In this document: piece by piece, positions 1 through 64,000 of the stretch
How positions within the stretch are numbered: the first letter of the stretch is position 1
How the letters are laid out: the number at the start of each line of letters is the position of its first letter
Assembly (NCBI GenBank): GCA_964291285.2
Contig: OZ219787.1
Location: 704,001 to 768,000 of the forward strand
Reading direction: 5' to 3'
DNA length: 64,000 nucleotides
From: Alphaproteobacteria bacterium
GTDB lineage: Bacteria > Pseudomonadota > Alphaproteobacteria > Bin95
Program-made: the position numbers and the translations under genes
Notes under the pieces: generated by a model
Seen by the model: the letters and a program-made list of their open reading frames with translations, nothing else
Told to the model about the DNA's origin: nothing
Database searches by the model: none

Positions 1-532
1 CGCGCTCTATGCCGGCGAGGGAGGCACGATCTCGCTCGAGGACGCGATGGTCTGCATCGGCGATTCCGCCGTGCTTTCGCTGGACGATATCGCCTTTGCC
101 GTGGGCGCGGGCGACGTCCCCGCGCTCTCGACCGCGCTTGACCGGGCGGCCGCCGAGGCCGCGGCTCCGGTTTCGGTCCTGCGCGCCGTGGGGCGCCACT
201 TCCAGCGGCTGGATTCAGCGCAGGCGGTCATCGCCGCCGGAACGGATGAGCGAAGCGCCGTGACACGGTTGCGGCCTCCGGTCTTCTTCCGGCGCCGGGA
301 GGCCTTCGGCAGCCAGCTCCGCCGCTGGCCGCAGGCCCGCATCCTCGCGGCGCTTGCCCGGCTCAACCGGGCTGAAATCGACTGCAAGACGACCGGCCTG
401 CCGGACCGGGCGATCGCCGAGCGCACCCTGTTCGAGCTGGCCCGCGCGGCCGCTCAGGCGGCGCCGGCAATGGCGAGGAAATCGGCGGCGGAGAGGCTCG
501 CGCCGCCTACCAGCGCGCCGTCCACATCGTAA
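1..532 (+). CDS. holA: DNA polymerase III delta subunit, 3' part (5'-truncated by window)
   Basis: Open frame from the window edge ([21 protein letters not shown]...[10 protein letters not shown]...[11 protein letters not shown]) resembles the alphaproteobacterial HolA C-terminus; overlaps convergent tpiA by about 79 bp. Confidence 0.85.
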
Positions 533-1188
533 GGCGCCAGCAAGGCCGCCGCGTTGTCGGGCTTGACCGAGCCTCCGTAGAGGATGCGGGTCCCTGCGCC
601 GCGCTCGCCGAGCGCAGCGCGCAATGCGGCATGGACGGCGGCGACTTCATCCACGGTCGGCGTGCGCCCGGTGCCGATGGCCCAGACCGGCTCGTAGGCG
701 ACCACCGTGTTCTCCGGCCGGGCGCCGTCCGGCAGCGAGCCCAGAAGGCTTGCGGCCACGACTGCCTCCGCCCGGCCCGCATCCCGCTCCTCGGCGGTCT
801 CGCCGACGCAGACAATGGCGATGAGGCCCGCCCGGTGCGCCGCCGCCGTCTTCGCGCGCACGACGGCATCGGATTCACCGTGGTCGGCGCGACGCTCGGA
901 ATGGCCGGCAATGACATGAGAGCAGCCGGCATCGGCCAGCATCCCGGCCGATATGTCGCCGGTATGCGCGCCGGCCTCCTCCGCATGGCAGTCCTGCCCG
1001 CCGAGCGCAACCCGGCTGCCCGACAGCGCGGACGCCACCGGCGCCAGCAGTGTCGCCGGCGGGCAGACAAGCAGTTCCGCTGTTCCTCCCGGCGCCGCGG
1101 CCAGCGACCGCGCGAGCGCGAGGCCGTCGGCGGCGAGGCCGTTCATCTTCCAGTTGCCGGCAATCAGCGGGCGGCGGGCGGCGGTCAT
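454..1188 (-). CDS. tpiA: Triosephosphate isomerase
   Basis: [32 protein letters not shown] and LVGGASL motifs; ATG at 1188 overlaps the upstream stop. Confidence 0.97.
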
Positions 1189-2537
1189 CGGGTCTTCTTC
1201 TCCTGCTTTCCGGCCAGCGCGCGCACGGACGACGACATGGCGATCCGCCCCTCGCCCTTGTAGGCCTCGTGGTTCGCCTCGATCATGTCGCTTCTGTAGA
1301 GGTAGTTGATCATGACGCCGGCGGACTGGGCGCGCCCGTCCTCGGAGACATTCGCCAGCCAGTTCAGCCGTTCCATGCGCGCCCCGTTGGAGAGGTGGAA
1401 ATGCGCGACCGGGTCGGCCGCCCGGCCCCTGCGCCTGGCGTGGACGAGATAGCGCGCAACCGCCCGCAGAACCGGCCCCTTCGCCGCTTCGGCAGCCTCC
1501 GGTTCCTCCCACCATCCCGGCTTCGCCAGCGCGGCCTCTACCACACGGTCGGGATTGTCCTTCAGCCAGCGCCCGAAGCCCGGTATCGGCGAGAGCGTGG
1601 CGAAGGTCTTCAGGTTGGGCAGTTCCGCGCGCAGATCGTCCACCACGCGCTTGATGAGGAAATCGCCGAAGGCGATGCCGGCAAGGCCGCGCTGGGCGTT
1701 GGAGATCGAATAGAAGACCGCCGTGTCCGCCCGCGACGCATCGCCGACCGGGCTCTCCTCGTCGAGCAGCGCGTGGACATTGTCCGCGAGCCCCGTCTCC
1801 AGCGCGACCTCGACGAAGATCAGCGGTTCGTCCGGCATGCTCGGATGGAAGAAGGCGTAGCAGCGCCGGTCCGAGTCGAGCCGGTTCTTGAGGTCCTGCC
1901 AACTCCGTATGGCATGCACCGCCTCGTAGTCGATAAGCTTCTCCAGGAGCGAGGCCGGGGCGTTCCAGTCGATCCGCCTGAGCTCCAGGAAGCCCGCATC
2001 GAACCAGCTCGCGAGCAGGTGCTTCAGGTCCTTCTCGAGGCCCGAGAGCGCCGCATCCTCGCGCGCGAAACGCATCAGGTCGTAGCGCAGGTCCACCAGG
2101 AACTTCACGCCGTCGGCCAGCGCATTGAACTGCCGCAGCAGGCGTTCGCGCGGCGCATTCAGCGCATCCCGGAGCGCCTCTTCCACAGCCGCCCGGCCGT
2201 CCGGCGGCGCCGCTTCCAACGCCGCTACCGCCTGCCCGACCGCCACCGGGTCCCGGTCGAACTCGGTCGCCAGAATGGTGAGGTAGCGCCGGCGGCCGGT
2301 CTCCGACAGTTGCAGGTAAGCCCTGCCGAGCTCGGCGGCGCGGCCGCGCGCCGAGACCTCCCCGCCCCGCCCCTCCAGGCAGGCCCAGAAGCGCTCGCGT
2401 ATGCGCTCCGCATCGCCCTTCGTCAGGTCCGGGTCGGGGTCGAGGCCGTCGCTGCCGATGAGTCCGCGCACGGCTTCCTTCAGCCCCGCGAGCGTGCGGT
2501 CGAACAGCCGGGAGACTTCTGCTTCGGACTGGCTCAT
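1185..2537 (-). CDS. Malonyl-CoA decarboxylase
   Basis: [47 protein letters not shown] and [12 protein letters not shown] motifs. Confidence 0.93.
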
Positions 2538-4006
2538 GTCGCGTGCATCCTGCGGAGAACGGCCGGCAACATGTCCGGCAGGTCTTCGGCAATCAAGCCC
2601 GGCCCGAAGGCTGTCGCTGCCTCTCCATGCAGCCACGTTGCCGCAGCCGCCGCCTCGAAGGCGAGCATGCCCTGCGCCATCAGTCCAAGCGCCATGCCGG
2701 CCAACACATCGCCGCTGCCGGCGGTCGCCAGCCAGGGCGGCGCATTTGCCGAAATGGCGGCGCGTCCGTCGGGCGCGGCGACCACGCTGTCGGCGCCCTT
2801 GAGCAACACGGTCCATCCGCTGGCCGCCGCCGCCGCGCGCGCCCTGGCGAGCCGGTTGCCGCCGAACGCAAAGAGGCGCGCGAACTCGCCGTCATGGGGC
2901 GTCAGCAGCCCGGCGCCGCCCCGGCCTTCGGGCAGCCGCCCCGCCATGGCGGTCAGGGCGTCGGCGTCGAGCACGACCCCTCCGGCGCGCGCGCAGGCCG
3001 CTTCCACGGCGGCGGCGGTTTCCGCGCCGAGGCCGGCGCCGGGCCCGACCAGCACGGCGTTCCTGCGCGCATCCTCCAGCAGGCGCCGGAAGTCCTCCGG
3101 CCCGCTCCGCCCCACGACCAGCGCCCCCGGCAGCGAGGCGGCATAGACCGGCCAGGCTTCGCCCGGCGCGGAAACGGTGACGACGCCCGCGCCCGCGCGC
3201 ATCGCGCCCCGCGCCGCCAGCCGGGCCGCTCCGGTCGTTTCCGCCCCGCCCCAGACGACCGCATGGCCGCGCGTATATTTGTGGCTCTCCGGCCCCGGAA
3301 ACGGCAGCGTCCACAAATCCGGCCCGTTCCCGAATGCAGCGGGGCCGATCTCGTCCAGCACCGCCTCCGGAATGCCGATATCGGCCACCTCGACCTCGCC
3401 GCAATGCAGCCGCCCCGGCAGCAGCAGATGGCCCGGCTTCCTGCGGAAGAAGGTGACCGTGAGCGCCGCGCGGGGCGCGTGGCCCAGCACCGCGCCCGTG
3501 TCTCCCGCAATGCCGCTCGGCAGGTCCACGGCGACCAGCGGCAGGCCCTCCGCCGCTTCCAGAACCTCCCTTGCGGCGCCCGAGACCGGCCGTTTCAGCC
3601 CGGCCCCGAACAGGGCGTCGATGACGAGCCGGGCGTCGGCCAACGCCTCGGACCCGAGCGGTTCGACCGGCCCCGGCCAGCTTCGCGCCGCCTCGGCCGC
3701 ATCGCCCGCGAGCGCCTCGCGGCTGCCCGACAGCGCCACCCGCACCGGCCAGCCGGCGGCTCTCAGACATTCCGCCGCGATGAAGCCGTCGCCGCCATTG
3801 TTGCCGGGTCCCGCCAGCACCAGGACCGGCCGCGGGCTCCAGCGCCGGCGCACCGCACCCGCGATGGCGGCGCCGGCATCGCGCATCAGCTCGAAGCCCG
3901 GATGCCCGCGGTCCGCCGCCAGCCGGTCGGCCCGGCCCATCTCCTCGACCGTCAGCAGGGCCGAGCGGCCGCGCATTGCGGGAGCGGTCGGTTCGTTCAG
4001 TCCCAT
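2534..4006 (-). CDS. nnr: Bifunctional NAD(P)H-hydrate epimerase/dehydratase (YjeF)
   Basis: [37 protein letters not shown] and [11 protein letters not shown] motifs; start approximate. Confidence 0.93.
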
Positions 4007-4686
4007 TCCATGACGCGCCTGCCGTAGAGCGTCTTCACGACCGGCACCGGGCGGCTCATGTCGTGCAGCCTGTCCCCGGCGAGGCGGGACTCGATTTCCT
4101 TCAGCACGAGCGCCGTGATTGGTCGGAGCTTTAGGCGCTGCGCGTCGGCAAGCCGGACCCAGTGCAGCTTCAGCAACTCGCCCGAACCTTCGCTCAGGTC
4201 GCCGCGCACATGCTCGGCGTCGATCACGAAGAACCTTGCGTTGAAACGACGCGGACGGCCAGGCGGCGTCACCGCCCGGTGGATGTAGGTGAGCCTGTCC
4301 AGCGCCGGGGCGTAGCCGCTGTCGTAGAAATGCCGCCAGTCGTCCGAAAGCCCGTCGGGCCGCAAGCCGTTGACGGGCTCGCCGACGATCAGCCCCGCTT
4401 CCTCGAAGGTCTCGCGCACCGCCGCCAGCGCCAGCGCCCTCGCCCGCCGTGCGGTCGCGGACGAGCGCAGCCTCCGTTCGACCTCGGGGCGCAACTCGCG
4501 GGCCGCAGGCGCATGGCCGTCCTGGCGGTCCACCCTGCCGCCGGGAAAGACATAGTGCTCCGGGTAGAAGACGTGGCCCTGCGAGCGCTCGCCCATCACC
4601 ACCTCGCCGGTCTCCCGGCGGAGGATGACGAGGGTGGCCGCGTCGCGGATCGGCGTCCTGGGCCGCCGGTCGCCGTTCATCTGCAT
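3997..4686 (-). CDS. NUDIX hydrolase
   Basis: RDAATLV...VFPGGRVD...AAVRETFEEAG split Nudix box, PRRFNARFF. Confidence 0.88.
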   Translation of the reverse strand: MQMNGDRRPRTPIRDAATLVILRRETGEVVMGERSQGHVFYPEHYVFPGGRVDRQDGHAPAARELRPEVERRLRSSATARRARALALAAVRETFEEAGLIVGEPVNGLRPDGLSDDWRHFYDSGYAPALDRLTYIHRAVTPPGRPRRFNARFFVIDAEHVRGDLSEGSGELLKLHWVRLADAQRLKLRPITALVLKEIESRLAGDRLHDMSRPVPVVKTLYGRRVMEWD

Positions 4687-4710
4687 CCGCGCTCCGTCCC
4701 GAACGGGCGG

Positions 4711-4788
4711 TGGGGTGCCCAACCGGATTTGAACCGGTGACCTCCTGGACCACAACCAGGCGCTCTAACCGACTGAGCTATGGGCACC
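4711..4788 (-). tRNA. tRNA-His (GTG)
   Basis: Cloverleaf with acceptor GTGCCCA/TGGGCAC, anticodon loop TTGTGGT, T-arm GTTCAAATC, encoded CCA and a G-1:C73 pair. Confidence 0.96.
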
Positions 4789-4816
4789 ACGCGGAAAGCC
4801 TCGCAAGGAAGGACGC

Positions 4817-4846
4817 CATCTAGGCCGCCCACCCCCCGAAGGTCAA
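4817..4846 (-). promoter_or_regulatory. Putative sigma70 promoter of the tRNA-His run
   Basis: TTGACC-N18-TAGATG about 30 nt upstream of the tRNA. Confidence 0.5.
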
Positions 4847-4889
4847 GACCGGGGCCGCCGCGACCGGCGCAAGGCTTACCTTTCGCGGA

Positions 4890-4947
4890 TGTCATGAAAT
4901 GTCATGTTTTGTCATGAGGCCCGCCGGAAATGTCATGTTTTGTCATG
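4890..4947. repeat. Direct repeat AAATGTCATGTTTTGTCATG x2 (five TGTCATG units)
   Basis: Copies at 4897-4916 and 4928-4947; TGTCATG recurs with 10-bp spacing within each cluster. Confidence 0.8.
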
Positions 4948-5085
4948 GTCTGCTTCACCCTCTCGCCACCCCGGCTCCCGAGCCATTGCTGTCCGGTTTG
5001 GATTTGGCGAGCAGGACACATGGCCCGGGTTCGACCGGGTTTCGAAGGGTCCGGTGGGATCGAGGCTCGGATCGGCCGCCAGCGC

Positions 5086-5165
5086 CCCTCATCCTGAGTA
5101 GCGCCGGCCTTCGCCCCGCGAAGGCCGGCGCGTATCGAAAGCCCGTCCTGAGCCTGTCGAAGGGG
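5086..5165. repeat. REP/RPE-like palindromic element
   Basis: CTCATCCTGAG...perfect 14-bp stem 5101-5114/5118-5131...CGTCCTGAGCCTGTCGAAGG, resembling interspersed palindromic repeats of alphaproteobacteria. Confidence 0.6.
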
Positions 5166-5895
5166 ACCTCCGCCCCCACCGCAGCCGTTCGGAGCAAGAC
5201 CGGACCGCCCGTGCCGGCCGGGAGTGTCAGGGATGGGCCCCGGATCGGGGTCCGGGGCGACGGTTGAAGGCCGGGATGGGAGGCCATCCTGTCCGCCCGG
5301 CGGTTGCCCCGGCCGCCGGCCCTCTCCCGGCCTCTCCCGCGAGCGGGGAGGCGGTTTCCCGTGTCCATCCGTATCCTGCATACCGTTCCTCCATCGCGTT
5401 TTGTTCCACTCCGTTCCGTTCGCCCCGCCGCCGCGCGGAACGCGGCGAACATTGCAGATGGCGGCGTTGGCGCCGCCGCCGGCCCGCCCGGCGCGGCGGG
5501 ACCCTGTTTCGCGCGTATCGCGTGCGGGCGCGGGCGGGTGTCGGCGCCGGCGCGGTTCGCGCGCCTGATTGCGCGCGCGAGCCGCAGGGCGCACTTCGCC
5601 TGTGCGTCGAATCAGGGTCGCTCCGCGCCGGGCCGGCGTGAAGGGAAACGGTCCGCGCGGACTTCGCCTCCCTCGGACCCATCATAACACAATTTTCTGT
5701 AGGTCAAGTATCATTTCAAGAATTATTTCTAAAATCGTGAACAAACTGATCCAACAGGCAGGCCGTGACACCCTGCCTCCCGGTTCCGCGCCGGTCCGAA
5801 CGGGAGACAGCCCGAATCCGCCGCCGGGGCATTGCGGCGGATTCCGGTTTCGGACATAGTCCGGCGCCTTCCGCCAACAGGGGATACCGGCCGCC

Positions 5896-7059
5896 ATGCT
5901 CCGCCTTGCCGACAACCTGGACCGACTGGGAACCGAGACCGCCTTCGAGGTGCTCGCCCGGGCGGCGAAGCTGCAGGCGGAAGGCCGCGACATCGTCAAT
6001 CTCGGCATCGGGCAGCCGGACTTCAAGACGCCGCCCCATATCGTCGAAGCGGCGGCGCAGGCTTTGCGCGACGGGCATCACGGCTACACCCCGGCCAACG
6101 GCATCCCGGCGCTTCGCGAGGCGGTGGCGGCGGACATAGCGAGGTTCCGGGGCGTCGAGGTCGATCCCGACCTGGTGATGATCCTGCCGGGCGGCAAGCC
6201 GACCATGTTCTTCGCGATCATGATGTTCGGGGAGCCCGGCGCCGAGATCGTCTATCCGAACCCCGGCTTCCCGATCTACGAGTCGATGATCGACTATACC
6301 GGCGCCACGCCCGTCGCCATGGCGCTGCACGAGGAAAACGGCTTCGCCTTCTCCGCCGACGAGGTACTGGCGCAGATCGGCCCCGCGACCCGCCTGCTGA
6401 TCCTGAACAGCCCCGCCAACCCGACCGGCGGCGTCGTGCCGAAGGCGGAGATGGACAGGCTGGCGGCCGGGCTGGAGGACCATCCGCATGTCGCGATCCT
6501 CTCCGACGAGATCTACAGCCGGCTGCTCTACGAGGACAACGAGCATGTCTCGCTGCTCGGCTATGAGAGCCTGCGCGAGCGCACCATCCTGCTGGACGGC
6601 TGGAGCAAGACCTATGCGATGACCGGCTGGCGGCTCGGCTACAGCGTCTGGCCGAAGGCGCTCTTCCCGCTGGTGGAGCGGCTGGCCGTCAACTGCCATT
6701 CCTGCGTCAACGCGGCCACGCAACATGCCGGCATCGCCGCGCTGAACGGGCCGCAGGACGCCGTGGAAACCATGCGCCGGGCGTTCGATGCGCGCCGGCG
6801 CATCATCGTGCGCGCGCTCAACCAGCTTCCGGGCTTCCGCTGCGTCGATCCGGGGGGCGCGTTCTACACCTTCCCCAATATCGAGGGCACCGGCATGAGC
6901 GCACGCGAGCTGCAGAGCCGGATGCTGGAGGATGCCGGCGTCGCGACCGTGGCCGGCACCAGCTTCGGCGGGCATGGCGAGGGCTTCATCCGTTTTTCCT
7001 ACGCGGCGAGCGAGGAAGACATCGAGCGCGCGGTCGAACGCATCCGCACCGTGCTCTGA
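5896..7059 (+). CDS. PLP-dependent aminotransferase, class I/II
   Basis: NLGIGQPDF, NSPANPTG, SDEIY and SKTYAMTGWRLG (PLP lysine) motifs. Confidence 0.95.
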   Translation: MLRLADNLDRLGTETAFEVLARAAKLQAEGRDIVNLGIGQPDFKTPPHIVEAAAQALRDGHHGYTPANGIPALREAVAADIARFRGVEVDPDLVMILPGGKPTMFFAIMMFGEPGAEIVYPNPGFPIYESMIDYTGATPVAMALHEENGFAFSADEVLAQIGPATRLLILNSPANPTGGVVPKAEMDRLAAGLEDHPHVAILSDEIYSRLLYEDNEHVSLLGYESLRERTILLDGWSKTYAMTGWRLGYSVWPKALFPLVERLAVNCHSCVNAATQHAGIAALNGPQDAVETMRRAFDARRRIIVRALNQLPGFRCVDPGGAFYTFPNIEGTGMSARELQSRMLEDAGVATVAGTSFGGHGEGFIRFSYAASEEDIERAVERIRTVL

Positions 7060-7102
7060 GCGCCCGTTCGGCAGGCATTCCAAGCGCCCAATGAATAGGC
7101 AT
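7060..7102. promoter_or_regulatory. Two NtrC-like enhancer boxes upstream of glnB
   Basis: GCGCCC-N7-AGGCAT at 7060-7078 and 7084-7102 (24-bp period), similar to TGCAC-N7-GTGCA, about 80-120 bp upstream of the sigma54 site. Confidence 0.55.
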
Positions 7103-7182
7103 GTGGTGGAAACATGTGCATATCCGGTTGCCGCACGGGCGGAAAACCCTTGATTTACAAAGGATACCCATGCCTTGCAGAC

Positions 7183-7579
<397 letters not shown>

Positions 7580-7626
7580 ACACCCGGCGCGAGCGCCTTC
7601 CGGAACAGAGAGGGAGCCCCTATCTC

Positions 7627-9048
7627 ATGTCGCTCAACTGCAAGACGCCCGAGGATGTGCTCAAGGCAATCCAGGACAATGATGTCCGCCATGTGGACCT
7701 GCGCTTCACCGACCCGCGCGGCAAGTGGCAGCATACCGCCCAGTATGTGACGACCATGGACGAGGATGTCTTCGTGGACGGCATCTTCTTCGACGGCTCC
7801 TCCATCGCCGGCTGGAAGGACATCAACGAGTCCGACATGATCCTGATGCCGGACCCGACCACGGCCACCATGGACCCGTTCATGGCGGAAAATACGATGG
7901 TGCTGTTCTGCGACGTGCATGAGCCGTCCACCGGCATGTCCTATGAGCGCTGCCCGCGCTCGGTCGCCAAGAAGGCCGAGGCCTATATCCAGGAAGCGGG
8001 TATCGGCGACACGGCTTATTTCGGCCCGGAAGCCGAGTTCTTCGTGTTCGACGACGTGCGCTTCGATGTGTCGATGAACCGGACCTTCTACATGCTCGAC
8101 AGCGCGGAAGGGCCCTACAACTCGGGCACGGAGTTCGAGGAGGGCAATCCCGGCCACCGGCCGGACGTGAAGGGCGGCTACTTCCCGGTCCCGCCCGTCG
8201 ACAGCGGCGCGGACATGCGCTCCGAAATGGTCTCGACCATGGCCGAGATGGGCCTCGACATGGAGAAGCACCATCACGAGGTGGCGCCCTCCCAGCATGA
8301 GCTCGGCCTCAAGTTCGGCACCCTGGTCGGGGCCGCCGACGCGTTGCAGATCTACAAATATGTGACCCACATGGTCGCGCACAGCTACGGCAAGACGGCG
8401 ACCTTCATGCCGAAGCCGGTGATCGACGACAACGGCTCCGGCATGCATGTCCACCAGTCGGTCTGGAAGGACGGCCAGCCGCTCTTCGCCGGCCACGGCT
8501 ATGCCGACCTCTCGGAGTTCGCGCTGCACTATATCGGCGGCATCATCCGGCACGCGAAGGCCATCAACGCCTTCTCCAACCCGCTCACCAACTCCTACAA
8601 GCGGCTGATCCCGGGCTTCGAGGCGCCGGTGCTGCTCGCCTATTCGAGCCGCAACCGCTCGGCCTCCTGCCGCATCCCCTATGTGGCGAGCCCGAACGGC
8701 AAGCGCGTCGAGGTGCGCTTCCCGGATCCGGGCGCGAACCCCTATCTGGCCTTTGCGGCCATGCTGATGGCGGGCATCGACGGGGTCATCAACAAGATCC
8801 ATCCGGGCGAGCCGATGGACAAGAACCTCTACGACCTGCCGCCGGAGGAGCTGGAAGGCGTGCCGACGGTCTGCGGGTCGCTGCGCGAGGCGCTGGAAAG
8901 CCTGGACGCCGACCGCTCGTTCCTCACGCGCGGCGACGTGTTCTCCGACGACCTGATCGACGGCTATATCGACCTCAAGTGGGGTGAGGTCTACGCCCTC
9001 GAGCACACGCCGCACCCGGTCGAGTTCAAGATGTATTACAGCGTCTGA
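7627..9048 (+). CDS. glnA: Glutamine synthetase type I
   Basis: [49 protein letters not shown] and [10 protein letters not shown] motifs. Confidence 0.98.
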
Positions 9049-9072
9049 TCCGACCGCAGGCAGAAAACAGCG

Positions 9073-9105
9073 CGAAGCCCCGCCCCGGCGGGGCTTCGTC
9101 GTTTT
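9073..9105. terminator. Intrinsic terminator, probably bidirectional
   Basis: CGAAGCCCCGCC/GGCGGGGCTTCG stem flanked by AAAA and TTTT, between convergent genes. Confidence 0.75.
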
Positions 9106-9121
9106 CGGCACAGCCCTCCTC

Positions 9122-10651
9122 TCAGGGGTCCGGCTGTCCGGCCTCCAAGTCGCGGAGTTCGGTCTTCACGACCTTGCCGTAATTGTTCTTCGGCAGCGCC
9201 TCCACGAAGCGGTAGGCCTTGGGCCGCTTGAAGCGGGCCATGCTGTCGAGGCAGTGGCGGTCGAGCGCATCCGCGGCGGGCGCGCCGCCGGCGGCGACGA
9301 CATAGGCGATGACATTCTCGCCCCATTCCGGGTCCGGCCGGCCGATCACCGCCACCTCGCTCACGCCCGAATGGGTCAGCAGCACCTCCTCGATCTCGCG
9401 CGGATAGATGTTGGTGCCGCCCGAGATGATCATGTCCTTCGAGCGGTCCTTGAGCGTCACATAGCCTTCCTCGTCCACAATGCCGACATCGCCGGTGTGC
9501 AGCCAGCCGCCCAGCAAGGCCGCTTCCGTCGCTTCGGGGTTGTCCCAGTAGCCGTTCATCACGACCTCGCCGCGCACCTGTATCTCGCCGATCTCGCCGG
9601 GCGGCAGGGTGCGTTCGTCCCGGTCGGCGATCCGGACCTCGACATTGGAGAAGGCCCGCCCGGCCGAAGCCAGCCGCTCCTCGTAGCGGGGATGGTCCAC
9701 CTCCGCGATTTCCTCGCGGCGCAGGCTCGTGATCGTCATCGGGCATTCGCCCTGGCCGTAGATCTGGATGAGCTTCGGACCCCAGAGCTCGAAGGCCCGC
9801 TTGGCGTCGGCCACATACATCGGCCCGCCGCCATAGATGATGGAGCGCAGGTTCGCGACATCGGCGTTTCCGGCCGCCGGGTGGTCGATCAGGCGCTTCA
9901 CCATGGTCGGCGCGGCGAAGAAACTGCTGCCCCTGTAGTGGCGGATCAGCGCGAAGATCTCCTCCGGCTCGAAGCCGCCCTCCGGCACGACCTGCGGGCT
10001 CGCGCGCGCGACATGGGGAATGTTGTAGCAGCCGGAGCCGTGGCTGAGCGGCGCGGGATGCAGCGCGGCGTCGCCTTCGGCGATGTCGTCCACATCGGAG
10101 AAATAGCCGAGCGTGCAGTGCAGCAGGTTGCGGTGCGAGAGCGCGGCGCCCTTCGGCCGGCCGGTGGTGCCGCTGGTGTAGAACAGCCAGGCGTTGTCCG
10201 TCGGCGCGACGTCCGCAAGCCCGACCCGCTCGCCTTCGTAAAGCGCCCGGAACTCCGCCTCGCCGGTGACGACCATCCGTTCCACATTCTCCAGGCCCTC
10301 GCAGACGGGCGCGAGCGCGTCCGCCAGGTCCGGCGTAACGGCCGCGAAGCGGGCGCCGGAATTCTCGAAGATGTAGGCGAATTCGTTCGGGTGGAGGCGG
10401 GCATTGACCGGCACGGCGCAGAGGCCCGCATGCCAGATGCCGTAAAGCAGTTCGAGGAATTCGGGGCAGTTCTTCATCGCGATCGCCACGCGGTCGCCCG
10501 GCCGCAGGCCCGCAGCCAGCAGCGAGCCGGCGATGGCGGCGGTGCGGTCCGCCAGCGTGCGGTAGTCGGCATGGGGCGCGAAGCCCTTCGCCAGCGCGAG
10601 ATTGTCCGGCCTCGCGCGGGCGGAGCGGATTATCAGGGCGGCAAGGTTCAT
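9122..10651 (-). CDS. AMP-binding acyl-CoA synthetase
   Basis: YTSGTTGRPKG, YGQGE, HTGD and DRSKDMIISGG motifs. Confidence 0.93.
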   Translation of the reverse strand: MNLAALIIRSARARPDNLALAKGFAPHADYRTLADRTAAIAGSLLAAGLRPGDRVAIAMKNCPEFLELLYGIWHAGLCAVPVNARLHPNEFAYIFENSGARFAAVTPDLADALAPVCEGLENVERMVVTGEAEFRALYEGERVGLADVAPTDNAWLFYTSGTTGRPKGAALSHRNLLHCTLGYFSDVDDIAEGDAALHPAPLSHGSGCYNIPHVARASPQVVPEGGFEPEEIFALIRHYRGSSFFAAPTMVKRLIDHPAAGNADVANLRSIIYGGGPMYVADAKRAFELWGPKLIQIYGQGECPMTITSLRREEIAEVDHPRYEERLASAGRAFSNVEVRIADRDERTLPPGEIGEIQVRGEVVMNGYWDNPEATEAALLGGWLHTGDVGIVDEEGYVTLKDRSKDMIISGGTNIYPREIEEVLLTHSGVSEVAVIGRPDPEWGENVIAYVVAAGGAPAADALDRHCLDSMARFKRPKAYRFVEALPKNNYGKVVKTELRDLEAGQPDP

Positions 10652-10733
10652 CCGGGGCCTCCGGCAAGGGTCCGCCGCCAGTCAAGCAAGCCCCGGCCCC
10701 TCACCGCAAGCCCCGGCTGCGCGCCCGGCGTCC

Positions 10734-11861
10734 TCAGCCGACCCCGAAGCGCAACAGCCTGCCCTCGGCGAGCACGGCAACGGGGCGGGGCACGGGCCCG
10801 GCGGGATCGACCAGAAGGATATCCGCTCGCGCCCCTTCGGTGAGCGTTCCCCGGTCGTCCAGCCCCGCCGCGCGGGCCGGGTTCGCGGAGACCAGCGGCC
10901 AGGCGTCCTCCAGCGCGAGGATGCCCTGTTCGGCCAGGCGGAACGGCGCCAGCAGCATGGCGGGATAGTAGTAGTCCGACGCGAGCACCGTGCAGAGGCC
11001 CTCGCGGACCATGTCGGCCGCTCCGGGACAGCCGGTGTGGCTGCCGCCCCGCAGCACGTTGGGCGCACCGAACACGACCGCCTCCCCTGCCGCAGCCGCT
11101 TCGCGCGCCACCGGCACGATCTCCGGGAACTCGGAAATCAGCGCGCCCAGGCTGCGGTAAAGGCTGCGGTCTTCGAGCGTCTCCTCGTCATGGGCGAGCC
11201 GGACGACGCCCGCCGCTTCCGCCGCCGCCGCAATCCGCCGCATGGCCGCGGGAACCTCGGGGGCCCCTTTCCGCACGTCCTCCAGCAGGTCGAGAAAGGC
11301 GGCGTGCGCGAGCCCCGCGCGCTCGGCATATTTCCCGATCTTCTCAGCGTCGCGGCACTGCTCGTAGATCTCCTCGAAATGGTCGTTGAAGGCGAGGAGA
11401 TCGACTTTCCCCGCTTCCATCCACTCGCAGAGCTCGTTCACCGCGCCCAGATTCCAGGTCTCGATGCGCAGGTGCAGGCGGGTGTCCACGACGAGGCGGC
11501 CTTCCAGCGCCTCCAGCGCCGCCATCAGCGCCACCAGCGTGCCGCGTCCCCGCAGCCCCGGCTCCCAGGACCATGTGACCGCGTGGTAGGCCGTGGTGAT
11601 GCCGTTGGCCGCCATCTGCCGGTCGGTGTCGAGCAGCGCCACGTCCAGCGGGAAATGGACGCCGGGGCGCGGCATGATCTGGCGTTCGAAGGCGTCGCCG
11701 TGGATATCCACGATTCCCGGCAGCACCAGAAGCCCGGCGGCGTCCAGAACCTCTCCGCTTGCGCCGCCGTCGGCAACGATCCGCCCGCCGGCGACGGCGA
11801 GGTCGCGCCGCTCGAAGCCGCCTTCCGGCGCCAGGACCCGTCCGCCGGAGATCGTCAGCAA
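10734..11861 (-). CDS. phnM: PhnM-like amidohydrolase (ribose 1-methylphosphonate 5-triphosphate diphosphatase family)
   Basis: PGIVDIHGDAFERQIMPRPGV, GITT, FNDH, GAPNVLRGGSH and LASDYYYP motifs; TTG start inferred. Confidence 0.85.
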   Translation of the reverse strand: MLTISGGRVLAPEGGFERRDLAVAGGRIVADGGASGEVLDAAGLLVLPGIVDIHGDAFERQIMPRPGVHFPLDVALLDTDRQMAANGITTAYHAVTWSWEPGLRGRGTLVALMAALEALEGRLVVDTRLHLRIETWNLGAVNELCEWMEAGKVDLLAFNDHFEEIYEQCRDAEKIGKYAERAGLAHAAFLDLLEDVRKGAPEVPAAMRRIAAAAEAAGVVRLAHDEETLEDRSLYRSLGALISEFPEIVPVAREAAAAGEAVVFGAPNVLRGGSHTGCPGAADMVREGLCTVLASDYYYPAMLLAPFRLAEQGILALEDAWPLVSANPARAAGLDDRGTLTEGARADILLVDPAGPVPRPVAVLAEGRLLRFGVG

Positions 11862-12724
11862 GCGCCGGCCGCCTCCCTGAAGCGCCCGAGGGCCTGGATG
11901 CGCTCGTCCACCGACTCGACCCGGTAGAGGGGGTAGAGCGTCAGCAGGCTTGCGCCGAGCCCACGCCAGCCCTCGGCAGCAGCGGCCCATTTCTGCACGT
12001 CGGGCGAAGAGGCGCGCAGCCAGGCGTCGATACCGAACGAAGCCGGGTCGCGGCCTTCCGCTTCCAGCAGCCCGTGCAGGGTCTCCACGAGCCGCTTGCC
12101 GCTGTCGTCCGGGCGCGCGATGGGAATCCAGCCGTCGCCCATCCTCGCTGCCCGGCGCAGCACGGCCGGATGCGTACCGCCGAACCAGACCGGGATCGGC
12201 CGCTGCACCGGCAGGGGATTGAGCCCGGCGTCGGCGAAGCCGTGCCAGCGGCCCCCGGTCGTCACCAGCTCCTCGGTCCAGAGCCGGCGCATCAGGGCCA
12301 CCTGCTCCGTCTGCCGGGCGCCGCGCGTCTCCCAGTCCTCGTTCAGCGCCTCGTATTCGACGAAGTTCCACCCGGTGCCGATGCCGAGCCGGAGCCGCCC
12401 GCCGGAGAGGATATCGACCTCCGCCGCCTGCTTGGCGACCAGCGCCGTCTGGCGCTGCGGCAGGATCAGCACGCCCGAGGCCAGCCCGATTCGCGTCGTG
12501 CAGGCGGCAAGGTAACCCATCGTGACGAAGGTCTCGTGGAACTGGTCCCGGTGGGTGTAGGGCGGCTTCCAGCCTTCGCGCGAGGCCGGGTCGGCGCCCA
12601 GCACATGGTCGGGCACGGTGATCCAGTCATAGCCCAGCTCTTCGGCCGCCTGCGCCCAGTCGCGTATCGCGGCGAAGTCGGAGCCGAAATCCCTGGTCGG
12701 AAAAAAGGCGCAAAGCCCGGCCAT
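11855..12724 (-). CDS. LLM-class (putative F420-dependent) oxidoreductase
   Basis: PDHV, VLILPQRQTALVAKQAAEVDILSGGRLRLGIGTGWN motifs. Confidence 0.9.
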   Translation of the reverse strand: MAGLCAFFPTRDFGSDFAAIRDWAQAAEELGYDWITVPDHVLGADPASREGWKPPYTHRDQFHETFVTMGYLAACTTRIGLASGVLILPQRQTALVAKQAAEVDILSGGRLRLGIGTGWNFVEYEALNEDWETRGARQTEQVALMRRLWTEELVTTGGRWHGFADAGLNPLPVQRPIPVWFGGTHPAVLRRAARMGDGWIPIARPDDSGKRLVETLHGLLEAEGRDPASFGIDAWLRASSPDVQKWAAAAEGWRGLGASLLTLYPLYRVESVDERIQALGRFREAAGAC

Positions 12725-12910
12725 CGTTCATTCCCGTTGCTTCGGAGCCGCCAGTATAGAGCGGCCCGGCGGGGCGCGCCTTCAACTTTACGCGCCTGCC
12801 TTGCGTCCCTCGGGAACGATACCGGCATCCAAACCTCTCCGTTGACCGAGGATGCCCCACCCCGCCGCGATTGCTGCCATAATGGCGGTGACGGGACGGG
12901 AGGGAGACTC

Positions 12911-13681
12911 ATGGGCGTGCTGGACGGCAGGGCGATTCTGATTACGGGGGCGGCTTCCGGCATCGGGCGGGCGACGGCGATTGCCGCAGCCGCTGCGGGC
13001 GCTTCGGTGCTGGCGACCGATATCGACGAGGCGGGCGGGCGCGAGACCGCAGAGCGCACCGGCGGGCGCTTCATGCCCCAGGACGTGACCGACGAGGCGC
13101 GCTGGCGGGAGGTCGCCGCCGAAGCGGGGCCGCTGCACGGGCTGGTCAACAATGCCGGCATCGCCATCGTGCGCCCGCTGCTGGAGACCAGCCTCGAGGA
13201 CTGGCGCAGGCAGCAGGCGGTGAATGTCGAGGGCGTCTTCCTCGGCGTGAAGCACATCCTGCCGGTCATCCGCGATTCGGGCGGCGGCTCGATCGTCAAC
13301 CTCTCCTCGGTCGCCGGCCTGCGCGGCAACAGCGTCGGCCTTTCCTGCTACAGCGCGACCAAGGGCGCCGTGTGCCTGTTCACCAAGTCGGCCGCGCTGG
13401 AGAGCGCCCGGCGCGGCTGGAACGTGCGCGTGAACTCGGTCCATCCCGGCATCATCGACACGCCGATCTGGGACCGGATGGCGGAGAGCGGCCCCTCGCC
13501 CTTCAACGACCCGACCGCCTCCACCGACCCCGTGGAACGCGCCGCCAGCCGGGTTCCGGGCGGACAGCCCGGCAGGCCGGAGCATATCGCGGACGGCATC
13601 GTGTTCCTGCTTTCCGACGCCTCCACCCACATGACGGGCTCGGAGCTCGTCATCGACCACGGCATGACCGCCGGCACCTGA
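12911..13681 (+). CDS. Short-chain dehydrogenase/reductase
   Basis: TGAASGIG, NNAG, YSATK and NSVHPG motifs; GGAG RBS before ATG 12911. Confidence 0.93.
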   Translation: MGVLDGRAILITGAASGIGRATAIAAAAAGASVLATDIDEAGGRETAERTGGRFMPQDVTDEARWREVAAEAGPLHGLVNNAGIAIVRPLLETSLEDWRRQQAVNVEGVFLGVKHILPVIRDSGGGSIVNLSSVAGLRGNSVGLSCYSATKGAVCLFTKSAALESARRGWNVRVNSVHPGIIDTPIWDRMAESGPSPFNDPTASTDPVERAASRVPGGQPGRPEHIADGIVFLLSDASTHMTGSELVIDHGMTAGT

Positions 13682-13710
13682 CAATCCCGACCCGGAAGGC
13701 CCGACCGACG

Positions 13711-14757
13711 ATGCGCATCCTGACGACCCTGCCGCAGAACGACCTGAACGAAGTGCCGGCGGCGGCCGCTGCGGCCGAGGCTGCCGGTTTCGACGGCGCG
13801 CTCACCATGGAGAACCGCCACGACCCGTTCCTGGCGCTCGGCGTCGCCGCGACCGCGACGGAAAAGCTGGCGCTCGGCACCGCGGTCGCCATCGCCTTCC
13901 CGCGCAGCCCGATGGTGGTGGCGAACGCCTGCTGGGACCTGCAGACCGCCTCGAAGGGCCGCTTCGCGCTCGGCATCGGGCCGCAGATCCGCCCGCACAA
14001 CGAGAAGCGCTTCTCGGTGCCCTGGACGGCGCCGGTGCCGCGGCTGCGCGAATATGTGCAGGCGCTCAGGGCGATCTGGCGGAGCTGGGAGACCGGCGAG
14101 CGGCTGCGCTTCGAGGGCGAGCACTACACCTTCACCCTGATGACGCCGAACTTCACCCCGGCATCGACGGGCCAGCCGATGGTGCCGGTCACCATCGCGG
14201 CGGTCGGCGACTATTCGCTCCGCCTTTCGGGCGAGGTGGCCGACGGGGTGCGGCTGCACGGCTTCTGCACGAGGCGCTACCTGGAGGACGTCTGCCTGCC
14301 GCGCATCGCCGAGGGCATGGCGCGGACGGGGCGCAGGCGCGAGGACTTCGAGGTGACAGGCGGCGGCTTCATCGCCACCGGCGCGAACGACGAGGAAGTG
14401 GAGAAGGCCGTCGAGTGGGTGCGCTACCGCGTCGCCTTCTACGGCTCGACGCCGGGCTACTGGCCGGTGCTGGACCTGCACGATCTCGGCGACCTCGGGC
14501 GCAAGCTCAACCGCATGACCAAGGAGGGCGCCTGGGACCGGATCGCCGCCGAGGTCGATGACGACACGGTGCGCCTGTTCGCCGCCGTCGGCCGGCACGA
14601 CGAGCTTGCGGACGCAGTGGAGGAGCGCTTCGGCGGGGCGGCGGACGCCATCTATGCCAGCCTTTCCATGGACATGCGCCCGGACATCCCGTCCGACGTG
14701 ATCCAGGACATCCGCCGCCTGCCCACCGCCTTCAAGGGCTATGCCACGGCCTGGTGA
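13711..14757 (+). CDS. LLM-class F420-dependent oxidoreductase (TIGR03617-like)
   Basis: ENRHDPFL, AIAFPRSPM, GRFALGIGPQIRPH and AFYGSTP motifs. Confidence 0.88.
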   Translation: MRILTTLPQNDLNEVPAAAAAAEAAGFDGALTMENRHDPFLALGVAATATEKLALGTAVAIAFPRSPMVVANACWDLQTASKGRFALGIGPQIRPHNEKRFSVPWTAPVPRLREYVQALRAIWRSWETGERLRFEGEHYTFTLMTPNFTPASTGQPMVPVTIAAVGDYSLRLSGEVADGVRLHGFCTRRYLEDVCLPRIAEGMARTGRRREDFEVTGGGFIATGANDEEVEKAVEWVRYRVAFYGSTPGYWPVLDLHDLGDLGRKLNRMTKEGAWDRIAAEVDDDTVRLFAAVGRHDELADAVEERFGGAADAIYASLSMDMRPDIPSDVIQDIRRLPTAFKGYATAW

Positions 14758-16603
14758 CATCGGCGCGGTTTCCGCCGGTCCCTCCGCGGGACGGGGTGGA
14801 CGGAGCCGGCGGCTCTCGCTTTCCTGGCTTCTGGCGCTCAGTTTCGGCTCGCTGATCGCGGTCTCGATCCTCGTGGTGCTCGGCTTCGCCGTCTATGGCG
14901 CGGCCCGCAACACGGTGGACCTGTTGCGCGACCGGGCCGACCTCGGGATCGGGGCGCTGACCCGGGAGGTCGAGGGCCTGCTCGAATCGGCGGGCAACCA
15001 GGCCGGTTTCGTGGCGCGGGCGCTGGAGACCGGCCAGGCCGACCCCGGGAACCCGGAGCAGTTGACGGCGCTGCTGTTCGGCGCCATGGCCGCCGATCCC
15101 GCCATCGGCGCTCTCGCCTTTATGGGGGCCGACGGGCGGACGCTCATAGCCGAGAGAACGGAGACCTTGGCGAAGATACGGACTCCGGACTTCTCCAAGG
15201 ACCGGGCGGCGCAGGCCGCGCTCCGCTACGGCCGGGCGAACCGGAAGCCCGTCTGGGTGCCGCCGATCTACCGGCCGGACTACGATTCGTCCGTCCTTAC
15301 CCTCCAGATTCCCATCTACAGGAACGACCGGTTCGAGGGCATGCTGGCGGCGGTGCTGGGCATGAGGGCGCTGTCCGAGTTCCTCGAGCAACTGAGCACC
15401 GGCAGCGCGCCGAACACCTTCGTCCTCTACGGCAAGGACCGGGTACTGGCCCACCGCCTGATGGCGGCGGGCTATCCGGACCTGTCGCTGGAGAAACCGT
15501 TGCCCGAGCTTGCCGGGTTCGGAGACCCGGTGCTGGCCCGCATGTGGGACGAACACTGGATGCGAAGGTCCGGCATCCCACCGCGCCCGCCGCTGCAAAG
15601 CCATCTGGTGGAACTGGCGGGGACGCAGTACCTGTTCCTTTACCGCCAGCTCGACTCCTATACCGCGACGCCGCTCATCCTGGGGGCCTATTTCGATACC
15701 GACGTCATCAGCAGCGAGATAAACCGCCTGCTCAATTCCATGATCGTCGGCTTCGCTGCCCTGGTGCTTGCGGTCCTGCTGGCGCTGTTCATCGGCCGGC
15801 GTCTCTCGCGCCCCGTGCGGCGCCTGTCCTCGGTCGCGCGCCTGATCGGCGAACTCCGGCTGGACGATATCCGCGACCTGCCGGCGAGCCGGGTGCGCGA
15901 GCTCGACGAGCAGTCGAACGCCTTCAACTCGATGACGGGCGCGCTGCGCTGGTTCCAGGCCTATGTGCCGCGCTCGCTGGTCCATCAGCTCATGCGGGAA
16001 GGCGACCTCGCCTCGCTCGCTTCCGACCGGCGCAATGTCACCGTGATGTTCAGCGATATCGCCGGCTACTCGACGATCTCGGAAGGCAAGAGCGCGGCGG
16101 AAGTCGCGGACCTGCTGAACCGCCATTTCGACATACTGACCAGCGCCATCGAGGCGGAAGGCGGCACAGTGGACAAGTTCATCGGCGACAGCGTGATGGC
16201 CTTCTGGGGCGCGCCGGAGAAGCAGAAGAACCGCGCCGTCCGCGCCTGCCGGGCGGCGCTCGCCATCCGGGACGGCATCGCCGCCGACAACCGCGAGCGC
16301 GAAGCCCGCGGCGAGCCGCCCGTCCGCGTGCGCCTCGGCATCCATTCCGGGCAGGCGACCGCGGGCAATATCGGCACGCCCAGCCGGGTCAACTACACGG
16401 TCATCGGCGACGATGTGAACATCGCGCAGCGGCTGGAGCAGCTCGGCAAGGAGGTGTCGCCCGACGCCGGGGTCGCCATCACCGTTAGCGCCTCGACGGT
16501 GGCCGACCTGGACGGGCTGTTCGAGGTGGAGCCGGTCGGCGAGATGGAGGTCAAGGGCCGCGCCGCGCCCGTCGCCGTCTACCGGCTTGTCGGCACGGCA
16601 TAG
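14741..16603 (+). CDS. Membrane adenylate/guanylate cyclase (sensor-HAMP-cyclase)
   Basis: Two TM segments, HAMP-like linker, MFSDIAG, DKFIGD and YTVIGDDVNIAQRLE motifs. Confidence 0.92.
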   Translation: MPRPGDIGAVSAGPSAGRGGRSRRLSLSWLLALSFGSLIAVSILVVLGFAVYGAARNTVDLLRDRADLGIGALTREVEGLLESAGNQAGFVARALETGQADPGNPEQLTALLFGAMAADPAIGALAFMGADGRTLIAERTETLAKIRTPDFSKDRAAQAALRYGRANRKPVWVPPIYRPDYDSSVLTLQIPIYRNDRFEGMLAAVLGMRALSEFLEQLSTGSAPNTFVLYGKDRVLAHRLMAAGYPDLSLEKPLPELAGFGDPVLARMWDEHWMRRSGIPPRPPLQSHLVELAGTQYLFLYRQLDSYTATPLILGAYFDTDVISSEINRLLNSMIVGFAALVLAVLLALFIGRRLSRPVRRLSSVARLIGELRLDDIRDLPASRVRELDEQSNAFNSMTGALRWFQAYVPRSLVHQLMREGDLASLASDRRNVTVMFSDIAGYSTISEGKSAAEVADLLNRHFDILTSAIEAEGGTVDKFIGDSVMAFWGAPEKQKNRAVRACRAALAIRDGIAADNREREARGEPPVRVRLGIHSGQATAGNIGTPSRVNYTVIGDDVNIAQRLEQLGKEVSPDAGVAITVSASTVADLDGLFEVEPVGEMEVKGRAAPVAVYRLVGTA

Positions 16604-16678
16604 CGGCTATCGCTTCCCTCGCCCTGCAATCGCTGCGATAAAGTCCCGACGACGGATGAAGGACAGGGAACGGAACCC

Positions 16679-16849
16679 ATGCCCGACGATCTTGCGGATA
16701 TCCGCAGCCATATCGGCAACCGGCACTCGGATGCCGATGTCGCGACGGCGGCTCCCGTGCTGCTGTTCCAGAAGACGCTCGGGCGCCGCGACCTGGAGCC
16801 GGAGGACGGCGCGGCGATCCCGCCCGGCTGGCACATGCTCCTGTCCTAG
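16679..16849 (+). pseudogene. 5' fragment of MaoC/FAS1-like dehydratase, truncated at the element junction
   Basis: MPDDLADIRSHIGNRHSDADVATAAPV...GAAIPPGWHML then LS-stop; resembles the N-terminus of mesaconyl-C4-CoA hydratase-like proteins (LPPGWH); not in the ORF track. Confidence 0.7.
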
Positions 16850-16889
16850 CCACCACACCCGGCAGGCAATCAGCCTTTGGAGCCGGAGA

Positions 16890-16918
16890 ATTGTGCTTGG
16901 CTAGCTTCATACAGTCAA
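16890..16918 (-). promoter_or_regulatory. Outward-facing sigma70-like promoter at the element left end
   Basis: TTGACT-N17-CACAAT on the minus strand. Confidence 0.5.
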
Positions 16919-16923
16919 GGGTT

Positions 16924-17035
16924 TAAAGAAAGCGGGCAGCGGAAGGCGAATTCCGCTGCCCGATCTTAGCCCGAAAATCGGACTGTAGCCTCAGTCCCCA
17001 CAAGCGCGTCAGGAACCTTCCGAAGCCATCATCAA
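16924..17035 (-). ncRNA. Candidate counter-transcribed RNA upstream of repC
   Basis: Minus-strand TTGACT(17065-70)-N17-TACCTT(17042-47), then a perfect 12-bp stem 16933-44/16951-62 with a U-rich tail; same layout as repABC ctRNAs. Confidence 0.55.
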
Positions 17036-17128
17036 GCTCGGAAGGTAACCCCCCCGGTCTGCCTAGTCAAGCCGGGAAAGCGAAAAAAGTGGGGATCGAG
17101 GCATGGACGACGCCGAGCGTCAAAAATC

Positions 17129-18832
17129 ATGCAAGATCAAGGCACTACAGACCGCCTCAGAGGCGGCGACACCCCGCACGGCCCCTACCCAACAGGGTGC
17201 CGAATCCACAAACCCGAATACGACGCGGCTCGAGATGCCGCCGAGGCCTGGACCGGCCGGGAAGGCGGACTCGACCATTGGGCTCTTCTTGCTCTCCTCC
17301 AGGAGAACCAGCGCGTCAGGGAGCGCTTCGGCTTGAGGTCTCTCCACGTCGATTATCTCCGCGTGTCGTTCAAGAAGCTGCGCCGGGACGACTTCGAGCC
17401 GGGCGACTGCCCTCCCAGCGTCTGGATGAGCAAACGCAAGCTTGCCAGGAAACTGGGCGTCAGCCTGAGAACCGTCTCCAACATCGAGAAGGATCTCGCC
17501 CGGGCCGGTCTCCTCTACTGGAGCGACACGGCCAGCCGGCGCCGCGACGGCAAGCGCAGCAAGCAGGACAGCCGCATCAAATGGGCCCATGGCGTGACCT
17601 TCGCCCCTTTCGCCGCCAACGCCCAGGAAATCGAGGACGCAGCGAGCCAGGCTGAGGAGGAGGACATCGAAGGCGAGGGCCTGGTCCACGAGATCGCCAC
17701 AATCCGCTGCCATACCCGCATCATTCTAAAGGCAGCGCTTCGCTTCGACGAGGCGTCCGCAGCCGTGCTCCAGCCGCTTCTTGCCCGTGTCCTGGCGCTT
17801 CCGGACGCGAAGGGCATGGGCGGTTCCGACATCCACAGCCTCCGCTCCCTTGCGGTTGAGGCGCGGCATATCAAGAAGCAGGCCCGCGCGCTCACGGAAC
17901 CGGCCCTGGATGCCGTCAAACTGCCGACCGTGGAGGAGGTCGAGCCCCCTGAGTCGGCTTCGCCGGAACACCGGAAAGATGCTGAAATTTTCACCCTGGG
18001 GTACCCTCCGACGACAGGGTCCAATTCAATTACACACCAATTCCAAGAGAACACTCTTGTAGCGGCAGACCCACCGGCAGCGCCTTCCCCGCCCCCACCG
18101 AAACCGCCTGCCGCCCGCCTTTCGCCGGAAGGGGGAACCGGTAGTCCTGCGATCCTCGGCCGGTCGCCGGTCTCCGGAGGGCCGCCGGCGTGGCTCATCC
18201 TAGACTCCCTGAGCCCCCGTCTGGGCCGCTTCCTCCCGCCCGGCCGGCCTCCCACGGCCGACGATTTCTTCGAGGCCGCCAACATGACTCGCAGCGAGCT
18301 CGGGATATCCCCCGAAGCCTGGCGCGAGGCCTGCACCGCCCTGTCGCCCGCCTGGGCACTCATGGCGGTCGTCATCGTCGCCTCGCGGCACGATGTCGGC
18401 GAAATCCACACCAGCGCCGGCGGCTATTTCCGGAAGCTGATGGAGCGGGCCCGGCAGGGAACTCTCAACCTTGCCGGCTCGTTGTGGGGCGTGATCGAGC
18501 GCAGCGAGCAACTTCACGTCGCCCGGGTCGCGCCCGCAACAGAAGGAGAACCTTCCATCCCCGGTCCGGACCCGGGCCTTCAATCCTTGCCGTTGCGGGT
18601 CGGCGGGCGGCAGGCCGACCAGGCCACCATGGCAGCCATGTGCCGGACCGCCGCGGACCCGCAAGCCCTTCTCCTCGCCTGGAGCGAGCTGGTCGCCCGA
18701 TACCGCTGCTGGCCGTATCTCGATGAAGTCGAGCGCCTCTACGAACAACTCCTTGCGCCGCAAGCAACCGTCCGCGCCGGGCGGGACAACCGCCGCGCAG
18801 TCGAAAGCGACCCGGAGCCGCACCATGCCTGA
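17129..18832 (+). CDS. repC: Plasmid replication initiator RepC-like
   Basis: N-domain DDFEPG..PSVWMS..LARKLGVSLRTV..LARAGLL..SD..HGVTFAPF; C-domain LGISPEAWREAC...SAGGYFRKL..RARQGTLNLAGSL. Confidence 0.85.
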   Translation: MQDQGTTDRLRGGDTPHGPYPTGCRIHKPEYDAARDAAEAWTGREGGLDHWALLALLQENQRVRERFGLRSLHVDYLRVSFKKLRRDDFEPGDCPPSVWMSKRKLARKLGVSLRTVSNIEKDLARAGLLYWSDTASRRRDGKRSKQDSRIKWAHGVTFAPFAANAQEIEDAASQAEEEDIEGEGLVHEIATIRCHTRIILKAALRFDEASAAVLQPLLARVLALPDAKGMGGSDIHSLRSLAVEARHIKKQARALTEPALDAVKLPTVEEVEPPESASPEHRKDAEIFTLGYPPTTGSNSITHQFQENTLVAADPPAAPSPPPPKPPAARLSPEGGTGSPAILGRSPVSGGPPAWLILDSLSPRLGRFLPPGRPPTADDFFEAANMTRSELGISPEAWREACTALSPAWALMAVVIVASRHDVGEIHTSAGGYFRKLMERARQGTLNLAGSLWGVIERSEQLHVARVAPATEGEPSIPGPDPGLQSLPLRVGGRQADQATMAAMCRTAADPQALLLAWSELVARYRCWPYLDEVERLYEQLLAPQATVRAGRDNRRAVESDPEPHHA

Positions 18833-19643
18833 CCTCTCCAACGGACTGCCGAACAACACCGATCCCCGGGAACTTATCCGGCTCCTGCGGCGCCCCGGCG
18901 TGGCCGCGCGCATGGGACTGCACGGCAACCCCGAAGGGCCGATACGCCTTCTGGAATACTGGATCGGCGGTGTCGACGAGAAGGAATGGCTCGTGGGCGG
19001 TCGTCCCATATCGAGGGTCACGCCGCAGCAGGCCATGAACGATCTGGGACTGAGCAAAGCCGAGTTTCAGGACTACGCGCGACGGCTCCGCAAGATCGGC
19101 GCCTTCGCTCCGGTCGGATTCGATCTCGACGAAGACTCCGGGGTCTTCGATACCCCGCTCCTGGCGGCATCTCCCGCAACAGTCGACGATCTCCCATCCG
19201 TACCGGTTCGGGGACCCGACCGCATGCCTCCCTCAATCAGGGAAGCGCTCGCGCTGGTCGAGAAGATCGAAGCCATGACCGAAGCCGAGCGGAACGCGCT
19301 TTCGTCGGCAGAGAAGGACCTTTGGCTGGCCGCCACCGCAGTCAGCCGCATGCCCGTGCCCCTCGCACGGTTCATGCCGCCACTCGGAGCGCTGGACTGC
19401 GACACCGTGATCGCGGCCACGAAACAGGCCTTGCCCGAGTTCCGGATGTCGCCGCGCGCCTGGAAGGACTTCTGCCGCCAACTGCCCGAATTCCACGCGG
19501 TTATCGCCGTATGCATCGTGGTCGGAGAAATCCTCGACCACCCCGGGCCGGTCCCGGAGGACCTGCCCGACAAGATCCTCAGGCAGCTTTCGACCCAAGA
19601 AAGCACGACCTCCTTCTTCAACTCCCGTAAGCACAAGAGCTGA
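18825..19643 (+). CDS. Second, compact and divergent RepC-like protein
   Basis: KEWLVGGRPI..LGLS and FRMSPRAWKDFC..HAVIAVCIVV echo both RepC domains; overlaps the repC stop. Confidence 0.55.
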   Translation: MPDLSNGLPNNTDPRELIRLLRRPGVAARMGLHGNPEGPIRLLEYWIGGVDEKEWLVGGRPISRVTPQQAMNDLGLSKAEFQDYARRLRKIGAFAPVGFDLDEDSGVFDTPLLAASPATVDDLPSVPVRGPDRMPPSIREALALVEKIEAMTEAERNALSSAEKDLWLAATAVSRMPVPLARFMPPLGALDCDTVIAATKQALPEFRMSPRAWKDFCRQLPEFHAVIAVCIVVGEILDHPGPVPEDLPDKILRQLSTQESTTSFFNSRKHKS

Positions 19644-19649
19644 CCAAGC

Positions 19650-20309
19650 ATGAGCGAACCAGACATCTACGCCGTCATCAGCCAGAAGGGCGGGTCCGGC
19701 AAAACCACGATTTCCACGAACCTCGCCGTCGAGGCCTGTCTGGCCGGAAAGAGGGCGATGATCGTGGACACGGACCCCCAGGGGTCCTCCGGGACCTGGA
19801 GCGATATTCGCGACAAGCCCTTCCCCGAGGTCATCACGACGCAGCCGAGCCGGTTGCCCAGGGAGATCGGGCGAGCTGCCGAGAGCGGCTTCGAGGTCAT
19901 CGTCCTCGACACCCCCGGGCACACCGACATGTCGATGCTGACCGCGGCCCAGCACGCCCGCCTGGTCATCATCCCGTGCCGGCCGCAGGTGTTCGACCTC
20001 GCGTCGATCCGGATGAGCCTCGACGTCTGCCGCATGGCGCAGACTCCCGCAGTCATCGTCTTCTCCGCAGCACCTACACGCGGGCACAGGCCCATCGGCT
20101 CTGCGAGAGATCTTCTGGCCCACGAGGACGTTCCGATCCTGCCGGCGATGCTTCGTCAGCGGACCGCTTTCGCTCACGCATCCTCCTACGGTCTGGGAGT
20201 GAGCGAGTTCGCACCGCGCTGCCCCGCAGCGGTCGAGGCACAAGCGCTCGCCGCTGCCGTCTTCGCCTGGCCCGAACCCGCGCTCACTGTCGTTTCGGCC
20301 GCATCCTGA
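19650..20309 (+). CDS. parA: ParA-family ATPase (short, type Ib-like)
   Basis: SQKGGSGKTT, VDTDPQGS and LDTPG motifs. Confidence 0.93.
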   Translation: MSEPDIYAVISQKGGSGKTTISTNLAVEACLAGKRAMIVDTDPQGSSGTWSDIRDKPFPEVITTQPSRLPREIGRAAESGFEVIVLDTPGHTDMSMLTAAQHARLVIIPCRPQVFDLASIRMSLDVCRMAQTPAVIVFSAAPTRGHRPIGSARDLLAHEDVPILPAMLRQRTAFAHASSYGLGVSEFAPRCPAAVEAQALAAAVFAWPEPALTVVSAAS

Positions 20310-20327
20310 TCCCACCGGAGACCTTTC

Positions 20328-21311
20328 ATGAGCCGCGATACCAAGCTCGACAAGAAACTGGAGCGGGCCATGGCCACCGCCCCCAAGGGTCTAGCAGAGG
20401 CCGAAATCCCGAACGCCGTTCAACACCGGCGGTCCCTGCCGACGCCGCTCGACATGATCGAAGTCGAAGACCGGCTTCGAGCCGTCGACGAGGCCGCCGT
20501 CGAGCACATCGCGGAGTCCATGGAGCAGCGAGGGCAGATCTACCCGATCCAGATCACCACGATCGAGCCAGGCCAGTTCCGCCTGGTCAACGGCGCCCAT
20601 CGGATCGCCGCAGCCCGGAAGCTTGGCTGGACGCATATCGAGGCGTTCCTGGTCGATGGTCTGGAGGAGGAAGAGGTCCGGCTTCTGGAAATCGACGAGA
20701 ACCTGTGCCGGGCCGAACTCAATGCGATCGACAAGGCCCACTTCTTTGCCAAGCGCAAGGAGATCTACCTGCGCCTGTATCCGGAAACTCGGAACGGGGG
20801 AGACCGCAAGAGCTTGGAATACCGAAATAATATCAGATGGCCGAATCGGCCAACTGATCCCGGCAGCCCAAACTTGCCTGCGAGCCGTCCACGACCGTAT
20901 GCGGAGGATACCGCAGCTTCGACACCGTGGTCCCCCCGCGTCATTCGACGCTACACCCGTATTGGTGAGCGCCTCGACCCCGCGCTCCGCGAGGCTCTTG
21001 CGGCTACCCCAATCGGCCGTCGTACGCGAGACCTCGAGACCATCGCCGACATGAAGCCGGACAAGCAACAGGACGTGCTGCAGCGGCTGCAAACCGCGCA
21101 ACAGCCTCCGACGTCCCTGTCGGCTCTCATGGCGGACCCCTACCGGCCGTCCTCTCCCCGAAAGACGAACCTGGACCGGCTGACCGCGCTCTGGTCGGAG
21201 ACCTCCGCGAGCCACCGGCGCCAATTCCTCGAATATCTCTGCAACGAAGCTTCCGAAGCCGAACGCGACGAGCTCCGTAAAGCACTCACCAACCAGGGAG
21301 ACTCCTCATGA
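20328..21311 (+). CDS. ParB N-terminal-domain protein 1
   Basis: LVNGAHR, EIDENLCRAEL, YPETRNGGDRKS and HTH-like region. Confidence 0.88.
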   Translation: MSRDTKLDKKLERAMATAPKGLAEAEIPNAVQHRRSLPTPLDMIEVEDRLRAVDEAAVEHIAESMEQRGQIYPIQITTIEPGQFRLVNGAHRIAAARKLGWTHIEAFLVDGLEEEEVRLLEIDENLCRAELNAIDKAHFFAKRKEIYLRLYPETRNGGDRKSLEYRNNIRWPNRPTDPGSPNLPASRPRPYAEDTAASTPWSPRVIRRYTRIGERLDPALREALAATPIGRRTRDLETIADMKPDKQQDVLQRLQTAQQPPTSLSALMADPYRPSSPRKTNLDRLTALWSETSASHRRQFLEYLCNEASEAERDELRKALTNQGDSS

Positions 21312-21586
21312 CCACCCTTGCCGAAATTGACGCACGCATTCACCAGCCGGGCCTGACCGTGCTGGACCAGGTCGAGCTGCTGATGCAGCGCAAGCGCGCC
21401 TACTACGCCCATTCCCCCACGATAACCCCTCACGAGCTGATCGAGGCCGTGGACAACCGTCCTGATCTGCAGCCTCTCGACGGCGCCCTGCTCCTGCGGC
21501 TGATGCGAAACGCATGCCGCGGCACCCTGACGTCCGCCGAGCTGGAAGAAATCCTCGACGAGCTCGAACGGGCAGAGAAAGACTGA
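21308..21586 (+). CDS. Small ParB-fragment-like protein
   Basis: Coupled at both ends (ATGA, TGATG); LAEIDARIHQPGLTVLDQVELLMQRKRAYY aligns by eye with LLEIDENLMRAELNPLDRGVFLARRKEIYE of its neighbour. Confidence 0.6.
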   Translation: MTTLAEIDARIHQPGLTVLDQVELLMQRKRAYYAHSPTITPHELIEAVDNRPDLQPLDGALLLRLMRNACRGTLTSAELEEILDELERAEKD

Positions 21587-22488
21587 TGGACGCCCCGGCT
21601 GCCACCCCCGTCGTCATGCGGGAGGAGCCGCGCCAGACGGTCCTCCTGGAGCTGGACCGCATCGATCTCGGCCAGCGTCTCCGGACGATAAACGGCGGCA
21701 CCGTCCAGCACCTTGCGGAAAGCATGAAGATCCACGGTCTCCAGTATCCGATCCAGGTGCGCATGGACGGCGACCGCTATGCGCTGGTCTCCGGCGCTCA
21801 CCGGCTTCAAGCCGCGCGCCACCTCGCCTGGCCGCATATCGAGGCTTTCGTCCTCGACCTGCTCGACGAGGACACGCTGGCGCTGCTGGAGATCGACGAG
21901 AACCTGATGCGCGCCGAGCTCAACCCGCTCGACCGCGGCGTCTTCCTCGCGCGGCGCAAGGAGATCTACGAGCGGCTCTATCCGGAGACCCGGCGCGGCG
22001 GCGACCGGCGAAGCTCCGCCTACCAGGGCCAGAACGACGACGGCTCACACCGCGGCTTCGTCGCGGAGACCGCGTCCTTCACGCCGTTCTCTCCCTGGAC
22101 GATCCGCCGGGCGCTGCGCATCGGAGAGAAGATCGCCCCCGAGCTCCGCGAAGAGATCGCCATGACGGCCATCGCCTACCGAGAAGGTGACCTCTTCACC
22201 ATTTCCGGAATGGACAGTGAAGAGCAGGACCGCCTTCTGGAGGACCTCCAGAGCGCCGAACAGGAAGTCCAGGCGCTGTCCGACGTGCATCCGCGAAGAG
22301 AGCCCACCGAAAACCCGAACCCGGCGCCTGACCCGTCCTCCAACGACGAGCCGGCGCCGGAAAAGACGACGCTCGAGCGCCTGCAGACGCTATGGATCGC
22401 AGCCAGCGAGGATGAACAGGCGCAGTTCATGGCCTGGCTCGAACACATGACCGGGCAGGGCAGCGCCGAGCAGCCCGCGGCGTGCTGA
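21586..22488 (+). CDS. ParB N-terminal-domain protein 2
   Basis: LVSGAHR, EIDENLMRAEL and YPETRRGGDRRS; clear paralog of 20328..21311. Confidence 0.88.
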   Translation: MDAPAATPVVMREEPRQTVLLELDRIDLGQRLRTINGGTVQHLAESMKIHGLQYPIQVRMDGDRYALVSGAHRLQAARHLAWPHIEAFVLDLLDEDTLALLEIDENLMRAELNPLDRGVFLARRKEIYERLYPETRRGGDRRSSAYQGQNDDGSHRGFVAETASFTPFSPWTIRRALRIGEKIAPELREEIAMTAIAYREGDLFTISGMDSEEQDRLLEDLQSAEQEVQALSDVHPRREPTENPNPAPDPSSNDEPAPEKTTLERLQTLWIAASEDEQAQFMAWLEHMTGQGSAEQPAAC

Positions 22489-22604
22489 CAGACGCACACC
22501 GGCCAGGCAGATCCATGTATTCACCCCTTGCATCCGCAGCCGCGACGCGCTATGGTCCCTTCCTGATCGAGGCGCCCTCCAGGTCCGCTGCGGACGCCGA
22601 AAAA

Positions 22605-22679
22605 ATCAAAGTAGGTAAAACCCTCACTTTGATTTTCTGGCCCCGACCCGATCAAAGTTGGTACAACCCTCACTTTGAT
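22605..22679. repeat. Two 29-bp palindromes ATCAAAGT-N13-ACTTTGAT (candidate parS/operator)
   Basis: Units at 22605-22633 and 22651-22679, 46-bp period, similar spacers, AT-rich, just after the parB genes. Confidence 0.8.
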
Positions 22680-22828
22680 TTTTCCCGCGCGGGACGCGCC
22701 GGCCTTCCGGTATTGGAGACGCGCCTGTTCCGTTTTTGTGCTCGCCGATGCCGCCTGCCCGGGGCAGGATCCGGACACAACGACTTCACACGCAGGCCGT
22801 TCCCGGTGCGCTCATGGCCCGGGTCAGT

Positions 22829-23089
22829 TCACGTCAGCACGCGAAGCGCCGCCTCCGGCGCCTTGTCAAGCACCCGCAGCAGGGCGCGCGCTGCCCCGGT
22901 CGGGCAGCGCTTCCCCTGCTCCCAATTCCGGATCGTTTCCAGCGACACGTCGATGCGCCGCGCAAGTTCCGTCTGGCTAAGGCCCATCCGGCGCCGGACC
23001 CGGCGTGTGTAGCGTGCCATGTCCTGCAACGCTTCAGCCTCGTCTTCCCGCTCCTGCGCCGCAATCTCCGCTTCCGTGGTTCCGTCCAC
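22829..23089 (-). CDS. XRE/HigA-like helix-turn-helix regulator
   Basis: RRRMGLSQTELARRIDVSLETIRNWEQGKR.PTGAARALLRVL; frame stays open further upstream (IDPDDPSTFPEGRID), start uncertain. Confidence 0.85.
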   Translation of the reverse strand: MDGTTEAEIAAQEREDEAEALQDMARYTRRVRRRMGLSQTELARRIDVSLETIRNWEQGKRCPTGAARALLRVLDKAPEAALRVLT

Positions 23090-23195
23090 CCTGGCCGGAT
23101 CGATCCGCCCTTCGGGGAATGTGGATGGATCGTCGGGATCGATCCTGATGCACGTTGCGCTGACAGCCCGCGACCTCCCTGGGGTTCTTCCAGCG

Positions 23196-23774
23196 TCAGG
23201 GCCAGAGCGCGCCCAGCGGGAAGGTCACTGCCTCGAAGGGCGGAAAGCGTACCGGCTCGTCTTCCTGCGCAGCGCCCGTCGGCGTCCAGGCACCGTCCTT
23301 CAGCACGAATGCCTCCAGCGTCCTGGCCGCCGGATCGACGAACCAGAGGTGACGGACACCCTCCCGCGCATAGACCGGGCGCTTTTCTTCAAGATCGAAC
23401 GTCCGCGTCGAAGGGGAAAGAATCTCGCACACCCAGTCAGGCGCCAGGGTGATGTAGGCCTCGTCAGGCGGTTCGGGCATCCGCTCCCGCCGCCAGCCGG
23501 CAAGATCGGGCACCAGGACGTCCTCGCCGAAATGGAGCTCGGGCTCGTCGACGATCCACCATCCGCCAGGACCGCCACGCCCCCTCTGGAACGGGCCGCC
23601 GATTTCGATACCGAGCGAGGAACCGGCTATGGCGTGACGAAAGGCCGGCCTCGGCTGCATATGCAGGGCGCCTTCGACGATCTCCGCGACCATATGCGCC
23701 GGCGCGTCCAATACGTCCTGGTAGTTGGCCCTGCGGGCCGGACCGCGCCGTCGCAACGCCCCCTGGGCATTCAT
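23196..23774 (-). CDS. Uma2-family endonuclease-like protein
   Basis: AEIVEGAL..PRP..H, LVPDLAGW, APDWVCEILSPST and YAREGV.HLWFVDP motifs. Confidence 0.92.
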   Translation of the reverse strand: MNAQGALRRRGPARRANYQDVLDAPAHMVAEIVEGALHMQPRPAFRHAIAGSSLGIEIGGPFQRGRGGPGGWWIVDEPELHFGEDVLVPDLAGWRRERMPEPPDEAYITLAPDWVCEILSPSTRTFDLEEKRPVYAREGVRHLWFVDPAARTLEAFVLKDGAWTPTGAAQEDEPVRFPPFEAVTFPLGALWP

Positions 23775-24067
23775 GCCATCAACTCCGGTGGTGAGCGCCG
23801 ACCCCATGCTACGCCCGCATCGCCCGCCTGTCACGGTCACCACGATATCGCTGCGGCGTTCCGGGCCGGGCATTCATCCCCTCGGCCGGGAAGCTCTTCA
23901 AGCCCGGGCATTCCCTGTTTTCGCCAGCATTCCCACTCCCGACCGAAAGGGGAAGCGGACCGACACGCTACCTGGCATGACGTCAACGAACAGGCACCCA
24001 TGAACACGGAAACCGGCAGGCAGCCCTGCCCGCCACCACTCTCACGCCCTCCCAACAGGTACACCAG

Positions 24068-24550
24068 ATGTCCCGCAGCTTACCCCTCCCGGAATCCCCC
24101 GACTTCCCGTCGCGCTTCCGCCGCCTTACCGCCCTGCAGCAGGCACAGGCCCTTGCCCAGGGTAAACGCCGTCACGAACGCAAATACGGGACACCGCCCC
24201 GCGGCGGCGATCGCCAGTCCGCAGCGTTTCGTGCACTTCGAGAACAAGAGGGCCATCGGCCCGATTACTCCCGTCCCGACCGGTGCGGCTTCACCAACTT
24301 CGTCGCCTGGCGTCTCGGATGCACTCCACGATCCATCCAGATCGCCGTGCGAATGGCCGAACGGATCCCCACGCCGCTGCAGGCCGCGCTCGCCAAAACC
24401 GCCATTGGGAACCGGAAGAAGGACCTGGTCCGGATCACCGCCATGAGCCCGCGACAACACACCGACCTTCTCCAGAGGCTGAAGGACGGACCGGTAGCCC
24501 TCACGCTCGACGAGGCTCTCGCATCACCGAAAAGCGCCGAAGCAGCATGA
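24068..24550 (+). CDS. ParB-derived protein lacking the N-terminal domain
   Basis: LTALQQA..KRRHERKYG..RGGDRQS..LGCTPRSIQ.AVRMAERI..LQAALAKTAIG..KDL aligns with the middle of both ParB paralogs. Confidence 0.7.
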   Translation: MSRSLPLPESPDFPSRFRRLTALQQAQALAQGKRRHERKYGTPPRGGDRQSAAFRALREQEGHRPDYSRPDRCGFTNFVAWRLGCTPRSIQIAVRMAERIPTPLQAALAKTAIGNRKKDLVRITAMSPRQHTDLLQRLKDGPVALTLDEALASPKSAEAA

Positions 24551-25119
24551 CCGTAACCACCCGCCTCACACCAGGGCCCCCACCAACGATGAACACGCCG
24601 GACCCCGTCGACATTCTGATTGCCGATGGCGTCGACCACGCATTCCGCCAGCTTTCGCTCGCGCTTGAACAGCGCGTCCCCGCGCTCCTGATCGCCATGC
24701 CCGGCGAAAGCACCCGCCGATGCTGGCAGATAGCCTCTGGCTGGGCCCAGGCAATCGGCGCTTCCTCCCATGACATCGACATTCCCACTCTTGGCGGCGT
24801 TGAGGCCTTGAAGGAAGCGGAACGCCAGGTCCCGGACAACCAGGTCCTCATTCTCAGCCGGCTGCACCTTGCCGAAGACAACGAGCGCGACGCCGCGTCG
24901 CGCCTTGCCAGCGGGCGCGCAATGCGCGGCGCCCCCGTCGTTCTCTCCGGTCGCCGCGACCTCACGGGCGCCTGGACAAGCGAAAGGGACGATTTCGTTC
25001 CCACCATCCGACACGCCTCCGATGACGACGATCCACGCTTCCCGGCCCCTACCGAACTCGTCCTGCCACCCGGCCCCCGGCCTGGCAGCGCTCCCCCGGA
25101 AGAGGAAGCGACATCATGA
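24547..25119 (+). CDS. Hypothetical protein, possibly a degenerate AAA/ExeA-like fold
   Basis: ATGA-coupled; LLIAMPGESTRR, VLILSRLHL and PVVLSGRRDL sit where Walker A, Walker B and sensor motifs would be. Confidence 0.5.
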   Translation: MTVTTRLTPGPPPTMNTPDPVDILIADGVDHAFRQLSLALEQRVPALLIAMPGESTRRCWQIASGWAQAIGASSHDIDIPTLGGVEALKEAERQVPDNQVLILSRLHLAEDNERDAASRLASGRAMRGAPVVLSGRRDLTGAWTSERDDFVPTIRHASDDDDPRFPAPTELVLPPGPRPGSAPPEEEATS

Positions 25120-25304
25120 GGTTCATAGCCCCGCCGAAGGAACCCCCACCGCCCGTGAGCGAGCTCCTCCTCGAGCTCATCAACGCATACCCCTTCATCT
25201 TCTACCCGACCCTTGTCATCGTCTTCCTGGCGGCCGCCGCGTTCGCGCTCACATTGCTCGACCAACGCCGCCGGCGCCGGGCCCAAGCGCGCGCCGATGG
25301 CTGA
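25116..25304 (+). CDS. Small single-TM membrane protein
   Basis: Coupled to neighbours; one hydrophobic helix followed by an Arg run. Confidence 0.55.
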   Translation: MRFIAPPKEPPPPVSELLLELINAYPFIFYPTLVIVFLAAAAFALTLLDQRRRRRAQARADG

Positions 25305-25482
25305 CAAGACCCGGATCGAGCGGTCGGACGCGACCTGGAACGCCGGCGCGGATGCACTCGACGGACCGCACTGGTGGATCGAGGAGAACCTCTGCTCCGT
25401 TTGCGCCACGAAGATGCAGGCCGCAGCAGACCCCGCCTATGCGGGCCTCTATGCCGACGACGGTCCGCCGGAACTTCCGTGA
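25297..25482 (+). CDS. Hypothetical protein with CxxC
   Basis: Overlapping start; MADKTRIERS...CSVC. Confidence 0.45.
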   Translation: MADKTRIERSDATWNAGADALDGPHWWIEENLCSVCATKMQAAADPAYAGLYADDGPPELP

Positions 25483-26636
25483 CCGGAAATCACCCGAACC
25501 CAGGAGTTTGAGGGAAGCCTCTTCGAGGCGAACCGAACAGACGGAGGCTATCATGGACGCCGCGACACTGCCGGACACCGACGAGCTCCTCCCGCCCGTC
25601 GCCCACACCATCTGGGACATGAAATACCGCTTCAAGGAGCGGGACGGCACGCCGATCGACCGGACGATGAACGACACCCGCCTGCGCGTTGCCCGGGCGT
25701 TGGCCGCGAACGACACCGAAGTGGAGATGTTCACCGACGGCATGCGCGGCTGGAAATTCCTCCCGGCCGGCCGGATCCTCGCCGGCGCCGGCACCGACCG
25801 GCAGGTCACCCTCATCAACTGCTTCGTGCTGGGCCAGATCGACGACAGCCTCTCCGGCATCCTGGACGGACTGAAGGACGCGGCCACCACCATGCAGGCC
25901 GGAGGCGGCATCGGCCACGACTTCTCGACGCTGCGTCCGAAAGGCGCACCGGTGCAACGCGTCGGCGCCGATGCCTCGGGCCCGCTGTCCTTCATGAACA
26001 TGTGGGACTCGATGTGCCGGACAATCATGAGCGCCGGCAGCCGCAGGGGCGCGATGATGGGGACGATGCGCGTCGACCATCCCGACATCGAGGACTTCAT
26101 CGACGCCAAGCGCGAGGCTGACCGCCTGCGCATGTTCAACCTCTCCGTGCTGGTCACCGACCAGTTCATGGACGCGGTCAGGAAAGACGGACCGCACGCG
26201 CTCTTCTTCGGCGGCCAGGTCTATCGCACCGTCCGGGCCCGCGACCTCTGGGACCGCATCATGCGCGCGACCTATCCCGACTTCCGCAACTCGGCTTGAG
26301 AATCGACTGATTTGACGGTTTTCCGGCGCGAGAAGTGTCGGATTTCGGTGCAGTACCTCTCGGGACCGGCTTGTAGTGCCGACCTACCCCCTTGATCGGG
26401 CTGGCGAAGATCCGGACGCTGCGCTGATGTTCGTGCGCTGCAAGAGACGCTTCAAGGACGGCAAGGAGCACCGCTACTGGAGCGTTGTGGAGAACGTCCG
26501 GGTCCACGGCGGTCGGGTTGTTCAGCGTCAGGTGCTCTATCTCGGGGAGATCAACGACAGCCAGCGAGCGGCGTGGTGCCGCTCGATCGAGGTGGTGGAG
26601 GGCAAGTCGCGATCACGGCAGATGGCGCTGTTTCCC

Positions 26637-28088
26637 GGTCGTGTCCCCAGGGGTGGTGTAGGAGCTGAAGCTTCCGGTGGTAGCTGTGGGTAAGTGGCCC
26701 GCCGCCGCGACCGTCTGGAGTCAGGCGGCGGCGGGCCACTTACCCACAGCGGAGGCCATCGCGGTGCCGGTTAGGGTTGGGCTGTCACAGTCCACCTGAC
26801 CGGAGGAGTACCACGATGACCACCACCGACATGATGACCCTGCGGGCGCTGTTGGAGAAGAGTTCCGACGCCGACCTGCTTCGCGAGATGATCGGGTTCA
26901 CGGCCGCGCGTCTGATGGCGCTTGAGGTTGAGGGCCTTGCGGGCGCCGCGCACGGCGAGCGCTCGCCGGACCGGATCACGCAGCGCAACGGCTACCGGGA
27001 CCGGGTCTGGGAGACGCGGGCCGGCACGGTCGAACTGAAGATCCCGAAGCTGCGCAAGGGGAGCTACTTCCCGGGCTTCCTTGAACCGCGGCGGATGGCG
27101 GAGAAGGCGCTGACGGCGGTGATCCAGGAGGCCTACATCAAGGGCGTATCGACCCGCTCGGTGGACGACCTGGTGCAGGCGATGGGCATGTCGGGCATCT
27201 CCAAGAGCCAGGTGTCGCGGCTGTGCGGCGAGATCGACGACAAGATCCGCGACTTCCTCGACCGGCCGCTGGAGGGCGACTGGCCGTATCTCTGGCTTGA
27301 CGCGACCTATGTGAAGATGCGCGAGGCCGGGCGCGTCGTCTCGGTCGCGGTCACCATCGCGGTGGCGGTCAACGATCAGGGCCGGCGCGAGGTGCTCGGC
27401 ATGGCGATCGGCGCGTCCGAGGCCGAGACCTTCTGGACCGACTTCCTGCGCTCGCTCGCCCGCCGCGGCCTGCGCGGCGTCAAGCTGGTGATCTCCGACG
27501 ACCACAAGGGCCTGAAGGCCGCCGCCACCCGCATCTTCGGCGCCACCTGGCAGAGATGCCGCGTCCACTTCATGCGCAACCTGCTCGCCCATGCCGGCAA
27601 GCAGGGCCGGCGCGTCGTCTCCGCCTTCGTCACTACCGCCTTCGCCCAGGAGGATGCAGACAGCGCCTCCGCCCAGTGGCGCCAGGTCGCCGACCAGCTC
27701 AGGCCCAAGGCGCCAAAGCTCGCCGCCATCATGGACGAGGCCGAGCACGATGTTCTCGCCTACATGACCTTCCCGGCCGCGCACCGCGCCAAGCTGCACT
27801 CGACAAACCCGCTCGAACGCCTCCACGGCGAGATCAAGCGGCGCACAAACACCGTCGGCATCTTCCCCAACGAGGACGCCATCACCCGGCTGATCGGCGC
27901 AATCCTGCTCGAGCAGAACGATGAATGGGCAGTCCAGAGAGCCAGATACATGACGCTGGAATCCATCGCTCCCGTGAGCGACAATACAACCGTCAAGTTG
28001 CCCGCCGTGGCAGCCTGAGCGTTCCGGCCCTACCCGCCGGACACCGCTACGGACGCCAGGCTCTTACACCACCCGCGGGGGCACGATC
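26637..28088 (+). mobile_element. IS256-family element nested in IS1634
   Basis: Imperfect IRs GGTCGTGTCCCCAGGGGTGGTGTA vs GATCGTGCCCCCGCGGGTGGTGTA; 9-bp duplication CTGTTTCCC (26628-36, 28089-97). Confidence 0.93.
26816..28018 (+). CDS. IS256 transposase
   Basis: [31 protein letters not shown] and STNPLER motifs; appears intact. Confidence 0.96.
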
Positions 28089-31000
28089 CTGTTTCCCGAG
28101 GACCGGGAGGCGCCGGCGCTGACTTGCGAAGTGGTGAAGATCGACCTCTCGCAGGTGGCGCTTCACGACCCGCGCCAGTGGGGGGCGTGCTGGCTGGCGC
28201 TGTCCTTGTGGGACCGCCTGGACCTGGACCGCTTCTGGGAAGAGCGGCTGCCGGCGAGCCGGCAAGGCACGCGGTGGCTGGACATCCTGAAGATCCAGGT
28301 CTGCTACCGGCTGATCGACCCGGGCAGCGAGTGGCGCCTTCACCGTCACTGGTATGAGCACAGCGCGCTTCGCGATCTTCTGGGTGGCGAGCGGGCGATC
28401 GCCGACGACACACTCTATCGCTGTCTCGACAAGCTGCTGGCGCACAAGCAGGGCTTCTTCTCGTTTCTGCGCGACCGCTGGGCGACGCTGTTCGAGGCGC
28501 GCTTCGACGTGCTGCTCTACGACCTGACCTCGACCTACTTCGAGAGCGATCCGCCGTTCGATGACAAGCGCCGCTTCGGCTACAGCCGGGACAAGCGGCC
28601 CGACTGCGTGCAGGTGGTGATCGCCCTGATCGTTACGCCGCAGGGCTTTCCGCTGGCCTATGAGGTGATGCCGGGCAACACCTCCGACGACACCACGCTG
28701 GCGGCGTTCCTCAAGAAGATCGAGGATCAGTATGGCCGCTCCGAGCGGGTGTGGATCATGGACCGCGGCATCCCCACCGAGGAGACGCTGGCCGCGATGC
28801 GCGAGGGCGAGGCGCCGGTGCGCTACCTGGTGGGCACGCCCAAGGGCCGGCTGACGCGGCTCGAGAAGGTGTTCCTGGGCCTGCCCTGGCAGGAGGTGCG
28901 CCAGTCCGTGACTGTCAAGCTTCTGGTCGAGGATGGCGAGCTCTACGTCCTGGTGCGCAGCGAGGGGCGGCAGGTGAAGGAACGCGGCATGCGCCGGCGC
29001 CGGCTGAAGAGGCTGTGGCGTCGATTGGCCGAGTTGCAAGGGCAGTCGAACAGCCGGGATCAGTTGTTGCTCAAGCTCGGCGCCGCCAGGAAGGAGGCCG
29101 GCCGGGCCTGGAGCCTGGTCGACATCACCGTGCCCGGGACCGACAGCGAACTCGCCGCCAACGGCTTCTCATTCCGCCTGCAGCGCGACCGGCTGCGCCA
29201 GGTCCGCCGCCGCGAGGGCCGTTACCTGCTGCGATCCAACATGGTCGCCGAAGACCCCGCCACGCTGTGGCATCTGTACATGCAGCTCGTCGAGATCGAG
29301 CAGGCGTTCAAGGAACTCAAGCACGACCTCGCGATCCGCCCCATCTTCCATCAGCGCCAAGAGCGCATCGAGGCGCATATCTTCGTCTCGTTCATCGCCT
29401 ACTGCCTGCTGGTGACCCTGAAGAACCTCGCCCGGCCGCGCGCCCCGGGCCTCACCCCACGCGCCATCCTTGAGGCCTTCGCCACCATCCAGATGGTGGA
29501 CGTCCATCTGCCAACCACCGACGGCCGGCACCTCGTCCTGCCGCGCCACACCCGGCCGAACAAGGAGCACGAGCTACTGCTGCAACAGCTCGGCATGACC
29601 TGGCCGCAGCAACCCGCACCCCGGATCTCCGCCTGACGGCACACGGCGCCGCCTCTCCGTTCGCCGCCTTGTAGTGCCGACCCTCGGGGAGACGATCAAG
29701 GCTATTCAATGAGTTAGCATCCTCATGACCCCCGAGTTGCGGAAGTCGGGCTATGACTGCGCCGAGCCCGGGGTGATCTTCATCGACCGGATCAACGCCA
29801 CGAACAATCTCCGGCACTGCGAGACGATCTACGCGACCAACCCCTGCGGCGAGCAGCCCCTGCCGGACTGGGGCTCGTGCCTGCTGGGCTCGATCAATCT
29901 GGCCGCCTTCGTCAACGCGCCCTTCGAGGACGGCACCCATATCAACGAAGCCGACCTCGCCTGGACGGTCGCCACGGCCGTCCGGATGCTCGACCGCGTT
30001 GTCGACCGGTCCTTCTATCCCCTCGAGCAGCAACGCGAGGAAGCCTTGTCCAAGCGCCGCCTCGGCCTCGGCATCACCGGCCTGGCCGACGCGCTCGCGT
30101 TCATGGGCATCCGCTACGGCTCGGATCTCGCCGTTGAACGCACCCGGGACCTCGTCTCCATGCTGCAGACGGCCGCATACCGCGCCAGCGCCGTCCTCGC
30201 CGGTGAAACGGAGCCCTATCCCTTATGGGACCTCGAGCGATTCCTGCAGACGGACACCGCGCAGCAGCTCGACGCGCAGACGCTGGACTTCATCCGGAGC
30301 AACGGCCTTCGCAACTCGCACCTCACCTCGGTCGCGCCGACCGGCACCATCTCGCTGATCGCGGGCAATGTTTCCGGCGGGATCGAGCCCGTCTTCGCGC
30401 ACAGCTACACGCGCCGGGTCCTGCAACCGGACGACAGCCACACCGAAGAGCAGGTCCTTTCGGCCTCGATGGCGCTCTGGCGCCGGATGAAGGGCGACGA
30501 GCCGCCTCCGGACCATTTCGTCAACGCCGGCACGATCACACCCAAGGAGCACATCCGGATGCAGGCCGCGGCGCAGGCCCATATCGACAGCGCCGTCTCC
30601 AAGACCGTGAACCTGCCCAGGGACATCTCCTTCGACGACTTCAAGGAAGTCTACCGCCTCGCCTATGTGTCCGGCTGCAAGGGCTGCACCACCTACCGGC
30701 CGAACGACATCACCGGCGCGGTCCTGGTCGCGGACGGCGACAGGCAGGACGGGCCAACCCCGACGATCATGGACCGGCCGCCGGTCCTGGACGGCCAGAC
30801 CCGCAAGGTCAGCTGGCCCGGAAGCGAGCACGCCTTCTACCTGGTCCTGAACCACTCGCAGGATGCGGACGGCACGAAGCGCCCCTTCGAGATCTTCATC
30901 AACACGAAGGACGCCCGCCACCATGCCTGGATCACCGCCATCACGCGGATGATCTCGGCCGTCTGGCGCCGGCAGGGCGATGTCGGCTTCGTTTCCGAGG

Positions 31001-31326
31001 AGCTGATGGCCATAGCGGACCCGAACGACGGCCAGTGGGTCCGGGGCCGCGGCTGGGTTTCCTCCCTGATCGCGCTGATCGGCATGGAGATCCGCGACTG
31101 GATGGTCGAGCTCGGCCATATCGATCCGGACGAGCCCCTGCCGCCGATCAAAGCCGGACCGGCGCCCGGCACCGAACGTCCCGCCGGCCCGGTCTGCCCC
31201 AAGTGCCACCAGCCCGGGATGATCCACCAGGAAGGCTGCGACGTCTGCCCGTCCTGCGGCCATTCGAAGTGCGGCTGACCGCGTCCCCCGACGACGGGCG
31301 GCAGCCCTACAGGAGTTAACGATCCC

Positions 31327-32034
31327 ATGACATCCTTGCCCCGACATCTCCCATCCATCCTGGCCGCTACCGCACTGCTTGCCTTCGCTCTGCCGGCGCA
31401 AGCCGAAACACTGTCCGGCCAGGCCCGCGTTATCGATGGCGATACCTTCGCCGTGGCCGGCGAGCAAATCCGGCTCGACGGCATCGACGCCCCGGAGACC
31501 AGGCAGACCTGCACCCGCGACGGCCACCCCTGGGCATGCGGCAGGGCCGCCACACAGGCCATGCGCCAGCTCATCGGCCGGACCCCTGTCCGCTGCGAAG
31601 TGAGCGGCAGGGACAAGTACGGCCGCGCGATCGCCGCCTGCTTCGCAGCCGGCCGGGACCTGCAACAGCAGCTGGTCCGGCAGGGCCTTGCACTCGCCTA
31701 TCGGAAATACTCCACACGCTACGTACCGGACGAGGAGGCGGCCCGGGCCGAAGGAGTCGGCCTCTGGTCCGGAGAGTTCACCGCGCCCTCGGACTGGCGG
31801 AAGCAAAACCGAAATCGCCAGGCGAAGATACACCGGCGCCCGGGAGCGAACTCTTCTTCCCGCGCCGGCTCCCCCTGCCGCATCAAGGGCAATATCAGCA
31901 ACGCCGGCCGCATCTACCATGTCCCCGGAGGCAGGCACTACGAGCAGACCCGGATCAACACCTCCAAGGGCGAACGCTGGTTCTGCAGCGAGGCCGAGGC
32001 CCGAGCCGCCGGCTGGCGGCGCGCCCGCCGATAA
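31327..32034 (+). CDS. Secreted thermonuclease (SNase-like) with C-terminal IKGNI domain
   Basis: Signal peptide (..PAQA), VIDGDT, IRLDGIDAPE, DKYGR, CRIKGNIS..IYHVPG..WFCSE.EA.AAGWR. Confidence 0.92.
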   Translation: MTSLPRHLPSILAATALLAFALPAQAETLSGQARVIDGDTFAVAGEQIRLDGIDAPETRQTCTRDGHPWACGRAATQAMRQLIGRTPVRCEVSGRDKYGRAIAACFAAGRDLQQQLVRQGLALAYRKYSTRYVPDEEAARAEGVGLWSGEFTAPSDWRKQNRNRQAKIHRRPGANSSSRAGSPCRIKGNISNAGRIYHVPGGRHYEQTRINTSKGERWFCSEAEARAAGWRRARR

Positions 32035-32242
32035 CCGCGATCCCTTCGAACCCATCAACGGAGCACCGCACATGCCCGGCGCCACGCTTCCCATCCGCGT
32101 CGAGGTCTCCCACCTCGTGACAGACGAGCCCACATGGATCCAGGAGTGGAACGGAACCGAGATCACCACCACCCGACTTCCAAACGCCGATCCCGACGCC
32201 GGCGATATCGACGACTGGGGCGGCTACGCCTTCAATGACGAA

Positions 32243-33269
32243 CCTGCTTATTCTCAAGGATCATCCTGCAATGAGTAGTTGATATGGGATGGGTTGTGTT
32301 CTGACGGCGCTGTGAAGGAAGCGTGGGATCATGGAGTTGAGTTGGTATCGTCGGTTGTATCGCCATGCGAAGCTGGCGAGGTAGCGTTCGGCATGGTCGG
32401 GACCGAGCTTTCGGTAGGTTCCGGCGATGGCGCTCTTGATGTTGCCGAGGGTCGTGTTGACCCATTTGAAGGGGGCCATGCGGGCTGCCCGGCGGCCTGA
32501 GCCGGTACGGATGGCGCTGTGGCTTGCGGCGATGCCGTCGAGGGCGTTCCAGCAGTGCAGGGCATCGGTGACGACCTCCGTCCCCGGGGCCAGCCAGCGT
32601 TTGGCGCCGCGCGCGATCTCGCGCTTGCGGAAGCCCCTGACCGGGACGAGCTTGACCTTGCGCGGAGCCCCTTCGGCGCTGGTCGAGACCGCCGCCACGA
32701 AGGGCGTCTTGCCCGGCGCGCCCCGGCCGCGCTTGCCGCCGGAGCGCGACCCGCCGAGATAGGCGTCGTCCATCTCGACCCGTCCTTCGAGCCGCGTGTC
32801 GGCTTCGCGCCGGGCCATCACCGCCATGATCTTCTGCTTCATGCTCCAGGCGGTCGGCTGCCTGACCCCGAGGCGGCGACCGAGTTCCACCGACGAAATG
32901 CCGTTCTTCGCCGTCACCACAAGGTGGATCGCCGCAAACCACAACGTCAGGGGCAGCTTGGTCGAGTGGAAGATCGTCCCCGACGTCACCGAAACCTGCT
33001 TCTTGCAGCGGTTGCACTGGTAAAGCCTGCGCCCGGCAAGAATGCAGTGCCCCCGATGCCCGCAGGAGCCGCACTCGAAACCGTTCGGCCAGCGCAATCG
33101 GGCTAGCACCGCCCGGCACTGATCCTCCGTGCCGAACGACGCTCGGAACGCATCGTCGCTCAAGCCACGAACACGCGATGCAACCTTGAATGCCATATCC
33201 ATGACCTCCCGATAACAGAAACCCTTCCAAACCTACAATCTCACAAGATGACTCTCAAGAATAAGCAGG
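32243..33269 (-). mobile_element. IS1595-family element
   Basis: IRs CCTGCTTATTCT...; 8-bp duplication ATGACGAA (32235-42, 33270-77). Confidence 0.93.
32261..33202 (-). CDS. IS1595 transposase
   Basis: RWPNGFEC Zn ribbon, GTIFH, VEMDDAYLGG, GKRGRG, VVTD and WVNT.LGN.K motifs. Confidence 0.95.
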   Translation of the reverse strand: MDMAFKVASRVRGLSDDAFRASFGTEDQCRAVLARLRWPNGFECGSCGHRGHCILAGRRLYQCNRCKKQVSVTSGTIFHSTKLPLTLWFAAIHLVVTAKNGISSVELGRRLGVRQPTAWSMKQKIMAVMARREADTRLEGRVEMDDAYLGGSRSGGKRGRGAPGKTPFVAAVSTSAEGAPRKVKLVPVRGFRKREIARGAKRWLAPGTEVVTDALHCWNALDGIAASHSAIRTGSGRRAARMAPFKWVNTTLGNIKSAIAGTYRKLGPDHAERYLASFAWRYNRRYQLNSMIPRFLHSAVRTQPIPYQLLIAG

Positions 33270-33383
33270 ATGACGAATGGGAACGCGTTTTCGCGAAATG
33301 GGCCCCGCAGGAAGTGGCCGACGAGATCATCGATCTGCAAAACGGCGCCGGCTTCAACGCACGCCTCCTGCCCCAGGGTCATC

Positions 33384-34316
33384 ATGGCTGAGCACACCCT
33401 CATCGAATGGGCAGACGAGACCTGGAACCCCATCACCGGGTGCAGCGCCGCCAGCCCGGGCTGCCGGCATTGCTACGCCGTCCGCAGCGCCGCAAGCCGG
33501 CTGAAGAACCATCCCTCCCGGCAGGGCCTGACCCGCCAGACCAGGACCGGCCGGGCCTGGACCGGCGAGGTTCGCTTCAACGAACAATGGCTGATCGAGC
33601 CGCTCCGCCGGCGAAACCACAAACGCATATTCGCATGCGCTCACGCGGACCTCTTCCATCCAGCCGTCCCTACCAAATGGATCGACCGCATCCACGCCGT
33701 CATGGCGCTCGCCGACCGGCACGACTTCCAGGTCCTGACCAAGCGGTCCAGGCGCATGCAGGCCTATTTCGCCGATCCGGACCTGGACGAGCGCGTAAGG
33801 GAAGCCGCCCGCGAACTTCAATCGATCTATCCCCGCCACGTCGACCCCGACAGACTTGCGGGACAACCGCTGTTCCCGCTTCCCAACGAATGGCTGGGCG
33901 TATCCGTCGAGGACCCCCCTCGCACCTACCGCATCGACGATCTGCGCCGAACCCCGGCCGCGCTCAGGTTCATCTCCTTCGAGCCGCTTCTGGAGGGTAT
34001 CAACCCTCCCGACCTCACGGGAATTTCCTGGGCGATCGTGGGCGGCGAAAGCGGCCCCCGCGCCCGCCGCATGTCCGTGAACTGGGTCCACTGGATCCAC
34101 GACGCCTGCTTCGAGCAGAACGTCGCGTTCTTCTTCAAGCAGTGGGGCGGCCCGCGTCCGAAGAGCGCCGGGCGGCTGCTCGACGGCGAGCTTCACGACA
34201 CCATTCCGCAGCGCCTGGAGGACGGCTCGTACTTCATCCCGCTGCCCGCAGAGAACCGCAACCTCGATGCCGCCATCCGCAGGACGGAAGCATTTCTGGC
34301 CGCGTCGCAAAAATGA
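33384..34316 (+). CDS. Phage Gp37/Gp68-like (DUF5131) protein
   Basis: IEWADETWNPITGC..SPGC.HCYA, DLFH, FQVLTKR, FISFEPLL, GGESG and FFFKQWGG motifs. Confidence 0.92.
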   Translation: MAEHTLIEWADETWNPITGCSAASPGCRHCYAVRSAASRLKNHPSRQGLTRQTRTGRAWTGEVRFNEQWLIEPLRRRNHKRIFACAHADLFHPAVPTKWIDRIHAVMALADRHDFQVLTKRSRRMQAYFADPDLDERVREAARELQSIYPRHVDPDRLAGQPLFPLPNEWLGVSVEDPPRTYRIDDLRRTPAALRFISFEPLLEGINPPDLTGISWAIVGGESGPRARRMSVNWVHWIHDACFEQNVAFFFKQWGGPRPKSAGRLLDGELHDTIPQRLEDGSYFIPLPAENRNLDAAIRRTEAFLAASQK

Positions 34317-34511
34317 CGGGCGCAGCAATCGTGCTCCCACCCGTCAGGACCGGATGCCATGACTACAGACCACCCACCGACGCCACCGCTTTCCGAGCTG
34401 TCTGCACCCGGAACCTTCAAACTTTCGCACATCCCCTTCCATTCGCTACTCTTCGATAAGTGGCCGGGCCATGCCATCGCCCGCGCCGGTTTCGATGCTG
34501 CGGACTGATTG

Positions 34512-36098
34512 ATGTTCGATATCCCGCCTGACCTCTCGCGCGTCGCTCTCTACGCGCGCTACTCGTCCCACCTCCAGAACCCGAAGTCGATTCAGGACCA
34601 GCTTGCGGAATGCCACCGTCACATCCAAAATCTGGGCGGCACCGTCATTGCTGAATTCGAAGATCCCGCACTGTCCGGGTCGACCGCATCATCGAGACCC
34701 GGTCTTCAGGCCTTGCTCCAGGACTGCCGCAACGAACGGTTCACCGCAGTCTGCACCGAAGCGCTCGACCGAATCAGCCGCGATGTCGGTGATACTGCCA
34801 TCATACGCAAGAAACTCGCGTTCAACCGGATCGCACTCATCACCATCAGCGAAGGCGTCGTCGGACCCATCGTGGCAGCGTTCAAAGGAACGATGAACGA
34901 AATGTTCCTCCACGACCTCGCCAAAAAGACCCGCAGAGGCCAGATCGGCCTCATCCGCCAAGGACGCCAGATCGGCCCCCCCGCATACGGATACCGTCTT
35001 GCAAACCGCATCGATGGCTCCAAGGTCATTCGCGGCCTTCGCGAAATCGATCCCGAGACATCACCAATCGTTCGACGCATCTACCGCATGTATCTTGAAG
35101 GACGCTCCGCGCGCGCCATCGCCCGCACCCTCAACGAAGACGGAATCCCCCCGCCCCGCACAGCCAAAGCATGGAACCACAGCGCGCTAACCGGCGCTCA
35201 CTCGTTCTTCGGCATCCTGACCAACCCGATATACAAGGGCAACGTTCACTACGGCGTCATCGAAACCGCCATTGATCCAGCCACCGCCAAGCGGGTATAT
35301 CGAACGCAGCCCAAGCATACTTGGGAAGTCACACACGTTCCTCACCTCCAGATTATCGATGAAAAAACCTGGGACGCCGTCCAGGAACGCATCCACTCGC
35401 GCTCTCTTCCCCGAAGGCATCTCACTGGCGCGCCAGCTCTCGCCCGCGGCGCCATGCCCCTCACGCCGCTGCTGCGATGCGCCAAATGCCATGGCCCCGT
35501 CCGCACCATCGCACGCAATCGATGGGCCTGCCAGGCGAGCAGGTCCAACAGCGCATGCTCGTGCAACGCCAGAACCTTCGTCCTGCGCGACGTCGACCTC
35601 CGATGCGCCCGCCAGCTCCTCTCCTGGATCCGCCGCGGCAAGCAATGGGATCACATCGTTCAGGAAGCACAGAACCGCATCGTGGAAACCCGCGCCCATC
35701 TCGAAGCCGAAATTACCGACCGCACGCTCCGGCAAAGCCGCCTCATAACGGCTGTCGAAACCGGCGCCGACGTCCCGGAAATGCACAAACGAATCGTGGA
35801 ACTGTCTCAGGAAATCGCCAACCTTAAAGCCGAACTCGCCCGCAACGCAGACCACTCCCCCCTTCAGGCGAACAGCCGCGACATCCGCCCTATCCTCGTA
35901 GACCGCGCCCGCCGCATCCAGTCCGACATCGAAACCGGCGCCCCCGAAATCCGAATACCGGCAACCATCGAACTGGCCGGGTTCCTCGAGCATGTCGACA
36001 TGTCGCCCGGCCCGGGACCGGGCAAGGCCCGACTAAGAATTCGGCCGAACGTGATCTCCCTCATTCGCGCAGCGACCAGCGCACCGGCCGAGGCCTGA
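34512..36098 (+). CDS. Large serine recombinase
   Basis: LYARYSS catalytic motif, DRISR, PAYGY, NPIYKG, LLRCAKCHG Zn ribbon and coiled coil. Confidence 0.92.
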   Translation: MFDIPPDLSRVALYARYSSHLQNPKSIQDQLAECHRHIQNLGGTVIAEFEDPALSGSTASSRPGLQALLQDCRNERFTAVCTEALDRISRDVGDTAIIRKKLAFNRIALITISEGVVGPIVAAFKGTMNEMFLHDLAKKTRRGQIGLIRQGRQIGPPAYGYRLANRIDGSKVIRGLREIDPETSPIVRRIYRMYLEGRSARAIARTLNEDGIPPPRTAKAWNHSALTGAHSFFGILTNPIYKGNVHYGVIETAIDPATAKRVYRTQPKHTWEVTHVPHLQIIDEKTWDAVQERIHSRSLPRRHLTGAPALARGAMPLTPLLRCAKCHGPVRTIARNRWACQASRSNSACSCNARTFVLRDVDLRCARQLLSWIRRGKQWDHIVQEAQNRIVETRAHLEAEITDRTLRQSRLITAVETGADVPEMHKRIVELSQEIANLKAELARNADHSPLQANSRDIRPILVDRARRIQSDIETGAPEIRIPATIELAGFLEHVDMSPGPGPGKARLRIRPNVISLIRAATSAPAEA

Positions 36099-36108
36099 CC
36101 CGCGCTTC

Positions 36109-36399
36109 TCAGCGCCGTCCGGCAACAATGTCGCGAAAGACCTTGCCGGCCCGGAACCGGACCCGCTTGTGGGGCGGCACCACAACCACACCGCCCGTTG
36201 CCGGGTTCCTCGCGCGGCTCTCCGCGATCTCCCTGACGCGGAACGTCCCGAACCCCCTCAAGGTCAACTCTCCATGTTCGGCAAGCGTCCTCATCTGCGC
36301 ATCCAGAACGACCGATACGAACCCCATCGCCGCCTGCCTGTCCACGCTGAGCATCTGGGCAACTTTCGCTGCTACTTCCGTCTTTCCAGCCGTCATCAT
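36109..36399 (-). CDS. HU/IHF-family DNA-binding protein
   Basis: LRGFGTFRV..SRARNPATG..VRFRAGK motif. Confidence 0.92.
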   Translation of the reverse strand: MMTAGKTEVAAKVAQMLSVDRQAAMGFVSVVLDAQMRTLAEHGELTLRGFGTFRVREIAESRARNPATGGVVVVPPHKRVRFRAGKVFRDIVAGRR

Positions 36400-36617
36400 C
36401 CGCTCCCCTTCCAAAACCCTTCGCAGTCAATAACCCCGCCGCGTTTCTCTGTCCACCCGAACACCCTCAATCCCTTTTCCTGCCCCGATCTTCGCCGTCA
36501 ATCAAACTGCGTAAAATGCAGCAATAACCTGGATGATTTCCTCATGCGACTCTCGACGAATTCCTCCTTTCCGAGTATACTCGAACCCCTTGTAAACAGC
36601 CCTTCCGGAGCACTTGC

Positions 36618-36896
36618 ATGGCCCGTTGCCGACACCCATCCACCACCCTCATCTTCGAGGGCTCCCAGACCAGCCGGACCCGCATCCAGATATACCAGTG
36701 CCGTCACTGCCGGGCCGTCCAGTCTCACGTCGTCGAAGCCGGCCGCGTCGAGGTCCACGACTGGAAACCACTTCCCTTCCCGGCCCTGCCCGTTCGAGAC
36801 CAATTGCGCTGCCTTCTCGCTCTTGCGAAGCCGCCGATGCCTCTTCCTCTCCATGCTCTGAACAGCGACCAGGCGTTCGACCGCGCGCACGCCTGA
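36618..36896 (+). CDS. Hypothetical small protein with CxH/CxxC
   Basis: GGAG RBS, MARCRHP...YQCRHC; otherwise unrecognised. Confidence 0.35.
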   Translation: MARCRHPSTTLIFEGSQTSRTRIQIYQCRHCRAVQSHVVEAGRVEVHDWKPLPFPALPVRDQLRCLLALAKPPMPLPLHALNSDQAFDRAHA

Positions 36897-37204
36897 TCGT
36901 CTCCTCCCGACCTCCCTCAAACTCACCGGCGCCTGGCATCCCGGCGCGCATGCGAGTGCAGGAAAGCGCCTGTCGGACGGGCCTTCCCTTGTACCGATTC
37001 CCGGTTCCCCCGTTTTGCCGTCATCGCCTCCGCCCGGTCCCGGTTTCAACTCCATGAACCCACTTCCGGCTTTCGACCCGGGCACGTCATCCATACGAAA
37101 CCGCCAGTTAAGGGAAGGTCCTGTTCCGATAAGCGTTGAGGCGGTCCGGGTCCTCCCCGGGTCCCCGCGCTTGCTTCTCCCTGCAAACGACGAGGCAGTG
37201 CCCA

Positions 37205-39349
37205 ATGGCGATACCCGCTTCCGCCGCGGTCATCCAGACCGTCCCCCTTTCCCATCTCTTCCTGGCCCCGGAGAATGTCCGCGCGACGCCTCCGAGCAAG
37301 AGCGCCCAGGCCGAGCTGAAGGCCTCGGTCTTCAATCACGGCCTCCTCGAGAACCTGGTCGTCCGCGAGAGCGATCCCGCCAGGAACGGCGATCCCCGGT
37401 TCGGGGTCCTCGCAGGTGGCCGGCGCCTGGCCGTGCTCCAGGAGCTCGCCTCCGAAGGCGATATCCCCACCGACCATCCCATCCCCTGCATAGTCGCCAC
37501 GGCCGACACCCCGGCCGAGGAAATCTCGCTCGCCGAGAACGTCGTTCGCCTGGCGATGCACCCGGCAGACCAGGTCTCGGCCTTCTCCCGGCTTCTGGAT
37601 GCCGGAGCCAGCGTCACCGAAGTCGCCACCCGCTTCGGGGTCTCGCAGCGCCTGGTCAAGCAGCGCATGCGCCTCGGCAATGCCGCTCCCGAGATCATCC
37701 AGGCGTTCCGCGACGACCGTATCGACATGGAGACGCTGCAGGCGTTCAGCCTGACCACGGACCACACCCGCCAGATGGCCGTGTGGGAACAGCTCTCCGG
37801 CCTATCCTACCGGCCCAACGCCTACCAGGTCTCACGCATGCTCACCTCCGAGCGCGTGCCCTCCGGCGCCGCCATCGCCCAGTTCGTCGGCATCAATGCC
37901 TACAAGGCCGCCGGCGGCACGTTCCTGCGCGACCTGTTCTCCACCCGCGCCACCACCTGGCTCGACAATCCGGACCTCCTGAACGAGCTCGCCATGGCCA
38001 AGCTCACCGAGGAAGCGGAAAAGGTCTCCGCCGACTGGAAATGGGCGGTCCCGATGATCGAGGTTGAGTGGGCAACCACCGCCCAGCTTGGCCGCGTCTA
38101 TCCCGTCCCGGCCGAGCCGACCGAAGACGAGCAGAAGGCGATCGACAAGCACCGCGAGCGCATTGCCCGGATCGAGGCCACCGCCGAAGAAGACTGGACC
38201 GAGGAACTCGGCCAGGAACACGCCGCCGCCCACAGCGAGATCGCGCGCATCGATGGCGAGGTTGCCTCGCGCGCGGCCTACACGGACGAGGACAGGGCGA
38301 TCGCCGGCTGCATCGTGACGATCGACCGCGACGGCGCGCTGAGGACGCTCACCGGCCTCGTCCACCCGGACGACATGCCCGAGGAACCCGAGGAGGACAC
38401 CGCCTCGACGGGCACGCCGCCGGGTCCGGACCCGGACCGCTACCGCGCACCCGCCGACCGCAGCCCCGACCCCCACGCCGCGGCACGCAAGGCCGCGGGG
38501 ATCGGCATCGGCCTCGCCGACGACATGCGGGCCATCCGGACCACCACCGTCAAAGCGCACCTGCAAAAGGACTTCGAGGCGGCCTTCGACCTTCTGGCGT
38601 TCCAGATGGCACGCGCCGTCTTCGCGCAGGGCTACAACTACCAGCCCACCAGTCTCGACATCTCCTTCTCCCGAACGCAGACCCGTCCGACCAACCGCGT
38701 CAACGACCGGGACTTCGACACCTGGAATCCCGACGCGGGCAAGCTCGACGACGTATCGGACCTGCCGTTCGACTGGCTGGAAGACCCCTCCGCCCCCGGA
38801 TGCTTCGAGGCCTTCCGCGCCCTCTCCATGGACGACAAGCAGAAGCTGTTCGCGGCTGCCGTCGCCCGCACGCTGAAGGGCCAGCTCGCGTTCGAGCACG
38901 CTGCGCTGCCGGAGTTCGAATCGACCGTCGCCCGGCTCGATATCGACTTCGCCTCGCAGATTCGCCCGACCGCCGACATGTTCTGGTCGCGGATCAACAA
39001 AAGCCAACTCCTCGATATCGCCCGCGAGACGCTCGGCCCCGACTGGGCCGCCACGCACTCGAAGCAGAAGAAGACCGAGCTGGCGTCCGCCATGGAGAAG
39101 GCCTTCGCCGCCGGCGAGGTCCCGCTCGGGGTGACCGCCGCGGGGCATGCCGCCGCGCTGGCCTGGGCGCCGCCCGGCTTCGCGGCCTTCAACAACATCG
39201 TCGACCCGCCGGCCGGTCAGCAGGACACTGGCGACGGCTCCGAGGCCTCCGCCGCCTCCGAGGCACCGGACATCCCCGAGGCCGCCAACGACGACACCGA
39301 GACCGCCCCGGCCCCGGAGGTTCCGGAGTTCCTCCGCAACGTCTCCTGA
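37205..39349 (+). CDS. Long ParB/RepB/Spo0J-family protein (plasmid leading-region type)
   Basis: PENVR, GLLENLVV, AGGRRL, SLAENVVR..MHPADQ, HTH, C-terminal FWSRINK..K.KK.ELA. Confidence 0.92.
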   Translation: MAIPASAAVIQTVPLSHLFLAPENVRATPPSKSAQAELKASVFNHGLLENLVVRESDPARNGDPRFGVLAGGRRLAVLQELASEGDIPTDHPIPCIVATADTPAEEISLAENVVRLAMHPADQVSAFSRLLDAGASVTEVATRFGVSQRLVKQRMRLGNAAPEIIQAFRDDRIDMETLQAFSLTTDHTRQMAVWEQLSGLSYRPNAYQVSRMLTSERVPSGAAIAQFVGINAYKAAGGTFLRDLFSTRATTWLDNPDLLNELAMAKLTEEAEKVSADWKWAVPMIEVEWATTAQLGRVYPVPAEPTEDEQKAIDKHRERIARIEATAEEDWTEELGQEHAAAHSEIARIDGEVASRAAYTDEDRAIAGCIVTIDRDGALRTLTGLVHPDDMPEEPEEDTASTGTPPGPDPDRYRAPADRSPDPHAAARKAAGIGIGLADDMRAIRTTTVKAHLQKDFEAAFDLLAFQMARAVFAQGYNYQPTSLDISFSRTQTRPTNRVNDRDFDTWNPDAGKLDDVSDLPFDWLEDPSAPGCFEAFRALSMDDKQKLFAAAVARTLKGQLAFEHAALPEFESTVARLDIDFASQIRPTADMFWSRINKSQLLDIARETLGPDWAATHSKQKKTELASAMEKAFAAGEVPLGVTAAGHAAALAWAPPGFAAFNNIVDPPAGQQDTGDGSEASAASEAPDIPEAANDDTETAPAPEVPEFLRNVS

Positions 39350-39373
39350 CCGCCCTATCGGCAACCTTCCATC

Positions 39374-39409
39374 GCCCCGCCAGACCCGCTCTGGCGGGGC
39401 TTTTCTTTT
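39374..39409 (+). terminator. Intrinsic terminator
   Basis: GCCCCGCCAGA/TCTGGCGGGGC stem followed by TTTTCTTTT. Confidence 0.85.
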
Positions 39410-40291
39410 CCGCGCCTGCACCAGGAACCCGCCCATGAACGCATCCGCCTTCCCGCGCTCGATCCGGGCGCGCATCGACGAATCCACCCTCGACCGCGTG
39501 CCGAGGATGTTCTCCGCCAGCATCGAGGACATCGTCGCAGAGACCCTCCAGAACGCCCGCCGCGCCGGCGCCACCAGGGTCGATATCAAGGTCGAACGCC
39601 CGATCCCTTCGGCCGAGCAATCCCACCGCATCACCATCTGCGACGACGGCGCCGGCATCGCGGACCCCGGCGTCCTGCTTTCCTACGGGCAGAACGGCTG
39701 GAACCGCGACCTCATCGAGCGCGAAGACGCCGCCGGCATGGGCTTCCTCAGCCTCGCACGCATCGGCTGCACCGTCGCCTCGCGCCCGCAGTCCCTCAAC
39801 GGCCGGGCCCATGACGGCTGGCGCGTCCAGCTCGACACCGAGCACTTCACCGGCAAGGTCCCGGCGTCTGTTACCCGCTACGAACAGGCCCCGTGGCCCC
39901 ACGGCACGTCGATCGCGTTCCTGATCGTCACCCACGTCATGAACATCCGCAACGCCATCGCCAACGCCTGCCGCTACTATCCCCTCCCGGTCACCTTGTC
40001 CGGGCTCCCCGATTCGCCGCCTCCTGGCGAACCTCTTCCCCGCAAGGACTTCCTCGAGGACGCAATCCACGAGCAATCCTGGGAAGGCATCCGGATCGGC
40101 ATTCTCGCGAACAGCCGCCGCCCCTACCGCGAGCCCACCATCAACTTTCACGGCCACACGATCGAAACCGGCCTGCCGCATGAATCGTCCATCGACGGCC
40201 CGGACTGGTCCGTCCGTATCGACATCGAGAACTGCCCCGAGCTGGAACTCGTCCTCCCGGCCCGCAAGGAACTCGTCGCGACACCGTTCAT

Positions 40292-41987
40292 CCTAAATCC
40301 GGCAGTTGAGGATGGCTTGGCCTTGCCGAATCCCTTGTAGTCTGCGGGTATGAGCGGCTTTTCAGGGGCCGAAGAGGCTCACCCTTTGGGTGATTATCCT
40401 GGCGCTGTGCGGGATGTCGCCCGAGCGTCGGTGAAGGTGGACACCTTCGGCGGCGCGGTTCATGTGGAATGGGACCCTGATGCGGCGGTGACGCCGCTGG
40501 GGCATCTGGCGTTTTTCTCGGAATACCTGAAGGTAAGCGGTCGCTTTGACGCTTTGGTTGCGGACTGCCCGCTGCACTACACGAGCCCGAACGCGCCGTC
40601 GAAGCGGGATGTCCTGGGGACGGTTCTTCTGTCGGTTCTGGCGGGGCAGTCTCGCTATGCGCACATCACGTCGCTGCGCGGCGACGGGGTGAACCCTGCG
40701 CTGCTGGGTATGGACAAGGTTGCGAGCGAGGATTCGGTGCGGCGCGGTCTGGAGCGGATCGGTGCGGATGTCGGCACATCGTGGCTTCAGGGCCATCTGG
40801 ACGAGGTGGTCCGTCCGCTGCTGAGGGAGCCGTGGGTTCTGGACTGCGACACGACGATCAAGGCGCTTTACGGTCGTCAGGAGGGGGCGGTTGTGAGCTA
40901 CAACCCGAAGAAGCCGGGCCGCCCCTCGCATGCCTGCCATGCGTTCCTGATGGCGGGCACGCGGCTTGTTCTGGATGTCGAGGTGGCGCCGGGCAACCAT
41001 CACCATTCGAGGCGCGCGGCGCCGTCCTTGTGGGCGTTGCTCGACCGTCTCGGTCGGGATCGCTGGCCGCGTCTGGTGCGGGGCGATAAGGACTGGGGCA
41101 GCGAGGCCAACATGGCGTCGTGCGAGGCTGCGGGTCTGGACTATTTGTTCAAGCTGCGCCTGACGAAGGGGGCGCGCCGGCTTGCCGAGCGGCTGATGGT
41201 GCGGGACGGCTGGGAGGATGCAGGCCAGGGCTGGTCGGGGATCGGGGCCGATCTGCGTCTGCAGGGCTGGAGCCGGACGCGCCGGGTTGTGGTGCTGCGT
41301 CGGCGGCTTCCTGCGACGCTGGCGCTGACGCGTGGCGACAAGGCCCAGGGCGAGCTGTTCTGGACCGAGGCGCAGCCCGGCACCGGGGTGTGGGAGTTCG
41401 CGGTGCTGGCGACCTCGCTGGACCTGGAGATACGCTCGCTGGCCCAGCTCTACCGCGACCGGGCGGACGCGGAGAACGGCTTCGACGAGTTGAAGAACCA
41501 GTGGGGTTGGGGCGGCTTCACCACGCGCGACCTGACGCGCTGCCGGCACATGGCCCGGCTGATCGCGCTCATCTACAACTGGTGGAGCCTGTTCGTGCGC
41601 CTCGCCGACCCCGACCATCACCGCGAGGCGATCACCAGCCGGCCGCTGCTCCTGCACGGGGTTGCCCGCCAGACCCACCACGCCGGCCAGACCCGGCTGA
41701 CGGTGACCTCCCATCACGGGCGTCGCAAGACGGTGATGGCGGCGCTGCGCCGGATCGCCGGCTTCTTCCGGTCGCTGACGCAAACTGCGGAGCAGTTGAG
41801 CGCCGGGGATCGCTGGCGCCGCATCCTCGCCGAGGCGCTCAGGAAATACCTCCATGGCCGCGAACCGGGGCGTCAACCCTGGCTGCCGCCACCCAGGGCC
41901 GCGACCACGTGCTGAAATCCACGCCCAAATCCGACCGTTCACACTACCCCGAGACAGCGATCAAGCTCGTCAACTGCCGGATTTAGG
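40292..41987 (+). mobile_element. IS1380-like element
   Basis: Perfect 18-bp IRs CCTAAATCCGGCAGTTGA; 5-bp duplication TTCAT (40287-91, 41988-92). Confidence 0.9.
40350..41915 (+). CDS. DDE transposase (IS1380-like)
   Basis: VLDCDTT..LYGRQEGA..YNP.KPGRPSH, VRGD and YRDRADAEN.FDELK motifs. Confidence 0.9.
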   Translation: MSGFSGAEEAHPLGDYPGAVRDVARASVKVDTFGGAVHVEWDPDAAVTPLGHLAFFSEYLKVSGRFDALVADCPLHYTSPNAPSKRDVLGTVLLSVLAGQSRYAHITSLRGDGVNPALLGMDKVASEDSVRRGLERIGADVGTSWLQGHLDEVVRPLLREPWVLDCDTTIKALYGRQEGAVVSYNPKKPGRPSHACHAFLMAGTRLVLDVEVAPGNHHHSRRAAPSLWALLDRLGRDRWPRLVRGDKDWGSEANMASCEAAGLDYLFKLRLTKGARRLAERLMVRDGWEDAGQGWSGIGADLRLQGWSRTRRVVVLRRRLPATLALTRGDKAQGELFWTEAQPGTGVWEFAVLATSLDLEIRSLAQLYRDRADAENGFDELKNQWGWGGFTTRDLTRCRHMARLIALIYNWWSLFVRLADPDHHREAITSRPLLLHGVARQTHHAGQTRLTVTSHHGRRKTVMAALRRIAGFFRSLTQTAEQLSAGDRWRRILAEALRKYLHGREPGRQPWLPPPRAATTC

Positions 41988-42868
41988 TTCATACCGCGCA
42001 TGAAAGAGGCCTGCAGGCACGCCATCTACCGCGCCATGGCCGCCCACCCCGATCCCCGGCCGAACTACAGGACATGGGCCGCAGCCCGGGACGCCGGCAT
42101 CCATATCGCGCCACCCCCACCACACCTGCGTCCCTGGCGCCCAGCCGACGCCGACTCGTGCAGCAATCGCGAATGTCCGCCCCGCGAGCCGCTCTCCCCC
42201 GATCCCCTCCTCGTCGACTTCCAGGAAACCCCACCTCTCTCGCAGGCCTTCTGGCGCGCGGCCCAGCGAGCCGGCATCCACGACCGCCTGTATTGCCAGG
42301 ATACCGATCTCGCCGGCTACGATTGGTACGACGCTCTCCCGAGACTCACCGCCGTCGACATCGAGGTCATTGCCGGCTCTCTCGCCTGGTCCCTCGACGA
42401 TTTCCCGACGGACGACACCTCACCGGGTAGTCGTCCCGACGCCATCACCGCGCACCTCGGGATCAACCACGCCGACGGCTCCAATTCCGCGCTTGTCATC
42501 GACGCCGACCTTGCCTTCGCCGGCAACGAGGACTGCTACGTCGAGGAGATCGCGCCGCTCGTCACCGCCTCGAGCGACATACAGCCCCACGACCTGGCCC
42601 ACCTGATTCGCGAAGCATACTTCTGCTATTCGGACGACGCCGAGGCCAACTCCTGGGAAACCCAGCGCGAGGACTTCGAACTCATCGCCAACCGCATCGC
42701 CACCGAGCTTCTCTGCTCCGAAGACGAAGCCACCATCGACGCGATCCGCAACGAAGCCTCCCGCCACCTTCTCTGGCTCGCTCCGCACAAACGCACCGTC
42801 ACGATTTCGATCGAAGGCAGCAGGGTCCGGGTCTCCCTGAACGACATCCAACCTGAGGAGGCGGCCTG

Positions 42869-43231
42869 ATGCCCAAGACCGTTTCCGTCCAGTGCTGCTT
42901 CGCGCTCTACATGTCCAATACCGTCCAGGTCGAGGTCCCCGACGGCGAGGACATCGAAACCGCCCTCAACAGCGCCATCGAAACCGCAAACTTCGACGAC
43001 GGCTGGAAGCGCCTCGACTACGAAGGCCCGATCTTCATCGTCGCGGCCTGCAACGGACACAGCACCGATCCGGGAGCGTCGGCCGACCGCATCGAAGTGC
43101 CGTACATCCTGACGGAACGCGGCCAGATGCAGCTCGACATTCCGTCCGATGCACGGCCCGTCACCGACACCTCAAACCAGTCCGAGCAACCCGACACCCA
43201 CGACACTGCCTTGACCCGGCCCGCATCCTGA
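42869..43231 (+). CDS. Hypothetical protein
   Basis: TGATG coupling, GAGGAGG RBS, coding-like codon usage. Confidence 0.65.
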   Translation: MPKTVSVQCCFALYMSNTVQVEVPDGEDIETALNSAIETANFDDGWKRLDYEGPIFIVAACNGHSTDPGASADRIEVPYILTERGQMQLDIPSDARPVTDTSNQSEQPDTHDTALTRPAS

Positions 43232-43276
43232 CTTAACCGTCAATCCGATCCCGGAGCTTTCCAGGGAGACCACAAC

Positions 43277-43537
43277 ATGACGACAGCATTCGATACCCTC
43301 TCCGCCGCGCAGCACATGGAAGATGCCGGCATGGACCGCAAACATGCGGAAGCCGTCGCCGCCGCCATCCGCTCCGGGCAGGGAGAACTGGCAACCAAAG
43401 CCGACCTTTCCGTCCTCCGCAGCGACATCACCGGAGTCCGTAGCGACATCACCGGACTGCGCTGGATAATCGTCATACACTTCGCAATCAGCCTTGCCAC
43501 CCTCGCTGCCGTCCTCGCAATGGCGTTCCGCGCTTAG
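43277..43537 (+). CDS. CCDC90/DUF1640-like small coiled-coil membrane protein
   Basis: FDTL..AGM..AEA..LATKADL, duplicated heptad RSDITG (21-bp repeat), C-terminal TM. Confidence 0.8.
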   Translation: MTTAFDTLSAAQHMEDAGMDRKHAEAVAAAIRSGQGELATKADLSVLRSDITGVRSDITGLRWIIVIHFAISLATLAAVLAMAFRA

Positions 43538-43567
43538 CTCGCCCCAGCCCGGACTTACCCCTTATCA

Positions 43568-43601
43568 AGGCCCCGCGCCGGCTCCCGCCGCGCGGGGCCT
43601 T
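43568..43601. terminator. Hairpin / possible terminator
   Basis: AAGGCCCCGCGC...GCGCGGGGCCTT stem after the 43277 gene. Confidence 0.5.
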
Positions 43602-43657
43602 CCCGTTGAGCCCCGATCCTTGGCCTCCATTCCCCACCCTCCAGCCAGGCCCGACCC

Positions 43658-44041
43658 ATGCACACCATTTCGATCGATTTACCCCCGCCTCCGGCCATCT
43701 CCTGCGAGCGCCTGATCGTCGCTGCCTCCGGCGTCATCGCCGCCCTCTCCAAAGCCGGCTACGAGTTCACCACCACCATCAATCGCGAACCCGATCCCGT
43801 GCCCGGACGCCCGGCCTATTTCGTCTTCATCGCGCTCCATGACAACGAGGCCAACGGCTTCACCCCACACACCCTCGTCGACATCAAGATCACGGCCGAC
43901 GCCGCCGATCCCGCGGTCACCGTCCACGACACGTTTCCCGGCCGGTACCCCGCCCATATCGCCAAACACGAGACCATCGAGCGCTTCAAGCGCCGCCTCG
44001 CCCGCCACAACTTCCTGTTCCCCATGCAGATCCGTCTCTGA
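43658..44041 (+). CDS. Hypothetical protein
   Basis: Coding-like codon usage, co-oriented with neighbours. Confidence 0.6.
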   Translation: MHTISIDLPPPPAISCERLIVAASGVIAALSKAGYEFTTTINREPDPVPGRPAYFVFIALHDNEANGFTPHTLVDIKITADAADPAVTVHDTFPGRYPAHIAKHETIERFKRRLARHNFLFPMQIRL

Positions 44042-44131
44042 GCACCGCCGCCTGAAGCCGAGGAAAGCCGTTTCCAACCGGACCGGCCGCTCCGGTCCGT
44101 CATCGATCACCGATGCCACGGGACCCTGCCC

Positions 44132-44887
44132 ATGCCCCCTCTCGACGACTGCACCGCGCCGCGCAAGCCGGTCCTGCCCCTCTTCGCTTCCTCTCCGGAG
44201 ACCGACGCCGACGCGACACCGTCCGCCAGGCTCATATCTCCCGCGCTCAGGCTCATCGGCGAGCAGCGCGACATCCTGGACGAACGCGAACTCGTCACCC
44301 TCCTCCTTTCGGGCTCCCGGCCGATCGAGGAGGCCGAAGCGCTGGCCGACACCCTTCTGGCCGTCTTCCGCGACCCGTCCCGCATCCTTGCCGCTACACC
44401 CGGACGGCTCCGCTCCGTCCCCGGCATCGACAATGACGCCATCGTCGCCATCAAGGTCGCCGAATGCCTCGCCATCCGGCACTCGGCCGCGCGGCTTCCC
44501 GATACCGTCAACCCGATGCTCAACGACTACAAGGCCGTAATCGAGCACTGCCGGTCGCTCATCGCGCACAAGCCGCACGAGGAACTGCACGTCCTCTATC
44601 TCGACATCCGCAACCGGTCGATCGCCTTCGAGCTTCACCGCACGGGCACCGTGAACAATGTCCGTGCCCATCCCCGCGACATCGTCATGCGCTCCCTGCA
44701 ACTCAACGCCACCGCACTCGTGCTCGTCCACAACCACCCGAGCCAGGTCGCGGAGCCGTCCCGCGACGACGTCGCCCTCACCAACGAAATCAAGACCGGC
44801 GCCGCCTGTCTCGGCATCAAGCTCCTGGACCACATCATCATCACGGAATCCGGCCATCTCAGCTTCGCCGCAGCCGGCCTTATCTGA
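44132..44887 (+). CDS. radC: RadC/JAB-domain protein
   Basis: GTVN..HPRDI, LVHNHPS..PSRDD..LT and LLDHIII motifs. Confidence 0.93.
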   Translation: MPPLDDCTAPRKPVLPLFASSPETDADATPSARLISPALRLIGEQRDILDERELVTLLLSGSRPIEEAEALADTLLAVFRDPSRILAATPGRLRSVPGIDNDAIVAIKVAECLAIRHSAARLPDTVNPMLNDYKAVIEHCRSLIAHKPHEELHVLYLDIRNRSIAFELHRTGTVNNVRAHPRDIVMRSLQLNATALVLVHNHPSQVAEPSRDDVALTNEIKTGAACLGIKLLDHIIITESGHLSFAAAGLI

Positions 44888-45074
44888 CCAGACACAGCAA
44901 CCGCCTACCGCTCTTTCCCGCACAGGAACCCGACCATGCCCGAACCCGGCAGCGCCACCGCATTCGGTCCCGTCATCTCCGCATATGTTGCGGCCAAGGA
45001 TATGTTGCGGAGCGGTCGCATCGAACCGCCCACGCTCAGAACCTTCAATCTGACCGCAACATAATCTTTTGCAG

Positions 45075-46070
45075 TCAGAGCGAGTCAAGGAAGGCCATCA
45101 GCCCCTTGTCCTCCTTCCAGGGACGATCCGGCGCTTCTCCCGCGGCATCGCACAGCGCCATCGCCTTGGCCTTCATTTCGAGATCGATCTGGGCGTAGAC
45201 GTTGGTCGTGTCGAGGTTCTCATGACCCAGCCATGCGCGGATCGTGTTCAGGTCGACCTTGGCCTTGAGCATTTGGCAGGCGCTCGTGTGCCGAATCAGG
45301 TGGGGCGTCACTTTCCTCCCTTCCAGCTCCGGCACTCGGGCGGCACAGCGTTCCACGAGCCGGTAGACCCCGAACCGGGTGTACGGTCTCCGCTGCCGGC
45401 TGAAGAAGACGGCATCGCCGTCGGCCCGACCATGCAGCAGTCCGGCAAGCGCACGCTCGGTCCGGGGCCAGAGCGGACACTGGCGGCGCTTTCCGCCCTT
45501 GCCGTGGATCGTCACGAGCGCGTGGCCGCCGTCGCGCCGCCCGATCTGGAGGTCTCCCTTCACGAGGCCGGTCGCTTCGGAGACGCGCGCCGCGGAGTTG
45601 AAGAGGAACAGCAGCAGGGCGTGTTCCGTCCGGCCGCGTTGGGTGCCGCGGTCTGGGACCTTGATGAGCGCCTCCATCTCCGCCTTGCTGAGCCAGCCGA
45701 CCGGCTGCGGCGTCGCCTTCTTCAAGGCGACCGAGCGGACGCCCGCGCTCCACTCCAGGCTGGCCGGGTCGCGGCTGGCGACGAAGCGGGCGAAGGCCCG
45801 GACCGCGGTCAGTCGCTGGTTGCGGGTCTGCACGGAGCAGCCGCGGCCTTCCTCTAGATGGACAAGGAAGTCAAGCACGCGCCGGGGCGTGAGATCTTCC
45901 AACGCAAGTCGCTCGGCCGGCTTGCGGGCCTTTGCGCCCACGAACGGGACCAGGAGCTTGAAGGTGTCGCGGTAGCTGAGCTGGGTGTTGCGCGCGAGGT
46001 TGCGTTCGGTGACGACATGTTCGACCAGGAACCGGCGCAGCCAAGGGCTGAGCGTGCGGGGATCACTCAT
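45075..46070 (-). CDS. Tyrosine recombinase (RitC-like)
   Basis: ARVSE, HGKGGK.R, TPHLIRH and WLGH..TT.VY motifs. Confidence 0.93.
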   Translation of the reverse strand: MSDPRTLSPWLRRFLVEHVVTERNLARNTQLSYRDTFKLLVPFVGAKARKPAERLALEDLTPRRVLDFLVHLEEGRGCSVQTRNQRLTAVRAFARFVASRDPASLEWSAGVRSVALKKATPQPVGWLSKAEMEALIKVPDRGTQRGRTEHALLLFLFNSAARVSEATGLVKGDLQIGRRDGGHALVTIHGKGGKRRQCPLWPRTERALAGLLHGRADGDAVFFSRQRRPYTRFGVYRLVERCAARVPELEGRKVTPHLIRHTSACQMLKAKVDLNTIRAWLGHENLDTTNVYAQIDLEMKAKAMALCDAAGEAPDRPWKEDKGLMAFLDSL

Positions 46071-47016
46071 GGCCGCCTCCGTTGACATGGCGGTCAAAGC
46101 GAACCGAGGCCTCCTGTAGCAGTTCTGGCGTCATCGAGAGGTAGACCCGGGTGCCGTCGAGACTGTCGTGACCGAGCCAAGTGGAGAGCGCCGGCAGTAA
46201 TCGCTGCACGTCGGCTCCCTGCCGGTACCACGATTCCAGCCGATGCACCGCCGCCGCATGGCGCAGCGAATGAAGGCACGGCGCGCGGCGTCCGTCGTTC
46301 CCGTCACGCCGGATCCCGGCTGCCTTGAGCAACCTACTGAACACGTCCCGGGCGGTATCCCCGACCAGGGGGGTGCCGTCGAGGTTGGCAAGCACCGTCG
46401 AGGCGCTGCGCTGCGGCAATGGGCGCTCGACGCGCTTGGCGACATGGGCCCGCAGGGCATCCGCGAGTTGCGGGCAGACAGGAACGAGGCGGGTCTTGAA
46501 GAACTTTGTGTTCCGTATGGTCAGGACCGCCTCGGCCAGGTCGGCGTCGTCGAGCGTCAGGCGCTGCGCCTCGCCAAACCGAAGGCCTGCGCCGTAGAGA
46601 AGCAGGAGCAGCGCCCGCAGGGTGTCCGCGTTGAGCTGGACCGAGCGCTGGCAACAGGCGTCGATGGCGCCGAACAGGCGCCGAAGCTCTTCGCGGGAGA
46701 AGACGTACGGCGGTGCCGGGAGTGGAGTTCTTGGTTCGTCCTCCGGCGCCGGAACCGGAGACCGGGCGACGAGACCTCGGCTGATCGCGTAGCGGTAGAA
46801 TCCGCAAAGCGCGCCGTGCTTGCCGGCCCGGTACCGGGTGAGCCGTCCGTTGCCGGCGAGGAAGCCGAGAACGTCCGCGTCGGTGACGGACTCGCACTCG
46901 ACGCCTTCCCCGACATGTCGGGCGAAGAGATGCAGCATCCGCGCACCACCGTCGAACTTCGCGCCGTGGTCCTGGCGCCAGGCGACGTAGGAATTGATCA
47001 CGTCCCGGAGCATCAT
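46063..47016 (-). CDS. Tyrosine recombinase (RitB-like)
   Basis: GLRFGEA, TKFFKTRLVP, LHSLRH and LSTWLGH..T.VYL motifs. Confidence 0.93.
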   Translation of the reverse strand: MMLRDVINSYVAWRQDHGAKFDGGARMLHLFARHVGEGVECESVTDADVLGFLAGNGRLTRYRAGKHGALCGFYRYAISRGLVARSPVPAPEDEPRTPLPAPPYVFSREELRRLFGAIDACCQRSVQLNADTLRALLLLLYGAGLRFGEAQRLTLDDADLAEAVLTIRNTKFFKTRLVPVCPQLADALRAHVAKRVERPLPQRSASTVLANLDGTPLVGDTARDVFSRLLKAAGIRRDGNDGRRAPCLHSLRHAAAVHRLESWYRQGADVQRLLPALSTWLGHDSLDGTRVYLSMTPELLQEASVRFDRHVNGGGHE

Positions 47017-48266
47017 GTCAGGCCCTCCAGGTCGATGCTGGCGACCTCGCGCAGCGTGCCAAGGCGCACCCTGGCGTATTCCGAGGTGGCCCTGATGCCG
47101 CGATGTCCGAGATAGTCGCCGACCTCCTTCATCGACAGGCCGTGGTCGAGCAGGTGCTGCGCCGTGCCGTGGCGCAGCGCGTGCGGGCCGCGACACTTGC
47201 CCGTTATGCCGATCCGGTCGAGACGGCTTCTGACGACATGTCCGATCGCGCGCGTGGTAATCGGACGGATCGGAGCGTTCAGGGTCAGGAACAGCGCTCT
47301 CTCCGGGTGTCGGGGACGGCCGTCGCGGACATAGCGCAGGATTGTCTGCCCGACGCCGCGTGAAAGCGGATAGAGATGCGTCCGGGCCGGCTTCGGGCAG
47401 CGCACCCGCAGGATCTCCTCCGTCCAGTCGAGATCGTCGAGCCGCAGGCCCGCGACCTCCCCGGAACGCAGGCCGTAGGCGACCAGTACCATCAGGATCG
47501 CGCGGTCGCGAACGTCGGCAGGGCAGTCGCTTTCGGAGGTCGCGAGAAGGCGCAGGACCTCGTCCCGATCCAGCCCCTTCGGAAGCGGCTTGCCCGGATG
47601 GAACCGCGGCGGCATGATCCCGTCCGCCAGTCCCGGCGTGCACCAGCCCCGGCTTTCAGCGAACCGGAAGAAGGTGCGGAGACGTTCCGCGTAGCAGCGG
47701 ATCGCGATCCGGCTGCAGTGGCGGGCATGCCAGCGTGCTACCTCCCGATCGATGTCGGCGATCTCGACCTCGGCCAGGGACACTCCGCGGTCGTCCAGGC
47801 GAACGAGGAAGCGGTCGACGACATACAGGCGGCAGAGAACCGTCTGTTCGGACAACCCGCGCTCGTCGCGCATCCAGGCCTCGAAGGCCGCGACTTCCCT
47901 AGCGTGAGCGTGCCGCGCCCTGGCCGGTTCGTCGATAAGGCCGGCGAGGCGTAGCCATCGCTTCGCGTGGCCGATGAAGCGCAGACGCGCCTTGGACGTA
48001 GCGGGCCGGCTGGATTGGCGGCCGCCGGGCAGCGACCATTGATCGGCCGCGGCTTCCACGCGTGTCACGCTGACGCGCTCGCCTTCGTGCAGGTCCAGAA
48101 GGCGAACCAAGCTGACCTGCTGCGCCGCGATCGTGCACAGCGTATCCCGACTGGCGCCTGCCTGGGCATAGTACTCAAGGTAGCCGAGCCGTTCATCCAG
48201 CAGCGGCGCTATGCGATAGCGCCCAGCGGTGCTTGGACGGGCGAAGAGAGTCTCGAACATTGTCAT
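47013..48266 (-). CDS. Tyrosine recombinase (RitA-like)
   Basis: GLRSGEV..L.LDDLDW, GPHALRH and YLGHR..TSEYA motifs. Confidence 0.93.
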   Translation of the reverse strand: MTMFETLFARPSTAGRYRIAPLLDERLGYLEYYAQAGASRDTLCTIAAQQVSLVRLLDLHEGERVSVTRVEAAADQWSLPGGRQSSRPATSKARLRFIGHAKRWLRLAGLIDEPARARHAHAREVAAFEAWMRDERGLSEQTVLCRLYVVDRFLVRLDDRGVSLAEVEIADIDREVARWHARHCSRIAIRCYAERLRTFFRFAESRGWCTPGLADGIMPPRFHPGKPLPKGLDRDEVLRLLATSESDCPADVRDRAILMVLVAYGLRSGEVAGLRLDDLDWTEEILRVRCPKPARTHLYPLSRGVGQTILRYVRDGRPRHPERALFLTLNAPIRPITTRAIGHVVRSRLDRIGITGKCRGPHALRHGTAQHLLDHGLSMKEVGDYLGHRGIRATSEYARVRLGTLREVASIDLEGLT

Positions 48267-48916
48267 GTCTCCTTTTGGTTGGAGACATGACCTTGGCAAA
48301 CGGTAGCGCGTCAGGAAATTATGTTGCGGTCAGATTGAAGGTTCTGAGCGTGGGCGGTTCGATGCGACCGCTCCGCAACATATCCTTAGCCGCAACATAT
48401 GCGAAGAGATGTTGCATGCAACATCTCTTCGCCTACACCCGCGCCCAGGCGATCGAGGATGGCCTCCTCGTCGACGTCTCCGACACCGCGCGCGAGGCGG
48501 GCTTCAACATCCCCGTCGCCGTTACGCGAGCCGTCTGGAACCGCCTGATCGCCCTTCCCGACGGCTACCAGGGCTTCCAAGACGAGCGCGGACGCCTCTG
48601 GGACGTCGTCTCGATGGCGCGCCATTACGCGCTCCGCGCCTCTGACCGCGACCGCGTGACCATGTGCGTGCTGGTGCGCGACATCCGCCAGGACCTGCAC
48701 GACAGCAACCGGCCGCCGCGCAAGCACTTCCCCGTCGTGGCGATCGGCGCCGGCGACGAAGGCCAGCCCGCGATCACCATCATTTTTCCCGAAGACGACT
48801 GAGCGCGCCCGCTCCTCCCCGCAGCCCGCCCCGCTGCTCCTCCACATCAACGTCACCCGCTCCGGTCGCCTCAACTCCGCCGGACCCTACCTGCCCCTTC
48901 CACCGGAGAGTCCCCC

Positions 48917-50419
48917 ATGCTCACCGTCGACAACTTCGCCTGCGGCGGAGGAACATCGCTCGGCATCGAGAAGGCGCTCGGCCGCCCGGTCGATTTCGCC
49001 GCCAACCACGATGCCGAAGCCATCGCCATGCACCGCATCAACCACCCCGCCACCGTCCACTATCTCCAGGACATCTGGGCCGTCGATCCCGCCGCCATCG
49101 CCAGCCTGGCCCCGATACTGCTTGCCTGGTTCAGCCCCGACTGCACGCATTTCAGCACCGCCAAGGGCTCGGCCCCCATACGGCCCGAACACCAGCGCAG
49201 CCGCGACCTCGCATGGGTCGTCATCCACTGGGCCCGCCTCGCGCGCCCCCGCATCATCATGGTCGAGAACGTGCAAGAGTTCATGGGATGGGGCCCGCTC
49301 CTCCCCGACGGCCGTCCGAACAAGTCCCGCGCCGGCGAAACCTTCCGTTCCTGGCTCGCAGCCCTCTCAGACGCCGGCTACACCTTCGAGTGGCGCAAGC
49401 TCCGCGGCTGCGATTACGGCGCCCCCACCTTCCGCACCCGGTTCTTCCTCGTCGCGCGGCGCGACGGCCTTCCCATCATCTGGCCGGATCCCACCCACGG
49501 TCCCGGCCGCCGCCCCTTCCGCGTCGCTGCCGATTGCATGGACTGGGCCGTGCCCGTCCACTCCATCTTCCTCTCCCGCGAACAGGCCCGCAAAGCTCGC
49601 GTTCGACGGCCGCTCGCCCACAAGACCCTGGCCCGCATCGCCAGAGGCGTGAAACGCTACGTCCTCGACGCCGCCCACCCCTTCATCATCCCCGTCACCC
49701 ATGACGGCGACCACCGCACCCACGCCATCACCGAACCGCTGCGCACCGTCACCACCGCGAAGCGCGGCGAGTTCGCATTCGTGGCCGCGCACATGGCACA
49801 GCACAACACGGGAATGACCGGCCACTCCTGCGGAGAGCCTGTCAGCACCATCGTCTCCCGGGGCTCGAACCAGGCTCTCGTCACCTCGCTCCTCACCCGC
49901 GAGTTCGGCGCCAGCACCGGACAGCCCGTCGACAGGCCCATGCCCACGGTCATGCCCCGGGGCGGAGGCAAGACCACTCTCGTCTCCGCCTGCCTCACCA
50001 ACTTCCACCAGAGCAATACCAACGGGGGCTCCGGAGATCTCCGCGAGCCCGTCAACACCATCCTCGCCCAGGGCCAGCACAAGGCGCTGGTCGCCGCCTT
50101 CCTCGCCAAATATTGCGGAACCGACCCCGGCCTTCGCGATCCCGCTCCTGACGCAACCGCGAAGGCGCGCGCCGGCCTCGTCTCCATCGACGCCGTCGAC
50201 TACCAGCTCACCGATATCGGCATGCGCATGCTCACGCCCCGCGAGCTCTACAACGCCCAGGGATTCCCGGACACCTACCGCATCTCCTTCGAGTTCAACG
50301 GCAAGCCTCTCAGCAAGGAAGCCCAGATCCGGATGTGCGGAAACTCCGTCTGCCCCGATATCGCCAAAGCACTCGTCGCCGCCAACGTCCGGCCTCACCT
50401 CCACTCGCCCGCCGCCTGA
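48917..50419 (+). CDS. DNA cytosine-5 methyltransferase, phage/plasmid type, no cognate restriction gene seen
   Basis: DNFACGGG, FSPDCTHFS, ENV, DYGAPT.R.R, RMLTPREL..AQGFP and CGNSVCP motifs. Confidence 0.93.
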   Translation: MLTVDNFACGGGTSLGIEKALGRPVDFAANHDAEAIAMHRINHPATVHYLQDIWAVDPAAIASLAPILLAWFSPDCTHFSTAKGSAPIRPEHQRSRDLAWVVIHWARLARPRIIMVENVQEFMGWGPLLPDGRPNKSRAGETFRSWLAALSDAGYTFEWRKLRGCDYGAPTFRTRFFLVARRDGLPIIWPDPTHGPGRRPFRVAADCMDWAVPVHSIFLSREQARKARVRRPLAHKTLARIARGVKRYVLDAAHPFIIPVTHDGDHRTHAITEPLRTVTTAKRGEFAFVAAHMAQHNTGMTGHSCGEPVSTIVSRGSNQALVTSLLTREFGASTGQPVDRPMPTVMPRGGGKTTLVSACLTNFHQSNTNGGSGDLREPVNTILAQGQHKALVAAFLAKYCGTDPGLRDPAPDATAKARAGLVSIDAVDYQLTDIGMRMLTPRELYNAQGFPDTYRISFEFNGKPLSKEAQIRMCGNSVCPDIAKALVAANVRPHLHSPAA

Positions 50420-50604
50420 CCCGGCCCGTTTTCTTCCGCCGAATCCGGCACCTATGTCTCATCCCGCTTGTGATATGCTTCGCGAGCGGGTCGGGACCAT
50501 CTTCGCTTCAATCCCGGAGGCGACGACATGAACACCAACCGCGGACTTGCTGCCGACCACCCATTCTCATCGATGGACGGCGCCGCACCTGCGAAGGGTT
50601 CCTG

Positions 50605-50865
50605 ATGGAAAATTCCGCTCTCATCACGGCCTGGGCAACAGTCGCGATCCCGCTCGTCACCGGCCTCGGCGCCGCGGCAACCTGCTTCCTCATCTGGCGC
50701 GGCCTTCTGGAGATGCGCCGCTCGTCTGACCAGCGTGCGGAAGACCGCAAGGCCGCGACCGAAGAGCTCAGGACCTGGCGAGATGCGGACCTTCGCCGCC
50801 ATGACGAGGCCATGACAGCACTCCGGGCGCTGATTGCCCGAAATGCGCCTGCGGAGAGCTCCTGA
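50605..50865 (+). CDS. Small N-terminal-TM coiled-coil protein, copy 1
   Basis: MENSALITAWATVAI...RRHDEAMTALRALI; coupled (TGATG) to a 25-aa ORF at 50528..50605 that has a GGAGG RBS. Confidence 0.7.
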   Translation: MENSALITAWATVAIPLVTGLGAAATCFLIWRGLLEMRRSSDQRAEDRKAATEELRTWRDADLRRHDEAMTALRALIARNAPAESS

Positions 50866-51149
50866 TCGACAATCCCGCACTCATCGCAGCATGGGCCACC
50901 GTCGCTATCGCGCTCGTCACCGGCCTCGGCGCCGCGGCGACCTGCTTCCTCATCTGGCGCGGCATTCTCGAGATGCGCCGCTCTTCGAACGAGCGGGCAG
51001 AGGACCGCCGCGAAGCCCGCGACGCCGACCTTCGCCGCCATGACGAGGCCATGGCCGAGGGTCTTCGCCGCCACGACGAGGCCATGACGGCGCTCCGGGC
51101 ACTGATTACCCGCACCGCACCCCCTGGCACCCTCGGCCAGGCCGACTAG
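50865..51149 (+). CDS. Tandem paralog, copy 2 (ATC at the start position)
   Basis: Near-identical to copy 1, with a duplicated LRRHDEAM; TGATC instead of TGATG. Confidence 0.55.
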   Translation: MDNPALIAAWATVAIALVTGLGAAATCFLIWRGILEMRRSSNERAEDRREARDADLRRHDEAMAEGLRRHDEAMTALRALITRTAPPGTLGQAD

Positions 51150-51248
51150 ACACACCCATATCCTCCTCTTGGCCCGGCTGTGATATGCTCCACGCAACAC
51201 ATCGCAGCCCTGCCTCGCTTCACTGGCAACACAACCGCGCAGGTGCCC

Positions 51249-51473
51249 ATGACCGACACCCTCATCAACCGCGACCCTGAAATTCTCGCAGGCACGCCCG
51301 TCTTTGCCGGAACCCGGGTCCCCATCCGAACCCTCATGGACTATCTCGAAGCCGGCGATCCGCTTCACGAGTTTCTCTACGACTATCCGACAGTCTCCCG
51401 CGACCAGGCCGTCGCAGTGCTCCAACGCGCCAAGACCATCCTGACAAGCTCTCCCGATGAAGCTGCTGCTTGA
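51249..51473 (+). CDS. DUF433 antitoxin-like protein
   Basis: DPEILAGTPVFAGTRVPI..L.DYLEAG..L.EFL.DYPTV motif. Confidence 0.92.
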   Translation: MTDTLINRDPEILAGTPVFAGTRVPIRTLMDYLEAGDPLHEFLYDYPTVSRDQAVAVLQRAKTILTSSPDEAAA

Positions 51474-51783
51474 CGAATCCCTTCCCCGCCGCCTCCCCGT
51501 TTTCTTTCCACCCCAATTCGATGTCTTCACAACCCAGATCATGGGCTGGTCAGGCATATCCAACGGAGAACTCTTGCGTCGCGCTGCCGCTCACGCCTTC
51601 GACGCCCTCCTCACCGTAGATCGCGGAATTCAATATCAGCAAAACCTCAACACCATTCCGATAGCCGTCATCATCCTTTTTTCCGTGACCAACCGAATCG
51701 ACGATCTTCGACCCCTGATACCGTCTGCAATAGAACTTCTCCGTTCCAACCCCAGCCCCGGAATTCATAGCGTTTCCCTCTGA
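51457..51783 (+). CDS. DUF5615 PIN-like toxin
   Basis: MKLLLDESLP..MGWSG..NGELL..LLTVDRGI.YQQNL; overlaps the DUF433 gene. Confidence 0.9.
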   Translation: MKLLLDESLPRRLPVFFPPQFDVFTTQIMGWSGISNGELLRRAAAHAFDALLTVDRGIQYQQNLNTIPIAVIILFSVTNRIDDLRPLIPSAIELLRSNPSPGIHSVSL

Positions 51784-54700
51784 TCCCCCTTTGCCCCCTC
51801 CTCCCCCATCAGAGACCAGAAAAGCGGGTTCCTCCCGAATCCAATGACACCGGGCTGCAAAAGCGCCCGGCGCCGCCATTGACCGATCGGGACCCTGCTT
51901 ATGAACGAACTCCCCGCCGCCGTCTCCGGCAGCCCCATCCTCCCCCTCTCGCGCTCCAACGCCAGCCGGACCGGCAACCGCGCCGCCGCCATCTTCGCCG
52001 CGGCCCAGATGCTGCTGCCCATCCTGTCCGCCGGCAGGCCCCTCAGCCCGCCTACGCTCCGCAAAACCATGAGACAGGTCTTCGGGCACCATTCCGGGAG
52101 CTGGCTCTGGAAAGAGGCCTATGAAGCCTCGGAAGCCGCCACCGTCCTCTTCCTGCAGCACTTCGGGCCCGCGCTGGTCAACCACGCCGCCGAAGACGGG
52201 CCGGCCCGCATCCTGGCCATGCTCGAACGCATCTCCGCCCTCGAGCCCTCCCACACAAAGCGGTCCGAGCACCAGGTCCAGCTGCAGCAGTTCTCCACCC
52301 CGCTTCCCCTTGCCTATGTCGCAGCCGCCGCCCTCGATCTTCAGCGCAGCGACATCATCCTGGAGCCCTCCGCCGGCACCGGCATCCTCGCCGCCGCCTG
52401 CCAGCTCCTGACCGGAGACACCCGGCCCGTCCTTCACCTCAACGAGATCGCCGAGACCAGGCACGCCCTACTCGGCAGCCTCTTTCCGGGCGCCTCCATC
52501 ACATCCCACGACGCCGAATCCCTCGCCGACCACATGCCCGGTCTCCATCCTACCGCAATCGCCATGAACCCTCCGTTCTCGGCAACCATCGACGTCGGCC
52601 GCACCAGCCGCCGGGCCGACCTCCGCCACCTCCGCGCCGCCTACGCCATGCTCGCCCCGGGCGGCCGTCTTTCCGCGATCACGTCACCGAACTGCATCCC
52701 GGGCTCCGACGCATGGAACGTCGCCTTCGCCGGACATACGCCGCCCCCGCGCATCCTCTTCACCTCCCTGATCGACGGCCGCCTCTATGCGCGCCGGGGA
52801 ACCACCGTCGACACCCGTCTCACCGTCATCGAGCGATCCGACAAGGCCGCGTTCCGGCTCGATCCTTCCACCCGCGCCTCATCCGCCGCCGAGCTGCTTG
52901 AAGGTCTCGGCCGCAGCCTGCCTCCCCGCCAGCAACCTCCCGCCGCAGGACCGTTCGCCGCTTCGGGGCCTGCCACCGACCTTTTCGGGCAACCCATTGC
53001 CCCTGCTTCCGGCAGACGCGCCCACCTCAGCACGATGCCGCACGAGTGGGGTCCGACCGCGCCACTCACGGTCGAACCCACCGCCGCCAACGACTCCGAC
53101 CCCGCTCCTTCGGCCGGCGCCGGCGCCTACCATCCCTGGCGACCGTCTTCCTTCCGTATATCCGGCGCCGCCGAACACCCGACACCGCTGGTCCAGTCCG
53201 CCGCCATGGCCGCCGTGCGCCATCCCTGTCCCGACTACCGCCCCGAGCTCCCGACCCGCGCGCTCGCCGACGCCCTGCTCTCCGACGCCCAGCTCGAGTC
53301 CATCGTGCTGGCCGGCGCCGCCCACGCCCGCCACCTCCCCGCGCGCTACGGGATCGGCGAAGGCTGGGAAACCATCCACCGCGTCAGCGATTATGAGGAC
53401 GAAGACGACAGCCCCGTCGTGCCTGCAAACTCCAACGAGCCACTTTCAATGCCGGTCCATCTCCGCCGCGGATGGATGCTCGGAGACGGAACGGGGGTAG
53501 GGAAGGGCCGCGAGGTCGCCGCCGTCATCCTCGACAACTGGCTCAAGGGCCGCCGCAAGGCTCTCTGGCTCTCCCAGTCCGACAAGCTCGTCGAGGACGC
53601 CAGGCGCGACTGGGCCTCGGTCGGAGGCGCCGAACACCAGGTCGTGCCGATCTCGAAGTTCCGCCAGGACGCGAAGATCGGCCTCCCCGAAGGCATCCTT
53701 TTCGCCACCTACGCCACGCTCCGCTCACCCGCGCGCGAAGGCAAGCCCTCGCGCCTCGACCAGATCGTCGAATGGCTTGCCGGCTCCCTGCAGGAACACC
53801 GCCGCCACGAATACGAGGGCGTCATCGTCTTCGACGAGGCCCACGCCATGGCCAATGCCGCCGGCACCAAAACCGAGTACCGCGAGACGAAAGGCTCCCT
53901 TCAGGGCCGCGCTGGCCTCCGTCTCCAGAACGCACTTCCGGACGCCCGCATCCTCTACGTCTCCGCTACCGGAGCGTCCACGATTCCGGGCCTCGCCTAC
54001 GCAACCAGGCTCGGCCTCTGGTCCACGGACGACTACCCCTTCAACCGGCGCACCGACTTCGTTGCCGCCATGGAGGCCGGAGGCGTCGCCGCCATGGAAA
54101 TCGTCGCCCGCGACCTGAAGGCCCTCGGCCTCTACCAGGCCCGCGCACTGTCCTACCAGGGCGTCGAGGTCGACATCCTTGAACATCCCCTCACCCCGTC
54201 GCAGCGGCGCATCTACGACAGCTACGCCGAAGCCTTCAAGGTCATCCACTCCAATATCGACAAGGCGCTGGAAGCCACCGGCATCGTCAAGGACAAGGAC
54301 ACCCTCAACAAGCGCGCCAAGGCCGCCGCGCTGTCCGCCTTCGAGGGCGCCAAGCAGCGCTTCTTCGGCCACCTGCTGACGAGCATGAAATGCCCCACCC
54401 TCATCCGCTCGATCCAGGAGGACCTCGACGCCGGGCATTCGGCTGTCGTCCAGCTCGTCTCCACCGGCGAAGCCCTGATGGACCGCCGCATCGCCGAGAT
54501 CCCCGCCTCCGAATGGGACGACCTCTCCATCGACCTCACCCCGCGGGAGACCGTGATCGAGTTCCTGGCCCACTCCTTCCCTGTCCAGCTGCAGCAGGAG
54601 TTCACCGACGACAACGGCAACCTCTACTCCCGGCCCGTCTTCGACGAACAGGGACACGCCGTCCTCTGCCAGGAAGCGATCGCGCGCCGCGAAGCCCTCA

Positions 54701-55015
54701 TCGGCAAACTCGCCGCCCTGCCGCCCGTCGCCTCAGCCCTCGACCAGATCATCCAGCATTTCGGTCACGAGGCCGTCGCCGAAATCACCGGCAGGTCGCG
54801 CCGCGTCCTGCGCATCAGCGACGCCAAAGGAGAACGCCTGGCGCTCCGCAACCGCCCGGCGTCGGCCAATCTCGCCGAGACCTCCGCCTTCATGCAGGGC
54901 GACAAGCGCATCCTCGTCTTCTCCATGGCCGGAGGCACGGGCCGCAGCTACCACGTGTTAGCGACGGTTACAGAGCGCGCCTATTCGCTGACATTTTTCG
55001 GCCGGTTGCGGTTTT

Positions 55016-55888
55016 TCAGTTGATCTGTTGGTCATCGGTTTCGATTGGTTCGCCGGCTCGGTCGCGGATGAGCATGTCGTTCCAGTCCCGGTTGTCGAGT
55101 GCGGGTCGCAGCCGGACGATTCTGGTGTCGTTGCGGGCGAGGCGCCTTGCGGCGTGATCGCCGTTTGTGGTGGCGTCGTATGCACAGAAGATGAGGCGCG
55201 GGTTCCATGCCTCGATCCATTTGGGGACTTTGGTGGCGACGGCGCCGGTGGAGACGGTGGCGCATTCGGTGCGTTTTACCGGGCCGAGGTGGAGGGAGAG
55301 GATGGAGAGTGCGTCGAGGGCGTTGCCGGCCAGGATGACGGCGTGTGGCCATTCGGTCTCCCAGGACATCCAGAAGCCGCCGCCCGCGGTCGTTTTGCGG
55401 TCAGCGGTGACGGTTTCGATGCCGGTAGCCTCGCCGGCGGCGTTTCGGCGGACGAACACGGGGTTGCCGTGAGGGTCGGCATGGACCAGGCCGAGGTCGC
55501 GGCACAGGGTGACGAGCGCGTCCGCGAGGCCGCGCCGCTCGACGAGGTATCGCCGGAGGTTGGGCCAGCGGGGGTCCTTGGCCGGCGCCTGCCGGCGGCC
55601 GCCTGGGGGCATTGAGAGGTCGGACAGTTCGGCGAGGAAGTCGATGGCGTCCGGCGGGGTGCATCCGAGCGCATGGACCGCCAGTTCGATAGCCCCGGCT
55701 CCCTCCTCTGCGCGCAGATGGTCGTAGAACATGAAGCGGTTGATGGAGAGGACCGATCCTGGCCGTCTCCAGCGCACGGCATTGTCGGGATCGCTGCGGT
55801 AGCCGAGGGCTCGGGCGACGGGTTCGAGGGGATAGCCCCGCAGGCTCTCGGCCCGCACCCGCCGCTCGCGGGGGCGGGAGGGATGCAT
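55016..55888 (-). CDS. DUF3991/toprim-like protein inside the IS21 element
   Basis: FYDH..GAGAIEL, YLVERRGL, NPVF, NALDALS, STG, CAYD..GD.AA and DWNDML motifs. Confidence 0.75.
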   Translation of the reverse strand: MHPSRPRERRVRAESLRGYPLEPVARALGYRSDPDNAVRWRRPGSVLSINRFMFYDHLRAEEGAGAIELAVHALGCTPPDAIDFLAELSDLSMPPGGRRQAPAKDPRWPNLRRYLVERRGLADALVTLCRDLGLVHADPHGNPVFVRRNAAGEATGIETVTADRKTTAGGGFWMSWETEWPHAVILAGNALDALSILSLHLGPVKRTECATVSTGAVATKVPKWIEAWNPRLIFCAYDATTNGDHAARRLARNDTRIVRLRPALDNRDWNDMLIRDRAGEPIETDDQQIN

Positions 55889-55890
55889 GG

Positions 55891-56685
55891 CTATGGCGAC
55901 GGGACCGGGTTCGCCTTTCCAGTGCTTTGCCCGGCTTTCGGTCCGCGCCGGCGGCGGCGTTCGGCGCTGCGCTGCTTCTGACGTTCCTCGGCTTCCTTGC
56001 GGCGCCAGGAGTCGCCGTCGATGGCGACGATCTCGGCGTTGTGGACGAGCCGGTCGACGAGGGCGACCAGGCAGGCGGCGTTTGGGAAGGCCTCGCTCCA
56101 CTCGGCGAAGGGGCGGTTCGTGGTGATTATGGTTGAGTTCTGCTGGCTGCGGCTTGAGACGATGTTGAACAGCAGGTCGGCGTGGCGGTTGGAGTAGGAG
56201 AGATATCCGACTTCGTCGATGACCAGCAGGTGCTGTCGGGCGTAGAAGCGCAGCCTGCGCTGGAGCAGGGTGTCGGAGTCGATGGCGGCGAGTTCGCCGA
56301 GCAGGCTGGCGGCGGTTGCGAAGCGCACGATGTGGCCTTCGAGGACGGCGCGGTGGGCGATATTGGCGGCGATGGTGGACTTTCCGACGCCGTTGGGTCC
56401 GACCAGTACGAGGTTTGCGGCCTCCTTGAGGAAGTCGAGGGTCATGAGGTCCTCGACGGCCATGCGGTCGCAGCGCCTTGGCCAGTCCCAGTCGAAGTCT
56501 GCGAGCGGCTTGAACTGTCCGAGGCGGGCGTCGGCGAGGCGGCGTTTGAGGCTTCGGGCGCGCTTCTCATCTTCTTCCCACGCGATCAGGGAGGCGAGCC
56601 AGTCGCGCTCCGCGACTTCGCCCCAATGGGCGAGGAGGCCGTGCAGGCCCAGCGCGCGGGCGCGGTTCATGAGGGTGTCGGTCAT
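55891..56685 (-). CDS. istB: IS21 helper ATPase
   Basis: FDWDWP, GPNGVGKS, LLVIDEVGY, TTNRPF.EW and VDRLVH motifs. Confidence 0.95.
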   Translation of the reverse strand: MTDTLMNRARALGLHGLLAHWGEVAERDWLASLIAWEEDEKRARSLKRRLADARLGQFKPLADFDWDWPRRCDRMAVEDLMTLDFLKEAANLVLVGPNGVGKSTIAANIAHRAVLEGHIVRFATAASLLGELAAIDSDTLLQRRLRFYARQHLLVIDEVGYLSYSNRHADLLFNIVSSRSQQNSTIITTNRPFAEWSEAFPNAACLVALVDRLVHNAEIVAIDGDSWRRKEAEERQKQRSAERRRRRGPKAGQSTGKANPVPSP

Positions 56686-58187
56686 TCTTCGCTGTCCTTT
56701 TCATGGTAGCCGGCCAGCCCGTCGTATCCGCCGAGATCGTGATCGCGCACGGCGATGTCGCGCACGCGCGGGTCCCTGGGCAGGTCGATGGGGATCGGCG
56801 GCGGCCTGTCCTGCAGTTCGCGCCGCCGTGTGAGGCTGAGGCGCACGGCATTGGGATGGGGGACGCCGCGTTCGAGGGCCTCGTCGATGGCGGCTTCGAG
56901 CTCGGCGGCGCCGTATTGGTCGAGCAGGCGCAGCAGGGCGGCGACGGTGGCGCCGATATAAGCGCCGCGGGGGGCGGCCTCGGCGATCAGGCGCTCGCTG
57001 TTGGGCGCGGCCTGGAGCAGCCGGCTCTGCCCGCGCAGGCTGCGGGCGTGACGCTTGCGCCTGACCAGCTCCTCAATGTGTTCGGGGTTCTCGATGCGGG
57101 CCGCCTTGTCGAAGCTGCGCGGATGGCGGGCGATGACCTCCATGCCGTCGAGGATGCGCACCTCTTCCAGCGTCGCGGCCACGGTGAGGGTGCGCCGGAC
57201 ATGGGTATGCGGGACGCTGTAGTCATTGAGGTCGAACCTGGCATAGGGGGTCTTGGCGATCCTGACCTCGACCCTCTCGTCGACGGGGGGACGGTCGTCG
57301 GGCAGCGCCATCAGGGAGCCGCGCTCGCGCTCGAAGGCCTCGCTCACGGTGAGGGAGCGGTCGTCCGGCCAGGGGCGGTCGGCGGCGACGCCCTCGCACC
57401 ACTCCCGGGCCTGGGCGTTGAGATCGTCGAGGTCACGCCAGGCGCGGGCGGCGAAGAAGCTGTCGCGCACATAGCGTATGGCCCGCTCGACGCGGCCCTT
57501 CTCGTTGCCTCGGGCGACCGCGACCGGCTTCGGCAGGAAGCGGTAGGCGCCTGCGAAGTCGAGAAGCCGGGGATTGAAGCGGATGGCGTCGCCGCGCCGC
57601 TCCAGCACGACGCTCTTCAGATTGTCGTACCAGAGCTCGCGGGGCACGCCCTGCCAAGCCTCGAAGGCCTCGACATGGCCGCGCAGGAAGTTGTCCATCC
57701 CGGCGTTGAGGTAGAAGCGCAGGAAGAGGCGGCGCGAGTGGCCGAGCACCATCACGAAGGCCATCAGCGGGCGCTCCGCACGCCCGATCCTCACCTTGCC
57801 GAAGTGGGCCCAGTCGACCTGGGCCTGCTCGCCGGGCAGGGCCTTGAGGCGCAGATAGGCCTCGGCCACCGGCCGCGGACGCTCGGGCGCGATCATGCGC
57901 CGGAAGTGGCTCTCGCACCCCCGGTAACCGCGCTCGACCGCCATCCGGTAGAGCCGGCTGGAGGGCAACTTCGGCCAGACCGCCAGGGTCTGGCGGACGA
58001 AGGGCAGGAACGGATCGATCATCGAAGATCTGCGCCGCTTCTCAGGCGTGGGCGCCCCGGCGGCCGCCACCGCGCGCTCGACCGTGCCGTGGTGGACGCC
58101 GAGCTGGCGCGCGATCGTGCCGATCCGCCACTTCTCGGCAAAATACAGCCGCAGGATCTCGGCCCGGGTCTGCTGGTCGATCGCCAT
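56682..58187 (-). CDS. istA: IS21 transposase
   Basis: HTH, PGEQAQVDW, LWYDNLKS and EKGRVER motifs. Confidence 0.95.
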   Translation of the reverse strand: MAIDQQTRAEILRLYFAEKWRIGTIARQLGVHHGTVERAVAAAGAPTPEKRRRSSMIDPFLPFVRQTLAVWPKLPSSRLYRMAVERGYRGCESHFRRMIAPERPRPVAEAYLRLKALPGEQAQVDWAHFGKVRIGRAERPLMAFVMVLGHSRRLFLRFYLNAGMDNFLRGHVEAFEAWQGVPRELWYDNLKSVVLERRGDAIRFNPRLLDFAGAYRFLPKPVAVARGNEKGRVERAIRYVRDSFFAARAWRDLDDLNAQAREWCEGVAADRPWPDDRSLTVSEAFERERGSLMALPDDRPPVDERVEVRIAKTPYARFDLNDYSVPHTHVRRTLTVAATLEEVRILDGMEVIARHPRSFDKAARIENPEHIEELVRRKRHARSLRGQSRLLQAAPNSERLIAEAAPRGAYIGATVAALLRLLDQYGAAELEAAIDEALERGVPHPNAVRLSLTRRRELQDRPPPIPIDLPRDPRVRDIAVRDHDLGGYDGLAGYHEKDSEE

Positions 58188-58188
58188 C

Positions 58189-58623
58189 TCACTCCCTTCG
58201 CGCCGGGCGCAGGCCCGGATAGACCGCCCGGGCGCAGAACCGCCCGCAGTGATCGCAGCGGAACACTCCGGCGGGACGGTCGGGTCCGAAGGGCCTCCTT
58301 CCCGAGCGCCCCGCCGGCATGCCCGCCACAACAGGACGGCGCGGTGAACGGGTCAAAGGGTGATGCGTCACTTTCTGCGCACGGCGCCCCTCCTCAGGCG
58401 CACGGACGCGACGGCGCTCGCGGTAGCGCCGCTGGCGTTCGGCATGCTTGTGACGGCCCCGCCGGCTGTTCTGGTAGCGACGCCCGGCAAGGCGCAGCGA
58501 GCGCCGCCGCGCCCGGCCGCTGCACGGACGCGAGCAGTAGATGTTGCCGTGGTCGCACCGCCGGCACAGCACAACCTGGCGATGGCACGAAGCGCAGGTG
58601 AACAGGCGGGCGGCGTTCCTCAT
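58189..58623 (-). CDS. Cys-rich, basic small protein upstream of istA
   Basis: CASC..CRRCD.GN.YCSRPC..HAERQRRYR..VTH..CDHCG. Confidence 0.75.
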   Translation of the reverse strand: MRNAARLFTCASCHRQVVLCRRCDHGNIYCSRPCSGRARRRSLRLAGRRYQNSRRGRHKHAERQRRYRERRRVRAPEEGRRAQKVTHHPLTRSPRRPVVAGMPAGRSGRRPFGPDRPAGVFRCDHCGRFCARAVYPGLRPARRE

Positions 58624-60481
58624 CGCAAAGACCGATGAGAACGGGGTGGACCCACGCCCGAACGCCTACGATACTGCGCATACGGGCCGTGCCTTGCATG
58701 GCTCGGGGGGTGCGGCGCCGGTCGTTGCCACCTAGCAAACGGGGCCGGCGCCGCATCGTTCTCAGCAGCCCCAGTCTACCCCCTCGCGCAGCCCGGCGAC
58801 CCCCGCCGACAGCGCCAGGACACCCTCCCCTCGGCAGGCGAAAATATCAACGCGACGGGGGCCGGCGACTCCAGTCGGGCTACGCCCTCCTTCCGTCCCA
58901 GGCCCCCGTCACAAACACCGCCGCACCACAATCACTGCGATCATCACGCCCCGCAAAAACGCGCAACGCCAGCAAATAAGCGCCTTTTACGACCGTCACC
59001 TACACCACGCCGATCTCGGCTCGCCCAATACCGAACGGCGCATCCACTACCTGCTGGAGCCCGGCTGGCGCGCCGACCAGGCGATCCAGGGCCTCGGGCG
59101 CACCCACCGCACCCACCAGGCCTCCGCCCCGCTGTTCCGGCCCGTCACCACCGACGTCAAGGGCGAGCGCAGGTTCATCGCCACCATCGCGCGACGCCTC
59201 GACTCCCTCGGCGCCATCACACGCGGCCAGCGCAACTCCCAGACCTCCATGGGCACCGAAAGCCAGACCCTCTTCCACGAGAGCGACAACCTGGAGAGCC
59301 CCTACGCCAAGGCCGCGCTTCGCCTCCTCTACGGCGCAATCCATCGCGGCATCATCCGGGAATGGTCCGTCAAGCGCTTCCAGGAAGCGACCGGCCTCAA
59401 GATCGAGCATGAGGGCAATCTCAAGGAAGACCTGCCGCCCATGCCCAGGTTCTTGAACCGCCTGCTCGCGCTGCCGATCGACGAGCAGAACCAGCTCTTC
59501 ACCGAACTGGAAACCCGCATCGACGAAAATATCGACCGCGCCAGGGAAGCCGGCACCTACGAAGTCGGCGTCGAGACCATCATCGCGGACTCGCTTGCGA
59601 TCAAGGCCCGCGAGACCCTGTTCGAGCATCCCCGTTCCTCAGCCGTCACCGAGCTCGTCGAGATCGCCCGCCGCGACCGTCTCGTCCCGCTTCCCTCAGA
59701 CGATGCGATCGACATCGCCAGCCGATACGGCGACAACGACGGCCAACCCTTCCTCGTCATCAACTCCAGGTCCCGACGCGCTGCCTTCGTCCTCCCGGCG
59801 CCGTCACGCCTCTTCGACGACGGCGGCGTGCAACGGCGCGTGCGCCTGGTAAGGCCGGCAAGCCACGAAACCATCCCCTACGCCGACCTCCAGGCCTCCA
59901 ACTGGTCCCTCGCCAATGAGGCGCCCTGGCGTATCCACTGGGAACGTGAAATCGCCGGCCTCCCGAGCCACAGGGACTCACGCTTCTGGATCACCTCCGG
60001 CTTGCTTCTGCCCATCTGGAACCGGCTCCCCGACGACAATATGCGCGTCCGCCGGCTCACCGCCGACGACGGCGAACAGCTTATCGGCCGGGTCCTCGAC
60101 GCCGACCAGGTGCGCAAGGTCAGGAAAGCCTTCAATCTCGAAGGAGCCACGGAGCTCACGGGCGAGGAGGCCTACGACGCCATCCTGAACCGGGGGTCCG
60201 CACTGCCGCTGTCCAACGGATGGCGCCTCTCGCGCCGCTCCATCTCCGGCGAGGACCGCATCGAGCTCGAAGGCCCCGACGACACCGACACCGAAGCGCT
60301 CCGCCAGCTCGGCTGCACCGTCGAGCTCATCACATGGCGGGCGCGCATCTTCGTCCCGGCGCCGCACGTGCTGGAACGCATCTTCACCCGCTGGCCCCTC
60401 TCGGCCTAGCGATACCGGAACCGCAAACCCCGAAAGGACCCCGACCCTTCATCCAACCCTGAACCGAAAAGCGCCCGCGCC

Positions 60482-60736
60482 ATGACTCTGCAATCGATCG
60501 GGGCCAACCCCACCTATGCCTTCTGCCCGGCCTACGACTTCGCCGACGAGCCGCAGGAAATCCGCATCGTCTTCCTCGGACACCCCGGCTACATCTCTAC
60601 CAGCCTCACCACCACCAACCTCGAGGAAGCCGAAACCCTCTGCGACAAGCTCAACGCCAAGCTCGGCATATCCCGCGATATCTGGACCGCCCTCATGACA
60701 GCCTCCATGGAAGGCCAACCCCTGCTCTTCAACTGA
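60482..60736 (+). CDS. Hypothetical protein
   Basis: Coding-like; followed by a terminator. Confidence 0.65.
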   Translation: MTLQSIGANPTYAFCPAYDFADEPQEIRIVFLGHPGYISTSLTTTNLEEAETLCDKLNAKLGISRDIWTALMTASMEGQPLLFN

Positions 60737-60756
60737 ACGCCCCTACCCCCAACCGA

Positions 60757-60796
60757 AAAGCCCCGCCGCCTTCTTCAGGCCGCGGGGCTTCTTTTG
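60757..60796. terminator. Bidirectional terminator
   Basis: AAAAGCCCCGC...GCGGGGCTTCTTTT between convergent genes. Confidence 0.75.
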
Positions 60797-60834
60797 CTGC
60801 GCCAACAGGGCATCGGCGCCGGCTCCTCTCGCGT

Positions 60835-61155
60835 CTATTCCCCTCTGCGCTCCCAGACCAGACCCGTTTCCCCATAGTAGCGCTCCGCCGCCCTGTCGCG
60901 CGCATCCCTCAACGCCCCCACCCTCTCTACAGAAGCCTGCTCGCCCTCCGCCTCCACCACCCGTTCGTCCAACATGGACACGAGGTCATGCAGCACCGGC
61001 CCCCGGTCCGGTTTCGCCACATCGCCTCCAGCCTCTTCCATGATCTTCAGCGTCGCATCGATCATCTTGTCCACCGCTTCCTGCACATTTGCCCCAGTTT
61101 GATCCGACCCCAAACTATTGCCATTATCCTGTCCGTTCCGAATTTCCTCGACCAT
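60835..61155 (-). CDS. Small helical protein resembling the N-domain of the adjacent DUF2493 protein
   Basis: GGAG RBS; DRGPVLHDLV and AAERYYGETGLVW resemble DRGELLYGFV and ASISYENLTGLTW. Confidence 0.6.
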   Translation of the reverse strand: MVEEIRNGQDNGNSLGSDQTGANVQEAVDKMIDATLKIMEEAGGDVAKPDRGPVLHDLVSMLDERVVEAEGEQASVERVGALRDARDRAAERYYGETGLVWERRGE

Positions 61156-61297
61156 CGCGCTTCTCCCCGTATCAAAGTCGGTACAATCACTATTCTCCAA
61201 ATATAATTATTCAGTCAACACAATTCGTTCGATTCTTGACAGGTTCCATCTACTCGATTCCTATAGTTAATAGGAATGGCGCCGAGGAAATCGAACT

Positions 61298-64000
61298 ATG
61301 GATAATCAACACATTGATGACGATCCCCATGCTACAGGCGATATCGAACAATTCGAGGGATTCGGACCGTCAGGAGGAAACCCGGGGGTCGATGAGCTGG
61401 ACCCCCACGACCGGGACGATATCGACCCCGCCGACCGCGCCATCAGCTCCGGCGACTGGATGAACCAGGCCCGCCTGTTCGGCCTCGGGCCCGCGCGCGG
61501 CGAGCCGGATACCCGCGCCATCTACGACCAGGACGACGCCCACACGGCCGTCGAAGAGGTCCTCAACATCATCGCGACCAGGATCGCGCCGGACGGATCG
61601 GCCCTCGCCGGCGACCGCGGCGAGCTCCTCTACGGCTTCGTCCACGTCCTCAACGCACAGGCGGAGCGGCTGCACAAGCGCGTCGACAGCATGACCCGCG
61701 AGCTTCGGGAGCTCATCCATGCCCAGGACGGCTCCGAGGTCCGCGACACCGAACTGTCGGACAAGACCGAAGAGGCCCGCAGCCTCCATGACCGCGCCCT
61801 TGCCTTCGACCGCCTCACCAACACCGCCTCCATCTCGTACGAGAACCTCACCGGCCTTACCTGGCGCGCACGCGAGGCCCACAAGTCGACCTTTTCTCTG
61901 ACCGAGCCCTCCCGCGCGCCAACGGTCTCGCTCGCCGACCACCTGAATGCCCGCACCTGGCTGGAACGCTCCCAGGGCACCCGGATCGCCGTCGTCTCCG
62001 GCCAGCGCCCCGGACGGGCCCTCGTCTGGGGAACCCTCTCGCGCCTTCTGAAGGAACATCCCGACCTCGTCGTCGTCACGGGCGGCAACAAGAACGGCGC
62101 CGACCGCGATGCCCAGGAATGGGCCACCCACTACGACGTCCCGCTCAACGTCGTGAAACCCGACTTCGACGCCCCCGACTTCAACGCCGAACTCAGGGCC
62201 CGCAACACCCGCATCGTCCACCATATGGGCGAGAAGGGCCTGAAGGAGGACGGCGCGGCGATAAACGGCCTCCTCGTCTTCCCCGGCGCCCGGACCGGCG
62301 TGCCGGGCGATCTCGTCGCCAAGGCCCGGGCCGCCCGCGTCCCCATCGCGGAGATCGAAAACGCCGCCCAGCTCCATGCCGGCCGCGGCCGCCTGATGCC
62401 GGGCTATACCCTCGACCACAACGAGTTCCGTCAGGAACCCGACGCCGGCGACGCGGACCCGGGCCGCGGCGAGCGCCGCACGACCCGCGCCGCCACTGCC
62501 GCCGGCGCTGCCGATCCCGAGCGCACTCGCACGTTCGCGGACCCCAGGGACACCCTGGCCTTCGCCGTGAACCTCCTGGCCGAGAGGGTCACCGCCGACG
62601 GCTACCAGCTGAACGATGAACGCGAAAAGCTGCTCTGGGGCGTGGGCAATGTCTTCTACAAGCAGTTGCAACGCCTCAATACCGAAGCGAAGGCCGCCGT
62701 CTCGGATACCGACCTCGCGCCCGAGACCAGGGACGCGCTCGCCCGCGACTACGATAACCGCCGCGATGCCCTCGGGGCGCTTTTCCAGGAAGCGCGCACG
62801 ATCTACGCCCGCGAAGCCCGGCAGCCCTGGAACGCGGACGGCTACGCCAGGCTCGACCACACCCACACGCTCGCCACCCTCGAAGCCGAGAGCTTCCTGA
62901 AGCAGGTCCAGCAGCACCGCCACGAAGCGATCTACCGCGACGGACAGTATGTCGTCGCCGCCGGCGGCGCCCTGGCGCCCGAACAGGAAGAGGCACACCG
63001 CCCCGTAGTCGACCGCTATCTCGACAAGGTGCTCGCCACATACCCCGACACGGTCCTGGTCCATGGCGGAAACGACAAGGGCTACGACAGGCTCTTCGCC
63101 GAATGGGCCGCACGCAACGACGTCCCCCAGATCGCCGCGCAGCCGGAATGGGGCCCGCACGCCCAGGGCAAGGCCCCCATCATGCGCAACGAGAAGATCT
63201 TCGACAAACTGGCCATCAAGGGCCTCGTCGCCTTCGGATCCAGGGGCGCGATCCTCGAGGACATGATCCAGCGCGCCGGAAAGGCGACCTGGCACATCGA
63301 TCCCGCCGCCGAAATCGCCAACCTCCCCAAGCCGGTCCTTCACCCCGATCCCGACGGCACCTGGGAGAAGATCAAGGCGGACCACACCACCATCTTCCGG
63401 GCCGCCGGGAACCAGCCGCACCTTCTCCCCTACCAGGAAGGCTTCGACGACTTTCGCGGGCTCCTCAAGACCGCGATCGACACCGGGAACCACCCGGAGC
63501 ACCACGGAGCCCGCCTCCGGAAACTCCAGGACGATCTCGATATCCAGGCCGAACGCCGCGATACCGTCCTGCGCCTCCAGGACCGCGTCGAGCACCTTTC
63601 GGAACGGCTGGATGACCTGAAGGGGTGGGTGGAAGCCGAGCCCGGGCGCCCGGTCGAGCTCGCCCCGGGCTTCACCGCCTGGCTCAGGGACCGCGACGCC
63701 ACCGTCGCCCAGTGGAACAACGCAACCCGGAACCCCGAGCTGCAGGACCATCTCCCCCGGATCGACCCGGACGCCATCCACGCGCAGGTCGATCGCTTCG
63801 CCAATCCCGACCTGCCGGCGCTCTTCCACCCCCGGCTGGAGACCGGCAACACGCATGTCGAGCGCGTCAACAACCTCTACGAGCATGCGCTCGCCTTCGT
63901 CGACCGCGACCCGAACCTGGTCGCCTACTCGCCGCATTTCGAGGAACTGCGCGATACCGTGAAGCAGGTCGCCGGCGAACTCGTCTCGCAGCCCGACCAG
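61298..64000 (+). CDS. Large tandem DUF2493 (YspA/SLOG-like) protein, 3'-truncated by window
   Basis: Frame appears open for about 900 codons to the edge (absent from the ORF track); two modules: HPDLVVVTGG.KNGADRDA.EWA..DVP and YPDTVLVHGG.DKGYD..AEWAARNDVPQ..P.W..KAP.MRN. Confidence 0.85.
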   Translation, partial: MDNQHIDDDPHATGDIEQFEGFGPSGGNPGVDELDPHDRDDIDPADRAISSGDWMNQARLFGLGPARGEPDTRAIYDQDDAHTAVEEVLNIIATRIAPDGSALAGDRGELLYGFVHVLNAQAERLHKRVDSMTRELRELIHAQDGSEVRDTELSDKTEEARSLHDRALAFDRLTNTASISYENLTGLTWRAREAHKSTFSLTEPSRAPTVSLADHLNARTWLERSQGTRIAVVSGQRPGRALVWGTLSRLLKEHPDLVVVTGGNKNGADRDAQEWATHYDVPLNVVKPDFDAPDFNAELRARNTRIVHHMGEKGLKEDGAAINGLLVFPGARTGVPGDLVAKARAARVPIAEIENAAQLHAGRGRLMPGYTLDHNEFRQEPDAGDADPGRGERRTTRAATAAGAADPERTRTFADPRDTLAFAVNLLAERVTADGYQLNDEREKLLWGVGNVFYKQLQRLNTEAKAAVSDTDLAPETRDALARDYDNRRDALGALFQEARTIYAREARQPWNADGYARLDHTHTLATLEAESFLKQVQQHRHEAIYRDGQYVVAAGGALAPEQEEAHRPVVDRYLDKVLATYPDTVLVHGGNDKGYDRLFAEWAARNDVPQIAAQPEWGPHAQGKAPIMRNEKIFDKLAIKGLVAFGSRGAILEDMIQRAGKATWHIDPAAEIANLPKPVLHPDPDGTWEKIKADHTTIFRAAGNQPHLLPYQEGFDDFRGLLKTAIDTGNHPEHHGARLRKLQDDLDIQAERRDTVLRLQDRVEHLSERLDDLKGWVEAEPGRPVELAPGFTAWLRDRDATVAQWNNATRNPELQDHLPRIDPDAIHAQVDRFANPDLPALFHPRLETGNTHVERVNNLYEHALAFVDRDPNLVAYSPHFEELRDTVKQVAGELVSQPDQ

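Follow-up and report, generated by a model that had tools for sequence, protein, structure and literature searches.

The window, a stretch of 64,000 nucleotides from an alphaproteobacterial genome (G000), contains seven open reading frames that all lie on the forward strand, namely repC, repC', parA, parB1, orf92 and parB2 in this order and parB160 further 3'. Adjacent genes overlap by 8 nt, 4 nt and 1 nt or are separated by gaps of 6 and 18 nt, and repC to parB2 form one tightly coupled operon. An ORF check recovered all seven where an earlier note on this DNA had placed them, including the tightly spaced run from repC to parB2 and the ParB relative at 24068, with two corrections: the most likely start of repC' is 18825, the one annotated in the protein collection (272 aa, overlapping the repC stop by 8 nt), and parB2 starts at the ATG at 21586, sharing one base with the orf92 stop. 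Besides a RepC-family initiator and a short Walker-type ParA, the block encodes two paralogous full-length ParBs and ParB fragments of three kinds. ParABS systems normally pair a single ATPase with a single ParB and a single site, and two full ParBs accompanied by several conserved fragments are unusual.

Upstream of repC lies a conserved non-coding leader (16860..17128) with three hairpins. Its mean column identity is 77% across 5 genomes, despite RepC identities down to 28%, and RNAalifold predicts 72 base pairs in it, 7 of them with compensatory changes. No Rfam family matched the leader, and a terminator scan placed a terminator-like hairpin on its reverse strand (16962-16933). We regard it as a candidate antisense RNA or leader control region. 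The repC gene itself (17129-18832, forward strand) encodes a replication initiator of 567 aa, the only RP-C match in the genome, which exceeds the Pfam cut-offs for both RP-C (65.6 bits, cut-off 24.4) and RP-C_C (73.3 bits, cut-off 32.6) and scores 109.4 bits against the NCBIfam equivalog NF040974 (RepABC_RepC), below the cut-off of 150; its dN/dS is 0.39. At the centre of the gene, an 80-nt window (17980..18059) reaches 53% A+T, compared to the gene average of 33%. It is the second most A+T-rich 80-nt window of the module, and a central A+T peak is found at the same place in all seven repC genes examined. In plasmid p42d, oriV is located within repC (PMC3155836), and by analogy the A+T-rich core is a candidate oriV.

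The next gene, repC' (18825-19643, forward strand), combines an N-terminal helical, HTH-like domain with a C-terminal RP-C_C-like domain. It matches residues 365-431 of RepC in BLASTP (36% identity, E 3e-7) and is also matched to RepC by profile-profile comparison with hhalign (E 3.6e-6, probability 87.5%), both matches falling within residues 357-432. RepC' is rare, with nine relatives among 5.8 billion proteins, and its orthologue in G016 is 71% identical (dN/dS 0.37).

The parA gene (19650-20309, forward strand) encodes a short Walker-type partition ATPase of 219 aa without an N-terminal HTH. It exceeds the Pfam cut-offs for AAA_31 (52.8 bits) and CbiA (44.5 bits), scores 156.4 bits against NF041546, below the cut-off of 180, and, at a dN/dS of 0.07-0.22, is better conserved than any other gene of the module. 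Both parB1 (20328-21311) and parB2 (21586-22488, 300 aa) lie on the forward strand and encode full-length ParBs, with N-domain, HTH domain and C-terminal region in ParB1. They are 44% identical over 287 aa (E 2e-69), score 28.1 and 31.3 bits against ParB_N (Pfam cut-off 26.3) and match phrog_3264 with E values of 1.2e-49, end to end, and 6e-49, respectively; the ParB profile matches Noc/Spo0J/ParB chains (E 1.9e-15). The block has both protein components of a ParABS system, a Walker-type ParA ATPase and a ParB with a ParB/Srx N-domain and an HTH DNA-binding domain. The phrog_3264 family also occurs in phages, and one relative adjoins Mu-like prophage transposase genes in Pannonibacter.

In the alignment, ParB1 carries an extended Lys-rich N-terminal peptide and ParB2 has no long one. 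The HTH of ParB2 is nearly invariant across elements, and the recognition helix of ParB1 varies. The box II motif of both proteins is GAHR, invariant in 17 of 17 sequences, and the ENLxR motif of box III is kept. In canonical CTPase ParBs box II is GERR and box III is ENLxR; given GAHR in place of GERR, the clamp chemistry of these ParBs may differ from the canonical one.

ParB fragments in related elements

A ParB profile retrieved 27 related loci. The synteny search proposed in the earlier note found the order RepC-ParA-ParB1-...-ParB2 in eight of them, seven of which also carry ParB160 while the eighth stops at a contig end. The order common to the eight is RepC-ParA-ParB1-(mini-ParB)-small helix ORF-ParB2-twin 27-nt repeat-ParB160. 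Together with G000 they make up nine elements from one uncultured alphaproteobacterial clade, across which the module is conserved and under purifying selection. Judging from dN/dS (ParB1 0.19-0.30, ParB2 0.04-0.32, ParB160 0.09-0.23), both full-length ParBs and ParB160 are under purifying selection, the range for the three being 0.04-0.32.

The small helix ORF of G000, orf92 (21308-21586, forward strand, 92 aa), starts in an ATGA overlap with parB1. Its pairwise similarity to ParB1 and ParB2 is weak (E 0.006 and 0.019), and a profile of its nine orthologues matches residues 98-135 of ParB2 (hhalign probability 93.6%, E 2.1e-7). By this profile match, orf92 is derived from the ParB segment 'EIDENL...RKEIY', the box-III/linker helix. 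The internal doubling described in the earlier note is supported by the match between its two halves (hhalign E 1.3e-5, probability 81%). The second half alone showed no match to ParB (E 0.13). Orthologues of 58-96 aa occur in all nine elements, with an intact frame and a stop overlapping the parB2 start, at identities down to 28%. The constraint on orf92 appears weak, with dN/dS of 0.41-1.52: 0.96 and 1.52 in close pairs, where substitutions are few, and 0.47-0.63 in divergent pairs.

The interval between parB1 and parB2 is plastic in content. Five of the nine elements have a mini-ParB there (dN/dS 0.38-0.57), which carries an internal deletion in G004 and G006 and was probably lost by deletion in G000, because in a comparison of C-termini the last residues of ParB1 match the end of mini-ParB in the relatives.

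The product of parB160 (24068-24550, forward strand) is a ParB DNA-binding domain alone, comprising a linker helix, a GGDR segment and an HTH. It aligns to residues 144-255 of ParB1 and 149-246 of ParB2 (32-33% identity, E 1e-10 and 2e-13), so it lacks the N-domain, as had been noticed before, and the C-terminal region is absent as well. In VIA-align the top 17 rows for its predicted structure (pLDDT 83.9) are all ParB-family DNA-binding domains (Z 5.6-7.3). In L036, parB1 contains a stop and parB160 is broken, which indicates that the module can decay.

Profile searches confirm the paralogy of the truncated ORFs with ParB and RepC that the earlier note had described. Its four ParB-derived genes are real, and the window holds a fifth ParB-related gene of 737 aa (37136-39349), with a weak ParB_N match and an HTH_ParB match. 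None of the outcomes that the note had named as refuting it came about: ParB160 is conserved and under selection, a small helix ORF is kept in all nine elements, the dN/dS of RepC' is 0.37, and the ParB and RepC similarity appears in profile searches. RepC' is found in only two of the nine elements, and orf92 is weakly constrained. We consider it very unlikely that the short ORFs are functionless, decaying leftovers of tandem duplication and deletion. The plastic parB1-parB2 interval with its patchy, partly deleted mini-ParB, the end-fusing deletion in G000, the broken genes of L036 and the dN/dS of orf92 in close pairs would all fit such decay, but the small helix ORF has stayed intact and overlapping with parB2 in every element despite great divergence, and the dN/dS values of ParB160, mini-ParB and the divergent orf92 pairs argue against it.

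Twin repeats and the integrated element

Downstream of parB2 are twin repeats of 32 nt (repeat family D6) with the core TCAAAGTWGGTAMAACCCTCACTTTGA, located at 22605-22636 and 22651-22682. The copies are 46 nt apart and form the most A+T-rich 80 nt of the module. They are two of only three genome matches at <=1 substitution, no other pair occurs in the genome, and the pair is found downstream of parB2 in six of the eight related loci. The repeat is limited to two asymmetric copies, and L041 has them in degenerate form despite an unchanged ParB2 HTH. Upstream of them, a promoter-like TTGCAT-17 nt-TATGGT (22528..22556, forward strand), read by eye on the alignment, is conserved in 4 genomes and is absent from the output of the consensus scan. 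In L037, L039 and L042 the repeats sit in a promoter-like region directly upstream of parB160. We infer that they are a candidate centromere or operator, and they are the sole parS candidate.

Between the repeats and parB160, a cassette on the reverse strand (22829..23873) encodes an Xre/MqsA-like HTH protein (22829-23089) and a Uma2-family endonuclease (23196-23873), both identified with Pfam; the latter matches PADLOC PDC-S03 (E 4.4e-16). The cassette is absent between parB2 and parB160 in L036, L039, L041 and L042 and lies elsewhere in L037; it does not belong to the ancestral module.

Comparison of empty-site relatives with both junctions places the left terminus of an integrated element at 16838..16859, where a chromosomal gene is interrupted following ...GGCACATGCT. 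The terminal inverted repeat CCTAGCCACCACACC has its mirror image at the other junction (G000:C2:1049075-1049088), and the 6.1-Mb genome contains the motif GGTGTGGTGG(N)TAGG nowhere but at these two junctions. Relatives without the island have one intact gene, which in G000 is split between C3:720.85 kb and C2:1049.08 kb; short-read contigs of three runs span the chromosome-element junction without differences. In keeping with an integrated state, dnaA is on contig C2 and the Spo0J-type ParB on C1. A large serine recombinase (34509..36098, forward strand; Pfam Resolvase 75.8 bits, Recombinase 86.9 bits) is the likely integrase, and this integrase together with defined junctions in a chromosomal target marks an integrative element. 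The cargo of the island includes SNase, DUF5131, RadC, a methylase, a Sno-like helicase and the 737-aa ParB-like protein. No T4CP was found near the window on C3 in G000, where the element is riddled with IS copies and rearranged across contigs; G011 has a T4CP ~41 kb downstream of the module.

The block is no expanded repABC replicon of a plasmid. We find it reasonably probable that it serves replication and partition, as the maintenance module located at the left end of an ICE-related, plasmid-like integrative element with a serine recombinase, here IS-ridden and residing in the chromosome. Points against this reading are the sub-cut-off scores of RepC and ParA, the GAHR of box II, the low number and asymmetry of the twin repeats and their degeneration in L041, the rarity of RepC', the dN/dS of orf92 in close pairs, the broken genes of L036 and, in G000, the IS copies and the lack of a nearby T4CP.

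Comparison with sibling elements and known systems

Judged from its sequence, the block is not a repABC locus. Like repABC (for example R. etli p42d), it has an initiator of the RepC family that carries RP-C and RP-C_C domains, a repC gene with an A+T-rich core, a partition ATPase and ParB-type genes in a shared operon, and possibly a small antisense RNA near the repC leader. Unlike repABC, where the order is repA-repB-repC with repC last, repC here comes first; ParA is short at 219 aa, whereas RepA is a long type Ia ParA of about 400 aa; repC' and the ParB-derived genes are additional; and the block is integrated in the chromosome, inside a serine-recombinase element. ParA scores 45.6 bits against the RepA equivalog TIGR03453 (cut-off 348.45), and ParB1 and ParB2 score 46.4 and 36 bits against the RepB equivalog TIGR03454 (cut-off 201.5), so they are neither RepA nor RepB.

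Simple RepC-ParA-ParB relatives are found in L047 and L051 (Defluviicoccus MAGs). A sibling element present in four copies in the same genome has the order DnaA_N-Rep-ParA-ParB-DUF5131-SNase-serine recombinase, with a T4CP ~38 kb away; its ParA is 46% and its ParB 39-40% identical to those of the module. These relatives share with the module the Rep-ParA-ParB order, the ParA and ParB families (37-48% identity) and the downstream backbone of DUF5131, SNase and serine recombinase, but they have one ParB only and no small helix ORF, DNA-binding-only ParB or twin repeat. Coexistence of sibling elements in one genome raises the alternative that the extra copies are incompatibility or anti-interference devices, where truncated ParBs and RepC' would titrate or block the partition and initiation proteins of a sibling, or protect against them. 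An HMM of the RepC' N-domain matches ~200-aa ORFs upstream of the DnaA_N-type rep genes in sibling elements, the recognition helix differs between elements in ParB1 but not in ParB2, and in p42d incompatibility is determined by the C-terminus of RepC (PMC3155836). We hold this explanation to be quite improbable.

The IncP plasmid RK2 combines KorB, a CTPase of the ParB family that serves both regulation and partition, with KorA, a small partner protein. The module resembles this pair, at the level of genes, in having a ParB-family protein beside a short accessory protein, and the ParB160 model aligns to the DNA-binding domain of KorB (Z 6.2); however, the small proteins here are ParB fragments, whereas KorA is an unrelated HTH repressor. 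Streptomyces SCP1 is reported to have two complete ParABS systems with a separate ParA for each. For the F-like plasmid pED208, ParB1 and ParB2 are reported to be leading-region proteins, and ParA, ParB1 and ParB2 to be transferred to recipients (PMC8406263). On these accounts both plasmids, like the present element, have more than one ParB-type gene on one mobile replicon, but in the operon described here a single ParA precedes two ParBs and fragments.

The transferred pED208 proteins invite the reading that the ParB paralogues of a conjugative element serve not in segregation but in regulation, in the manner of KorB or VirB, or in establishment, as 'leading-region' proteins. ParB2 and ParB160 would then act from the twin repeats to repress or de-silence genes of the element, with the small protein as a KorA-like partner. 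The position of the repeats upstream of parB160, the reduction of ParB160 to a DNA-binding domain, the phage and prophage occurrences of phrog_3264 and the cargo of the island, which is typical of establishment and anti-restriction, are in its favor. It is nevertheless unlikely in our view: the module includes a dedicated, co-transcribed parA that is its best conserved gene, ParB1 has apparently retained a basic N-terminal peptide like those that activate ParA, and the single-ParB relatives show a plain Rep-ParA-ParB order.

Possible mechanism of the proposed maintenance module

The loading, closure and limitation of ParB clamps are under active study. With two diverged full-length ParBs and ParB fragments of three classes, all in one operon and under selection in nine elements, the module amounts to a ParB that nature has dissected into N-domain, linker helix, DNA-binding domain and C-terminus. 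It is also an example of a RepC-type replicon that exists as an integrative element and has accessory proteins with an RP-C_C domain, which bears on the coexistence of related mobile elements in one genome.

If the block is a maintenance module, RepC would fire the origin inside its own gene once the element is excised. RepC', with its wHTH-like N-domain and RP-C_C-like C-domain, could tune or insulate RepC via the C-terminal domain, the region tied to incompatibility in repABC RepC proteins. ParA and ParB1, the sole paralogue with a long basic N-terminal peptide, would segregate the element, whereas ParB2 and the DNA-binding-only ParB160 would bind the twin repeats and regulate. The small helix protein, as a mimic of the ParB box-III/linker helix, would act on the ParB N-domain or linker.

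As the earlier note proposed, the ParB fragments may modulate the full-length proteins. We tentatively suggest, as a possibility of low probability, that they have been domesticated as regulators of a two-ParB partition complex, in which the helix mimic gates nucleotide-dependent engagement of the N-domains of ParB1 and ParB2 and ParB160 occupies or caps loading sites, providing built-in control of clamp loading and spreading. The regulator set would then comprise the 58-96-aa helix mimic translationally coupled to parB2, an N-domain-less ParB and a ParB consisting of the DNA-binding domain only.

Gene layout and integration of the element

The replication/partition module at the left end of the integrated element is encoded on the plus strand and comprises repC (17129–18832), a gene for a 272-aa RepC relative that we call repC' (18825–19643, with the start as called in the protein collection), parA (19650–20309), parB1 (20328–21311), a 92-aa ORF (orf92, 21308–21586) and parB2 (from the ATG at 21586 to 22488), followed after 1.58 kb by a 160-aa ORF, parB160 (24068–24550). 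The spacing is operon-like, with overlaps of 8, 4 and 1 nt and gaps of 6 and 18 nt. We take the module to be the part of an integrative, probably once conjugative, element that serves replication and partition. Modules of the basic Rep-ParA-ParB type are known, and simple relatives exist; this one stands out by a conserved set made up of two ParBs and ParB fragments and, in two elements, by RP-C_C accessory proteins.

The genome under study consists of five contigs (6.1 Mb, 68% G+C), and the window covers 704001–768000 of contig C3. The contigs look like pieces of a chromosome rather than separate replicons because dnaA lies on contig C2, the Spo0J-type ParB lies on C1, and the contig ends fall within long repeats. 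Relatives without the island have one intact gene 3' of a cyclase gene; here the first ~60 codons of that gene end at window position 16849 and the remainder is found at C2:1049083. The right junction of the element is on a different contig, where its neighbours are housekeeping genes and IS copies. ATGCT is common to both junctions, and inward of each lies the inverted sequence GGTGTGGTGG(C)TAGG, whose two occurrences in the genome are both at the junctions. The chromosome-element junction is bridged by contigs from three runs of one study, with joints whose sides comprise just 21–22 letters being disregarded. A gene for a large serine recombinase lies within the element, whose further cargo includes SNase, DUF5131, RadC and a Sno-like helicase, as well as a methylase and numerous IS copies. 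At its left end a promoter-like TTGACT-17-CACAAT (16918–16890, minus strand) is oriented out of the element, in the direction of the chromosomal gene that is truncated there. Transposase genes of IS256-family (26777–28018) and IS4-like (28131–29636) type interrupt a gene for a class II-like ribonucleotide reductase (24869–31278), the region near 25290 retains a DUF5131-like N-terminal remnant, and a Strawberry-notch-like helicase (AAA_34 and Helicase_C_4, 51901–55023 and 59249–60409) is apparently split by an IS21-family insertion (istB 55891–56685, transposase 56682–58331).

The same genome carries four copies of an ICE-like relative of the studied element, the sibling element (C5:7.9–30 kb, L014/L015; C3:1898–1918 kb; C2:455–476 kb; C2:1–14 kb). 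The repeated stretch spans 22 kb or more, is 94–99.9% identical among copies and has contig ends falling inside it. Its gene order is DnaA_N-Rep (467 aa), ParA, ParB, NikA-like, DUF5131, SNase, large serine recombinase and Toprim, with a T4CP gene about 38 kb from parA. A T4CP gene is also found about 41 kb 3' of the multi-ParB module of G011, a genome of the same genus, and none was found near the module in the genome under study.

ParB proteins and ParB fragments

The ParB profile, run against a single genome for each species, yielded 27 loci, whose gene content was mapped by tblastn. Eight of them (L035–L042) have the order RepC-ParA-ParB1-...-ParB2, six of these apparently being in genomes of the genus (G004, G006, G016, G001, G011 and G015), and ParB160 comes next in seven of the eight, the contig of L040 ending first. 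The remaining loci are a 1.5-kb fragment with ParB2 and a ParB without N-domain (mini-ParB), five with DnaA_N-Rep-ParA and one ParB, two in Defluviicoccus MAGs with RepC-ParA and one ParB, two with ParA-ParB, and nine lone ParBs.

ParA is a Walker ATPase of 219 aa (NF041546, 156 bits). ParB1 and ParB2, which are 44% identical, both pass the ParB_N cut-off and are covered end to end by phrog_3264 (E about 1e-49); their profile retrieves Noc, Spo0J and ParB chains (best E 1.9e-15), where box II reads GERR rather than the GAHR of ParB1 and ParB2, whereas box III (ENLxR) is kept. ParB160 aligns to the middle part of ParB1 (E 1e-10) and ParB2 (E 2e-13). Its predicted structure (pLDDT 83.9) was compared by VIA-align, and each of the best 17 rows is a ParB-family DNA-binding domain (Z 5.6–7.3 over 95–106 residues); values of Z below 8 are middling according to the tool's note, but the rows are homogeneous nonetheless. 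At E <= 0.001 it matches 46 cluster representatives among 1.84 billion, mainly full-length ParBs with an internal match and a handful of short forms lacking the N-domain. The island has a fifth ParB-related gene, encoding a 737-aa protein (37136–39349) whose ParB_N (19.7 bits) and HTH_ParB (23.1 bits) domains are weak, and ORFs of 890–1169 aa with ParB_N are present elsewhere in the genome.

The pairwise similarity of orf92 to ParB is marginal. Full-length relatives occur within the genus in G004 (95%), G006 (86%) and G001 (49%), and matches at E <= 0.01 in 7 of 17 genus genomes, counting the one under study. When the parB1-parB2 interval is read in every related locus, a small ORF is found in all nine elements, as a one-helix form of 58–60 aa in G011, G015, G016 (60 aa) and L041, and as a doubled-helix form of 83–96 aa in the genome under study, G004, G006, G001 and L036. 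All share the N-terminal pattern M-T-(T/A)-L-x-(E/D)-I-D...P-G-L-x-x-L-D-R-A-x-L-L-x-x-R-K, and in each element the stop codon overlaps the parB2 ATG (TGATG or TAATG); in G011 the start codon could be either GTG or CTG. A profile of the nine sequences aligns with ParB2 residues 98–135 (LLEIDENLxRAELxxLDRxxFLxxRKEIY) with 93.6% probability and E 2.1e-7. The internal doubling of orf92 is supported (E 1.3e-5, 81%), and its second half by itself gave no match to ParB (E 0.13). Prediction of a ParB1-ParB2-orf92 complex returned a score of 0.00 and no answer, which counts neither way.

Between parB1 and the small ORF, five of the nine elements have a mini-ParB of 141–205 aa. The C-terminus of ParB1 in the genome under study (...LTNQGDSS) resembles the mini-ParB end of G004 and G006 (...LTNQGDCS), unlike their ParB1 (...AEPDTQP), and because of this fit the mini-ParB was most likely lost here through deletion between homologous 3' ends.

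Nei-Gojobori dN/dS is 0.07–0.22 for ParA, 0.19–0.30 for ParB1, 0.04–0.32 for ParB2, 0.09–0.23 for ParB160, 0.39 for RepC, 0.37 for RepC' and 0.38–0.57 for mini-ParB. For orf92 it is 0.41, 0.96 and 1.52 in three close pairs with few changes, and 0.47–0.63 against G001. Within the same genome pair dS is unequal between adjacent module genes, and the module is therefore a recombination mosaic. The L036 module is decaying, since its ParB1 has a premature stop (7001–7711) and its ParB160 a frameshift (9560–10000). In the reading we favour, ParB1 would be the partner of ParA, and the small helix mimic would target the N-domain or the linker of ParB. A rival view is that the ParB set has a KorB-like regulatory or establishment role. 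The further idea that the small ORFs are decay products fits poorly with the retention of a small ORF in nine of nine elements and with the low dN/dS of ParB160. Outside subscription journals, we found no account of multi-ParB operons or of truncated natural ParB paralogues in such an arrangement.

RepC and RP-C_C accessory proteins

RepC, the only RP-C match in the genome, is above the cut-off for both Pfam RepC domains and scores 109 bits against the NCBIfam RepABC_RepC equivalog, under the cut-off of 150. Its sole common part with RepC' is the RP-C_C region (BLASTP E 3e-7; hhalign E 3.6e-6, 87.5%), which Pfam did not detect in RepC'. The N-terminal half of RepC' is a distinct helical domain, whose HMM weakly matches the wHTH region of two RepC proteins (E 0.003–0.005) and also finds, in sibling elements, ~200-aa ORFs directly 5' of DnaA_N-type rep genes (E 1.6e-7 to 4.3e-5; L043 2714–3313, L046 4096–4683 and L061 2901–3500). 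These ORFs look like a recurring Rep-accessory protein. The RepC' model is uninformative, given its pLDDT of 64.4 and the absence of Foldseek matches at E <= 0.001, and an Atlas look-up gave HTH_36-type leads only (129–152 shared features).

Among the nine elements RepC' is limited to those of the genome under study and G016, and a collection of 5.8 billion proteins holds 9 relatives. In the plasmid collection, a protein search with RepC' gave no match and a DNA search with the module gave two short matches. G016 has three further genes between repC' and parA (L012, contig C1 of G016, 7430–12082, minus strand), encoding proteins of 673 aa (RP-C_C, 56.8 bits), 374 aa (no family) and 303 aa (RP-C_C, 30.9 bits, slightly under the cut-off), so that its RP-C_C paralogue array is larger than that in the window. 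In the favoured reading RepC' would act via the RepC C-domain. As a rival explanation, the ParB and RepC' extras could provide incompatibility or anti-interference against sibling elements.

Candidate control sequences

An A+T peak is central in all seven repC genes examined. In p42d (PMC3155836), oriV is located within repC where the gene is A+T-rich, RepC is cis-acting, and incompatibility is set by the last 39 residues of RepC. GC skew placed no origin. The 270-nt leader 5' of repC is conserved in five genomes, even at a RepC identity of 28%. Its hairpins show some compensatory changes, its minus strand carries a terminator-like hairpin, and it may give rise to an antisense control RNA; an Rfam search of 16400–24800 at E <= 1 brought up no ctRNA family and just one lncRNA match, which is at the level of chance.

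A palindrome scan for classical 14–18-bp parS found none repeated or conserved. Twin 32-nt repeats (22605–22636 and 22651–22682) form the 80-nt stretch with the highest A+T content in the module; their core, allowing one substitution, has three occurrences in the genome, these two and one elsewhere with a different spacer. A repeat pair spaced by 45–46 nt is found 3' of parB2 in six of the eight related loci, the exceptions being L040, which ends too early, and L041, with degenerate copies. Because the stems lack covariation in L041 and the loop is conserved to the same extent as the arms, we read the repeats as candidate protein sites, not hairpins. ParB2 and ParB160 would act there, although the binder is unassignable from repeat variants since the L041 repeat has diverged with no corresponding change in the ParB2 HTH.

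In L037, L039 and L042 the twin repeats lie 150–300 nt 5' of parB160, after a conserved TTGCAT-17-TATGGT. In G004, G016 and the genome under study, the repeats and parB160 are separated by the insertion of an HTH/Uma2 cassette carried on the opposite strand; here it occupies 22829–23873 (minus strand) and encodes an Xre/MqsA-like HTH protein and a Uma2-family endonuclease (PADLOC PDC-S03, E 4.4e-16), of which the genome has at least five further copies. Two GGATCGATCC palindromes between the HTH86 and Uma2 genes (23094–23148) are possibly an operator for the HTH protein.
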